A stretch of DNA of 32,000 nt from Idiomarina loihiensis L2TR (GTDB taxonomy: Bacteria > Pseudomonadota > Gammaproteobacteria > Enterobacterales > Alteromonadaceae). Location of the stretch: assembly GCF_000008465.1 (NCBI RefSeq), contig NC_006512.1:1680001-1712000 (forward strand). The letters are read 5' to 3'. Under the pieces are notes generated by a model. It was given only the letters and a program-made list of their open reading frames with translations. It made no database searches and had not been told where the DNA came from. Both the position numbers and the translations under genes were made by a program. Each line of letters opens with the position of its first letter. Positions within the stretch are counted from its first letter, which is position 1. Shown here piece by piece: positions 1 to 32,000 of this stretch.

Positions 1-371
1 AATTTCTGATAAGTTTCTGAGGCCTTCAGTTCCGGGTAGTTCTCGACAGTAACGTTAAGGCTTTTAAGCAGTTCGCCAGTTCTGGCTTCCGCCTGCTCAA
101 GCTTAGCCGTATCGACTTTACCACTATCCAGACCCTGCAGAGCACTACGCAGTTCGGTCACTTTGGTCAAAGTGCCCTGTTCGAACTCTTTATAATCTTT
201 CACGACATCTTCTAAGTGCGGAATAATTTTATTTTTTTGACGCTCTTGTGTAATAACGTTAGCCCATGCTCTCTCGACAGCATTTGCGCGGCTAATAATG
301 GCGTTATATATCGCAATAACGGCTATTACTAAAACAAGGGCTATGCCAATGGCTATCCATGTTCCTGTCAT
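1..371 (-). CDS. lemA: LemA family protein (N-terminal ~123 aa; 3' end runs off the window)
   Basis: Absent from the ORF track because the window edge truncates it. Minus-strand ATG at 371-369, with AGGAG at 383-379 (7-nt spacer). My translation is MTGTWIAIGIALVLVIAVIAIYNAIISRANAVERAWANVITQERQKNKIIPHLEDVVKDYKEFEQGTL... This gives one N-terminal TM helix followed by the YN-x-aliphatic...V..AW..V..Q..R...IP.L pattern typical of LemA. Confidence 0.8.
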   Translation of the reverse strand, partial: MTGTWIAIGIALVLVIAVIAIYNAIISRANAVERAWANVITQERQKNKIIPHLEDVVKDYKEFEQGTLTKVTELRSALQGLDSGKVDTAKLEQAEARTGELLKSLNVTVENYPELKASETYQK

Positions 372-381
372 TTTTTTACTC

Positions 382-1425
382 CTAAAAGTTACTGTCCAGT
401 TTGGTCATTACATAGTGGATAAAATCAAGCGATGTCTTTAATTTTGCAAACTCCTGCTCGCCATCCAAGGCTTCAATAAATGCCTCATAGTCGCATATCT
501 TAGCCTCTTTCGTTGTAGCAATAAGGTCTTTATCCGCAAACGAAAGACACAAGTCACCGGCGTCATTCACCTCGAAATTCACTTGCGATAATACCTCAGA
601 GAACTCTTCAAAAGCGATAACCACGGTTGGTTTCATCGCTTTTGCAGCTTCTAATTCACTGGCTGCAACCACTTTAAATTCTTTGTTAAAACGGTTGGAA
701 GCTGGCTTATAAGTGGCTTTTCCTGCCCCCGGAAGGCCAAAACCTACAACAGCAACATTGCGTAACAAGCCAAAAGGCAAAATAAGCCCGTAGCGATCAT
801 AATGATCGTACACTTTCTTTCTGCGTGTTCTTACCTCACCTTTGCTGTCCGTATAGGTTTCAGTGACAATCCGCTCATCAACATAGTGAAAGTGATAATA
901 CTGATACTGAAACGAATATTCGCTGCCACTGTAGCTTCCATCATAAAGCGCACGAATTTCACGTTTGTAATTCCCCCGATTAAAATCACTGAAGCGCTGC
1001 TGGAACTCATTTGATGCGGCTCTGCTTTCAAATACAGCGGGCGACAAGTCGTTGTCCAGTAAACCATCGCGTTGCAGTAAAGCATGCGACGCCTTTGCCA
1101 TCAGCCTGCCCGGGTAAAAAGCAGTTATTCCGGCAACCAAAGTTAAAACACTACCTACGGCCAGAATAATCCAGGTACTTTGCTGAAAGCGTTGCCACTG
1201 AGACCAGTCCCAGTAAGTTAATGCGGCAGTTGCTAACAAAAACACGGCAAAAGCTATCCAGTAAGCTTTCATATTAAACTGGTAGCTTCCGGAAAAACCT
1301 TTCAAGTCATCAATAACCGCGTCGAGATTCTCTCGGGTACGGCTGTTATGCGCCTGCGTTTCAGTGCGCTTTAGCAATTCAATAAGGGCTTTGTTGTTTT
1401 TCTGATAGAGCACGGCAATCAACAT
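382..1425 (-). CDS. LemA-linked two-TM membrane protein of unknown function (possibly DUF3137-type)
   Basis: 347-aa ORF with ATG at 1425. Its TAG stop (384-382) lies inside the lemA Shine-Dalgarno, so the two genes are co-transcribed. Two adjacent hydrophobic helices (WIAFAVFLLATAALTYW and WIILAVGSVLTLVAGITAFY) precede a ~230-aa soluble region. The family name is recalled from memory and not verifiable here. Confidence 0.6.
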   Translation of the reverse strand: MLIAVLYQKNNKALIELLKRTETQAHNSRTRENLDAVIDDLKGFSGSYQFNMKAYWIAFAVFLLATAALTYWDWSQWQRFQQSTWIILAVGSVLTLVAGITAFYPGRLMAKASHALLQRDGLLDNDLSPAVFESRAASNEFQQRFSDFNRGNYKREIRALYDGSYSGSEYSFQYQYYHFHYVDERIVTETYTDSKGEVRTRRKKVYDHYDRYGLILPFGLLRNVAVVGFGLPGAGKATYKPASNRFNKEFKVVAASELEAAKAMKPTVVIAFEEFSEVLSQVNFEVNDAGDLCLSFADKDLIATTKEAKICDYEAFIEALDGEQEFAKLKTSLDFIHYVMTKLDSNF

Positions 1426-1626
1426 AGGAATTAGTTAAAAATAGGTGTCCAGTTTAATGCTTCGGTCTTTTCGGTACCAGTTAATATTTGTAAAACCAGC
1501 CCTTAACAGACTCATTTTATGAGTGTAAATGGCGCTAAAAAATTAAGCTTAACTAAATGCGCTTTTATAATTTCTGCTAAGATGCTTAGCTCCTATGCAA
1601 ATAAAGACGCCATTAAGAGGTAATTA

Positions 1627-2562
1627 ATGAAAGCTGTCATACTCGATGCAGAAACCCTGGGCAAGGGAATTGATCTCTCCGCTATTGAAAAGTCCGTCGA
1701 CGAACTGGTTTTATATGATTCAACAACGACCGAACAGCTTAATGAGCGAATTAACGATGCTGAAATTGTTATCACAAATAAAGTCGTTATTAATGAACAG
1801 GCCCTTGAGTCCGCTGAACAGTTAAAGCTAATTTGCGTGTTAGCCACGGGAATGAACAATATCGACTTAGCTGCAGCAGAAAAGCTGAATATTCCGGTTA
1901 GAAATGTTGAGGCTTACGGTACACAAAGCGTGGTTCAGCATACTTTGATGATGATGCTTTCGCTGGCGACTAAGCAACCCGTTATGCAAAAACGCGTTGC
2001 CGCCGGTGACTGGCAAAGTTCCTCCATGTTCTGCCTGTTAGACCCATCCATTATTCAACTGGCCGGCAAGAAGCTAGTTATTGTTGGTTCTGGTGAGCTC
2101 GGCCAGGAGGTTAAAACTATGGCAGAAGCTTTGGGGATGCACGTTGAGTTCTCAGCACGCCCCGGAAAGAAAGATGACCCGCGTCCATCACTAAATGAGC
2201 TACTACCTTCTGCAGACGTTATCTCTTTTCACTGTCCGTTAACGAATGACACCAAAAATTTGCTTAACGCAGATAATCTCGAACTTTGTAAAAAAGACGC
2301 TCTGATTATTAATAATGCCCGAGGTGGTGTTATCAATGAACAGGATGTAACCGAAGCGCTACGAGCGGGAAAAATTGGCGGTGTTGCCGCTGATGTTTTG
2401 CCTCAGGAACCACCTAAAGATGGCAACCCCTTGTTGGATGCGATGAACGAAGGATTAAACCTGATTGTCACGCCTCACAACGCCTGGACATCACCTGAAG
2501 CGCGGCAGCGTATTGTAGAGCTTACTGCCGAAAATATTCAGAGTACTCAGGGAAAGAACTAA
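1627..2562 (+). CDS. D-isomer-specific 2-hydroxyacid dehydrogenase (glycerate dehydrogenase / hydroxypyruvate reductase-like)
   Basis: 311-aa ORF with an AAGAGG SD upstream of the ATG. It has the Rossmann motif KKLVIVGSGELGQEV (GxGxxG) and the family-typical NNARG and VTPHNAW (catalytic His) segments. Confidence 0.85.
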   Translation: MKAVILDAETLGKGIDLSAIEKSVDELVLYDSTTTEQLNERINDAEIVITNKVVINEQALESAEQLKLICVLATGMNNIDLAAAEKLNIPVRNVEAYGTQSVVQHTLMMMLSLATKQPVMQKRVAAGDWQSSSMFCLLDPSIIQLAGKKLVIVGSGELGQEVKTMAEALGMHVEFSARPGKKDDPRPSLNELLPSADVISFHCPLTNDTKNLLNADNLELCKKDALIINNARGGVINEQDVTEALRAGKIGGVAADVLPQEPPKDGNPLLDAMNEGLNLIVTPHNAWTSPEARQRIVELTAENIQSTQGKN

Positions 2563-2588
2563 AACTTGAGTTAACTTCGAATATTAAT

Positions 2589-2619
2589 GTGTTGGCAGCT
2601 GTTTTCACGCTGCCAACAC
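2589..2619. terminator. Perfect 11-bp inverted repeat between convergent genes (probable bidirectional terminator hairpin)
   Basis: GTGTTGGCAGC (2589-2599), loop tgttttcac, GCTGCCAACAC (2609-2619). It lies between the stop of the dehydrogenase (2562) and the stop of the MORN gene (2648). The flanking ATTAAT arms extend the stem. There is no clean T-tract. Confidence 0.5.
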
Positions 2620-2647
2620 GTATTAATCAAGGTTAATAAGCTTTCGT

Positions 2648-4372
2648 TTAAGGGAATTCACTCAGTTCAAATTCATCCTCAAAGCGCTCCTCTTTCAACC
2701 GGCCATCCTCGTAAACCGAGATTGAAAACGGTTGCCCTGACTGAGTATAAGACCAGCTTTTTCCATGTCGCCTGTCTCTCTTATACTCGCTGATATTGTA
2801 TAACGCGCCTTCATCAGTGAAGTTGACAACAATACCGTCCAGGTAGCCTTCACTATCGAATGACTCAACGCCACGCAAGTAACCTTGTGGAGAGTAAGTA
2901 CGCCACTCCCCTACTTTAACGCCGTTTTCATAGCTTCCCCGGGATATTTCATAAGGCGCATAGCCAAGAGCAACTTGCCACTCTCCCTCGCGTTTCCCTT
3001 CGACATACTTGCCTTCAACAACGATTTCACCGTCGGCGTATTCCTGATAAGTCCCGTCTAACAAGTCGTCTTTATAGTGCTCGCGTAAACGCAAATCACC
3101 ATTTTCACCATAGACTTCACGGACACCATCAAGCTTACCCTCTTGGTCGTAATGCTCGTTTATCTCACCGTAGCTGTCTTTTGAAACCCATTCACCGACT
3201 TTCTTACCATGGTCGTATTCACCGGACGTCGTAACCTTTCCGTCTTTATCCGTTATCGTATAAGGCCCATGCCGTTTACCTTCAACGAAACGAACTTTTT
3301 CCAGACCATTTCCATATCGGGAAATATAAAGGCCATGCAGATCGTAGCCTTTAAACTCGCGGCGGTCTCGCACGTTTCCATCTTCGTCATAGCTTTCGTT
3401 TAACCGCCAGCTATTATCAACAGCTTGACGATTTAAGCGAGTCAGTTGCTCCGAGTCGTTGTACCATTTTTTCTCTTCGACTAAACCATGCTCAGCGGTT
3501 TCAACATGTTCCATTGAGCGTGTTAACTGACCGCTTTCATCATAGCTACGGGATGTAAGCAGCTTTCCATCATCGTTACGCTTTTCATATTGCCTTAGCT
3601 CGCCGTTCTCGTAATACAGCTTAGTTTCGCCTACTCGTTTACGATTTTTATATTCTTGCGTTCGTTTAACCGAACCATCCTCATAATAGTCCGTTGACAA
3701 ACCATTGAGCACACCGTCCTTATAAAAGGATTCTTTAACCAAATTCCCTTCAAAGTCCCAACGTTTTCCTATTCCTTGCTCAACATCATCTTTATATTCA
3801 GCTTCATACTTAACCTGACCATTTTCATAATAATGACGCATCAAACCATTACGTTCACCGTCTTTCATGGTTTTTTCGGTCAATAAGTAACCTGTCGACG
3901 CATAAGTTCTGTAAGGTCCATTGAGCTCACCATCTTTATAGGTCATCTCACGTTTTTTATGACCATTTTTGGAGTAAACGGTGGTTTCACCTTGCTGTTC
4001 ACCATTAGTATCCCGCTGACCTTCCGATCTTAAAACACCAGATTCAAAGTAGGTTTTATACGGCCCAATCGCTATGGCCTCAGCAAAATTAAGGGAATCA
4101 GCACCGGTTTCATAATAAGGCCCGCCATCAATGTAGTTGATATACAGGCGAAAACCGTCGTCTGTTTTTTCTACTTTATCTAATAAATATTCGGCTTCAC
4201 TTCTGTCATCTGTTGGCTGTAATTCATCATCCAGCCATTTAATTGACTTCTCAGCTTCAGCCACTGTTTTCGGCACTTCATTATTCTGACCATTTTGCTC
4301 GGCAGAAAATGCAAAGGCATTAGACACAATTAAACTGGAAGCGATAGCAAAAAGTACTTTACTGAAAGTCAT
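2648..4372 (-). CDS. Secreted MORN-repeat-variant (YwqK-like) repeat protein
   Basis: 574-aa ORF with signal peptide MTFSKVLFAIASSLIVSNAFA. Many tandem ~23-aa repeats of the form Y(Y/K)xNG/DGxx...G are present (YYENGQVKYEAEYKDD, YYEDGSVKRTQEYKN, YYENGELRQYEKRND, YKDGELNGPYRTY, and others). Confidence 0.8.
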   Translation of the reverse strand: MTFSKVLFAIASSLIVSNAFAFSAEQNGQNNEVPKTVAEAEKSIKWLDDELQPTDDRSEAEYLLDKVEKTDDGFRLYINYIDGGPYYETGADSLNFAEAIAIGPYKTYFESGVLRSEGQRDTNGEQQGETTVYSKNGHKKREMTYKDGELNGPYRTYASTGYLLTEKTMKDGERNGLMRHYYENGQVKYEAEYKDDVEQGIGKRWDFEGNLVKESFYKDGVLNGLSTDYYEDGSVKRTQEYKNRKRVGETKLYYENGELRQYEKRNDDGKLLTSRSYDESGQLTRSMEHVETAEHGLVEEKKWYNDSEQLTRLNRQAVDNSWRLNESYDEDGNVRDRREFKGYDLHGLYISRYGNGLEKVRFVEGKRHGPYTITDKDGKVTTSGEYDHGKKVGEWVSKDSYGEINEHYDQEGKLDGVREVYGENGDLRLREHYKDDLLDGTYQEYADGEIVVEGKYVEGKREGEWQVALGYAPYEISRGSYENGVKVGEWRTYSPQGYLRGVESFDSEGYLDGIVVNFTDEGALYNISEYKRDRRHGKSWSYTQSGQPFSISVYEDGRLKEERFEDEFELSEFP

Positions 4373-6687
4373 TAATTGGCCTCCTGTAAAGATTCAAAAT
4401 CAGGCATAGGGGGCAGTTGGTGAGTCCATTCTTTTGTTACCGGGTCACCTTTAGCAATAAGTTGCTCAACTTTGTCTACTCGCCCACCAATACGTAAAAA
4501 ACCGTCATCGGACACAAATTCACTAAACTCTGAATTTAAGTAGTCGACAGAATAGCCTCCATCGTTCTGCGGCAAGACTGCTAACGCCTTTCCTTTGGCG
4601 TTCAAAAAACGATATTTTCTTAAGAACTCACTCATAGCAACTTCAGCTTGCTGTTCGTCCCAGTCTTCCCCCAGCAAAGATTCAACCGGAATCATCCAGC
4701 TCTTTTCACCTAAGGCAATATCGACTGGCTGCCATTCCGGCTGCCCGTCACAACGAAGCTCTAAGGCTACTTCAGTATCATAAAAAAAACGCTGCACACC
4801 ATCGTCTGTCATTAATTGATAGACCACTTTTTTCGGCATTTTTAAATGCGAAACAACATTACGTCTATTGGGATCAGCGTTTTCTCTCATGACCCGCTTG
4901 TGTTTATTTCCCTTACTTTTAGCCTCGGTATTCAACTCACAAACACCCGCCTGTTCAGGGCTTAGAGTTAAGTACAGCTGAGCTCGGTCAAAACTGGTAG
5001 GCTCTAATTCATCCAATGTCGATGTCGAGAACTCAAGATCCCGGTCATTAACTGAGACTGCCATCTCATCCGACTTGAACAAAGGAACGGTATCAACCGG
5101 GGCAATTGAGGTATCACTTCTAAGCGTTTCTTCATCATAAAAAACAATTTTCTTCTCAGAAGTTTTATTGTCTGTAACACGGTTGAATTTAAGTTCAATT
5201 GTCTCAGGCAATTCGTCCTCAAAAGCTATTCTCAGAGTTACCGCATAGTCGCCTCGTTTGGCAATAGCTAAAGCGCGGCTCTCTGCACTAGATACCCAGT
5301 TAGGTGCCGATGCATCTGTGTCGTAATTTAAAACTGCCCGGCTAACCCCATTTATCTGACTATCGAAATAAGAGTCATTAGTGGCTGTTAATTTCAGTTC
5401 AAACTCTTTGTCCTTTTTAGTGGGAGTCAAAATCGCTTTAGCGCCATGCATTTCTATGCTCGAGCCGTCTTTATCTATTGGAAACTCAACAATTTCATAG
5501 CTTGTTTCATAGCGTTCCAGAGTCGCTTCTATTGATGTCATTTGCTCAAGATCATCAACGACATCTGTCCAGCCCAAAGGGAGTAAATGTATTAACGTTT
5601 CTGATTTTTCGTTACGACTGTCTGTATAGGTGAAAACCCCGTTTTCATGAAGCTTAATATCAAGAGCATCCCCTTTACTATCTTTAGCGATAAGGTCTTT
5701 CACTTTTATCGACATCGAGCCCATACTTTCAAAACTTACCCCGGGATGGCTATATGTCAAAGAAATACGACCGCCGTAAAAATCCATTTTTCCTGAGTCA
5801 TTAGCTAATACTTCTGCATCGGTCGCTTTGTTGTTTGAGTTAAGTTCGCTAAAGTCTGTATTATCGATGGTAAAAGGCTCGTCATAACCTAAATGCTCGA
5901 GGTTCTGACCATACAGCCAGTCTTCAGGGAAAATTGACGTCACCATTCGCATTGAGCCATCAGATACCGCAGCTTCTTCAGGAAGAGGCATATCCATAAT
6001 CATGGTTAAACGCTGAGTCCAGCCAGTGTCACGTTCCAGCACAACGTAGCCGAACACTTTTGCCTCATTATTTTCACCTGAAGCAGATAAGGTCACCGTG
6101 CTGTCAGTAAAGTCTTCAACCGTAAAGGTAATTTCAGGTAAAGGACTTTTGAGTTCTAAAACCTGAGTCGCGCCTTTTTCAACTTTTAAGTCATTAATAA
6201 AACCCGGGCGCCCCAACTCATCATTTAATATTTCCTGCAAAGGGTCTATTCCCTGCTTGCGGAAGTCCTCAGGCTCTTCATGAATAGTAAAGTCCACCAT
6301 TGCACTGGTGTCTTTATCAATATCAACCGTGAACCCGGCATCCATCATTTTCCGAATGCTATCGCCAGAACTTCCACGACCGTCATCTTCAAAGCTCGTG
6401 AAATCACCCTGAGGAAATTCCATCCTCATATACTGGGGTCTCATTCTTATACTGTAGATATCCGGTTTATCGGACACTTCATAGTCCAGTAACATCATAG
6501 TTTTGAGTCTTTCTGAACGGTTGCCGTAATGCTTACTCTCAACCTTGATGTTGGTATCCGAGTACATTTGATACCGTCGCTGCTCACCGTCATCGGGGTT
6601 AAACGATAAGGTCTTTGGAGGGCCGCTTTCAGAACAAGCTACAACAAGAAGAGCTGAAAAAGCCACGAATGATAGACGCCCTAACAT
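4372..6687 (-). CDS. Large lipoprotein, function unknown
   Basis: 771-aa ORF with signal peptide plus lipobox (MLGRLSFVAFSALLVVAC|SES). The stop TAA (4374-4372) shares nt 4372 with the ATG of the downstream MORN gene (TAATG overlap). I recognise no catalytic or family motif. Confidence 0.75.
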   Translation of the reverse strand: MLGRLSFVAFSALLVVACSESGPPKTLSFNPDDGEQRRYQMYSDTNIKVESKHYGNRSERLKTMMLLDYEVSDKPDIYSIRMRPQYMRMEFPQGDFTSFEDDGRGSSGDSIRKMMDAGFTVDIDKDTSAMVDFTIHEEPEDFRKQGIDPLQEILNDELGRPGFINDLKVEKGATQVLELKSPLPEITFTVEDFTDSTVTLSASGENNEAKVFGYVVLERDTGWTQRLTMIMDMPLPEEAAVSDGSMRMVTSIFPEDWLYGQNLEHLGYDEPFTIDNTDFSELNSNNKATDAEVLANDSGKMDFYGGRISLTYSHPGVSFESMGSMSIKVKDLIAKDSKGDALDIKLHENGVFTYTDSRNEKSETLIHLLPLGWTDVVDDLEQMTSIEATLERYETSYEIVEFPIDKDGSSIEMHGAKAILTPTKKDKEFELKLTATNDSYFDSQINGVSRAVLNYDTDASAPNWVSSAESRALAIAKRGDYAVTLRIAFEDELPETIELKFNRVTDNKTSEKKIVFYDEETLRSDTSIAPVDTVPLFKSDEMAVSVNDRDLEFSTSTLDELEPTSFDRAQLYLTLSPEQAGVCELNTEAKSKGNKHKRVMRENADPNRRNVVSHLKMPKKVVYQLMTDDGVQRFFYDTEVALELRCDGQPEWQPVDIALGEKSWMIPVESLLGEDWDEQQAEVAMSEFLRKYRFLNAKGKALAVLPQNDGGYSVDYLNSEFSEFVSDDGFLRIGGRVDKVEQLIAKGDPVTKEWTHQLPPMPDFESLQEAN

Positions 6688-6813
6688 AAGCTTCCTTAAA
6701 ATTTATAAATGAATATGAATAAAGTCATATGATAAGCAGTATTAAATTTTGGCTCAATACAGTCCTCAGGCCTTAACAGATTCTTTACACTGATAACTCA
6801 ATTAGGTGATTAC

Positions 6814-7164
6814 TTAATATGACCAGTCGCCCTGTTCTTCCACCAATACAGTCTCATTATTTTGAATAACCTGAAGCAAACCTGATTCAAAAACTTTATA
6901 AGTCGTATTTCCGTTTTTGAATTGATATCCCTGAAAACGGCAAGGAGTCACTCCGTCAGCACAAAGTGAATGCAGTGTTTTGCCTTTAAGTTCTATGCGG
7001 TTACCTGATATTTTCGAGACTCCGACATAACTCACGTTATCGCATGTGACAGAGCCTTCCTGACAGTGACGCTCAATTTCAACAATATAGTGTTCTGTTG
7101 TCAGCGTATCTCCAAATGCTGCACCAGATAATATGAATACACTTAATAACATAAATTTTTTCAT
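6814..7164 (-). CDS. Small exported protein with four Cys, function unknown
   Basis: 116-aa ORF with signal peptide MKKFMLLSVFILSGAAFG. Four Cys fall in two C-x6-C pairs (CQEGSVTC and CADGVTPC). The ATG (7164) directly abuts the benE stop TAG (7167-7165). Confidence 0.65.
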   Translation of the reverse strand: MKKFMLLSVFILSGAAFGDTLTTEHYIVEIERHCQEGSVTCDNVSYVGVSKISGNRIELKGKTLHSLCADGVTPCRFQGYQFKNGNTTYKVFESGLLQVIQNNETVLVEEQGDWSY

Positions 7165-8211
7165 CTACTTTTCCCTGCTTACATTACTCAGAAAATAATA
7201 ACCGGCCAAACCAATTAATAAGCCCCAGAATGAACTGTTAATACCTAAGAAATTGATGCCGGATGCTGTAACAATAAAAGCCATAACCGAAGCCAGCAAA
7301 GTCTCTTCATGACTAAATGCCTGGCGGAAATTAACAGCAAGCACCGGTAACAAAGCTAAGCCAGCCAGAGCCGATGTCGCTTCGGTTGGTAAAGCCAGAA
7401 ACAACCCAACAATTAATGACCCGGCAAGCCCGGCAATGATATAGAAGACGCCGGCCGCCATAGCTGCTTTGTAACGCTGACTACGATCGGTATCGGCATC
7501 TGCGGTTTGACAAATAGCGGCGGTAATTGCGGCCAGGTTTATTGCGAAAGCCCCAAGCGGAGCCATAATGACACCGAATAATCCGGTCACCCGTAACAGC
7601 GGCGACAGTGGCACCGCATAGCCATTACTGCGCAGCATCATAATGCCCGGCAGGTTCTGGGAAACCATAGTGACAACATATAAAGGAATCCCAACTCCAA
7701 CCAGTAAAGAGAAGTTAAACTCAGGCCATACCCAGACCCAATCGGGGGCGGAGACAATCAACTGGCTTGCATCAAACTGCTTTGTCAGCACCGGCAAGCC
7801 CACTGCAGCCAGCAACACCCAGAAAAAAACCAGCTTAGGTGTCAGCTTCCGCATCACAAAATAAACAATGACTAAAGTTGCAGTAATTAAAGGCTGATTA
7901 TCAAAGGCCGGAACTAAAGCCAACACAAACTTAAGTAAAATGCCGGCCAATATAGCAGCCGCTATTTCGACCGGAATGTATTTTAATAGCCGGTCAGAAA
8001 TACCGCTTAGGCCACTAAGTAAAATTAAACCCGATGAAAAAATGAAAATGCCGACCGCCTCGGCGACTGAAACACCGGCAAGGGCTATAATGAGCAGGGC
8101 AACACCCGGTGTAGACCATGCCGTCAGTATCGGGGCTTTGTACCGCCACGAGAGAAGAATACTGCTTAGCCCCATAGCTAAACCTAAGGCGAGCAACCAG
8201 GAACTCTGCAA
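7165..8211 (-). CDS. benE: Benzoate/H+ symporter BenE-family transporter (main body; the N-terminal helix is in another frame, see next feature)
   Basis: The 348-aa polytopic membrane ORF is co-linear with E. coli BenE as I recall it (ALGLAMG...P(I/V)LTAWSTPG(A/V)ALL..., VTMxSQNxPG, AAITAAICQ, FWGL). The track start at 8211 is a TTG with no SD. The true N-terminus is upstream in a different frame. Confidence 0.8.
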   Translation of the reverse strand: MQSSWLLALGLAMGLSSILLSWRYKAPILTAWSTPGVALLIIALAGVSVAEAVGIFIFSSGLILLSGLSGISDRLLKYIPVEIAAAILAGILLKFVLALVPAFDNQPLITATLVIVYFVMRKLTPKLVFFWVLLAAVGLPVLTKQFDASQLIVSAPDWVWVWPEFNFSLLVGVGIPLYVVTMVSQNLPGIMMLRSNGYAVPLSPLLRVTGLFGVIMAPLGAFAINLAAITAAICQTADADTDRSQRYKAAMAAGVFYIIAGLAGSLIVGLFLALPTEATSALAGLALLPVLAVNFRQAFSHEETLLASVMAFIVTASGINFLGINSSFWGLLIGLAGYYFLSNVSREK

Positions 8212-8324
8212 CTCAACCGAGCCATTGAGGCTTTTACGGCTTCCAGAATTAAAACAACCGCACTGCTGTAACCAACAAAAACCGCTGTCGCCCCAGCCAT
8301 AATATGAGAAATGGAAAACCTCAT
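8184..8324 (-). pseudogene. benE: benE N-terminal fragment, out of frame with the body of the gene
   Basis: ATG at 8324 translates to MRFSISHIMAGATAVFVGYSSAVVLILEAVKAS..., which matches the BenE N-terminal helix (..LAGFLAVLIGYASSAAII.. in E. coli). It then hits TAG at 8186-8184. The GY-to-AMG distance is 98 nt, against 99 nt (33 codons) in E. coli BenE, so one base is missing. The T4 run at 8232-8235 is the likely site. Confidence 0.6.
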
Positions 8325-8345
8325 GGCACTTCCTTTGTGGTCTGT

Positions 8346-9140
8346 TTATATCGCTTCGTTTCTTCTGCGTATTTTAATTCTATTAATTGAAGCCACTAAT
8401 ACGAAGCTCAGTAGCATTAATAAAAACCAGGAGCTTAATTTGGCAAGCGGCACCATTTGCCACTCGCCAGACTGGTTCGGATAAATCCAGATATTGGCAT
8501 AAGTGGCAATATTTTCAGCAAACCAGATAAATAGCGCAACCAGGAACCATCCCAGTAAAATAGGCATACTACGATGTGTGCTGTTGATTTTGTAATAAAT
8601 AGCTGTCCGATAAAACAGAAAGAATGTAAAAGCCAGTAAAACCCAGCGCATATCCCAAATATAGTGGTGACTAAAAAAGTTGATATAAACCAGAGTTACT
8701 AACACCAAAGTGAGGCTCTTGGGCGGATAATAAGAGTATTCAAATTCGAAGATGCGCCAGACCCGGGCAATATAACTTCCAACGGCACTATACATGAACC
8801 CTGTAAATAGAGGCACGTTGGCAATACCAAAGACATAATCTTCCGGATAAACCCAGGCACCTATTGCGTCTGAGGTTTTAAACAACTCCATAATCGTTGC
8901 TACAATATGGAACACCAGAATGACAACGCATTCACGCAGAGTCTCAAGCCTGAAGACTAGAAGAAGAATTTGAAAGCCGATGGCGGCCAGGAAAATGAAA
9001 TCGTAACGATGTAATGCTTCCAGCGGATACCAGAACTTGGTTATCAACATGAGTGCCAGTAAAAAACCACCGAAAACACAGGCGTAAGCTTGTTTTACAC
9101 CAAATAACCACAGTTCCTTTGCAAACGTTTTGATGTCCAT
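8346..9140 (-). CDS. DUF817-family integral membrane protein
   Basis: 264-aa polytopic ORF carrying the strings I associate with DUF817/YoaT proteins: [53 protein letters not shown]. Confidence 0.75.
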
Positions 9141-9164
9141 ATCTTCTATCCAGAGAGTTCAGAA

Positions 9165-9197
9165 CAGGTAAGGCACTGAATAATAATGCCTTACCTG
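9165..9197. repeat. Perfect 11-bp inverted repeat in the DUF817 / dehalogenase divergent intergenic region
   Basis: CAGGTAAGGCA (9165-9175), 11-nt AT-rich loop, TGCCTTACCTG (9187-9197). It sits 25-57 nt upstream of the DUF817 ATG. Confidence 0.6.
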
Positions 9198-9389
9198 CCG
9201 ACAATTTAGAAGCTAATGGTAACACCAAACCAGAAGTTTCTGGCTTTATCTTTCACCTTGTGAACATCCATAAAAACAACTTCACTAAAGGTACCTGGTC
9301 GATGACATACTCAAACAAATTAAAGCGAGCTAAATCCGTATTTTTTTCGTAGAAGAAGAACCTGTATTTTAAGTAGCTGGAGTGTAGTT

Positions 9390-10058
9390 TTGACGAATTT
9401 AGCTTTTGACGTTTATGGCACGCTTATCGACGCACAAGGTGTGGTTTCAACATTAAGTTCATACCTTGGCACAGACAAAGCAGAGAGTTTTTCCGGTCGT
9501 TGGCGTGATAAGCAATTAGAGTATTCGTTTCGTCGCGGACTTATGCGGCAGTATCAGGACTTTGCAATTTGCACTAAGGAAGCCCTGGAGTTTACCAACA
9601 ACGAATACGGTTCACCTTTAAATGAAGAGCAAAAAGAAGACTTGCTCGATACCTATACGCATCTACCCGCATTTGATGATGCCAGGGCGGCGCTTAGCAA
9701 GTTGAGCTTATCTGGCATGGGTTGCTTTGCTTTTTCCAACGGCAGCCAGGAGGCCGTTTCCGGGTTACTGGAGAAAACCGAATTAAGCAGCTATTTTAAT
9801 GAGGTTATAAGCTGCAAAGACATTAAGAGCTTCAAGCCTGACCCGGAAGTTTATCAATACTTTCTTGATAAAACGGACGGTCAGGCTGATAGCACCTGGC
9901 TTATCTCCAGTAACAGTTTTGACATTATTGGGGCTAACGCCGCTGGCTGGAAAACCGCCTGGGTAAAACGGACTAAAGAGGCTCAGTTTGACCCATGGGG
10001 AGTCGAGCCTACTATTACCGTAAGCTCGCTTTCACAGCTGATTGAAAATATAAAGTGA
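9390..10058 (+). CDS. Haloacid dehalogenase, type II (HAD superfamily)
   Basis: 222-aa ORF with a TTG start and GGAG 7 nt upstream. It has HAD motif I FDVYGTLID, motif II SNGS, and the C-terminal ISSNSFDIIGANAAGWKTAWVKR segment typical of L-2-haloacid dehalogenases. Confidence 0.8.
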   Translation: MTNLAFDVYGTLIDAQGVVSTLSSYLGTDKAESFSGRWRDKQLEYSFRRGLMRQYQDFAICTKEALEFTNNEYGSPLNEEQKEDLLDTYTHLPAFDDARAALSKLSLSGMGCFAFSNGSQEAVSGLLEKTELSSYFNEVISCKDIKSFKPDPEVYQYFLDKTDGQADSTWLISSNSFDIIGANAAGWKTAWVKRTKEAQFDPWGVEPTITVSSLSQLIENIK

Positions 10059-10061
10059 GGT

Positions 10062-12113
10062 TTAAAACTCGTACGACAGTTCAAAGCGAACGGTTCTTGG
10101 CTCCATCACATGATAATGCAAGTCTTCCACACCGGTTGCCGGCTCGCCCGGCAACCGCGATGCGTAAAAGTAGTCTATGTCATGATCATTGCTGTCAAAC
10201 ACATTAAGAACCTTTAAGTTTACCGCCCATGCGTTCCACTTTTTACCCAGCATAAAGTTTACAACCGTCGAGCTGTCGGAACGCTCTGAATTATCTTCAA
10301 CCAACGGGCGCTCTCCTAAATAGCGTAGACGAACCGTTGAAAACCAGTTGTCATCAAAGCGTTTTGTCACGCCCAGTTGAAGAATGTCTTCCATAGCACC
10401 GGGTATTTCCTGTTCAAGCACATTGCTATCATCAAACTCAGCATCGGTATAGGCGTATTCAAGGTCAAAACTTAGCTGGTCACTGTAATTGTAATAAGCA
10501 GCCAGTTCGATGCCGTGTCGTTTTGATGGACGGCTGGCTTCTGTATTACCGGCGTCTCCCACAAACAATAATTCGCTGTCTTGCTCTAATGACCACAGCG
10601 CCAGTGAACTGTTAAATTTCGCACTAGGCCGCCAGCGCACGCCAACTTCGTAACCAAAGGTTCTGACCAACGGATCAACCGAATCAACAGCGTCCCCATT
10701 ATTCGGGTCAACACTTGTCACCGTGCCTCTTGCATCGTTAGAATGAAAACCCTGCCCGGCTGACAGATACAACTCCGCGTCGTCAGTTAATAAGTAGTTC
10801 GCACTTCCTTTAAAAGACCAAAGGTCATCCGAAGTTTGACCGCTGTTCGGAGCAAGTGCCACGTTATAGATATTGGTATCAACTAAGGAGTTAACGTCAA
10901 AATCAAAGTAGTCATAGCGCAATGAAAGGTTGGTTCTCAGCCTGCTGGTCCACTGATAGTCGTAACTGGCATAAACGCCGGTACTCCATTCGTTAACCTT
11001 GTCGCTTCTTACCGTTCCAAGCCTTTCACGTTGTTGCGACTTGTGCAGGCCGACTTCGCCAATGTCGTCGTAGCGGGTCGAGAAGCCCAGAGTCAGGTTG
11101 TCATCCGGATGCCAGCTACCCGATGCTCCGTAAATTTTTCTGTCATCAACTTGTTCAAACTGGTCGCCCAGCACAGGATCATCAAGGTAATACGTGAAGT
11201 TTGAGAATAACGACAACTCGTAGTCGATAACATAGGCGGTTAGCGCGTAATCGGCAGTTGTATAAATGGCATTAACGCTGTAGCGGTGGGTTTTACCGCC
11301 TAAGCTGTCATCAATTGAACCCAGCTCGTCAATAATACCCTGATTAACCGCTCGTGCAGGAATTTGGTCAGCACTGTTCCACTCGTTTTCGTAACCCATA
11401 GCTCCGAAAGTAAGAACGCCCTCAGAAGTACGGATGCTGTGACGTACTACCGCATTGATTTTATCAACGTCCTCGTCAATATCCGTCCAGGGGCCATCAT
11501 AAGTCTGGTACTCAAGCCCGTATAATGTCGTGTTAGTACTGTTCTGAGAAACGCTGTCAGCCAGCAAAACCCGCTGGTAAGCGTCTTCACCCAGGCTCAC
11601 TTTTGCAAGGCCTTTTTTCCGCTTCATCTGGGTACTAAAACCCACGCTACCGGCACTGGAAAAGTCGCCCACGTCGCCGTGATAAGAACCTTTCTGATAG
11701 GTCACCTGTTCAATCAGCTCAGGAATCAGAAAGTTAATATCGGTATAGCCGTGACCGTGTCCATGAGTTGGCATATTAACCGGCATACCATCAACATAAG
11801 TGGCGAAATCAGTTCCGTGGTCGAGGTTGAAGCCACGTAAAAAGTACTGGTTCGCTTTGCCGCTGCCACTGTGCTGAGTCGCACTCATTCCCGGAATCAG
11901 TTCCATTAACTCGCCGGTGCGCAACATAGGTCGAATTTCTATTTCAGCTTGCCCCAGCACACCTTCAGAAGCCGACATGGCCTGCCCCAGCAAATTCGCC
12001 TGATGCCCAGAAACTAATATTCGTTCAATACCATCGTGTGCAGCTACCTGCGCAGAGTTAAACAAAGCACCTGAAACAACCACAGAAAGAAACGCGAGCT
12101 TGAAAGTCTTCAT
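10062..12113 (-). CDS. TonB-dependent outer-membrane receptor
   Basis: 683-aa ORF with a signal peptide. It has a plug region (FLRGFNLDHGTDFATYVDGMPVN), a beta-barrel rich in Y/D/N/G, and a terminal aromatic ...FELSYEF. The plug carries an unusual HGHGHG run. Confidence 0.85.
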   Translation of the reverse strand: MKTFKLAFLSVVVSGALFNSAQVAAHDGIERILVSGHQANLLGQAMSASEGVLGQAEIEIRPMLRTGELMELIPGMSATQHSGSGKANQYFLRGFNLDHGTDFATYVDGMPVNMPTHGHGHGYTDINFLIPELIEQVTYQKGSYHGDVGDFSSAGSVGFSTQMKRKKGLAKVSLGEDAYQRVLLADSVSQNSTNTTLYGLEYQTYDGPWTDIDEDVDKINAVVRHSIRTSEGVLTFGAMGYENEWNSADQIPARAVNQGIIDELGSIDDSLGGKTHRYSVNAIYTTADYALTAYVIDYELSLFSNFTYYLDDPVLGDQFEQVDDRKIYGASGSWHPDDNLTLGFSTRYDDIGEVGLHKSQQRERLGTVRSDKVNEWSTGVYASYDYQWTSRLRTNLSLRYDYFDFDVNSLVDTNIYNVALAPNSGQTSDDLWSFKGSANYLLTDDAELYLSAGQGFHSNDARGTVTSVDPNNGDAVDSVDPLVRTFGYEVGVRWRPSAKFNSSLALWSLEQDSELLFVGDAGNTEASRPSKRHGIELAAYYNYSDQLSFDLEYAYTDAEFDDSNVLEQEIPGAMEDILQLGVTKRFDDNWFSTVRLRYLGERPLVEDNSERSDSSTVVNFMLGKKWNAWAVNLKVLNVFDSNDHDIDYFYASRLPGEPATGVEDLHYHVMEPRTVRFELSYEF

Positions 12114-12211
12114 TGACGGAGTTATCCCTTCTCAAAATTTTTCGCAGTTTACCTTACAGAAAGCGCTCACGGTGAAAATTTGAGAGCAAAAGGCTAAATC
12201 TGGCGACAAAG

Positions 12212-12757
12212 TTAAAAACTGGATCCCGGTTGCTTAAGGAAGTCTTCCTCTTCAGAGGTGGATTCACGACCTAATATGGCATTTCGGTGCGGGTAACGAC
12301 CAAAACGATCAATAATTTCTTTATGTTTCACTTCAAACTCATAGTTGTTTTCAAGGCCTGGTTGGTCGAAAAGCTCAATAGCCTGCTTGTGAATCAACTT
12401 CGACTCACTGTGCATATAGGGCATGTATAAAAAAGACTTTTCATGGGGCTCTAAGGATTTGTCTGCACACTGAGCTACAGCTTCTTGCGCCAGCACCAAA
12501 GCTATGGCGTCCTGTGCAAAGGCTTTCGGCGTATCCCGATAGATATTGCGCGAAAATTGATCGAGTACAATAATTTCGGCTAAACGCCCTTTTTCAGTCC
12601 CACGCCAATGCCAAAGCTCCCCTTTTTCAGCGGCTTCCAGGGTGGAAGAAAACCGCTTCTTAATCGATTTATCCAGCTCGTCACTTTTGACGAACCATTG
12701 CTTTGGCGTCAGCTCATTGAACCAGAACTCGATAACCTCGTTCGCTTTAGCAACCAT
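12212..12757 (-). CDS. DUF924 family protein
   Basis: 181-aa ORF. The strings VIEFWF..L.PKQWF..D..D, LDQFSRNIYR and RFGRYPHRN match DUF924 as I recall it. Confidence 0.75.
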   Translation of the reverse strand: MVAKANEVIEFWFNELTPKQWFVKSDELDKSIKKRFSSTLEAAEKGELWHWRGTEKGRLAEIIVLDQFSRNIYRDTPKAFAQDAIALVLAQEAVAQCADKSLEPHEKSFLYMPYMHSESKLIHKQAIELFDQPGLENNYEFEVKHKEIIDRFGRYPHRNAILGRESTSEEEDFLKQPGSSF

Positions 12758-12793
12758 ATAAAGTCTCCAAAAGTTAAGTTAAACACCGATAAC

Positions 12794-12818
12794 GCAAATG
12801 ATAATGGTTTTCATTAAT
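12794..12818. promoter_or_regulatory. Fur box (two overlapping registers) in the divergent DUF924 / PepSY promoter region
   Basis: GATAATGGTTTTCATTAAT (12800-12818) matches GATAATGATAATCATTATC at 14 of 19 positions. A second register starting at 12794 (gcaAATGATAATggttttc) also scores 14 of 19. The site lies 59 nt upstream of the PepSY ATG. Confidence 0.55.
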
Positions 12819-12876
12819 ATATTTTTTGTGGTTTAATACTGCTCTGACAAAAACTAAACAAATCACTTTTACTATT

Positions 12877-14415
12877 ATGAAAGCACGATTCAGAGACAGT
12901 ATGACCTGGCTCCATACGTGGGCTGGATTAGTTGTAGGCTGGATACTGTTTGCGGTTTTTCTGACCGGAACATTAGCCTATTTCCAGTTCGAGATTACAC
13001 AATGGATGCTGCCCAATGTAAAGCAACACGCAACTCCCGAAAAGGCGGTTGCACAAGCACAGGACTACCTTGAAAAACAAGCCCCTGACTCACCGGGCTG
13101 GTCTATTACCTTGCCCGATGAGCGATCTCCCATTACCACTATTTTTTGGCGTGACCCGAATGCCAGTAATGGTCGTGGTTTTGAATTCGCCGTTCTTGAT
13201 GGTGATGGTAAAAGAATTGAGCAACGTGAAACCCGCGGCGGCAACTTCCTTTATCGCTTTCACTTCGACCTGCATTATATGCCGGTATTTATTGCCCGCT
13301 GGCTGGTCGGCATATGCGCCATGCTTATGTTGATAGCCATAGTTACCGGCGTAGTCATACATAAAAAAATATTCAAAGACTTTTTCACCTTTCAGCCCGG
13401 TAAAGGGCCACGCAGCTGGCTCGACGGACATACTATTACGTCGGTATTGGCTCTACCTTTTCACTTTATGATCACCTACACCGGCTTAGTCACGTTAATG
13501 CTGATGTATATGTCCTCGGCCGTGTCGTTAAGCTATGGCGACAGAGGTGAGTTTTTTAACGACCTACAGTCCCAACCCCCTAAGCTACAGGCAAGTGGTG
13601 AAAGCGCAGATTTAGCTGACTTGCAGGAGCTTTACTTTAAAGCCCGGGAAGACATAAAAGGCAACCCCATTCGTTTAGCGCAAATTAGTAACCCCGGAGA
13701 CAAAAACGCCACCGCCACTTTTTACGAAGCGCCTACCCAATCGCTTATGTCAGACTATACGACGCTGACTTATTCAGCCGTAACGGGTGAGCAGTTGCAT
13801 GTCCAGCCCGTAGAAAATAGCGCAGAACTAACACGACGCACCATGATAGGGCTGCACGCCGGTCGCTTTGCCGATACTCAGCTGCGTTGGCTGTACTTCT
13901 TTTCAGGAATTCTGGGCACCTTGATGATAGCTACAGGCCTGGTTTTATGGTTTGAAAAACGCAGAAAAAAACTGCAGGCCAGTGGTAACCTTTCATTTGG
14001 TCATTACCTAGTAAGCGGGTTAAACGCAGGTTTTATTATGGGTCTTCCTCTTGCCGTTGCCACCTACTTCCTGAGTAATCGGTTACTACCAGTAGCGGCC
14101 GATAACCGTGCCGAACTTGAAATAGCCTGGTTCTTCTTCGGCTGGTTGTTAATGGTCTGCTATCCGCTGCTTCGCGGCGCCAAAAAAACCTGGCGAGACG
14201 GCGCACTGCTTAATGGTCTTGCCTACCTAAGCTTGCCCTTTATCAGCTTTATTACTGTCGACCGGCACCTTCTGAATTATCAGTACCCGCGCGACTGGCC
14301 TTTATTTGGCATGGATATCAGCTTCATTTTAACGGCAGCCGCGTTTTTAGGACTCACCTGGTATCTGTTTCGCAAATGGAATTCAAAGGAGACGCAAAAT
14401 GATGTTGAAAGATAA
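12877..14415 (+). CDS. PepSY-associated TM-helix protein (PiuB-like; iron-uptake associated)
   Basis: The ORF track starts at a TTG (12826). I prefer the ATG at 12877 (MKARFRDSMTWLHTWAGLVVGW...), the canonical N-terminus of this family. The pattern is repeated TM hairpin / periplasmic domain, and the gene sits in a Fur-box plus siderophore-receptor context. Confidence 0.8.
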   Translation: MKARFRDSMTWLHTWAGLVVGWILFAVFLTGTLAYFQFEITQWMLPNVKQHATPEKAVAQAQDYLEKQAPDSPGWSITLPDERSPITTIFWRDPNASNGRGFEFAVLDGDGKRIEQRETRGGNFLYRFHFDLHYMPVFIARWLVGICAMLMLIAIVTGVVIHKKIFKDFFTFQPGKGPRSWLDGHTITSVLALPFHFMITYTGLVTLMLMYMSSAVSLSYGDRGEFFNDLQSQPPKLQASGESADLADLQELYFKAREDIKGNPIRLAQISNPGDKNATATFYEAPTQSLMSDYTTLTYSAVTGEQLHVQPVENSAELTRRTMIGLHAGRFADTQLRWLYFFSGILGTLMIATGLVLWFEKRRKKLQASGNLSFGHYLVSGLNAGFIMGLPLAVATYFLSNRLLPVAADNRAELEIAWFFFGWLLMVCYPLLRGAKKTWRDGALLNGLAYLSLPFISFITVDRHLLNYQYPRDWPLFGMDISFILTAAAFLGLTWYLFRKWNSKETQNDVER

Positions 14416-14743
14416 AATAGCCAATGCGCCATCCAAACTGACAATAAGTTATCGACTTTTGCTCGCAACTGTCGGTGGGTTCATTTTTACGCTTATTGTT
14501 ACAGTCTTCACACCTGAACTGTTTTTATGGGCTTTTGGCTGGAACAAAGCCACAAGCTTAATGTGGATGATGCTCCTGAGCTTCGGTGTTTACTGCGGCT
14601 TGGTTATGTGGATTGTCGCCACCCGTAAATTACTAAAAACAAGCCTGATACTGCTGTTATGCGGAGTTGCCCTGTCTTTTAGTTTTATCCAGCTGCAGTC
14701 TCATAACGCAGGGAAACCAGCGGAAACTGAGGTGACATCATGA
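14399..14743 (+). CDS. Small 3-TM membrane protein (DUF3649-like)
   Basis: 114-aa ORF. AAGGAG precedes the ATG, and the ORF overlaps the PepSY stop by 17 nt. The strings ATVGGF...MLLSFGVYCGLVMWIVATR resemble DUF3649, which usually follows PepSY/PiuB genes (from memory). Confidence 0.6.
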   Translation: MMLKDKIANAPSKLTISYRLLLATVGGFIFTLIVTVFTPELFLWAFGWNKATSLMWMMLLSFGVYCGLVMWIVATRKLLKTSLILLLCGVALSFSFIQLQSHNAGKPAETEVTS

Positions 14744-15024
14744 TATCAGCGGTCATTTGGTTGCTTAGCTTAGCGGGCTTTTGGCTCTTATGCATTGTTA
14801 CAGCACGCCACCGTAAGTTATTTAATTTAAAACCGTTAAACCAGCGTGCCGAGCGGATCTACAAAATTGCAGGCTTTATATTGCTCGGTCTTGCTCTCGC
14901 CTGCACAAGCTTAATGCCGAACCCTGTAGACGGAATACTGGCCTGGTTTGGTATTCTGACTTTTGCCTCACTGTTTATTTCTGCTCTAATAGCCTTACGC
15001 CAGCAACGTAAACGCAGGGCATAA
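14740..15024 (+). CDS. Small membrane protein (DUF3325-like)
   Basis: 94-aa ORF with an ATGA start/stop overlap with the preceding gene. It has three hydrophobic helices and an ARHRK motif after TM1, as in DUF3325 proteins of the same iron-uptake module (from memory). Confidence 0.6.
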   Translation: MISAVIWLLSLAGFWLLCIVTARHRKLFNLKPLNQRAERIYKIAGFILLGLALACTSLMPNPVDGILAWFGILTFASLFISALIALRQQRKRRA

Positions 15025-15027
15025 AAA

Positions 15028-15056
15028 AAGCCGGTGCTTTTTAAAGGCACCGGCTT
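15028..15056. terminator. Rho-independent terminator between convergent genes
   Basis: AAGCCGGTGC (15028-15037) pairs perfectly with GCACCGGCTT (15047-15056). On the minus strand the stem is followed by TTTTTTTAT, so it is a strong terminator for the receptor gene. It lies 4 nt after the plus-strand stop. Confidence 0.8.
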
Positions 15057-15075
15057 AGTCACTCTCTCTGATCAA

Positions 15076-17262
15076 TTAGAACTTGTAGTTAAAGCTCAGT
15101 GTGTAATCACGTGGTGTGCCATAACGGTAGCCATAGGCAAACCCAGCCTGACTGTAATATTTCTCATCAAATAAGTTCGCTACGTTAAGTTGTAGGCTCA
15201 TGTTATCTGATAACTTGTAACGTGCCATCAGGTTCACTAACCAATACGCGTCCTGAGTGAATGTTTCCATTTCAAGAGTAGCAGGGTTCATTCCAGTCGA
15301 ATAAACATCTCCCTGCCAGTTCGCGCCACCACCAATAGTCAGCTCAGGCAAAAACTCAACAAACTGATAGGTAGTAAACAACTTGAACAACTTATCTGGA
15401 GTATCCGTGTTGACCAGCATTCCGTTAGCGTTTTCTGCTTCATGCTGAGAATATCCGGCAGAAATATTCCAGCCATCAACGGGTTGACCAACAATCTCAG
15501 CTTCAAACCCTGTACTCTCGGTACCTTGTTCAGCAATATAAGCGGTTTGCAGTTCTGGCGTTGACTCATGATTAGGATCGACAACAGCCAGATTATCTTG
15601 CTCTATTTTGAAAACGGCAATTGAAGTATGCAGTCGGTCATTTAAGAAAGTACTTTTAAGCCCTAACTCATTACTTTGACCTTCTAGAGGATCCAGAAAA
15701 TTTCCGTTCGTATCTTTACGATTCTGAGGATTAAAAATCTCTGTAAAACTCGCATATAAACGGTGATTATCCGTTAAGTCATAAAGCAACCCTGCGTAAG
15801 GAACAAACACTCCAGAATCACCATAGTCAACAACCGTTCCGTAACTAACCCCATCACGATCCCAGCTTGAAACACGGCCACCAACAACAAGTTTTAAGCT
15901 GTCAGAAAGTGCCAGGCGAGTAGCCGCATAAAAGCCTTTTTCTTCAGTAGCAGTATCTTCACCCGGAGTAGGTTCGTCCGACCACTGAGGTTCCTCTATG
16001 TTAGGCCACTCATAAAAATTTCCAACCGGCACCTGATCGTAAGTGCCATCACCACCTAGTGGTTGCGGATTAAAAGTGTGCGCGAATTTGTCATGTTCAC
16101 TGTATAAAGCACCAATTACAAGGTCATGTAAACGGCCAAAACCAGAGAATTGCCCTTTTAATTGCACGTCAAAGCTATTCTGACTATTTTCACCATCGCT
16201 GTTATAGCGTTGAGCTTTTAACCCCGTGCCAGTTTCTTTGTCTAGCAAATTTTGAGAGTCACTTCCGTTGATATAAAGTAGCTTGGATGTTTTATCAGCC
16301 TTTAAGCCGTTATAATTAGCTAGAAGCTCCCAACCGTTATCAAAAACATGATTCAGGTTGACAAAATAATTGGTACTGGTTGTTTCCCAGTTAGTCCAGT
16401 CAGCTCCGGTTGTTTTCGAAACATCCCAGTCTGTGTAGGTACCATCAGAATAAAATGCAGGAAGGAATCCCCACATAGCGCCCTTAGGCTCATGGTGTTG
16501 ATAACTCCCCCCAACTCTTAATAGAGTAGAATTTGTTATATCGGCCTCAACAACACCGTAGAAAACTTCCTTACTTTCTTCTAAGAAATCGACATGCGAT
16601 TCGCTGTCATCAACTTTTATCACAGCACGACCACGAATACTGCCGCTAGCATTTAATGCACTGCCAACATCAGCAGTTACCTGCTTACTGTTCCAGCGAC
16701 CCACAGAAGCATTAATATAGCCTTCAAACTCTTTACTAGTAGCGTGCTTACGGACTAAGTTGATTGATGCTGAAGGATCTCCAACCCCCGTCAATAAGCC
16801 TGTCGCCCCACGTACGAACTCAACACGCTCGTAAATCGCAACATCCGCGATGGTCTCACCCGCATCACCGGCAATACTCCATGAGGTAGGTACTCCGTCA
16901 ATTTGATAATTACTGATTTCGAACCCGCGTGCATAAAAGGTATTACGAACATTGTCCATTTCCGATGCAGAAACACCCACCGCGTTATTTACAACTTCAA
17001 GCACGGTATCGATATTCTGATCGAACATTCTTTCATCAGTCATAATACTGACCGACTGAGGTGTCTCCCGCAGTGTTAAACCAAGTCCGGTCGCGGAATC
17101 AAGATTCTGGCTGACAGTGTACTTGCCAGTTACTTTAATCCGCTCAAGATTTTCATCTTTCGCCGGTTTTTCTTTATCCGCATTTTGTGGTGTTGCAGTC
17201 GCTGCAAGTGGACTTAATGCCATTGCGATAGCTGCTGCAAGCGGAACGACACGTGCGTTCAT
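15076..17262 (-). CDS. TonB-dependent siderophore receptor (FhuE/FpvA-like)
   Basis: 728-aa ORF with a signal peptide (..ALSPLAATA). It has the plug motifs SVSIMT..., FYARGF, IDGVP and ERVEFVRGATGLL, plus a C-terminal ..YTLSFNYKF. Confidence 0.85.
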   Translation of the reverse strand: MNARVVPLAAAIAMALSPLAATATPQNADKEKPAKDENLERIKVTGKYTVSQNLDSATGLGLTLRETPQSVSIMTDERMFDQNIDTVLEVVNNAVGVSASEMDNVRNTFYARGFEISNYQIDGVPTSWSIAGDAGETIADVAIYERVEFVRGATGLLTGVGDPSASINLVRKHATSKEFEGYINASVGRWNSKQVTADVGSALNASGSIRGRAVIKVDDSESHVDFLEESKEVFYGVVEADITNSTLLRVGGSYQHHEPKGAMWGFLPAFYSDGTYTDWDVSKTTGADWTNWETTSTNYFVNLNHVFDNGWELLANYNGLKADKTSKLLYINGSDSQNLLDKETGTGLKAQRYNSDGENSQNSFDVQLKGQFSGFGRLHDLVIGALYSEHDKFAHTFNPQPLGGDGTYDQVPVGNFYEWPNIEEPQWSDEPTPGEDTATEEKGFYAATRLALSDSLKLVVGGRVSSWDRDGVSYGTVVDYGDSGVFVPYAGLLYDLTDNHRLYASFTEIFNPQNRKDTNGNFLDPLEGQSNELGLKSTFLNDRLHTSIAVFKIEQDNLAVVDPNHESTPELQTAYIAEQGTESTGFEAEIVGQPVDGWNISAGYSQHEAENANGMLVNTDTPDKLFKLFTTYQFVEFLPELTIGGGANWQGDVYSTGMNPATLEMETFTQDAYWLVNLMARYKLSDNMSLQLNVANLFDEKYYSQAGFAYGYRYGTPRDYTLSFNYKF

Positions 17263-17421
17263 ACCCCATGTACTCCTTCGCTGTTAGTAAGGAGCAAAAG
17301 ATAACACAACTACGAATCGTTATCATTTATATTTGTCGTGTTTTTGATGCTTGTCCTGAAATAAACATAAAGTTATGTTTTACTCTCAAAAACCAAACAC
17401 AAACTATAACCTTTAAAGCTT

Positions 17422-17910
17422 ATGCGTCGTTTACTTTGTCTTTTAATTTTCGTTAGTACTTTCACTACTATGGCATTTGCAGACACTTATACTCTTTACT
17501 TTACTCGTCACATGGAGAAAACCGATAAAAAAACTGACCCCGAACTGAGTATTGCGGGTCAGCAGCGGGCGCACATGCTGGCTCAAATACTAAAGAATAG
17601 CGATATTGAGGCTATATTTTCTACCAATTTTAAACGCACAAAACAGACAGGCGAGGCTCTCGCGAAGCATCTTGGCCTCTCCGTTCAGAGTTACCCCTCT
17701 AAAGATTTTGATGGAATAATAGCCAGCATCAAAGGCCTGAAAAAGAATGCTCTCATTATCGGTCACAGCAACACGGTATCGGAGTTAGTAAAAGCCGCAG
17801 GCGGAACCGCCAAAACACTTGAAGAAGATGACTACGGTGACTTATTTCAGGTTGTTGTTAACGGTGACAGCGTAGTGACAAACAGGCTTTATGTTCCGGC
17901 CGTAGAATGA
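17422..17910 (+). CDS. Histidine phosphatase family protein (SixA/PhoE-like), exported
   Basis: 162-aa ORF with a signal peptide ending in AFA. It has the RH motif (LYFTRHMEK) and a second His motif (LIIGHSNTV). Confidence 0.7.
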   Translation: MRRLLCLLIFVSTFTTMAFADTYTLYFTRHMEKTDKKTDPELSIAGQQRAHMLAQILKNSDIEAIFSTNFKRTKQTGEALAKHLGLSVQSYPSKDFDGIIASIKGLKKNALIIGHSNTVSELVKAAGGTAKTLEEDDYGDLFQVVVNGDSVVTNRLYVPAVE

Positions 17911-18042
17911 AACTCGTACGACCGGCCATGCAGTTGATGAAGAGTTTATTCCCAGTTAGCTCTGAACCAGGAAATCATTTCGTTCCTTATTTCTTTTTGT
18001 TTAGGCAAACAGCGATGTTCTGGCACTTCATATATCGACAGT

Positions 18043-18576
18043 TTATGGCAGTGGCTGATACCCTTTCCAGTCGGGTACCAAAGGCTGTTGTTCACCGTCA
18101 AATTCAAGCGTCACATAGTGGTTATCCACCAAATCGACGCACAAGCAGTCGTCCACCGCCAGTAAGTCGTCTTTATGAATTTGCTCAGCGTCCGCTAAGC
18201 CGGCTTTGGAAAATTGTGCGCGAGCCAGTTGTTTTGCGGATTGCGGTGAGTCTGCGACCACCACAGTAAAGTCATGATACTCGGCCAGCTTATTCGGAAA
18301 ATAGCCACCGAAGTTAACAAAGTACAAGCGTTTCTCCTCGGGTTTCTCATGCGCTTCAGAGGTAAGATGAATGCGGTAGCCATCCACATGGTGCAAATGA
18401 ACAAAGCTATCCAGGTGCAGTCCTTTTTGCGTGCCGAACCACCCTTTTCGAATAGCCGGATAAGTCTCTTCCATGCTCGGCCCCACTACAAAGCGGATAT
18501 CATGCAACTCAATGTTGGCACCAGGCGCTGTGCCGCCAACATAAACTAGAAAGAGTTTGTTATCGATTTCGTTCAT
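18043..18576 (-). CDS. DUF1543 domain protein
   Basis: 177-aa ORF with two halves. The first reads LFLVYVGGTAPGANIELHDIRFVVG and the second YFVNFGGYFPNKLAEYHDF, which is the duplicated DUF1543 pattern as I recall it. Confidence 0.65.
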   Translation of the reverse strand: MNEIDNKLFLVYVGGTAPGANIELHDIRFVVGPSMEETYPAIRKGWFGTQKGLHLDSFVHLHHVDGYRIHLTSEAHEKPEEKRLYFVNFGGYFPNKLAEYHDFTVVVADSPQSAKQLARAQFSKAGLADAEQIHKDDLLAVDDCLCVDLVDNHYVTLEFDGEQQPLVPDWKGYQPLP

Positions 18577-18585
18577 TGTCTTCCC

Positions 18586-18801
18586 TTACTCACTGCCAAT
18601 AAAACGGAATCGGGGTACGTCATTGCCGTCTATGTTCACCGTTTCCGCGAACATGTCAAAAGGGCGAACCCAAAGCTTTTGTTCACCGTAAAGGGGCTGA
18701 TAAAGCACCATCCACTCTTCAGTTTCGCTATGACGGGCGATATCAATAACGCGGTAACGTCCGCCTTTGTAGTGTTCGTAAATACCCGACTTTATGGTCA
18801 T
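18586..18801 (-). CDS. DUF1653 domain protein
   Basis: 71-aa ORF. YEHYKGGRYRVIDIARHSETEEWMVLYQPLYGEQKLWVRPFDMF matches the DUF1653 signature. It lies 9 nt upstream of the DUF1543 gene on the same strand. Confidence 0.75.
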   Translation of the reverse strand: MTIKSGIYEHYKGGRYRVIDIARHSETEEWMVLYQPLYGEQKLWVRPFDMFAETVNIDGNDVPRFRFIGSE

Positions 18802-18914
18802 GTTGGTTTATTCCAATGCTTATGGTTACTAAAATACTTTGAAAGCATGTTACCAAAAGTTGTCGTTTAGCGGATAATCTCCTTTGTAATGGAAAATTAA
18901 CCGGTATTTAATTC

Positions 18915-19826
18915 ATGCGCAGCTTTAATCTATTTCTCTTTTTTACATTTTTGACCCTAAGCGGCTATTCAGTGGCTGCGTCGAAATTAACGTTTGAGAC
19001 AGAGACGCTTCAGCGGCAATTAATGCCCGACTCTAGAATCACCTATCACCTTGGTTCAAGAGCAAAGCCAGCAAATAATCTACTGCTTATATTGCAAGGT
19101 TCCGACTGCCGGAGTTCATTAACAAACCATTCTATTAAAGAAGTTTTACCCAAAGTACGACTCGACGCCGATGTTCTGCTCATTGAGAAATGGGGACTGA
19201 CACCAGAAACCAACGAATGCCCGCAAACCTACATCGACAATGACTCACCATCGCAGCGAGTAAATGATGCCAGGCAGGTGCTGGAACACCTTAACGAAAC
19301 TAAAAGTTATCAGTCAGTTTACGTTCTCGGTGGCAGTGAAGGAGCCGTTATTGCCGTCATGCTGCGCGAAGCGTTCCCCGGCATTAGCGCCACTATCGCA
19401 TTTAACGGTGGCGGTAATTCATTTCAGAACGACATTGAGCACAATATAAAAGCATCGACACCCGCAGAGGTTAGAGCATCGGTACTTGCCGAGTTTCACG
19501 AGTTTGCGAAGCAAATAAAAACATCAAATGAGCCCTTTTCTGTTAACTCAAGCCAGCATGGCTACAAGTGGTGGAAGGAAATGCTTACCCTCGAGCAAAC
19601 CAAAGTCATCGAACGCGGGAAAACACCTCTGCTTATTATTCAGTCGAGGCAGGACGCTTCAGTAGACCCAGAGCAAACCCAGGTAATGATAGAAAACCTG
19701 AGTAGCACGGAGAACGTTGACTATCAGTACTTTGAAGAGCTTAACCACGGCCTAAGAAAAGAAAATGGCGACAGTATTGATGACTCCGCACTGGCTGCCA
19801 TGCGAGGATGGTTTCAGAAACACTGA
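18915..19826 (+). CDS. Exported alpha/beta-fold hydrolase
   Basis: 303-aa ORF with a signal peptide. It has the nucleophile elbow GGSEGA (GxSxG), and acid and His candidates (QDASVD and ELNHGL) in the expected order. Confidence 0.7.
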   Translation: MRSFNLFLFFTFLTLSGYSVAASKLTFETETLQRQLMPDSRITYHLGSRAKPANNLLLILQGSDCRSSLTNHSIKEVLPKVRLDADVLLIEKWGLTPETNECPQTYIDNDSPSQRVNDARQVLEHLNETKSYQSVYVLGGSEGAVIAVMLREAFPGISATIAFNGGGNSFQNDIEHNIKASTPAEVRASVLAEFHEFAKQIKTSNEPFSVNSSQHGYKWWKEMLTLEQTKVIERGKTPLLIIQSRQDASVDPEQTQVMIENLSSTENVDYQYFEELNHGLRKENGDSIDDSALAAMRGWFQKH

Positions 19827-19846
19827 GAACGGTATGAGCTGCAGAT

Positions 19847-20062
19847 ATGAAAACAGATAATAAAATACTTTCGACCATATACTTGGCGCTGGTTTTGATT
19901 GGTGGTTACCTTGTGGGCGGTACCATCGTCAAGTCCTTTCAAGCGAGTGAGCTCACTCTACACAGTACAGAGTTTAAAGATTTTCTCATAGCACTACTTA
20001 TTTCATCGCTTTACCACTGGTGGACAGCGCGTAAAGATAAAATCAAAAACGAGCGGCTTTAA
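19847..20062 (+). CDS. Small two-TM membrane protein, unknown function
   Basis: 71-aa ORF with two hydrophobic helices. It starts 21 nt after the hydrolase stop. There is no family recognition and support comes from coding potential only. Confidence 0.4.
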   Translation: MKTDNKILSTIYLALVLIGGYLVGGTIVKSFQASELTLHSTEFKDFLIALLISSLYHWWTARKDKIKNERL

Positions 20063-20068
20063 TTCTGC

Positions 20069-20917
20069 CTAACGGCGATCAAAGTAAGACTGCTCATTAA
20101 GCGTTTTATAAACACCTTCTATATTCTGAGGCAGCCACTCGTTGTACATTTTTAAATCGGAAAATTCATCAAGCTTTATGTCCTGCTGAAGTGTTTCCAA
20201 ACTTTTGCCAGCCAACATACCGTCGCGAACCTCAGCATATAAGGCTTCCAAATAGCTCAAATAGCGCTCGACATCCTTACCCGTTCCCATTTCTGCATGA
20301 GCACCAACAAACACATCAAATGGCTTTTCCTCTAACACGGCTTTTGTCGAGCGTATCATTCCGTGAATGTCATAGCCCGGAAGCGTTTGGTAAGGCATGC
20401 GATCCAGCACAATCCAGTCAGCCACGAACAGTACATTCTCAGGCATAAAGCGCATGCTAACAGAACCTCGACCATTATTCGGGCCGTAATATTTCATTTG
20501 AACCGATTGTTCACCAAGCTTAATAGTCAGCTCGTCACTAAACGTCATTGTGGGCAAAGCGGTCGGTGTTTTTGTCCAACGCAAATCCTCATCGGCGTAT
20601 TCATGCGCAATAACATCAACACCTTCTGAAGCGAATACCTCACCACCTAACGTATGGTCAACATGGTTATGGCTATAAGCCAGGTAACGCACTCGCTGAT
20701 CAAAGCGTTCTGATAACTCATTTTTAAGGTATTGAGCCGCGTCTTTGTTGATTGGATCAGTAACAAAAATGCCCTGCTCCGTTACCATAAACACTGAATG
20801 ATAATGATCCGCCGAGAACCGATAAACATTGCCCTTAACCTTTTCAATAGCGTAGTCAGCTGCCATTACCGTCGTGCAAGCACTGAACCATAAAGCCAGA
20901 GTCAGAAATAGTCTCAT
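20069..20917 (-). CDS. Exported MBL-fold metallo-hydrolase
   Basis: 282-aa ORF with a signal peptide (..TTVMA). The HxHxDH motif appears as YSHNHVDHTLGG, and later His/Asp ligands (IAHEY, GAHAE) are present. Confidence 0.8.
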   Translation of the reverse strand: MRLFLTLALWFSACTTVMAADYAIEKVKGNVYRFSADHYHSVFMVTEQGIFVTDPINKDAAQYLKNELSERFDQRVRYLAYSHNHVDHTLGGEVFASEGVDVIAHEYADEDLRWTKTPTALPTMTFSDELTIKLGEQSVQMKYYGPNNGRGSVSMRFMPENVLFVADWIVLDRMPYQTLPGYDIHGMIRSTKAVLEEKPFDVFVGAHAEMGTGKDVERYLSYLEALYAEVRDGMLAGKSLETLQQDIKLDEFSDLKMYNEWLPQNIEGVYKTLNEQSYFDRR

Positions 20918-21323
20918 TACTTATTGCTCCTCAAGCGAGTTGACCTTTGCAGTATAAAAACGCTTAGCACACCTAATGAATAGTCTTTCACGTTAGCTGC
21001 TAATTCTGCATTGTTCCAGAAACAAGAATCGTATCTTTCTCAAACTAACCGAATAGTGGCCGGCAGTTTTGATGCTCACTTACCTCCGCAATATTGCTTA
21101 CTTTATTATTGTGTTGTGTATTTAACTCGTTTAAGGTCAATTACATAATAAAAACGAAAATTAGATATTGTGCACTCGTTAGACTAGAAATGAGCATGCT
21201 CGAATTGCTTTGCCTGCTTTCGGCGGGCTTTTTGAAAAATAAATTGAGTTATTAAAGGGTTCGAAGAAAAAAGAAGAAATTTAATGAAAGTCGAAGTGCG
21301 CATGCACAATATATAAATGTTAA

Positions 21324-21698
21324 ATGCCTATGAAAGCACCATGTCAATGCAAAGAATCTCCAGAGCTTGTCGACTTGAGCAAAGAGGGAAAGGAGCTCGT
21401 AGCGGAATTCTCAGAGTTAGATGTCGGCAACTGGGTTTACTTGATGAAATGCCCTACCTGCGGGCAGTTGTGGCGCGTGGATGAGTGGGACAAATACCAG
21501 CCGCAGTATGCCGTTAAGCTCCCTACTTCCGAGAATTGGCAAGCTTTTGAAGCAATTCCACTTATCAAGAAAAAGATAGTAGAAAACAGAGGTGGTATTT
21601 CGGAGCAGTTGTGCATGTGGCGCAATTGCAATGAAAAGCAGGTAAATGGTTCGGCTTTTTGCGTAGATCATCTGTACGAGACTGGTGCGCGAAGCTGA
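21324..21698 (+). CDS. Cassette 1: Cys-rich zinc-ribbon protein, unknown function
   Basis: 124-aa ORF (or 122 aa from the ATG at 21330). Cys pairs are CQC...CPTC (zinc-ribbon-like), and there is a C-terminal C-x4-C-x10-C-x2-H. No SD is visible. Confidence 0.6.
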   Translation: MPMKAPCQCKESPELVDLSKEGKELVAEFSELDVGNWVYLMKCPTCGQLWRVDEWDKYQPQYAVKLPTSENWQAFEAIPLIKKKIVENRGGISEQLCMWRNCNEKQVNGSAFCVDHLYETGARS

Positions 21699-21702
21699 AA
21701 GC

Positions 21703-21789
21703 ATTTAACCAATCAATTAAGTTCGTTCCCGGCCTGGCGGCCGTCCACCGGACACCCCTGACGGGCCGCCGCTTATTTCAGCGTTGTGC
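21703..21789 (+). repeat. attC site 1
   Basis: R'' is ATTTAAC (21703-09) and R' is GTTGTGC (21783-89). The inner boxes are AATTAAG and CTTATTT, with 5- and 4-nt spacers. The central GC-rich stem pairs GGCGGCCGTC with GACGGGCCGCC and has one extrahelical G. Confidence 0.8.
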
Positions 21790-21813
21790 TCAATATAACC
21801 AAAGGGGCGTTTA

Positions 21814-22599
21814 ATGTTTTCTGATTTGTTTGCTTCTAGTAGAAGTGTCTTTAAAGAACGTGTATCCAGCCCACTCTATGGGGCAATTGTTATTTCATGG
21901 TTATTATGGAACTGGCAAATTCCTTACTTAACACTGTTTGTAAGTGAGGAAAATCTTGATAGTGACAAAATATCCTGGATTGCTGAAAATCATAGCAACT
22001 GGGTGTTGTTAGTACTTTACCCTGCGCTCTCGGCATTCGCCCTTGTTCTTGTTATGCCATTCTTTACAAATGGTGCCTATTGGGTAAGTCTTCGATTCCG
22101 AAAATGGCGAATCGACTCACAACAATCCATAGAAAAGAAGACGCTCCTTACACTTGAACAGTCAATCGCTCTTCGGGAGGAAGTCCTGGCCCAGGAAGAG
22201 CGAATTGAAAAAATGCTCGAGGCAAAAAATCGAGAAATTAAGCAATTGAGCACTCAAATCGCAGATTTAGAGGATAGGTTGAAGTCAGAGGATGAATCAG
22301 AAGAAGCTAGACAGACTCGGACAGAAAAGCACAGCCCGCATTATGTAGATGATGATGAAAATGCCAAAGAACTGGCAAAGAAGATTTTTAATAGCCATAA
22401 GGCTAATAAAACCTTTGAGAAAGCAATAGAGTTTATTCAAGGTGGATATTCAGGCCTGCTTCAAGAGAATGAAGTCGACTCAAGGTCATTAGCGTTTCTT
22501 GAGGCTAATAACGTGATTGAAAACACTGGTGAAGGGCAGTACCGCTTTTCGGATTTTGGAAAGAAGGTTCTCCGAGTGTATACGGATTTTGAAATTTGA
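21814..22599 (+). CDS. Cassette 2: membrane-anchored coiled-coil protein, unknown function
   Basis: 261-aa ORF with an AAGGGG SD. It has two TM helices (YGAIVISWLLWNW and VLLVLYPALSAFALVLVMPFF) and a charged heptad-like segment (LEQSIALREEVLAQEERIEKMLEAKNREIKQLSTQIADLEDRLK). The C-terminal ~80-aa globular part has a winged-helix-like appearance. Confidence 0.7.
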   Translation: MFSDLFASSRSVFKERVSSPLYGAIVISWLLWNWQIPYLTLFVSEENLDSDKISWIAENHSNWVLLVLYPALSAFALVLVMPFFTNGAYWVSLRFRKWRIDSQQSIEKKTLLTLEQSIALREEVLAQEERIEKMLEAKNREIKQLSTQIADLEDRLKSEDESEEARQTRTEKHSPHYVDDDENAKELAKKIFNSHKANKTFEKAIEFIQGGYSGLLQENEVDSRSLAFLEANNVIENTGEGQYRFSDFGKKVLRVYTDFEI

Positions 22600-22604
22600 A
22601 AATG

Positions 22605-22696
22605 GCACAACAAAGGGCTCAACCGGACGTCGGAACAGGTTTGGCGGCAAAGCCTGGTAAACTCAGTTGCGGCGCCGGTTAGCCTAGACGTTACCT
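22605..22696 (+). repeat. attC site 2
   Basis: The layout is canonical. R'' is GCACAAC (22605-11), followed by a 4-5-nt spacer and L'' GGGCTCAACC (contains GCTCAAC at 22617-23). L' is GGTTAGCC (22677-84), followed by the 5-nt spacer TAGAC and R' GTTACCT (22690-96). Confidence 0.85.
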
Positions 22697-22709
22697 TTAT
22701 TGAGGAGGC

Positions 22710-23288
22710 ATGGTGGAAGCTAATTATTGGCAGTACTATCTTTCGTTTGAGGAAGATGTTGATCGCCTTTTTCGCTACATCGAACCCGCGGAGTACAACT
22801 TTACCGTTTACTCGGTAGAACTAACTCGGTTGTACTTGGCAATATGTTCCGAAATCGACGTAATACTAAAAGCATACTGCAAGCTCCTCGATGAGGGCTC
22901 TAAGCCGTCAAATATTAACGAATATGCGGAAATGGTCGTTTCATCGAAGAAAGGGTTGTGTTCTGAGACTGTCAATTTTCAGAGATTCGGAGTTTCAATG
23001 ACGCCATTTTCAGAGTGGAAGCAGTCGTCCACGCCAACTTGGTGGAAAAAGCATAATGGTGTAAAGCACAACCGGAACGTCAACTTTAAGGACGCTAATC
23101 TGGGTAACGTTCTCAACGCGTTTGCAGCATTGTACTTGCTAAACCTTTACTACTACCAAGAACGACGCTGTATCGAGCTGCAAGAACAAGGGTTCTCCGA
23201 GTCGCTCGAGGAAACGGCAGCTTCACTGAAGTCGCGTTTAGATGTACTTAGAATAGATAGTGTTTGGCTAAGCTTTATGGAAAGGTAA
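22710..23288 (+). CDS. Cassette 3: 192-aa helical protein with a W-W-K-K-H-N-G-V-K-H-N-R patch, unknown function
   Basis: The ORF has GAGGAGG immediately upstream, and its stop TAA is embedded in the attC inverse core (GGTAAC). There is no TM segment and no family assignment. Confidence 0.7.
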   Translation: MVEANYWQYYLSFEEDVDRLFRYIEPAEYNFTVYSVELTRLYLAICSEIDVILKAYCKLLDEGSKPSNINEYAEMVVSSKKGLCSETVNFQRFGVSMTPFSEWKQSSTPTWWKKHNGVKHNRNVNFKDANLGNVLNAFAALYLLNLYYYQERRCIELQEQGFSESLEETAASLKSRLDVLRIDSVWLSFMER

Positions 23289-23366
23289 CAAAGCCAATCA
23301 CGGCGACGCCCGCTACATTTCGGCTTCGTCTTTATTTCGTAGCCGCGCATGTTGGCGGCGTTATAC
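23283..23366 (+). repeat. attC site 3
   Basis: R'' is AGGTAAC (23283-89), followed by spacer AAAGC and L'' CCAATCA... L' is ...CATGTTGG, followed by spacer CGGC and R' GTTATAC (23360-66). An internal CGCTAC/GTAGCCG stem is present. Confidence 0.8.
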
Positions 23367-23381
23367 ACAAAGGATTAAGCA

Positions 23382-24407
23382 ATGGAGTCAATTCCACCAT
23401 ACGAAGGAAAACCTACTGTTTACCTTGATCAGAATGTTTTAGATTTCTTCACGAAACAAGGATTGGGTGAGTTTGGGCAAATGCTTTTAGAAGATTATCA
23501 AGTAGTTTACTCAGATGAAACACTCAAGGAAATTCGGCGTTCTAAAGGTTTTGAAGAAAACTTTCTCAACGTACTCAAAGATCTGAAAGCTTACCATTTA
23601 AAGCTAATTGTTGAGCAGCCAAACTTCACGATCACCGACAACGCCACAATATGTAAACGTGATCCTTATGATATCTATAAGCAGTACTGTGAAAGTTGTG
23701 ACGATGGTCTCGACATAGAATATGCAATGCAACAATCATTGTTCAAGTTTTCTGGTGGAAGAAAGGGGGAAAGTCTTAACGATATTCATAACGAACAGGT
23801 CGCCGCATTCTCCGAGCTAATGGATTCATTAATGGATATCTCTGACGAGTTACCTGAAGAGATACAAAAACAATTGCAAGTCTATGGTGAGGAGATGACT
23901 TCTCAATACAAAGCAACATTAGCAAAAACTGAAAATATGATGCTTGAGAGTATTGAAGATGATAGAAATTGGGATGGTATTAAAGACTTCCGGTTAGCGC
24001 TCGGAATTGGTCCCATGCAACTTAATAATATTGATCCGCCGGATGTACTTGTAAAAATTTGGGATAAACTAAGAGCGCTCCCAGCTTATAGTCAAGCAAA
24101 CATGGATATAGAAGATTTTTTTCAATTAAAAAAGCATCCGATTTACCCAGAGCAACCTTACTTCAAGCACCAAAAAGTGACGGTTATTTATAATATGCTA
24201 AATACTTTGGGATATTATCCAGACTCAAAAGTACACAAAGAAAGACGGTTCATTGCTGCTGTAAGTGATAACAGTCACGCATCCATAGCCTCATTTTGTA
24301 ATTTCCTCGTGTCCAACGATGAATACTTTATTAAAAAGGTTAATGCCGCATATGAATATCTTGAAGTGCCAACAATAGCAAATCAGGTGGTTTTCAATTA
24401 TGCATAA
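23382..24407 (+). CDS. Cassette 4: 341-aa protein with split PIN-like nuclease signature
   Basis: AAGGA SD 7 nt upstream of the ATG. The N-terminus reads PTVYLDQNVLDFF, followed by VVYSDETLKEI (first Asp and Glu of a PIN fold). The C-terminus reads AAVSDNSHASIASFCNFLVSNDEYFIKK, matching the PIN pattern D-x3-a-x2-A-x6-LV(T/S)-x-D-x2-F with 17-residue D-to-D spacing. About 240 aa of unassigned sequence lies between them. Confidence 0.7.
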   Translation: MESIPPYEGKPTVYLDQNVLDFFTKQGLGEFGQMLLEDYQVVYSDETLKEIRRSKGFEENFLNVLKDLKAYHLKLIVEQPNFTITDNATICKRDPYDIYKQYCESCDDGLDIEYAMQQSLFKFSGGRKGESLNDIHNEQVAAFSELMDSLMDISDELPEEIQKQLQVYGEEMTSQYKATLAKTENMMLESIEDDRNWDGIKDFRLALGIGPMQLNNIDPPDVLVKIWDKLRALPAYSQANMDIEDFFQLKKHPIYPEQPYFKHQKVTVIYNMLNTLGYYPDSKVHKERRFIAAVSDNSHASIASFCNFLVSNDEYFIKKVNAAYEYLEVPTIANQVVFNYA

Positions 24408-24461
24408 CAAAGCGTTTAAGCAAAGACGCAGCCAGCTGCGTCACTTATCTTTGCGTTACAA
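24402..24461 (+). repeat. attC site 4 (short; 3' boundary less certain)
   Basis: R'' is GCATAAC (24402-08) and overlaps the stop codon. The stem pairs GCAAAGACGCAG with CTGCGTCACTTATCTTTGC, with bulged bases. The R' candidate is GTTACAA (24455-61). An alternative pairing of the two CAAAG copies makes the box assignment ambiguous. Confidence 0.6.
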
Positions 24462-24480
24462 ACAACCGGAGTCTTAAGCT

Positions 24481-24861
24481 ATGAATCTGAACCAGGTCAC
24501 CTTGCCCGTCACCAATATGGAAAAGGCTACGGAGTTCTATCGCAAGATGGGGTTCCTTCAAATTGTAGATACTCCACACTACGCCAGATTTGAATGCCCG
24601 GAGGGAACGTCGACGTTCTCCCTTTCATTGGATGATTCTGGGGGTTCAAATAAGAGCGTGATTTATTTTGAACACCAAGAGCTTGACGACCTTGTTGCCG
24701 AGTTGAAGTCCAAAGGACTTGAATTTGATCAAGAGCCAACGGATATGCGGTACTTATGGCGCGAGGCCATACTCCATGATCCCTCCGGCAACAAAATCAA
24801 ACTGTACTGGGCAGGTGAGAATCGTCTAAATCCGCCGTGGCGAGTTGAGCTCGGTGCATAA
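24481..24861 (+). CDS. Cassette 5: VOC-family (glyoxalase / bleomycin-resistance / dioxygenase fold) protein
   Basis: 126-aa ORF with a GGAG SD. It shows the beta-alpha-beta-beta-beta module pattern (VTLPVTNMEKATEFYRKMGF ... ILHDPSGNKIKLY) typical of the VOC superfamily. Confidence 0.8.
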   Translation: MNLNQVTLPVTNMEKATEFYRKMGFLQIVDTPHYARFECPEGTSTFSLSLDDSGGSNKSVIYFEHQELDDLVAELKSKGLEFDQEPTDMRYLWREAILHDPSGNKIKLYWAGENRLNPPWRVELGA

Positions 24862-24932
24862 CAAACCAATGTTGGCTGCCTCGGAAGCGTGGTACACGCA
24901 CAAATAATAACTCTGCCCGACAGTAGTTAAAA
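24856..24932 (+). repeat. attC site 5 (distal, degenerate; 3' boundary uncertain)
   Basis: R'' is GCATAAC (24856-62), followed by spacer AAACC and L'' AATGTTGGC. The central hairpin is GCGTG-gta-CACGC. L' is GCCCGACA and the R' candidate is GTTAAAA (24926-32). Confidence 0.5.
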
Positions 24933-25017
24933 CTCTGAAGGCCGTAATTAATTGGTATTCAAGCCCTGAGTTTCAGGTTGGTGACATTCGTTCAGGACAA
25001 ATTGTGGTGAAGACTCA

Positions 25018-27942
25018 TCAAAACTGCCCGCTTACCCCAAGCAAGAACGTTCGTCCGTTAGAAGTTGTGTTGTAAGCGCGGTCACTGGAATCACTGTAAA
25101 GCTCTTCGCGGACGTTGGTCAGGTTCAGGGCTTCTAGGGTTAACTTAAAGTTATCAGACAGTTGGTAATGAGCGGCTGCGTCAACGTAGGTGGTGTCGTG
25201 GTAACCGGATTCATCCTGGTCGGTATTCCCCGCCTGAACCGACAAAATGTAGTCACTGCGGTAGGCCGATGAGATACGCGCTGACCAGTCTTCAGCTTCA
25301 TAATAAAAGGTCAGGTTATAGCTTTGGTTTGAGAGTCCGGCAAAGGTCTTTACCTGATTCTCACCGGTGCCCTGCACGTCGCGGTACAGCGTATCGCCGT
25401 CTGCCCAGGTGTAGTTGGCAATCATGCCGAGTCGGTTGAAGGGCTCAGGCAGAAAATCAAAATCCCGCGAGAACGCAAATTCAGCGCCCTGAATAACAAA
25501 AGAATCGGAGTTTTCCGGTGTGGTGACAATAAATAAGTCGTCTACAGACTCCCCTTCCTGCAGCAAGGCTTCGGGAAGCCCTAAACTGCCGTAACGTAAC
25601 AGCTCAGTTTTTTCGACAATGAAGTTATCAATATTTTTATGAAACAGCGCTAAGGATATAAACCCTTGCTTATTAAAATACCATTCAATAGCAGTGTCTA
25701 TGTTTATCGATTCGAACGGCTGCAGAAAGGGGTTCCCTAATCCTATTGAACCAATGTCGCCGTCATCGCGCGAGGCCTGCGACACATTCGCAGAAAAGGA
25801 CAATTTATCTATAGAAGGCCGGGTAATATTTTTGCTCGCTCCAAAGCGCCATAAAACATTATCGGTAATATCCAGAACCATATTCAGGCTGGGTAACCAA
25901 TCGGAATAGTCTCTCTCTATTTCCGTGTAAATGCCTTTTGAGATACCAGCAGAAGACAGAGTTGTCTCGAAAAAACGCGCACCGGTACTCAAAAGCAGTG
26001 TTTTACCAAACATTTGCGTATCAAAATCGAAAAGAAAATAGGCAGCGTCCGTTTCCTCCTCCACCGAATAATTAGACGTATCAATAATAGACTCTTCACC
26101 CAATCTATAGCCCGCTAAACCGTAGTGTTGCTGAAGCTGAGCTAAGTCACCCTGCAACCAGTTGAAGTCGGGGTGTTGAGTATAAACATCCGTATACTCA
26201 GGTGGTAAAAACAAATTGCCTTCGTTTTTGGGCGTCAGGCCGTTGGTCGGAAAGTCTCCCTGTACTCGTTCATGCCCGTCATTTGACAGTTTCTTATGAC
26301 TGACACCCAGCTTCAGAGAGTTTTGAGGCGTTAATCGGTAGTCGAAATCAGCTTTAAACGTGAGCATATCCGAAGAAATCTCGTTTTCCTGAAAGTAGAG
26401 GTCTTTCACCCGAAACGCTGTTGGGTTAGTAGTATCAAATTCAGGTGAACGACTAAGGCCATAAAAGCGATCCTTCCTAAAGTCGGTAATAATATCCACG
26501 CCGTCGGTAATAATGTTGACCTTGTTCAGCTTAGGCTGCCGGTAGTCAGACGAATTAACTCCAAGGAGAAAATTAAACGAAGCATCGGGGCTTGTTTGCC
26601 AAAAGGACTTAAAGGTTATTTGTTTAAATTCCGATTCATTATAGTCCAGCCGGGTTTCAGCTCGCCATGTCGCGTCCTTATATTCGGCATAAACCACTTC
26701 TTTTTCACTGTCATTATTCACCCATTCCAGAGCTTTAACCTGACGGTTATTTTTTACCGCAATATGGTGTTCATCTAAATCGTTGGTCAGTCGGTTCAAT
26801 AAAATATCAACTGTGCTGATAAAATTCTCACTCGGCTGATATTGCAGCGAAGCGGTAATTCCCAGCCGAGTCTGGTTATTATTCCAGAGCGAATAACGGT
26901 GCCCCCGGGGAAACCAGAACTCCCCGTTAGCTAATTTCTCTGACAGAGCAGGATTATCCGGCCCAACATAAGTTTTATTTTCTTTTCGCCAGCGCGTGGT
27001 GTTGGTTCCATATTCAGTTGTGTGCCGTTCACTGTAGGCCATTGATACCAGCGCACCAAAGCTGCCCCAGGTATTCGCTATCATTCCGGCCACACGGGGG
27101 TCGTAATGTTGGCTGTTGGAATTGTAGGCCTGTCGGTAGGAAAAAGCTGACGTAAAATCCTTATAGTCCGCGGGCTTTGGTGTAAATAACTCTACCGTGC
27201 CGCCAATGCCGCCCTCTTCCATACGCGCAGAGTAAGACTTTTTCACATCAATTCGATTAAACAGTTCAGAAGCAAAAATATTAAAGTCGAACGCCCGACT
27301 ACGGCTAACTGAACCGCGGGCATCCATTGGTGATGATGTTATTCCCAACGCTTCCATGCCATTGATATGCACACGGGTGAAGTCCGGTCCCAGCCCGCGC
27401 AGCGATATTTGACGCCCTTCACCGGCTTCCCGGGTAATCGAAATACCGGGTACGCGCTGCAATGAGTCAGCTAAGTTCAAGTCCGGAAAATCGGCAATAT
27501 CTTCGGCCAGTATCGAATCCTGTGACACCATTGCCAGACGCTTATATTCCCGCGCTTTAAATAAAGAGTCACGAAATCCGGTAACAGTAATTTCTTCAAT
27601 AACTTGGTTAACTGGTTTGCTTTCTGCTGCAGGCTGCGGAGACTTAATTATATTGTCCTGACAGGTTTCAACCAACCAGCCGGAGGCGACATTACTCGCG
27701 CATAAGTTGCTATTTTTCAGCAGCTCGTCCAGCAACTCCTGAGCCGTAAACGAGCCTTTTAGTGCCTCGGTGTGTTCATTAGTGACTAAAGCAGGGTCGA
27801 ACAATATGGTCTGGTCGGTTGTGCGGGAAAACTGAGTTAATGCGTCTTTTAAAGGTTGCGCCGCAAAAGTCACATCGAACTTTGTGCCTTCTGCGGCCAG
27901 GGTTAAACTGGAAATAAATAGTAGCCAGCTAAATCTACGCAT
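25018..27942 (-). CDS. TonB-dependent receptor with N-terminal STN signalling domain (FecA-type transducer)
   Basis: 974-aa ORF with a signal peptide. An ~80-aa STN-like extension (FDVTFAAQPLKDALTQFSRTTDQTILFDPALV) is followed by a plug (LADSLQRVPGISITREAGEGRQISLRGLGPDFTRVHINGME), a long barrel, and a terminal ...LLGVSGQF. Confidence 0.85.
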   Translation of the reverse strand: MRRFSWLLFISSLTLAAEGTKFDVTFAAQPLKDALTQFSRTTDQTILFDPALVTNEHTEALKGSFTAQELLDELLKNSNLCASNVASGWLVETCQDNIIKSPQPAAESKPVNQVIEEITVTGFRDSLFKAREYKRLAMVSQDSILAEDIADFPDLNLADSLQRVPGISITREAGEGRQISLRGLGPDFTRVHINGMEALGITSSPMDARGSVSRSRAFDFNIFASELFNRIDVKKSYSARMEEGGIGGTVELFTPKPADYKDFTSAFSYRQAYNSNSQHYDPRVAGMIANTWGSFGALVSMAYSERHTTEYGTNTTRWRKENKTYVGPDNPALSEKLANGEFWFPRGHRYSLWNNNQTRLGITASLQYQPSENFISTVDILLNRLTNDLDEHHIAVKNNRQVKALEWVNNDSEKEVVYAEYKDATWRAETRLDYNESEFKQITFKSFWQTSPDASFNFLLGVNSSDYRQPKLNKVNIITDGVDIITDFRKDRFYGLSRSPEFDTTNPTAFRVKDLYFQENEISSDMLTFKADFDYRLTPQNSLKLGVSHKKLSNDGHERVQGDFPTNGLTPKNEGNLFLPPEYTDVYTQHPDFNWLQGDLAQLQQHYGLAGYRLGEESIIDTSNYSVEEETDAAYFLFDFDTQMFGKTLLLSTGARFFETTLSSAGISKGIYTEIERDYSDWLPSLNMVLDITDNVLWRFGASKNITRPSIDKLSFSANVSQASRDDGDIGSIGLGNPFLQPFESINIDTAIEWYFNKQGFISLALFHKNIDNFIVEKTELLRYGSLGLPEALLQEGESVDDLFIVTTPENSDSFVIQGAEFAFSRDFDFLPEPFNRLGMIANYTWADGDTLYRDVQGTGENQVKTFAGLSNQSYNLTFYYEAEDWSARISSAYRSDYILSVQAGNTDQDESGYHDTTYVDAAAHYQLSDNFKLTLEALNLTNVREELYSDSSDRAYNTTSNGRTFLLGVSGQF

Positions 27943-27958
27943 TTTCAGATGACATAAT

Positions 27959-28918
27959 TCATGGTGTTAAACGAATCTGTTGAGGCAAATACTCAACGTT
28001 TAACGCATACATCTGACTCAACAGCTTTAAAGTTTGTTCCGTGTCATTCAGGCGAAAGCGCCCTGCCACCTCCCGTGAGCCTAAGTTCGGATCAGCCAGT
28101 ACAATAGGCGTTGAACTGTGGCGGTTAAGTCTCTCAATCAGATAAGTGAGGTTCTCATTGCTAATTTCTATCCAGCCCGAACGCCAGTCTATCAGGTTGT
28201 TCACATCAACCTTCTTCACCACGCCAAAACGCCCACGGGACAAGCGCATCTTCTCTCCGGCTTTTAATAACACCGGGAAGCTTTCCTGCTCGGCCTGAAC
28301 CTCAACAATACCTTCGTAAACGGTGACATCAATCTGGTCCGTGCCGCGGTCGATATTAAATTCCGTGCCGACCGCCGTAACACTGGCATCACCAACGCTA
28401 ACCACAAAGGGACGTTTCTTGTCCTTAGCAACGGAAAAATACGCCTGACCTGACTCTATGCGCAGGTCTCTCTGCTGCTCGGAGTAATTCACCATAACTT
28501 CACTTGAAAGCTGCAGTTGCAACGCACTGCCGTCGGATAACTGATGCGTATTTTCCGTTGGCGACTGCGCAGTGAACACTGTCGGCTGCGGGGTTTCACT
28601 AAAGCGACCGGGCAACATGACGGTAATAGCAACAACCAACGCACAGGCTGTAGCTAAGCCCATTCCCCATTGAAATGCTTTTTTCACCGGGCGTTTTTGT
28701 CGCTTTTTCAGTTGTTCGAAAGACTGCTCCAGCGCCGGGTCCTGCCAGGTAGCCAACATGGACTCAAATACCTGCTGATGTTGAACATCGGCCTCTAACC
28801 ACTTAATAAAGCGCTTTCGGCAAAGGGTATTGAGTTCACCGTCAGAAAGCCGATCCATCCATTCCGCGGCTTCAGTGTAAATACTGTCTTGTGAGGTATT
28901 ATTGACTGTCTCTTGCAT
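27959..28918 (-). CDS. fecR: FecR-family anti-sigma factor / transmembrane sensor
   Basis: 319-aa ORF. It has an N-terminal anti-sigma segment (AAEWMDRL...), a single TM (GMGLATACALVVAITVML), and a periplasmic FecR-like domain (GQAYFSVAKDKKRPFVV..G...V.A.GTEFNI). The ATG (28918) directly abuts the sigma gene stop (TAG, 28921-28919). Confidence 0.85.
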   Translation of the reverse strand: MQETVNNTSQDSIYTEAAEWMDRLSDGELNTLCRKRFIKWLEADVQHQQVFESMLATWQDPALEQSFEQLKKRQKRPVKKAFQWGMGLATACALVVAITVMLPGRFSETPQPTVFTAQSPTENTHQLSDGSALQLQLSSEVMVNYSEQQRDLRIESGQAYFSVAKDKKRPFVVSVGDASVTAVGTEFNIDRGTDQIDVTVYEGIVEVQAEQESFPVLLKAGEKMRLSRGRFGVVKKVDVNNLIDWRSGWIEISNENLTYLIERLNRHSSTPIVLADPNLGSREVAGRFRLNDTEQTLKLLSQMYALNVEYLPQQIRLTP

Positions 28919-29407
28919 CTATTTTGTCTTACTGTCTATGTAACGCTGAATGTCGGCCAGTGCCCGGGTTATGTGCCGGGTAACGGTTTCCATACTAATT
29001 CCCAGTTGTTCCGCAATGGCTTTGCGGCTCTCACCATGCAGCCGCCTCAGCTCAAACGCCCGCCGCCGTTGCTCCGGCATGTTTTCGAGCGCCTGAGAAA
29101 TCAGCTCAATACGTTGCGCTTCTTCCAGCAAATATTCCGGGTTTGCTTTTGGTGAATCAAGGTTATCGATATCGTCATCGCAGTCTACAGGACGTGCCGT
29201 CAGCAGATTACGAGCCACCCGAATTGCATACCCTATTGGATTGTTGATGGTGCTTTTCCGGGATTGCTCCAGTACCCGCGCCACAGACTCCTGATAAATG
29301 TCGGCAGCCTCTTCACTACACCGCGTCCGGCCAGAGAGGTAACGCCGCAACTGGGCGTTATTGGATAAACAATCGTAGAGTTTACTGTTGTTTGTTTTAT
29401 TAGACAT
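28919..29407 (-). CDS. fecI: ECF (sigma-70 family, FecI-like) RNA polymerase sigma factor
   Basis: I place the start at ATG 29407 (MSNKTNNSKLYD..., 162 aa) rather than the track start at 29560, which would overlap the upstream PHP gene. Region 2 is ..AADIYQESVARVLE.. Region 4 is an HTH reading RRAFELRRLHGESRKAIAEQLGISMETVTRHITRAL. Confidence 0.8.
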   Translation of the reverse strand: MSNKTNNSKLYDCLSNNAQLRRYLSGRTRCSEEAADIYQESVARVLEQSRKSTINNPIGYAIRVARNLLTARPVDCDDDIDNLDSPKANPEYLLEEAQRIELISQALENMPEQRRRAFELRRLHGESRKAIAEQLGISMETVTRHITRALADIQRYIDSKTK

Positions 29408-29505
29408 ATCAGCTGCTGGTGCACCCTGGCGTTTTGCTGAGATAGCCAAGGATACACCGTCATTATGACAGTTCTGTGGATCTCGTTCGCGTCGGGGCAC
29501 CGAAA

Positions 29506-30963
29506 TCATTTTGCTTTGTCGATATAAACAGGGTTGCTGTAAAACCATAAGTCGGTCCACGGGTTCTCGCCTTTAACATCGGGTTGTGGCTCCAGCTCCT
29601 TGGCACGGTTAGTTCCCCGAACTCGTATATAACCCGCTGATTCTGATGCCGGTAATTCAAACGTCATCACCTGATAATTGCCCTGACGACTCCAGTCACT
29701 TGGATAAAAACGCTTAATAACTTCAGTCGTCGGGTTGACATTGTTTGCGGCAAACTCCTTGTTGCCGTGCACTTCACCATAAATAAGATCAACGCGTCCC
29801 ACCGACGGGTTATCATCGTGATAATTCAGCGTGTCCGGGTCTAAAAAAGCAATAGTGACCGTGGCGGGTTTATCGGCGGCAACAAGGGTTTCACCAATGC
29901 TAGCTGTTTTTTCCGACTGCGACAGGGAAACATAAAGCTCGGTAATAAGATCTCCCGTAGTAACAAACACCTTGCCACCGCGCAAACCGTCTAAAACACT
30001 GTCATAGTCCTGCTGAGCGTAAACATAAGTCTTAGCGTATTCACCCGGCCAAAAGTCCGTACGACCTTCGGTGTAATGTGCGTGGCTATCAGAAACCGCC
30101 GTAATGCTCCAGCGACGTCCTTCACCTAAAAAGCTGTCCCACACGCCACCGACTATTGCCGTCATCTGGTCAGTACCTCCGTGTGTCGGGTACCCATAGT
30201 ATTCCGCCCGCGTTCCCTCAGGGTCATTCGAGCCATCTGGATTAATTGTCGCTGCCTGATGCCCGGGAATACCGGTCATGCCTGTAATAACATCCGGAGC
30301 GGTGTCCTGCCAGAGACGCATTTTTTCAGGCGTCACTTTTTTGAACTGACCCAATTCATCAGCCTGACGAGCCGGATGATTCACCGAAAGCACCGGACGC
30401 GGACTCATCGCCTGCATAGCATTCAGCGCTTTTAACATGAAAGATTCGGTATCCCGCTCAAATTCATTAGGAAATGCTTCACGTCGGTTAAACTGGCTTT
30501 CTATGGTGTAGAGCTGCTGCGCTTCTTCATCGGTATGTGGAATAATTAAGGTGCTGTGGCGTGCATTGGGGGTATCAAATTCCATTCCGTAAAACTGCAA
30601 AATACCCGGAACTGCTTTGCGGGACGCAACCAATTCAGGATAAGCCTGCTCCAAATTAACCCGGCTATGCTTCGGACCACCGTGGTCAGTGGTTACCATC
30701 CATTGCAGACCATGCTGTTTCGCCATTTGTGCATTCAGCGCGGTAAAATAATGGGCGTCACCAAATAAAATGGCCGTAGGCGGTTGCGTACTGGTGTCCC
30801 ACTTTGCACTAAACTTGCCATGAATATGGTGGTCACCCGCCAACCATTGCTTATTACCCGGCGGCTTAAAATCGTGATTATCGGATGTTAAAACCGTCTT
30901 TGCACAGGCTGATAACAGCGTCAGCGCTATGGCGGTACTTATAACGTTTTTTACTCGTGACAT
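29506..30963 (-). CDS. Lipoprotein PHP-family (CehA/McbA-like) metal-dependent phosphoesterase
   Basis: I place the start at ATG 30963 (MSRVKNVISTAIALTLLSAC.., with a lipobox; 485 aa). The track start at 31116 would overlap the upstream receptor gene and its terminator. PHP metal-ligand motifs occur in order: GDHHIHG, VTTDHGG, LIIPH, VNHPAR, PGHQ, VSDSHAH. Confidence 0.75.
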   Translation of the reverse strand: MSRVKNVISTAIALTLLSACAKTVLTSDNHDFKPPGNKQWLAGDHHIHGKFSAKWDTSTQPPTAILFGDAHYFTALNAQMAKQHGLQWMVTTDHGGPKHSRVNLEQAYPELVASRKAVPGILQFYGMEFDTPNARHSTLIIPHTDEEAQQLYTIESQFNRREAFPNEFERDTESFMLKALNAMQAMSPRPVLSVNHPARQADELGQFKKVTPEKMRLWQDTAPDVITGMTGIPGHQAATINPDGSNDPEGTRAEYYGYPTHGGTDQMTAIVGGVWDSFLGEGRRWSITAVSDSHAHYTEGRTDFWPGEYAKTYVYAQQDYDSVLDGLRGGKVFVTTGDLITELYVSLSQSEKTASIGETLVAADKPATVTIAFLDPDTLNYHDDNPSVGRVDLIYGEVHGNKEFAANNVNPTTEVIKRFYPSDWSRQGNYQVMTFELPASESAGYIRVRGTNRAKELEPQPDVKGENPWTDLWFYSNPVYIDKAK

Positions 30964-30981
30964 CTTATTTCTCTTTAAAGC

Positions 30982-31006
30982 AAAAACCGGGCTCAGCTGA
31001 GCCCGG
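30982..31006 (-). terminator. Rho-independent terminator after the upstream TonB-dependent receptor
   Basis: Perfect 20-bp palindrome CCGGGCTCAG/CTGAGCCCGG (30987-31006). On the minus strand it is followed by TTTTT (30986-30982). It lies 19 nt after the receptor stop (31025). Confidence 0.8.
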
Positions 31007-31024
31007 TAACATGTGTAAGGAAAA

Positions 31025-32000
31025 TCAGAACTGTGCGGTAATGCCCAGCATGACCGTTCTGCCACTGGTAATTGTGTTGTACGCGCGGTCATGAGAATCG
31101 CTGTAAGACTCTTCACGTACGTTAGTCAGGTTAATACCTTCCAAGCTCAATTTGACGTTATCCGTCAGCTGATAAAACGATGAAAAGTCGACATAGGTTG
31201 TGCCGTGATAACCGCTTTCATCCTGGTCTGCACTGGATGTCGCGCCACTGCCATAACGACTGCGATAAGCGGCTGAAACACGGGCTCCCCAGTTTTCTAC
31301 TTCGTAATACAAAGTGAAGTTGTAACTATTTTTCGACAATCCCGAGAACGGCTTAACCTGATCATTTCCTTCAATACCATAGATGTTCCGGTAAAGAGAT
31401 TCGCCATCCGCGTAGGTGTAGTTAGCGATAACACCTAAGTTGTTAAATGGCGCAGGAAGAAAATCTAAATCTCTTGAAAATGCCAATTCAGCACCTTTAA
31501 TGGTCGACGAATCGACATTTTCCGGACGTTCAAGATAGAAAATACTGTCCATGTTTTTATCTGCCGGCAGCAGCTCTTCTGGTAAGCCCAGCGTTGAATA
31601 AACCACTTCGGTGGTGGTGCCTACAATAAAGTTGTCGATGTCTTTATGAAATATTGCCGCCGATGCATAACCAACGTCTTCAAAGTACCACTCAATAGCA
31701 GTGTCTAAGTTCGTGGATTCAAACGGGTCCAAATTAGGGTTGCCCATGGATACACTGGTAATCGCCTCCCCCGACGTTTGTGAAACCGAGGCGTTATAAC
31801 TCAGCGAGCCCAGTGAAGGACGGGTAACATTCTTAGTGGCAGCAAAACGCCATAAAAGATCCGGATTCAGTTCATACACCATATTCAGGGTTGGAAGAAC
31901 ATCGGAGTAAGTGCGGGCTGTCTCAATATCTACCCCTCCAGACACACCAGCTGATGTAATTTCCGTTTCAAAATAACGTAAGCCAGTACTTATGCGTAAC
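31025..32000 (-). CDS. TonB-dependent receptor, C-terminal ~325 aa (5' end beyond the window); paralog of 25018..27942
   Basis: The reading frame stays open to nt 32000. Upstream of the track start it reads ..LRISTGLRYFETEITSAGVSGGVDIE.., parallel to ..LLLSTGARFFETTLSSAGISKGIYTE.. in the 974-aa receptor. The whole C-terminal third is co-linear with that protein and ends ...MLGITAQF. Confidence 0.85.
   Translation of the reverse strand, partial: LRISTGLRYFETEITSAGVSGGVDIETARTYSDVLPTLNMVYELNPDLLWRFAATKNVTRPSLGSLSYNASVSQTSGEAITSVSMGNPNLDPFESTNLDTAIEWYFEDVGYASAAIFHKDIDNFIVGTTTEVVYSTLGLPEELLPADKNMDSIFYLERPENVDSSTIKGAELAFSRDLDFLPAPFNNLGVIANYTYADGESLYRNIYGIEGNDQVKPFSGLSKNSYNFTLYYEVENWGARVSAAYRSRYGSGATSSADQDESGYHGTTYVDFSSFYQLTDNVKLSLEGINLTNVREESYSDSHDRAYNTITSGRTVMLGITAQF

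Follow-up and report, generated by a model that had tools for sequence, protein, structure and literature searches.

A probable integrase-less integron cassette array in the chromosome of Idiomarina loihiensis

Organization of the locus

The locus lies in the chromosome of Idiomarina loihiensis L2TR, within a window of 32,000 nucleotides (the whole stretch of DNA that was analysed). Five open reading frames (ORFs) follow one another in the same direction on the + strand (21324-21698, 21814-22599, 22710-23288, 23382-24407, and 24481-24861), in agreement with the five co-oriented single-gene units described in a first-pass annotation of this DNA. Each unit of the array consists of a promoterless ORF followed by an attC site. 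The features of the locus are as follows:

20931-21318, no strand: left flank, kept in both array-bearing sister genomes; ends at the junction ...ATATATAAAT G|TT
21319-25014, + strand: integrase-less cassette array of five co-oriented single-ORF cassettes
21320-21783, + strand: cassette 1; starts with the TT behind the junction G and ends with the G of the following R'
21703-21789, + strand: attC1, 87 nt; ATTTAAC-CAATC-AAT-T-AAG ... CTT-ATT-TCAGC-GTTGTGC
21784-22690, + strand: cassette 2, ORF 21814-22599, 261 aa
22605-22696, + strand: attC2, 92 nt; GCACAAC-AAAGG-GCT-C-AAC-CGG-A-CGTCG ... CGGCG-CCG-GTT-AGC-CTAGAC-GTTACCT
22691-23360, + strand: cassette 3, ORF 22710-23288, 192 aa
23283-23366, + strand: attC3, 84 nt; AGGTAAC-AAAGC-CAA-T-CAC ... 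ATG-TTG-GCGGC-GTTATAC
23361-24455, + strand: cassette 4, ORF 23382-24407, 341 aa
24402-24461, + strand: attC4, 60 nt; GCATAAC-AAAGC-GTT-T-AAG-CAAA-GACGCAGC ... GCTGCGTC-A-CTT-ATC-TTTGC-GTTACAA
24456-24932, + strand: cassette 5, ORF 24481-24861, 126 aa; 3' limit uncertain
24856-24879, + strand: attC5, 5' half only; canonical R''-spacer-L'', GCATAAC-AAACC-AAT-G-TTG
24933-25014, no strand: variable-region tail, unique to the I. loihiensis lineage; no ORF

The left flank includes a terminator-like hairpin (21212-21228, + strand), and the variable-region tail adjoins a convergent gene for a TonB-dependent receptor (25018-27942, - strand) at its stop codon. The cargo comprises one VOC/glyoxalase-family enzyme and four proteins without an assigned function. 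The Cys-rich protein of cassette 1 has 124 or 122 aa, depending on whether its ORF (end 21698) starts at 21324 or at 21330. The cassette 2 protein has a hydrophobic N-terminal region, a charged, apparently coiled-coil middle, and a weakly winged-helix-like C-terminus. Family searches returned no match for the proteins of cassettes 1, 3, and 4, the last of which has homologues spread over distant genera. The enzyme is encoded by cassette 5 (PF00903, E = 3.5e-14); an 83% homologue is a canonical cassette in the metagenomic array L052, where the 5' UTR is the same and the cassette's own R' is perfect, and the start of the window cassette (GTTACAAAC) is diverged. The array L052 resembles a sedentary chromosomal integron.

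Structure of the attC sites

In the hairpin formed by the bottom strand of an attC site, R'' pairs with R' and L'' with L', the spacer between them stays unpaired, and extrahelical bases identify the strand. Integron integrases cleave at G|TT; a cassette leaves as a circle when two attC sites recombine with each other, and it is inserted when an attC recombines with an attachment site.

Direct reading guided by folds gives attC1-4 a common register: AAC and a 5-nt spacer, then two 3-bp segments separated by a single bulged nucleotide on the 5' arm, then the mirror half and GTT. The extra bases sit on the 5' (R''-L'') arm, which bears out the bulged stem bases noted in the first pass. Three stop codons are indeed embedded in inverse cores (TAA at 23286-88, 24405-07, and 24859-61), that of ORF3 within the R'' of attC3. 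The sites are heterogeneous in length (87, 92, 84, and 60 nt) and in sequence (pairwise identity 45-57%), as had been claimed. Other parts of that description need correction. The strict RYYYAAC/GTTRRRY consensus is matched by ATTTAAC (21703) and GTTAAAT (21319) only, the other cores being off at 1-2 positions; the 3' spacers of attC1-4 measure 5-6 nt rather than 4-5 nt; and "GC-rich" describes attC1-3 (GC fraction 0.54-0.59) and not attC4 and attC5 (0.45).

When each is folded with its own R', the hairpins of cassettes 1-3 spontaneously adopt an R box, internal loop, bulged L box, and stem, and the hairpin of cassette 4 reaches the same fold roughly. With its own R', attC1 forms a full hairpin and attC2 the strongest of the five (-28 kcal/mol; z = -3.5 for the top strand of the in-line site). 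The layout of attC4, on direct reading, is that of the aadA7 attC.

An attC site was thought to close every unit, and this is the case for attC1-4. The fifth site as originally drawn (24856-24932) consists of its 5' half only: nothing before 24926, where the proposed GTTAAAA begins, pairs with it, and no L' partner was found ahead of that point. The string CAAATT-GTGGT-GAA (24999-25012), considered as a 3' partner, is probably a chance match because there is no GTT and no stem there. The terminal attC is truncated, and the array end is ragged against the TonB-receptor stop codon.

Covariance models and attC relatives

Two surrogate attC covariance models (R2 and R3), both small, hand-registered, and roughly calibrated, were searched against the window. 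The training set of R3 comprised 18 sites from array L052, both sister Idiomarina loci, and the aadA7 attC, with no site from the window. Among these 18 outside sites the canonical register also holds: the L-box helix is 99% paired (26-43% in slid-register controls), with compensatory changes at 5/6 L-box pairs. R3 also recovers seven attC sites downstream of the annotated integron integrase on plasmid pCHS4.1-1.

In the 32 kb, the five best R3 matches coincide with the proposed sites and all lie on the + strand; three reach significance, and the match to attC5 is partial. The significant sites are attC1 (R3 41.4 bits, E = 1.8e-7; R2 35.7 bits), attC2 (R3 35.2 bits, E = 4.6e-6; missed by the smaller model R2), and attC4 (R3 21.4 bits, E = 0.007; R2 22.9 bits, E = 7e-4). 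Model scores for attC3 are weak (R2 14.1 bits, E = 0.19 in the window and 0.025 in the array; R3 12.9 bits, E = 0.62), and attC5 is matched at 24854-24879 only (9.8 and 11.4 bits with R2 and R3, respectively).

Close relatives of individual sites occur elsewhere. Two attC sites of the complete integron on pCHS4.1-1 are each 81% identical to a window site, one to attC1 with a compensatory L-box change (AAT/ATT versus GCT/AGC) and one to attC3 (CAA/TTG versus CAG/CTG). A Salinivibrio replicon carries a sequence 89% identical to attC3 over 81 nt. Both attC1 and attC2 belong to attC families present in L052 too (attC2 is 74% identical to attC L052_5570). Since attC families are common to the window and a conjugative-plasmid integron, a mobile donor pool exists. 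The heterogeneity of the sites, together with the relatives of each attC elsewhere, suggests that the cassettes were recruited from different sources.

Cassette starts mirror their own cores

Each cassette start can be compared with the inverse core at the end of the same cassette. Cassette 1 begins with GTTAAATGC, whose reverse complement is identical to the cassette's inverse core GCATTTAAC (9/9); the corresponding pairs are GTTGTGC and GCACAAC in cassette 2 (7/7), GTTACCTTT and AAAGGTAAC in cassette 3 (9/9), and GTTATACAC and ATGCATAAC in cassette 4 (7/9), and cassette 5 matches at 6/9. All five counts reproduce those first reported. With the defining GTT/AAC left out, 23/30 variable positions match (binomial P ~4e-9), a level reached by 2/120 permutations of the start-core pairing; in-line neighbours match at 4/24. 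Pooled over the window and the two sister loci, own-core matches amount to 63/72. This correspondence is the circular-permutation signature of past cassette excision and insertion.

One junction in three Idiomarina species

The sister genomes are those of Idiomarina sp. ET05-11 (L011) and I. rhizosphaerae (L020). At this locus, 2.6 kb of L011 contain four different attC-bounded cassettes and a truncated fifth, and 7.3 kb of L020 contain cassettes unlike those of the window. Homology to the window stops at 21325 (L011) or 21318 (L020), at or at most 7 nt from the G|TT at 21319, and restarts at 25015 (L011) or 25017 (L020), that is, at the TonB-receptor stop. A different first cassette follows the same junction in each of the three genomes, and the right ends of the arrays differ as well. 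No cassette common to the window and either sister was found by blastn at E <= 1e-5. One cassette (GTTAAGTACAT...) is common to L011 and L020, where it has different upstream neighbours and is joined exactly at GTT. Content has been replaced cassette by cassette at a fixed G|TT junction that is the same in three Idiomarina species. No recombination event was seen. Among the metagenomic contigs examined, all those that have the identical flank or cassette-1 protein and reach far enough in carry the same cassettes in the same order.

Identity of the array and the missing integrase

[quoted passage not shown] The first-pass annotation had staked this reading beforehand on attC covariance-model hits, which are significant at three sites, and on variability among related genomes, where gene content at the locus differs in L011 and L020 rather than being conserved. 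Its statement that no intI lies within 21 kb upstream or 7 kb downstream also stands: tblastn with two IntI proteins (E <= 10) returned only noise across the 32-kb window, and no tyrosine-recombinase Pfam family matched a window ORF of at least 100 aa. The description "without integrase" thus covers 21 kb before and 7 kb after the array. Neither L011 nor L020 has an IntI or tyrosine recombinase within 10 kb of the locus. The integrase that assembled the array would no longer be its neighbour, having either been lost or acted in trans (e.g., from a transient mobile integron), and the array would now be static in the I. loihiensis lineage unless an integrase is supplied in trans.

Loss of the integrase is the somewhat favoured origin. 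A common ancestor of the three species would have had intI, attI, and cassettes here; intI would then have been cleanly deleted or the array separated, with the arrays diverging afterwards as segments were deleted or exchanged by homologous replacement across the conserved flanks. Only array-bearing genomes have the left flank (20931-21318), which is what arrival together with the platform would predict; L012, L013, L021, L023, and L030 have no such flank upstream of the MBL gene. Ragged right ends indicate that deletions do occur, the position of the divergent gene beside the junction is the usual place of intI, and L020 has an IS110-family element at the junction, IS-mediated rearrangement being a proposed route to CALINs (PMC4889954). 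However, tblastn with IntI at E <= 10 found no intI remnant in the left flank, nor is that flank similar to the attI region of the related plasmid integron. The window and its sisters have no cassette in common by blastn (E <= 1e-5), and a full turnover of the content once intI was gone would require either an integrase at some other place or the wholesale replacement of alleles.

A more tentative possibility is that no integrase gene was ever adjacent. An integrase whose gene lies elsewhere in the genome, or on a mobile integron present only transiently, would have assembled the array at a secondary or attG-like site of the chromosome (...AAATG|TT), and this site would have been used repeatedly in three species. 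Different first cassettes at one junction, the absence of an intI remnant from the left flank (390 bp) and, in all three genomes, from the nearest 10 kb, and the mobile donor pool all favour such insertion in trans, and IntI1, IntI2, and IntI3 insert cassettes at genomic 5'-GWT-3' (10.1101/2022.09.11.507474). Yet a simple attG model predicts an intact attC at the right end, and all three right ends are truncated or consist of non-cassette DNA. The last 60 nt ahead of the junction are, moreover, the least conserved part of the flank in the alignment with L011 and L020. There is no empty site to compare: in relatives free of the array, the left flank and the MBL-TonB adjacency are missing too.

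That the palindromes between ORFs are ordinary terminators or REP-like repeats with chance core matches is highly improbable: folding energy alone fails to separate the attC hairpins from other AAC...GTT-bounded folds in the window, the stem at 24425-24442 also fits a terminator-like pattern, and an Rfam search was negative (though Rfam apparently has no attC family), but own-core complementarity, strand-specific model matches exactly at the proposed sites, the ~81% identity of attC1 and attC3 to sites of an annotated integron, cassette-by-cassette replacement at G|TT in sister genomes, and the lack of a T-run past the stem in attC1-3 all argue against it.

Comparison with known systems

Like sedentary chromosomal integrons such as the Vibrio cholerae superintegron, the CALIN of I. 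loihiensis is chromosomal and lineage-stable, with co-oriented cassettes without known function and the same attC architecture. Unlike them, the window has no intI, only five cassettes, and heterogeneous attC sites instead of a homogeneous repeat family.

The mobile integron with a marine-type IntI on the Providencia rettgeri IncC plasmid pCHS4.1-1 (NZ_OL908906.1) shares with the window the canonical register and the two attC sites ~81% identical to attC1 and attC3. In contrast to the window, it has intI, an attI region, and resistance cassettes (dfrA, erythromycin esterase); no common cassette coding sequence and no attI-region similarity were detected between the two.

Insertion at attG has been shown experimentally (in E. 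coli, with single cassettes) and is a proposed origin of small CALINs (10.1101/2022.09.11.507474). The array resembles such secondary-site insertions and SALINs (Loot et al., 10.1101/2022.09.11.507474) in its start at a genomic G|TT, its small size, and its lack of an integrase and of a recognisable attI. It differs in being a multi-cassette array at one junction in three species and in a right end that is not the predicted intact attC.

With CALINs (Cury et al. 2016, PMC4889954; Neron et al. 2022, PMC9024848) the window has in common two or more attC sites spaced by less than 4 kb and the lack of intI within 4 kb. Published examples average five attC sites of low similarity, with mostly unknown cargo and no nearby intI pseudogene (PMC4889954). 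The window agrees in having about five attC sites with within-array similarity of 45-57%, cargo mostly without a known function, and no neighbouring intI pseudogene. There is no difference in kind; the extra features here are the different arrays at one integrase-less junction in three species and the truncated terminal attC. The array is a typical CALIN, a known class of element, and its sole unusual point is the shared integrase-less junction.

Organization of the cassette array

The array that extends from 21319 to 25014 is an integron cassette array without an integrase in cis, as the first-pass annotation had proposed. It lies between a divergent gene for an MBL-fold hydrolase on the left and a convergent gene for a TonB-dependent receptor on the right, the latter being followed by FecR and ECF-sigma genes. 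Between 21324 and 24861, five open reading frames run in one orientation, each with a candidate attC site behind it. The window sequence matches Idiomarina loihiensis CP005964.1 (GCA_000401175.1) at 100% identity.

Flanking genes and proposed attC sites (window coordinates)
20069-20917, minus strand: MBL-fold hydrolase gene (PF00753), left of the array, divergent
21703-21789, plus strand: attC1, 87 nt
22605-22696, plus strand: attC2, 92 nt
23283-23366, plus strand: attC3, 84 nt
24402-24461, plus strand: attC4, 60 nt
24856-24932, plus strand: attC5 as first drawn, 77 nt
25018-27942, minus strand: TonB-dependent receptor gene, right of the array, convergent

The stop codons of ORF3, ORF4, and ORF5 are, as read from the sequence, embedded in the inverse core (..TAAC), in agreement with the first-pass annotation. 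The cargo is largely uncharacterised: four of the five cassette proteins are without a known family (for proteins 1-4, no Pfam, NCBIfam, or PADLOC match exceeds the threshold, and the NCBIfam and defence-system scans gave sub-threshold matches only), and the cassette-5 protein is a VOC/glyoxalase (PF00903, E = 3.5e-14).

Despite having no known family, the cassette-4 reading frame (23382-24407; 341 aa) has homologues 48-84% identical in Colwellia, Gynuella, Ferrimonas, Morganella, Idiomarina piscisalsi, Chlorobium, and Marinobacter (e.g., loci L032, 8001-9026, and L036, 1551-2576). Resolvase, HNH, and DEAD-helicase genes adjoin the homologue in one contig. The Colwellia homologue retains the cassette 5' UTR and has no attC after it, and therefore has no bearing on cassette mobility. 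Possibly, the cassette-4 gene is a mobile gene with an accessory or defence function.

Cassette starts and their own inverse cores

In an attC site the inverse core (R'') and the core (R') enclose the inner pairing boxes (L'' and L'), and the own R' of a cassette is its own start. The matches reported between the first nine bases of each cassette and the reverse complement of its own inverse core are reproduced exactly (9/9, 7/7, 9/9, 7/9, and 6/9). When the defining GTT/AAC bases are left out, 23 of 30 positions still match (binomial P = 4e-9), versus only 4 of 24 for the in-line neighbour, and the own-core total is reached by just 2 of 120 permuted pairings. This signature fits what is expected from cassettes that were once circular and were opened at G|TT.

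A relative of the VOC gene in the metagenomic cassette array L052 is a canonical cassette and an 83% homologue of cassette 5; its 5' UTR is that of the window copy, its own R' matches perfectly (GTTATGCAC / GTGCATAAC), and it is closed by an intact attC of about 60 nt. Because this homologue has a perfect own R', the weak 6/9 match of cassette 5 is read as that of a diverged old copy.

Anatomy of the attC sites

All five proposed sites are bracketed by an R'' ending in AAC and an R' starting with GTT, the GTT of attC5 being doubtful. The RYYYAAC / GTTRRRY consensus first ascribed to the cores holds strictly at 21703 and 21319 only; the other cores are off at one or two positions. By hand reading, attC1-4 follow one register, which consists of AAC, a 5-nt spacer, 3 bp, a 1-nt bulge, and 3 bp and, beyond the centre, 3 bp, 3 bp, a 5-6-nt spacer, and GTT.

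L boxes of the four intact sites
attC1: AAT-T-AAG / CTT-ATT
attC2: GCT-C-AAC / GTT-AGC
attC3: CAA-T-CAC / ATG-TTG
attC4: GTT-T-AAG / CTT-ATC

Minimum-free-energy folds closed with the own R' give, for cassettes 1-3, an R box, an internal loop, a bulged L box, and a stem; the fold of cassette 4 gives the expected attC hairpin only roughly. The base bulged after the first 3 bp of L'' is T, C, T, and T in attC1-4 (hand reading and folds), and extra bases beyond the bulge are found in attC2 (A) and attC4 (CAAA). In attC sites, the bottom strand, which is the recombinogenic one, is marked by extrahelical bases confined to one arm. In attC1-4 such bases occur on the R''-L'' arm only (the 5' arm of the top strand) and are a candidate strand mark of this kind. 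The attC of aadA7 has the same layout as attC4.

The register of attC1-4 also describes 18 attC sites from outside the window, in which the L-box helix is 99% paired and five of the six L-box pairs have compensatory changes; when the partners are slid by 1-3 columns, pairing in these 18 sites is only 26-43%. The heterogeneity claimed for the array stands because identity among the four intact window sites is only 45-57%.

The fifth site is not supported as first drawn. Its 5' half is canonical (GCATAAC-AAACC-AAT-G-TTG), and that half has no pairing partner upstream of the GTT at 24926. Three candidates for the 3' half (GTT at 24926, ATTGG at 24951, and CAAATT at 24999) were considered, none of them convincing. 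The GTT at 24926 is probably not the R' of attC5, which is treated here as a truncated terminal site.

Covariance models of attC sites

Two surrogate attC covariance models were trained without any window sequence: R2 on six sites from the sister loci and the aadA7 attC, and R3 on 18 sites, 11 of them from L052. When the 32 kb were scanned with R3 on both strands with filters off, the best five matches were the five proposed sites, all on the plus strand. In its scan of the window R2 missed attC2, matched attC5 only in part, and gave 35.7 bits for attC1 (E = 2e-7), 22.9 bits for attC4 (E = 7e-4), and 14.1 bits for attC3 (E = 0.19); these E-values, like those of R3 listed below, are only approximate, given a shortened calibration and small models.

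R3 matches in the window (E-values rough)
attC1: 41.4 bits, E = 1.8e-7
attC2: 35.2 bits, E = 4.6e-6
attC4: 21.4 bits, E = 0.007
attC3: 12.9 bits, E = 0.62
attC5: 5' half only, E = 1.3

The Providencia rettgeri plasmid pCHS4.1-1 served as a positive control for R3, which detects seven attC sites there (E = 6e-10 to 0.013), downstream of an annotated integron integrase. Rfam yields no match of any kind at the gathering threshold in the whole window or at E <= 1 in the array, a null result that is uninformative because Rfam gave no attC match and appears to hold no attC family.

Several other approaches were rejected. An ungapped inverted-repeat finder missed the bulged attC stems. Energy ranking of all AAC...GTT-bounded folds made only attC2 distinct, terminators and coding hairpins being equal to the other sites. 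A simple pairing descriptor was too permissive (dozens of matches per 32 kb) and missed attC1, attC3, and attC4. Owing to misaligned centres, RNAalifold derived no consensus structure from attC sites aligned simply with MAFFT, and with N-masked centres MAFFT misaligned the site ends. An earlier model (R1), made from trimmed attC ends only, had a best match of E = 2.4, its skip penalty for the variable centre being too heavy.

Relatives of the attC sites

Matches between the array and plasmids (blastn) are confined to the VOC gene and attC sites. Over the full site, attC1 and attC3 of the window share about 81% identity with two attC sites of the pCHS4.1-1 integron, a figure that rises to about 88% in the cores aligned by blast; the L-box differences are compensatory (AAT/ATT vs GCT/AGC; CAA/TTG vs CAG/CTG). 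Within L052, attC2 is 74% identical to one attC and attC1 is 70% identical to another. Judged by sequence, each window site is a member of an attC family found elsewhere. Through its attC families, which recur in a resistance integron carried by a conjugative IncC plasmid from clinical Providencia, the array ties the marine cassette pool to clinical plasmids.

The pCHS4.1-1 integron (NZ_OL908906.1, an IncC plasmid; 1179-7800) is complete with seven attC sites, and its cargo includes dfrA and erythromycin-esterase cassettes. Its integrase belongs to a marine gammaproteobacterial IntI clade, with closest named relatives in Oleiphilus, Vibrio, Paraglaciecola, and Moritella (63-68% identity). L052 (ENA ERZ1757541 contig_4010, 1-6859) is a long array of the sedentary-integron type with at least 11 attC sites, most with the L boxes GCT-C-AAG / CTT-AGC; one of its cassettes lies in the opposite orientation and has an antitoxin-like domain (PF09720).

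The junction in sister genomes

Variation among related strains between the MBL hydrolase and the TonB receptor, which the first-pass annotation had proposed as a check, is present in two sister genomes. In Idiomarina sp. ET05-11 (L011; MBL protein 96% identical), homology to the window runs until 21325 and returns from 25015; the 2.6 kb between these points carry four other cassettes (own-core matches 9/9, 10/10, 10/10, and 8/8) and a fifth truncated inside its ORF. In I. rhizosphaerae (L020), homology runs until 21318 and returns from 25017, and the 7.3 kb between contain an IS110-family element and five other cassettes together with some genes that belong to no cassette. The starting point of the array is the same in all three genomes, ...ATA(T/C)AAAT G|TT, and a cassette common to L011 and L020 (GTTAAGTACAT...) has different neighbours ahead of it, the joint falling exactly at GTT. 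Both the homology breaks at the junction and the shared-cassette joints are consistent with integrase recombination at G|TT.

More distant Idiomarina (L012, L013, L021, L023, and L030; MBL proteins 80-86% identical) have neither the array nor its 390-bp left flank. Within the window's own lineage, the order of the array is fixed in all metagenomic contigs that have an identical MBL or cassette-1 protein and reach far enough. A 30-nt divergent tail directly after the GTT of attC1 in contig L005 was considered as a recent rearrangement and set aside as a probable assembly artefact, because other contigs have odd tails of this kind (24-30 nt) at arbitrary places.

Both sister genomes that carry an array also conserve the left flank (20931-21318, 390 bp from the MBL gene to the array), of which the last 60 nt are the least conserved part. 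A terminator-like hairpin with a T-run lies on the plus strand at 21212-21228, about 85 nt ahead of the first cassette. The flank has no Rfam match, its fold z-score is only -1.1, and it may represent a small transcript, an insulator, or an integron-platform remnant.

The right ends of the variable region (window 24933-25017; L011 6935-6960; L020 2249-2290) differ in all three genomes, and each comes to within a few bases of the stop codon of the TonB receptor. Just ahead of this stop codon, L011 and L020 have CTTAAATCA, which is absent from the window and resembles the TTAAAT that opens the first cassette of the window and L011. These two first cassettes (window 21319-21327; L011 9595-9587) have unrelated ORFs and attC sites, yet both begin GTTAAAT; their own inverse cores end ATTTAAC, an R box absent from the other 10 cassettes examined. 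The common R box may be a coincidence, or the junction may prefer such an R box.

The IS110-family element of L020 (8217-9544) lies 3 nt to the left of the array-opening GTT, at a junction that corresponds to window positions 21318 and 21319. Its transposase has 341 aa (NF033542, E = 3.5e-108), and its subterminal inverted repeats are 13 bp long (TATGGACGCTCCC / GGGAGCGTCCATA). The element recalls the IS1111-attC group, which targets integron sites.

Integrase, attI, and promoter searches

Searches by tblastn (E <= 10) with IntI1 and the pCHS4.1-1 IntI gave only noise in the window and all fetched loci. Tyrosine-recombinase Pfam domains (PF00589 and PF13495) are absent from window ORFs of at least 100 aa, and no entry named Idiomarina is among the best 120 homologues of the marine-type IntI. 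When the left flank was compared with the attI region of the related plasmid integron, no similarity emerged. A promoter scan upstream of the array stayed at background level, with no convincing candidate.

Origin of the array

Integrase loss or rearrangement in a common ancestor is the favoured origin, at a probability of roughly 0.55. Three features fit this origin: a left flank specific to the clade, ragged right ends, and the insertion sequence at the L020 junction. Assembly of the array in trans at a genomic attG-like site is a good deal less probable; it would agree with the repeated use of one junction and with the finding of no intI remnant, and trans insertion at a genomic site has been shown experimentally for single cassettes (10.1101/2022.09.11.507474). 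However, a simple trans model predicts an intact attC at the right end, and this is absent from all three right ends.

It is unlikely that the junction ...ATATATAAAT G|TT by the MBL-fold hydrolase gene is an "orphan" attachment site at which trans-supplied integrases (for instance from plasmid integrons with a marine-clade IntI that are present only transiently) built and replaced arrays repeatedly in at least three Idiomarina species, even if the IS110-family element of I. rhizosphaerae, 3 nt away from the crossover, fits a recombinase-recognised site. Were it true, the chromosome would keep a working cassette dock without the cost of a resident integrase. Whether ancestral integrase loss or trans insertion at a genomic site is responsible, one integrase-less junction with different arrays in three Idiomarina species is a natural test of the origin and turnover of clusters of attC sites lacking an integron-integrase (CALINs).

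Comparison with known integron systems

In the literature on Idiomarina and integrons, no paper on the array was found. In contrast to a complete integron, which has intI, attI, and Pc next to the first cassette, the array has no intI. It is also unlike a sedentary chromosomal integron, which has more than 19 homogeneous attC sites and a resident intI, as it has five sites, 45-57% identical, and no intI. A CALIN is defined by at least two attC sites with no intI within 4 kb (PMC4889954), successive sites being less than 4 kb apart. Here, four intact sites and one half site lie 0.45-1.1 kb apart, and no integron integrase is found within 4 kb on either side, so the definition applies. The array also fits the published CALIN profile of about five attC sites, low attC similarity, cargo of unknown function, and no nearby intI pseudogene (PMC4889954). 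It is an ordinary CALIN of a kind already known, and one more well-dissected case in a class already catalogued genome-wide; the IntegronFinder screening dataset comprises 21,105 complete RefSeq genomes (10.1101/2022.09.11.507474).

Follow-up and report, generated by a model that had tools for sequence, protein, structure and literature searches.

Compact defence genes are abundant among the integron cassettes that lack an assigned function, and most such cassettes are still orphans. About one third of the tested cassettes of this kind protect against phage, including Cosus, HEPN-AbiU2 and small transmembrane proteins, and about two thirds do not. Cosus (Brc24), carried by mobile integrons, is an anti-phage cassette with a single gene of the PIN_12 type, and its defence is abolished by the D14A substitution (bioRxiv 10.1101/2024.07.02.601719). 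An HEPN-AbiU2 cassette of V. mimicus is also among the phage-defending cassettes (bioRxiv 10.64898/2026.03.17.712381). The interval between gpA and gpQ of P2-like prophages is a validated defence hotspot, where defence genes dominate (PMC9122126).

The window analysed here is a 32-kb stretch of the Idiomarina loihiensis chromosome, corresponding to ~1.69–1.71 Mb of the GSL199 record CP005964.1. A sequence-only reading of it had picked out three consecutive open reading frames as candidate defence genes and had pointed to precedents for defence cassettes. The open reading frames are present on the + strand where it had placed them, P1 at 21814–22599 (261 aa), P2 at 22710–23288 (192 aa) and P3 at 23382–24407 (341 aa), and the precedents exist, as PIN_12, HEPN and transmembrane types all have experimental phage defence. 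All three are gene cassettes bounded by attC sites and without promoters, unrelated to one another and of unassigned function. The chances appear about even that each is a self-contained accessory conflict gene, i.e. an anti-phage defence gene or an abortive-infection-type toxin; an anti-phage role is plausible, and strongest for P3 of the three candidates. Some homologues of P1–P3 belong to cassette arrays, and others adjoin defence genes or fill accessory slots of prophages, an observation made on individual loci.

Cassette boundaries and the integrase-less array

Cassettes were delimited by attC sites with an R'' core (RYYYAAC) and an R' core (GTTRRRY), the cassette starting between the G and the TT of the latter. 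The AAC and GTT cores are at the expected places in all five cassettes, each on the + strand. Cassette 1 (21319..21783), which lies outside of the finding, has its R' core GTTAAAT at 21319–25 overlapping the ATG of ORF0 (21324–21698), a Cys-rich 124 aa sequence without a family match; its attC runs from R'' ATTTAAC (21703–09) to R' GTTGTGC (21783–89). The P1 cassette (21784..22690) carries R' GTTGTGC at 21783–89 and R'' GCACAAC at 22605–11, and its attC (22605–22696) extends from GCACAAC to R' GTTACCT. The 670 bp P2 cassette (22691..23360) carries R' GTTACCTTT at 22690–98 and R'' AAAGGTAAC at 23281–89; in its attC (23283–23366) the R'' core AGGTAAC overlaps the TAA stop codon and the R' core is GTTATAC. 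The 1095 bp P3 cassette (23361..24455) has R' GTTATAC at 23360–66 and R'' GCATAAC at 24402–08, and here too the R'' of the attC (60 nt, 24402–24461, R' GTTACAA) overlaps the TAA stop. Cassette 5 (24456..24990), also outside of the finding, contains an open reading frame with a VOC/glyoxalase fold (24481–24861) and R'' GCATAAC at 24856–62; its attC has a degenerate 3' end that is not confidently placed.

The R' core of a cassette matches the reverse complement of its own R'' core at 7/7 positions in cassette 1, 7/7 in P1, 9/9 in P2 and 6/7 in P3, and the rule is valid in all five cassettes, both flanking ones included. Such complementarity within a cassette is the footprint of circular-cassette recombination. 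A candidate attC for ORF0 beginning with GCGCGAAGC was dropped for ATTTAAC...GTTGTGC on the basis of this rule.

Homology to other genomes breaks off at the same places. By BLASTN, the P3 cassette aligns with DNA of Psychrobium, Shewanella and Paraglaciecola (84%) from 23355–23361 to 24409–24419, with breakpoints at the cores in six loci of 78–85% identity, and the P2 cassette aligns with a Shewanella locus (L010) over exactly 22691–23291. The R'/R'' signature is present in 18 of 33 P3-family loci (this window counted), and the core pairs covary within the family: GTTATGC/GCATAAC, GTTATAC/GTATAAC and GTTACAC/GTGTAAC. The attC bottom strands after P1 and P3 form end-paired hairpins, but the folding z-scores of the attC sites are modest (−1.8, −1.6, −1.2), and the TAACAAAS motif, with 9 observed vs 3.8 expected, is too weak as attC evidence. 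As motif counts and hairpin energy are too weak, the attC evidence rests on the comparative breakpoints instead. The earlier claim of a separate attC for every gene is thus borne out by core complementarity, by breakpoints and by the signature in the P3 family.

The P2 and P3 cassettes contain one open reading frame each. The distance from the R' core to the ATG is just 20–30 nt in the P1, P2 and P3 cassettes, and a promoter scan of the array was at chance level.

The array is of the CALIN type, with five same-strand cassettes in the I. loihiensis chromosome, P1–P3 being the middle three. A CALIN is reportedly a cluster of attC sites lacking an integron integrase, by the IntegronFinder definition credited to Cury and colleagues in 2016. 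Neither tblastn with VchIntIA nor Pfam searches of neighbour genes detected an integrase in the 32-kb window or six I. loihiensis contigs (L001–L006), and the flanks are free of intI for 20 kb on one side of the array and for 7 kb on the other. The feature of a complete integron, intI with an adjacent attI, is accordingly absent from these sequences, and the promoterless cassettes with R''/R' cores agree with a CALIN; unlike a clear CALIN, the array displays individually weak attC hairpins (z −1.2 to −1.8) and a degenerate last attC.

The six contigs compared carry the array with 100% identity, gene order is constant in each contig shown, and the array is fixed in the I. loihiensis chromosome. 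With no integrase nearby and no variation among six contigs, it could be a relic. The cassettes had been called independently mobile, and historically this stands, as they are attC-bounded with breakpoints at cores, but present mobility does not demonstrably follow for an integrase-less array that is identical in L001–L006. A P3 cassette of Psychrobium is situated 6 kb from an IntI with 60% identity to VchIntIA.

Known families and the independence of the three genes

Searches with P1, P2 and P3 of Pfam, NCBIfam, PADLOC and PDB gave nothing significant; PDB profile searches returned coiled-coil or apolipoprotein noise only. The lack of a defence-HMM match in PADLOC had been foreseen in the sequence-only reading. 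The best PADLOC-DB v2 matches among the three proteins are PbeC (E-value = 0.001, coiled-coil region only) and PDC-S06 (E-value = 0.009), with none for P2. P1 and P2 match PHROG families, all of unknown function.

The three genes are independently captured single-gene modules and not an operon; the sequence-only reading, too, had thought single-gene systems the more probable. Each has its own phylogenetic distribution. In none of ~95 loci outside I. loihiensis are two of the three families found together, no neighbour is common to the 32 P3-family loci, and there are likewise no conserved neighbours around the P2-family loci examined. The genes are adjacent, on the same strand and never separated in the I. 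loihiensis contigs examined, as would be expected of one cooperating system in which a membrane sensor works with two nucleases. However, separate attC sites, independent distributions and above all the lack of co-occurrence effectively refute such a system, which retains hardly any probability. Since they share a strand and are promoterless, P1, P2 and P3 would be co-transcribed, from upstream in the array and without cooperation.

P1 and P2, families shared with phages

P1 had been described as a membrane coiled-coil protein, and the predictions agree: a strong transmembrane segment at 61–85, a weaker hydrophobic helix at 21–43, and a coiled coil at ~105–160 (weak SlyX/CC matches) followed by an acidic linker. 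The sequence carries a conserved juxtamembrane motif, LLTLEQSIxLRE, and ends in a small winged-helix-like domain (199–257). The N-terminus is conserved in the family and the C-terminus is variable, and the N-terminal domain is common to five PHROG families. Homologues are found as two cassettes of the V. cholerae superintegron and in flavobacterial cassette arrays. P1 resembles Deva, the octameric BrcWGS21 and the small TM cassette of V. vulnificus in being the membrane-anchored product of a single-gene cassette, and its relatives are prophage morons; the likeness is one of architecture and setting. Unlike these, it also has a coiled coil on the cytoplasmic side and a winged-helix-like domain at the C-terminus that varies. 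P1 may be an inner-membrane protein with both termini cytoplasmic, in which the conserved TM/juxtamembrane module would serve as effector or anchor and the variable cytoplasmic C-terminal domain as specificity element. Action at the membrane would be by injection block or cell depolarisation.

P2 belongs to a family of 4,761 clusters. The AF2 model is all alpha (pLDDT 92), and residues C46, E48, D50, W111, W112, N116, V118, K119, H120, R122, A129, N130 and L131 are invariant, those from N116 to R122 forming the motif [H/Y]-N-x-V-K-H-x-R (N116-x-V118-K119-H120-x-R122). Of the description of P2 as an RNase-like helical protein, the helical part stands. The RNase part is not secured: the HEPN motif Rx4-6H is absent from the family, with no conserved Arg 4–6 residues before H120 and H or Y at the position where the Arg is expected, and none of 22 family members matches a Pfam HEPN family. 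The best PDB fold matches are HEPN toxins (8xdj, 8xeh, 8yuf, 7bxo), with Foldseek E-values of 1.5–8 and TM-scores of 0.32–0.58, which is noise level; one BFVD HEPN protein gives E = 2.3. P2 is similar to HEPN toxins such as HepT of MNT-HEPN and the V. mimicus HEPN-AbiU2 in being small, all-helical and found in cassettes and prophages, and one P2 lineage forms an antitoxin-first bicistron. It differs in the missing Rx4-6H, the weak TM-scores (0.35–0.48) and E-values above 1. P2 is possibly a very divergent HEPN-type RNase, and it may act as a compact toxin-like effector of helical fold, with a site formed by E-x-D and N-x-V-K-H-x-R.

A P2 homologue in V. parahaemolyticus is an integron cassette near a Shedu (SduA_C) cassette, and the neighbours of other family members include a NACHT protein and, elsewhere, DUF4238 and TIGR02391 proteins. 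Both families are also carried by phages. Relatives of P1 are opposite-strand morons of temperate phages, in the terminase/portal gap or the nin region, and those of P2 are opposite-strand morons in at least three phage lineages, with relatives in thirty IMG/VR loci and in a C. botulinum prophage. This distribution, together with the PHROG matches, is what would be seen if P1–P3 served phages, as lysogenic-conversion, superinfection-exclusion or anti-defence factors later captured as cassettes. We regard such a role as improbable, and in part it overlaps with the conflict-gene reading, since a prophage that excludes superinfecting phages is already defending against phage. An anti-defence role explains neither stable carriage in integrase-less chromosomal arrays nor the presence of a P3 relative in the gpA-gpQ hotspot dominated by defence genes.

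In one P2 lineage (L090) a ParD antitoxin gene is situated 15 nt upstream of the P2-family gene, and in L101 a P2-like gene is appended to BrnT-BrnA in an operon on a small plasmid. PIN domains are the classic VapC toxins, which show the VapBC arrangement in the plasmid genes compared, and TA cassettes are common in chromosomal integrons. These points would fit P2 and/or P3 as toxin-type addiction genes, TA-like or remnants of TA systems, which stabilise arrays, plasmids and prophages and do not stop phages. We consider this unlikely: the P2 (670 bp) and P3 (1095 bp) cassettes have no room for an antitoxin gene, and no small upstream gene is conserved in ~35 P2-family or 32 P3-family loci. A conserved upstream antitoxin was rejected as a general feature of the P2 family, a linked antitoxin being absent from ~30 other loci. 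TA and abortive-infection functions are moreover compatible and not exclusive. As conflict genes, P2 and P3 would be lone toxins without an antitoxin, and such toxins must be self-regulated, a point to be set against that reading.

P3, a putative split PIN-like nuclease

The sequence motifs and the predicted structure of P3 suggest a split PIN nuclease. The putative core consists of beta1-D16 (YLDQN), S44/T47/E50 (YSDETLKE), D296 (SDNSHA) and D313 (LVSNDEYF), and is interrupted by a helical insert of ~200 aa. Acidic residues D16, E50 (also E46), D296 and D313 are invariant in 33 family sequences. Strands predicted at 12–15, 40–43 and 308–311 precede acidic residues, and the strand/helix order of the model agrees with PIN topology. 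Foldseek gives local matches to the PIN domains of SMG6, Utp24, VapC4 and AF0591, with probabilities of 0.5–0.87 and E-values of 0.3 or above.

P3 was compared by hhalign with a VapC alignment made from eight annotated plasmid genes, using as queries the whole sequence, the sequence with the insert removed, and the N-terminal and C-terminal halves. Only the N-terminal 40 residues align, with E = 0.01–0.02 and a probability of 2–4%, placing D16 and E50 on D7 and E42 of VapC (YLDQN...SDETLKE onto MLDTN...SSVTLME); the C-terminal half is left unaligned, although by eye its SD..HA...LVSND..F resembles the VapC pattern PxD..IAGHA...LVTNN..EF. P3 differs from VapC in being 2.5 times longer and without a VapB-like antitoxin. 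No PIN family in Pfam is matched at E ≤ 1 by P3 or any of the 33 family members. The earlier designation as PIN-like is thus plausible from acidic motifs and weak local fold matches, with no significant PIN profile match in Pfam, NCBIfam or PDB.

Set beside Cosus (Brc24) by description, P3 is likewise a single-gene cassette with an N-terminal Asp (invariant D16 vs D14 in Cosus); it differs in having no Pfam PIN_12 match (P3 and 32 relatives, E ≤ 1) and in its 341 aa length with the ~200 aa insert in the predicted core. P3 may be a Mg2+-dependent PIN-like nuclease with D16/E50/D296/D313 as catalytic tetrad, and the large helical insert would hold the nuclease inactive until a phage cue.

A relative of P3, WP_033548893.1 (311 aa, 27% identity, E-value = 9e-27), retains all four acidic residues. 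It stands alone between gpA and gpQ of P2-like prophages in E. coli M10 and three further genomes, and also in phage record OU784746.1. Accessory genes of this hotspot include old, tin and a DUF4238 system, and the report on it neither tested nor named the P3 family (PMC9122126). Literature searches returned nothing on WP_033548893 or on Idiomarina integrons. Other P3 homologues adjoin a type II CBASS, a mad3/mad8/ATPase-Toprim-like (OLD/PARIS-type) protein and SIR2_2. SIR2_2 as an obligate partner of P3 was rejected, as it is found in one Morganella element only, the L086 locus being the same DNA (94.7% identity).

The P3 family also has many housekeeping genes as neighbours. Most integron cassettes have no known function, ~2/3 of those tested are not protective, and the cassettes flanking P1–P3 encode a glyoxalase and a Cys-rich orphan in an array that is invariant and integrase-less. 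All this would agree with P1–P3 being ordinary non-defence cargo, niche-adaptive or near-neutral, stockpiled in a decaying CALIN, with presence in prophages and islands reflecting general mobility. This seems rather unlikely to us. Such cargo would hardly be expected to stand alone in the gpA-gpQ hotspot, as the P3 relative does, to occupy moron positions in several phage lineages, as relatives of P1 and P2 do, to conserve a nuclease-like acidic tetrad down to 27% identity, or, in one P2 relative, to have an antitoxin partner.

Starting from the reading of P1–P3 as conflict genes, a more specific proposal can be made tentatively. P3 would be the founder of an undescribed single-gene anti-phage nuclease family, with a split PIN-like core and members moving between the gpA-gpQ hotspot of P2-like prophages and integron cassettes spread over five phyla or more (Pseudomonadota, Verrucomicrobiota, Chlorobiota, Desulfobacterota and Bacteroidota). 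P2 would be a non-HEPN helical toxin neutralisable by ParD and P1 a membrane module with swappable cytoplasmic sensors, both of them new effector families.

Three anonymous open reading frames thus become three defined, widespread single-gene families with precise mobile-unit boundaries. In each family candidate active-site residues are conserved, and the genomic context links each independently to phage conflict. The P3 family is directly testable, as its E. coli homologue is found alone in a validated defence hotspot. If the proposal were refuted, this would call for caution wherever cassette or hotspot context is the sole ground for assuming defence. If it is true for P3, the defence catalogue would gain a new type of nuclease architecture, and an exchange of genes between integrons and prophage hotspots would be documented.

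The five-cassette array and its boundaries

The segment 21814–24407 of the window contains exactly three + strand open reading frames, as the sequence-only reading had described. These are P1 (21814–22599, + strand, 261 aa), P2 (22710–23288, + strand, 192 aa) and P3 (23382–24407, + strand, 341 aa). I. loihiensis hypothetical proteins match P1 and P3 with 100% identity. By sequence comparison the three are integron cassettes, and this is settled by core complementarity, by homology breakpoints and by an R′/R″ signature found across the P3 family. Taken alone, the attC hairpin prediction is weak (z = −1.2 to −1.8), and the count of TAACAAAS motifs is unconvincing as attC evidence.

In each cassette the initial GTT core (R′) is the reverse complement of its own 3′ AAC core (R″). 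The pairs are GTTGTGC (21783–89) and GCACAAC (22605–11) for P1, GTTACCTTT (22690–98) and AAAGGTAAC (23281–89) for P2, and GTTATAC (23360–66) and GCATAAC (24402–08) for P3, the last being complementary at 6/7 positions. DNA homologues of the P3 cassette in Psychrobium, three Shewanella species, Paraglaciecola and Colwellia (78–85%) start at 23355–23361 and end at 24409–24419, and the P2 cassette is homologous to one Shewanella locus over 22691–23291; flanking sequences are unrelated in both cases. An R′ approximately 22 nt 5′ of the ATG together with an R″ over the stop codon is present in 18 of 33 P3-family loci, the window counted in, and some loci display covarying R′/R″ variants. The Psychrobium copy of P3 is situated 6 kb from an IntI with 60% identity to VchIntIA.

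The attC at the 3′ side of P2 (23286–23367) shares 83% identity over 83 nt with positions 302–384 of an array locus (L045) in an Alcanivoracaceae MAG, which suggests an attC type common to distant hosts.

Two additional cassettes flank the three. On the 5′ side is ORF0, an orphan Cys-rich 124 aa open reading frame (21324–21698, + strand), whose R′ (GTTAAAT) overlaps the ATG and whose R″ (ATTTAAC) is at 21703–09. On the 3′ side is an open reading frame with a VOC/glyoxalase fold (24481–24861, + strand; Pfam 3.5e-14). Thus the array consists of five cassettes, not three. The surrounding genes are chromosomal and comprise TonB-dependent receptors, FecR/ECF sigma, a metallo-beta-lactamase-fold protein and PepSY. 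There is no integrase among the neighbouring genes in the window, and tblastn with V. cholerae IntIA gave no match in either the window or the six I. loihiensis-type contigs examined. These six contigs carry the array at 100% identity and, in each contig displayed, with its genes in the same order; the GSL199 counterpart of the window is found at ~1.69–1.71 Mb of the I. loihiensis chromosome CP005964.1. On these sequence comparisons the array is a five-cassette CALIN (cluster of attC sites without integron integrase).

Only 20–30 nt separate R′ from the ATG in the cassettes, therefore transcription must come from upstream. A promoter scan of the array was uninformative. The 400 bp 5′ of the first cassette (20918–21323) display a 14-nt inverted repeat (21161–74/21303–16) and a terminator-like hairpin (21212–28); possible readings are an attC or attI remnant and the promoter region of the array.

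P3, a putative split PIN-like nuclease

For P3, searches against Pfam, NCBIfam, PADLOC and PDB profiles were negative. Conservation within the P3 family is tight (mean column identity 59%), and its invariant residues include D16 (YLDQN), S44/E46/T47/E50 (YSDETLKE), D296 (SDNSHA) and D313 (LxSxDxxF). In the AF2 model (pLDDT 86) the conserved residues follow strands E12–15, E40–43 and E308–311, and a largely helical insert of ~200 residues lies between these strands. A Foldseek search with the whole of P3 gave no significant match. The alpha/beta matches are all to PIN domains, i.e. SMG6/EST1A, Utp24, P. horikoshii VapC4 and AF0591, with probabilities of 0.5–0.87 and E-values of 0.3–1.5. When P3 was compared by hhalign with an alignment of eight annotated plasmid vapC genes, P3 positions 13–52 alone aligned, with VapC positions 4–44 (E-value = 0.01–0.02, probability 2–4%); the catalytic VapC residues D7 and E42 correspond to D16 and E50 of P3. 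Because of the conserved residues, the Foldseek PIN matches and the placement of D16 and E50, P3 is best read as a putative split PIN-like nuclease, an assignment that is plausible.

The case for P3 as a defence gene is carried above all by genomic context. In P2-like prophages a P3 homologue (27% identity, E-value = 9e-27) with all four acidic residues is the sole gene between gpA (replication endonuclease) and gpQ (portal); carriers are phage record OU784746.1, E. coli M10 (WP_033548893.1) and three further genomes. The gpA–gpQ interval is an experimentally validated defence hotspot of P2 (PMC9122126). In a Labilibaculum MAG (L043, 2239–7064) a type II CBASS operon with an E1-E2/JAB fusion (E-value = 0) is directly followed by a P3 homologue, and in Ferrimonas futtsuensis (L023) the homologue adjoins a 755 aa mad3/mad8/ATPase-Toprim-like protein. 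Morganella morganii (L015/L016, 4386–7044) carries, in an island beside icd, a 517 aa SIR2_2 gene followed after 62 bp by a P3 homologue, and the same 3.25-kb pair is found in an IMG/VR viral contig (L086) with 94.7% identity. The SIR2_2 pairing is specific to the Morganella lineage and is not kept across the family. Many other neighbours of P3-family genes are housekeeping genes, in a tally made without a background control.

P1 and P2

P1 shows a strong transmembrane segment (61–85) and a weaker one (21–43). Both segments are flanked by basic residues at their cytoplasmic ends and are joined by an acidic loop, a pattern that suggests an N-in/C-in topology. The earlier label of membrane coiled-coil protein is right for P1. 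Family members are conserved over their first 145 residues, in which the motif LLTLEQSIxLRE lies, and vary in the linker and C-terminal domain, of which there are at least two alternative types. The P1 C-terminus has weak matches to an SSO1393-like/Crn1 winged-helix domain (E-values = 0.009 and 0.006).

The N-terminal domain is common to five PHROG families (best E-value = 2.5e-15). Temperate phages EC.W1-9 and BUCT711 have a P1-type gene between terminase and portal genes, and temperate phage KO-TP1 has one in the nin region; in each case it lies on the opposite strand. P1 homologues also form two bona fide VCR-flanked cassettes in the V. cholerae superintegron; on chromosome 2 (CP053814.1) two identical copies (L007 and L008, each 6001–6771) are ~36 kb apart, and one V. 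cholerae copy is five cassettes from intIA. attC-flanked homologues are present in flavobacterial arrays. The suf Fe-S cluster operon of Flavobacterium plurextorum (CP100442.1; L089, 4642–6756) is interrupted in its middle by two opposite-strand genes, a P1 homologue and one with a beta-lactamase fold. The conserved module, variable domain and moron positions fit a putative membrane-acting exclusion or abortive-infection protein.

P2 yields a confident all-helical AF2 model (pLDDT 92) and belongs to a very large family (4,761 clusters at 50% identity, E ≤ 1e-3) of mostly standalone proteins of ~190 aa, for which there is no Pfam model. Invariant C46-x-E48-x-D50 lies on a long helix, and a second invariant motif is W111-W112-x3-N116-x-V-K119-H120-x-R122. 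The recurrent top fold matches are HEPN toxins. These are at noise level and the HEPN Rx4–6H motif is absent from the family, therefore the proposed RNase-like/HEPN membership of P2 is not supported.

IMG/VR yielded 30 loci with P2 relatives, which in at least three phage lineages are placed as morons on the opposite strand, and a C. botulinum prophage also carries a relative. Among the cassettes of the V. parahaemolyticus integron is a P2 homologue, two positions away from a Shedu (SduA_C) cassette, and in a Shewanella locus a relative adjoins a NACHT/AAA protein of >2,100 aa. The Delftia acidovorans plasmid locus (L103, NZ_CP065697.1, 289511–297894) looks like a small defence island, with the order TIGR02391 protein, P2-family gene, DUF4238 beside a tyrosine recombinase (integrase). 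DUF4238 is a validated anti-T7 gene (PMC9122126). In TARA metagenome scaffold L090 (5719–6576) an 88 aa ParD antitoxin gene (5719–5985) is followed after 15 nt by a P2-family gene (48% identity to P2). The two form an isolated, self-contained bicistron with a GMC oxidoreductase gene on one side and polA on the other, and the P2-family protein is a candidate new toxin partner of ParD. A truncated P2-family gene on an Acinetobacter variabilis plasmid (L101, NZ_CP083661.1, 1272–2287) shares 8 nt with the end of brnA in a BrnT-BrnA-P2-like operon followed by ISAba22. P0321, a 420 aa P2-family protein, is a fusion with an N-terminal Nmad2 (nucleotide-modification-associated) domain (Pfam 5.7e-56). 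Taken together, the settings of P2 relatives speak for a toxic effector, but most P2-family copies, P2 of the window included, have no antitoxin gene beside them.

Three modules and their possible role

The view of P1, P2 and P3 as independent single-gene cassettes, three modules and not one system, is well supported by core pairing, homology breakpoints and the lack of co-occurrence: among ~95 loci fetched, no locus outside I. loihiensis holds two of the three families. ORF clustering showed no conserved neighbour for P3 (32 loci) or P2 (~35 loci).

When mobile-integron cassettes of unknown function were tested, approximately one third gave anti-phage protection, among them Cosus, a PIN_12 protein inactive as the D14A mutant, and membrane proteins, e.g. 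Deva (10.1101/2024.07.02.601719). An HEPN-AbiU2 cassette and a small transmembrane cassette came out of screens of chromosomal integrons (10.64898/2026.03.17.712381). The P1, P2 and P3 families are named in neither study, and a literature search for WP_033548893 or Idiomarina integrons found nothing. Drawn entirely from context and precedent, a defence role for P1, P2 and P3 is a reasonable hypothesis, and it is strongest for P3.

Follow-up and report, generated by a model that had tools for sequence, protein, structure and literature searches.

The 32-kb window (the whole stretch of DNA analyzed here) carries on its forward (+) strand an open reading frame at positions 23382-24407, which the ORF listing and the sequence itself show to start with ATG and to encode a protein of 341 AA followed by a stop codon. 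A Shine-Dalgarno-like AAGGA is read directly at 23370-23374 on the same strand, 7 nt 5' of the ATG, and the encoded protein is 100% identical to a hypothetical protein of Idiomarina loihiensis. Two small ORFs, at 23604-23735 and 23776-23925, lie antisense to the gene. The gene is found within an array of five same-strand ORFs that extends from 21324 to 24861, with attC-like sites between them; the array is flanked by ORFs for a metallo-beta-lactamase-fold protein and a TonB-dependent receptor. Promoter-like sites were no more frequent in the array than in shuffled sequences, and the ORFs of the window that were tested include no gene for a tyrosine recombinase; being without an adjacent integrase gene (intI), the array is thus of the CALIN type.

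The ORF is the only one in an inferred gene cassette of 1,095 bp (23361-24455, + strand), delimited by its R''/R' boxes and by constrained folds, which begins at the crossover point of the upstream R' box (G/TTATAC), ends with the G of the R' box that it carries itself (GTTACAA) and has a GC content of 37.5%, compared to 44-48% in the flanks. Its 5' boundary is the attC-like site of the preceding cassette (AGGTAAC...GTTATAC, 84 nt, 23283-23366, + strand), with a constrained fold of -12.2 kcal/mol, 13 outer pairs and z values of -1.6 to -2.0. Its own attC-like site (GCATAAC...GTTACAA, 60 nt, 24402-24461, + strand) was recognized by constrained folding (z about -1.5) and by a fixed-criterion scan, and its R'' box shares the final codon and the stop codon with the ORF (GCA-TAA-C). 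The criterion was an imperfect palindrome between R'' (RYYYAAC) and R' (GTTRRRY); requiring the AAC-GTT pairing in the unconstrained minimum free energy fold was too strict and constrained folding was therefore used, with modest z values (-1.5 to -2.0). The scan also recovers the upstream site, and 6 of its 13 + strand matches fall in the 3.8-kb array. In about 15 homologues an attC-like site also begins on the stop codon, the loci with GCATAAC...GTTRRRY at this place including L001, L002, L009, L011, L013-L018, L020 and L034. The independent integron cassette proposed by the first-pass annotation is thus borne out by attC-like sites at both ends and by the co-oriented array, with the qualification that this array is integrase-less.

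The 341-AA protein belongs to an uncharacterized family of at least 835 clusters at 50% identity, nearly all of whose members are ~320-370 AA long; its distribution is patchy over at least six phyla and includes some pseudogene copies. Queries with the single protein, with sets of 46 and 121 sequences and with the most divergent members gave no meaningful match in Pfam, NCBIfam, PADLOC or the PDB sequences, and matches to apolipoprotein, 14-3-3 and helical-bundle proteins were discarded as composition artefacts of the inserted domain described below. None of the Pfam PIN-clan models (PIN, PIN_3, PIN_12, NYN and others) was matched by the protein at E <= 10, and a search with 121 members at E <= 0.1 placed no PIN-clan family among the 25 most frequent of the 75 Pfam families obtained.

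The AlphaFold2 (AF2) model of the full protein (pLDDT 91, pTM 0.87) displays the element order of a PIN domain, built from both termini as the first-pass annotation had anticipated, with a helical domain inserted in the beta3-to-beta4 crossover. The N-terminal half of the PIN-like core (residues 1-91; 23382-23654, + strand), delimited by the model, the invariant columns, hhalign comparison with VapC and Foldseek, comprises beta1, two helices, beta2, two helices, beta3 and a hairpin strand; it holds D16 (codon 23427-23429) and E50 (codon 23529-23531) as well as N18 and S44. In the C-terminal half (residues 287-341; 24240-24404, + strand), delimited by the model, the invariant columns and a low-confidence hhalign register, a helix with D296 (codon 24267-24269) and H299 is followed by beta4, D313 (codon 24318-24320), a helix with K319 and beta5.

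An alignment of 121 sequences, reaching down to ~25% identity, leaves only six invariant columns, D16, E50, G277, D296, H299 and D313, all of which are retained in remote homologues of phage, plasmid and spirochaete origin. In the definition of the PIN domain-like superfamily by Matelska et al. 2017 (PMC5499597), the core is a Rossmannoid alpha/beta/alpha fold with five parallel strands, and the active site is made up of conserved acidic residues located where the core strands end C-terminally. The acidic residues of the present protein are placed after beta1 (D16), on the helix after beta2 (E50), on the helix before beta4 (D296) and after beta4 (D313). Both motifs quoted earlier for this protein, TVYLDQNVL...YSDETLKEI (residues 12-51) and VSDNSHASIASFCNFLVSNDEYF (residues 294-316), are present, and they exceed chance since four of the six invariant columns are these acidic residues. 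The assignment of the first Asp and Glu to the N-terminus held; the Asp is D16, and the invariant Glu, probably the catalytic one, is E50 and not E46.

The genomic context of the homologues was then considered. No neighbour gene was common to 37 loci in an all-against-all BLAST of the neighbours, and a regular expression for classical VapC found none among the neighbour ORFs; together with the one-ORF cassette, the lack of a recurrent neighbour family agrees with the earlier view that the protein has no cognate antitoxin. In a P2-like prophage of E. coli M10 a homologue with ~27% identity (WP_033548893), which keeps the catalytic residues, is the only gene between gpA and the portal gene gpQ, a locus demonstrated to be a defence hotspot (PMC9122126). 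A copy on a conjugative plasmid adjoins PDC-S06 and ThsB, PifA-like KAP NTPase genes adjoin members in two pairs, and other members adjoin a type I methyltransferase, SIR2_2, AbiH/PycTM or SLFN_AlbA_2, while several loci have no recognisable defence neighbour. ThsB/TIR genes lie beside or near a member in only 2 of ~45 contexts and SIR2_2 in 1, and neither the window nor the P2 hotspot contains a ThsB/TIR gene. Obligate pairing with a KAP NTPase, ThsB or SIR2 in a two-gene system was rejected for the family in general, since the loci have no partner in common; local pairings do exist. When loci of unknown function from P4 hotspots were tested, six of eight protected (PMC13586616). Given the P2 hotspot and the ThsB, SIR2, AbiH and PifA-like neighbours, we regard the gene as a good candidate for a single-gene phage-defence protein.

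Toxin-antitoxin cassettes stabilise arrays in chromosomal integrons, and the gene could accordingly be an addiction or stabilisation toxin, in which a hidden antitoxin (an antisense or cis RNA, or the insert itself) checks a PIN-like nuclease and the pair stabilises the array or element. The PIN-like core of the VapC class, the location in a cassette array and in mobile elements, and a family that is wide yet patchy and contains pseudogenes, as expected of selfish modules, would all suit such a toxin; we nevertheless consider it unlikely, as a conserved protein antitoxin is absent from the 37 loci, the cassette is too short to hold such a gene as well, and defence better fits both the position as sole gene of the P2 gpA-gpQ hotspot and the ThsB, AbiH, PifA-like and SIR2 neighbours. 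Addiction and defence roles are compatible and not mutually exclusive.

The two halves of the core are separated by an all-helical domain of 195 AA (residues 92-286; 23655-24239, + strand), supported by an AF2 model of the insert by itself and by its conserved size (median 194, range 178-212 across the family). An earlier estimate of ~240 AA was too high since the core elements alpha3, alpha4 and beta3 had been taken as part of the insert; its helical and acidic character, in turn, was confirmed by the all-helical model and by a net charge of -13 (pI 4.7) in the window protein. Acidity is usual in the family, not universal (median charge -8, range -42 to +16). Modelled alone, the insert reaches a pLDDT of 95.4 and a Foldseek search against the PDB finds no structural relative (E > 0.7). 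Within it, residues 132-188 form a long antiparallel helical hairpin, and K122, G125-G126, N274, G277, Y278 and D281 are conserved. Helical inserts at the beta3-beta4 site are known in some VapC-like structures (Matelska et al. 2017, PMC5499597).

Such an insert might also serve as the arch or clamp of an enzyme that processes nucleic acids outside defence, be it a structure-specific replication or recombination nuclease, an RNA maturation enzyme or a factor in competition against plasmids or other mobile elements. FEN, XPG and XRN nucleases have PIN-like cores that a large helical insertion splits (PMC5499597), the hairpin at 132-188 could act as an arch, and the loci free of recognisable defence neighbours agree with this proposal. 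We find it improbable, however: a Glu on the helix after beta2 is the VapC-like and not the FEN-like pattern, an acidic insert is ill suited to bind nucleic acid, and the sporadic, horizontally transferred distribution speaks against a housekeeping role. A helix-hairpin-helix or H3TH reading of the segment GIGPxxLNNI (residues 208-217) was rejected, since remote members do not conserve it and the model of the insert matched no known structure.

We return then to the PIN-like nuclease itself. All credible Foldseek matches to the PDB were PIN domains, among them Utp24/Fcf1 (probability 0.89), a Pyrococcus PIN protein (0.84), the EST1A PIN domain and VapC4, although they are weak (E 0.4-2, 60-90 aligned columns). 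Against the profile of Shigella VapC, a reference validated on 3TND and Pfam PIN before use, the N-terminal half gave P = 1.8e-4 by hhalign, whereas reversed decoys gave 0.2-0.5; it thus scores ~1,000-fold better than the decoys, in catalytic register, pairing D16 with D7 and E50 with E42 of VapC. The C-terminal half alone was not significant (P = 0.76), and it is in an extended, low-confidence hhalign alignment that D296 pairs with D98 and S311-N312-D313 with T114-N115-N116, S-N-D313 falling on the canonical T-x-D position; the C-terminal PIN signature claimed by the first-pass annotation consequently stands as to its register and falls short in significance. The PIN reading as a whole is favored by the credible structural matches and the N-terminal half, against weak E values and no Pfam match, and the earlier interpretation overall is partly supported. 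A spliced core profile with the insert excised had no match in the PDB by hmmsearch, nor did a fold search of the BFVD viral library. Direct-coupling analysis of N-C contacts (effective depth ~147) showed the core columns to be no different from a row-shuffled null, and on full columns was dominated by gap artefacts.

That the PIN call is wrong or the domain dead, the protein being a Rossmann-like fold or scaffold whose conserved Asp, Glu and His bind a ligand or partner and whose motifs are convergent, would accord with a whole core significant by no sequence or profile method, with the Foldseek E values, the C-terminal result and undetected N-C coevolution, but we judge it very unlikely, given four invariant acidic positions at exactly the topological places of the PIN active site, the PIN identity of every credible structural match and the decoy-controlled score of the N-terminal half. 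The protein is most likely a nuclease of the PIN type into which a new helical domain of 195 residues is inserted.

Our favored reading, to which we assign a probability of about 0.55, is that the gene encodes a stand-alone VapC-like PIN endonuclease with a helical insert, a mobile single-gene module that works as a one-protein anti-phage system. Its mobility is based on the attC-like sites, low GC, patchy distribution and pseudogene copies, which point to horizontal spread: as an integron cassette here and elsewhere, it would seem, as cargo of defence islands, of a conjugative plasmid and of the P2-like prophage hotspot. The analysis establishes the ORF and its family, the pattern of conservation, the topology of the model, the lack of a conserved partner and the mobile and defence-linked contexts; we infer catalysis, substrate, autoinhibition by the insert and a defence phenotype. 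A metal-dependent PIN-like nuclease of the VapC-like class would be split by a family-specific helical domain; D16, E50, D296 and D313 would bind Mg2+ or Mn2+ and cleave RNA or phage nucleic acid, with N18, S44, H299 and possibly D281 as helpers of the acidic quartet. The insert may keep the enzyme inactive, or provide recognition of substrate or trigger, until infection, which would make an antitoxin unnecessary, and one protein would then act against phages by abortive infection or exclusion.

More tentatively, the family may represent a new class of one-protein anti-phage systems in which the novel insert replaces the antitoxin, caps the active site and senses a phage trigger; on that reading a one-gene system is small enough for a single integron cassette or to occupy the P2 hotspot alone. 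Should the proposed function be right, a family widespread in many phyla, which no Pfam, NCBIfam or PADLOC model recognises at present, would join the anti-phage repertoire. The protein would also be a clean case from nature in which a domain of new fold within the same chain, and no antitoxin, keeps a PIN toxin harmless, and would bear on how toxin-antitoxin modules and abortive-infection systems of a single gene turn into one another. It lends support to the recent view of integron arrays as stores of defence genes, those of environmental bacteria without an integrase among them. The family offers an easy test system, as a remote homologue is the sole cargo of an E. coli prophage defence hotspot.

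Regarding known systems, a Thoeris-type effector was rejected, as there is no obligate pairing with a ThsB TIR protein. Subunit B of Tragantia was rejected as well: B subunits are Deva-like membrane proteins that share one cassette with a ThsB homologue (Kieffer et al.), whereas the model here combines a PIN-like alpha/beta core with a helical domain and the cassette contains this ORF only.

Cosus (Brc24), a PIN_12 protein encoded by an integron cassette of one gene, blocks T7, and its Asp-to-Ala mutants D14A and D96A are impaired in this protection (10.1101/2024.07.02.601719). Both are single ORFs with a PIN-type domain carried as integron cassettes, and both have homologues in integron arrays of marine Gammaproteobacteria together with isolated copies without attC. 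However, Cosus matches PIN_12, has a compact spacing (D14...D96) and no large insert. The published mutant positions of Brc24 (D6, T12, D14, E42 and D96) do not map onto D16, S44, E50 and D296; identity with Cosus was thus rejected on the incompatible catalytic spacing and the lack of a PIN_12 match.

The FEN/XPG/XRN 5' nucleases resemble our protein in having a core split by a large helical arch or spacer and built from two distant segments (PMC5499597), but the latter has no H2TH/H3TH module and no Asp on beta2, its Glu position is VapC-like, and its acidic insert has no structural match to FEN arches. Shedu and similar one-protein immune nucleases with appended regulatory domains share the proposed logic, in which a constitutively expressed nuclease of one chain is inhibited by its non-catalytic domain without an antitoxin (10.1101/2023.08.10.552793), although Shedu has a PD-(D/E)xK fold and the present protein a PIN-like one.

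VapC-like PIN RNases (PF01850; Shigella VapC, 3TND) differ in being ~130 AA long, against 341 AA here and ~320-370 AA in the family; only the latter have a 195-AA helical domain in the beta3-beta4 crossover, invariant or conserved residues beyond the quartet (H299, G277, D281 and N274) and no Pfam PIN match, and, unlike VapBC, their 37 loci include neither a VapB-type antitoxin nor any other conserved neighbour. Still, the strands and helices of the core come in the same order, an hLDxN motif after beta1 supplies the first Asp, the Glu is on the helix after beta2, an Asp is on the helix before beta4 and (S/T)-x-D comes after beta4, and the N-terminal halves are similar by profile-profile comparison.

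The split PIN-like ORF (23382-24407, + strand) comprises 341 codons and begins with an ATG preceded, 7 nt upstream, by an AAGGA motif; its product matches an Idiomarina loihiensis "hypothetical protein" at 100% identity, and both motifs quoted in the first-pass annotation (TVYLDQNVL...YSDETLKEI and the C-terminal signature) were found in it. A word-index search recovered 185 homologues, nearly all close to 340 aa long and all lacking a Pfam domain. When 1.84 billion cluster representatives were searched exhaustively with a profile, 835 clusters matched at E <= 1e-3 and 196 at E <= 1e-30. Almost all of these clusters are 320-370 aa long and match the profile end to end, which makes the family large, constant in architecture and so far uncharacterised. 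Two copies, at L006 (a locus of Shewanella surugensis, 798-1649) and L032 (a locus of an Alteromonadaceae MAG, 6244-6936), are broken into two to three ORFs and are probably pseudogenes. Our preferred reading, to which we assign a probability of roughly 0.55-0.6, is that the protein has a defence role; it would be an anti-phage or exclusion module of a single gene, carried from place to place as an integron cassette.

Five co-oriented ORFs occupy 21324-24861, with AAC...GTT-bounded imperfect palindromes between them, namely IG1 (21703-21789, ATTTAAC...GTTGTGC), IG2 (22605-22696, GCACAAC...GTTACCT), IG3 (23283-23366, AGGTAAC...GTTATAC) and IG4 (24402-24461, GCATAAC...GTTACAA), all on the + strand. 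IG3 and IG4 bracket the split PIN-like ORF alone, yielding a 1,095-bp cassette (23361-24455) that bears out its earlier description as an independent cassette, and the R'' box of IG4 overlaps the last codon and the stop codon. These attC-like sites were called by boxes, folds and a fixed-criterion scan rather than by a calibrated attC covariance model. Hairpin stability is decisive by itself only for IG2 (z = -3.6), the sites flanking the ORF having z = -1.5 to -2.0; when the whole window was scanned, 6 of the 13 + strand matches fell within the 3.8-kb array against about 1.6 expected, and these six cover every ORF junction, five of them beginning in an intergenic gap. The GC content is 37.5% in the split PIN-like cassette versus 44-48% in the flanks. 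Promoter-like sites were no commoner than in shuffles. No integrase was found among the ORFs tested in the 32-kb window, thus the array, which lies between a metallo-beta-lactamase-fold protein (left) and a TonB-dependent receptor (right), is of the CALIN type (attC cluster without integrase).

The GC content of the array's cassettes ranges from 37% to 48%, which suggests different origins. Cassette 1 (21324-21698) encodes a Cys-rich protein of 124 aa whose CxC, CPxCG and C...C...H motifs recall a zinc ribbon and which has no Pfam match; the cassette 2 protein (21814-22599, 261 aa) is hydrophobic in its N-terminal segment, charged and coiled-coil-like in the middle, and gives a weak winged-helix match (SSO1393-like_WHD, E = 0.009), and that of cassette 5 (24481-24861) has a glyoxalase/bleomycin-resistance/dioxygenase fold (PF00903, E = 3.5e-14). 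A further GCATAAC R''-like box past cassette 5 (24857-24996), without a convincing R' partner, is probably a degenerate array end. At the other end, a terminator-like GC hairpin with a T-run (21212-21228) is located just 5' of the ORF of the first cassette, within the 400 bp that follow the metallo-beta-lactamase-fold gene. An iron-uptake-type regulatory cluster of TonB-dependent receptor, FecR-like anti-sigma factor and ECF sigma factor (25018-29560, - strand) directly flanks the array.

With one genome scanned per species, 36 family loci were obtained, from Gammaproteobacteria, Desulfobacterales, Geobacteraceae, Chlorobium, Verrucomicrobia, Lentisphaeria, Alphaproteobacteria, Spirochaetes and Bacteroidota. 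An all-against-all comparison of the neighbouring ORFs of 37 loci found no neighbour family in common besides the family gene itself; there is therefore no conserved antitoxin or partner, as had been proposed for the single-gene cassette. One main alternative to the defence reading is an addiction toxin whose antitoxin would be a hidden RNA or intramolecular. At about 15 loci, mostly of closer relatives, a GCATAAC...GTTRRRY palindrome begins on the stop codon, thus the family is frequently, not always, cassette-borne.

Outside integrons, the neighbours of family members are often defence genes. On pSA70-2, a conjugative Shewanella plasmid, a member directly follows an AAA_13 ATPase (PADLOC candidate PDC-S06, E = 1e-173) and a ThsB TIR protein (E = 2e-122). 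Other contexts hold a type I methyltransferase (L035), a GajB-like UvrD helicase with a PD-(D/E)XK nuclease (L008), a PrimPol/PbeA-like protein (L024) and, at one further locus, SLFN_AlbA_2; the Morganella morganii member, 62 nt 3' of a 517-aa SIR2_2 protein, adjoins an integrase fragment, the Marinobacter array also carries two ThsB_TIR genes, and in Idiomarina piscisalsi an AbiH gene adjoins the member with a PycTM gene nearby. Locus L030 has two family copies, each preceded by a KAP-family NTPase, of which the one compared with PADLOC matched PifA (E = 5e-51). At least one recognised defence gene was present in about half of the annotated contexts; the others showed housekeeping flanks only, e.g. 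MetH, CysS, Tex and ThiC.

The L030 arrangement (942-8325) is a two-gene unit present twice in tandem, in which the family member follows a KAP-family P-loop NTPase (the first of these being the PifA match), and in that lineage the family may form a two-gene system. Thoeris-type parts recur beside members, with ThsB TIR directly upstream on the Shewanella plasmid (L038, 5221-6969), two ThsB_TIR in the Marinobacter array (L043, 568-8038) and SIR2_2 62 nt upstream in Morganella (L040, 5386-8044), a pattern that could come either from chance placement in the same defence islands or from a functional connection. An 8xMP (Pfam) gene overlaps the start of the Marinobacter member by 8 nt (L043, 6289-7008), and the Idiomarina piscisalsi array also holds one (L048, 2102-2800). 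In loci L045 and L047 (1203-1454, - strand) an 83-aa Phage_int_SAM_4 fragment, which may be an integron integrase remnant, heads a long co-oriented array with a member.

The most telling context of the family is a position in P2-like phages, where a homologue with 27% identity over 94% coverage keeps all the catalytic residues. In the phage records it lies between gp03, the replication protein gpA (Phage_GPA, E = 7e-124), and the genome end; in the E. coli M10 prophage the order is gpA, the homologue alone, portal gpQ and terminase. It was found in 4 of 5,426 complete E. coli genomes. Rousset et al. 2022 (PMC9122126) showed that this cos-proximal gpA-gpQ locus, holding old and tin in P2, is a hotspot at which varied anti-phage systems occur; a 2026 study (PMC13586616) reported that 19% of P2-like phages have only genes of unknown function at the defence locus, and that 6 of 8 unknown P4-hotspot loci chosen at random protected on testing. 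A second main alternative is that the protein is a nuclease serving the mobile element in some other way.

An AlphaFold2 model built on a 46-sequence alignment was confident (pLDDT 91.1, pTM 0.87). It contains beta1 (residues 12-15) followed by two helices, beta2 (40-43), two helices (45-53 and 58-67), beta3 (71-78) with a hairpin strand (83-91), an all-helical stretch (95-286), a helix (287-303), beta4 (308-311), a helix (314-327) and beta5 (332-335). PIN domains are Rossmannoid with five strands, and helical inserts at the beta3-to-beta4 position occur in some VapC-like structures (PMC5499597); the modelled order is that of a PIN domain with one large insertion in the beta3-to-beta4 crossover, compatible with the proposal that the two termini assemble into one PIN fold. 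An alignment of 121 sequences, extending down to ~25% identity, has just six invariant columns: D16, E50, G277, D296, H299 and D313. The remotest members found (P2-like phage, Shewanella plasmid, spirochaete, Psychrobacter) keep these six together with N18, S44, N274, D281 and K319. In the model D16 follows beta1, E50 is in the helix after beta2, the VapC-class site of the catalytic Glu, D296 is in the helix preceding beta4 and D313 follows beta4. The N-terminal motif does supply the first Asp and Glu, the Glu being E50 rather than E46, since the latter is conserved among close relatives only.

Foldseek E-values for the full model against the PDB were weak (0.4-2); all matches of appreciable probability were PIN domains, namely Utp24/Fcf1 (0.89), Pyrococcus PIN proteins (0.84), EST1A/SMG6 PIN and VapC4, each over 60-90 aligned columns, a length to be expected if a local aligner cannot bridge the 195-residue insert. 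As PIN reference we used a profile of Shigella VapC, whose sequence was validated (3TND_A full length, E = 1.7e-85; Pfam PIN, E = 7.6e-21). With hhalign the insert-excised core matched it at P = 4.7e-4 and the N-terminal half alone at P = 1.8e-4 (probability 49%), against 0.2-0.5 for reversed-sequence decoys; YLD16QN pairs with MLD7TN and SxxTLxE50 with SxxTLME42. A low-stringency extension of the alignment pairs D296 with D98 and S311-N312-D313 with T114-N115-N116, where the T-x-D motif canonically lies. The C-terminal signature is present in the expected VapC register with D296 and D313 invariant, but that half alone was not significant against the VapC profile (P = 0.76). A spliced-core HMM found no PIN in the PDB, and coevolution of N-C contacts gave no informative signal at an effective depth of ~147. 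Searches of Pfam, NCBIfam, PADLOC and PDB sequences, run with the single protein, 46 and 121 members each, family profiles and the ten most divergent members, gave no meaningful match; the sole recurring ones, apolipoprotein-like proteins and designed helical bundles, reflect the composition of the helical insert. These nulls are what a misassigned or inactive fold (the third main alternative) has in its favour. A PIN-like fold is nevertheless very probable, given the topology, the invariant residues, the statistics of the N-terminal half and what the Foldseek matches are. Catalytic competence is likely.

Modelled alone with an alignment of full-length homologues, the insert (residues 92-286) forms an all-helical domain (pLDDT 95.4) with a long antiparallel hairpin (132-188), and Foldseek found no relative of it in the PDB (best E = 0.7, probability <= 0.25, rmsd ~18 A). 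The large helical insertion described earlier therefore stands, at 195 aa rather than ~240, core elements having been counted as insert; family sizes are 178-212 aa (median 194). It is acidic here (net charge -13, pI 4.7) and usually so across the family (median -8), though the range of -42 to +16 includes exceptions. Within it, K122, G125-G126 and N274/G277/Y278/D281 are conserved, the last four directly before the D296 helix. A helix-hairpin-helix reading of GIGPxxLNNI was dropped because the element is not conserved in remote members. The protein would act as a Mg2+/Mn2+-dependent VapC-class PIN endonuclease in which the helical domain stands in for a trans antitoxin by gating the active site or recognising a trigger; a sensor or autoinhibitor role for the insert is a tentative proposal.

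Among functional precedents, Cosus (Brc24) is the closest: this PIN_12-domain protein, encoded by an integron cassette of one gene, blocks T7, and the substitutions T12A, D14A and D96A weaken it (10.1101/2024.07.02.601719). The family is not Cosus, whose spacing is compact; no offset maps the mutated residues and no member matches PIN_12. Tragantia B subunits are Deva-like membrane proteins, unlike the split PIN-like protein, and FEN-type nucleases likewise have a split PIN core, but their H3TH module and beta2 Asp are absent here. Shedu offers a parallel in concept, being an immune nuclease of one protein that its own accessory domain regulates. We regard the split PIN-like protein as a defence candidate with good support, easily tested in E. 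coli, and not as a categorical surprise: PIN nucleases, integron cassettes and single-gene defence are each of known kinds, whereas their combination in a widespread family, with a conserved, structurally unmatched 195-aa domain within a PIN core, was described in none of the libraries searched.
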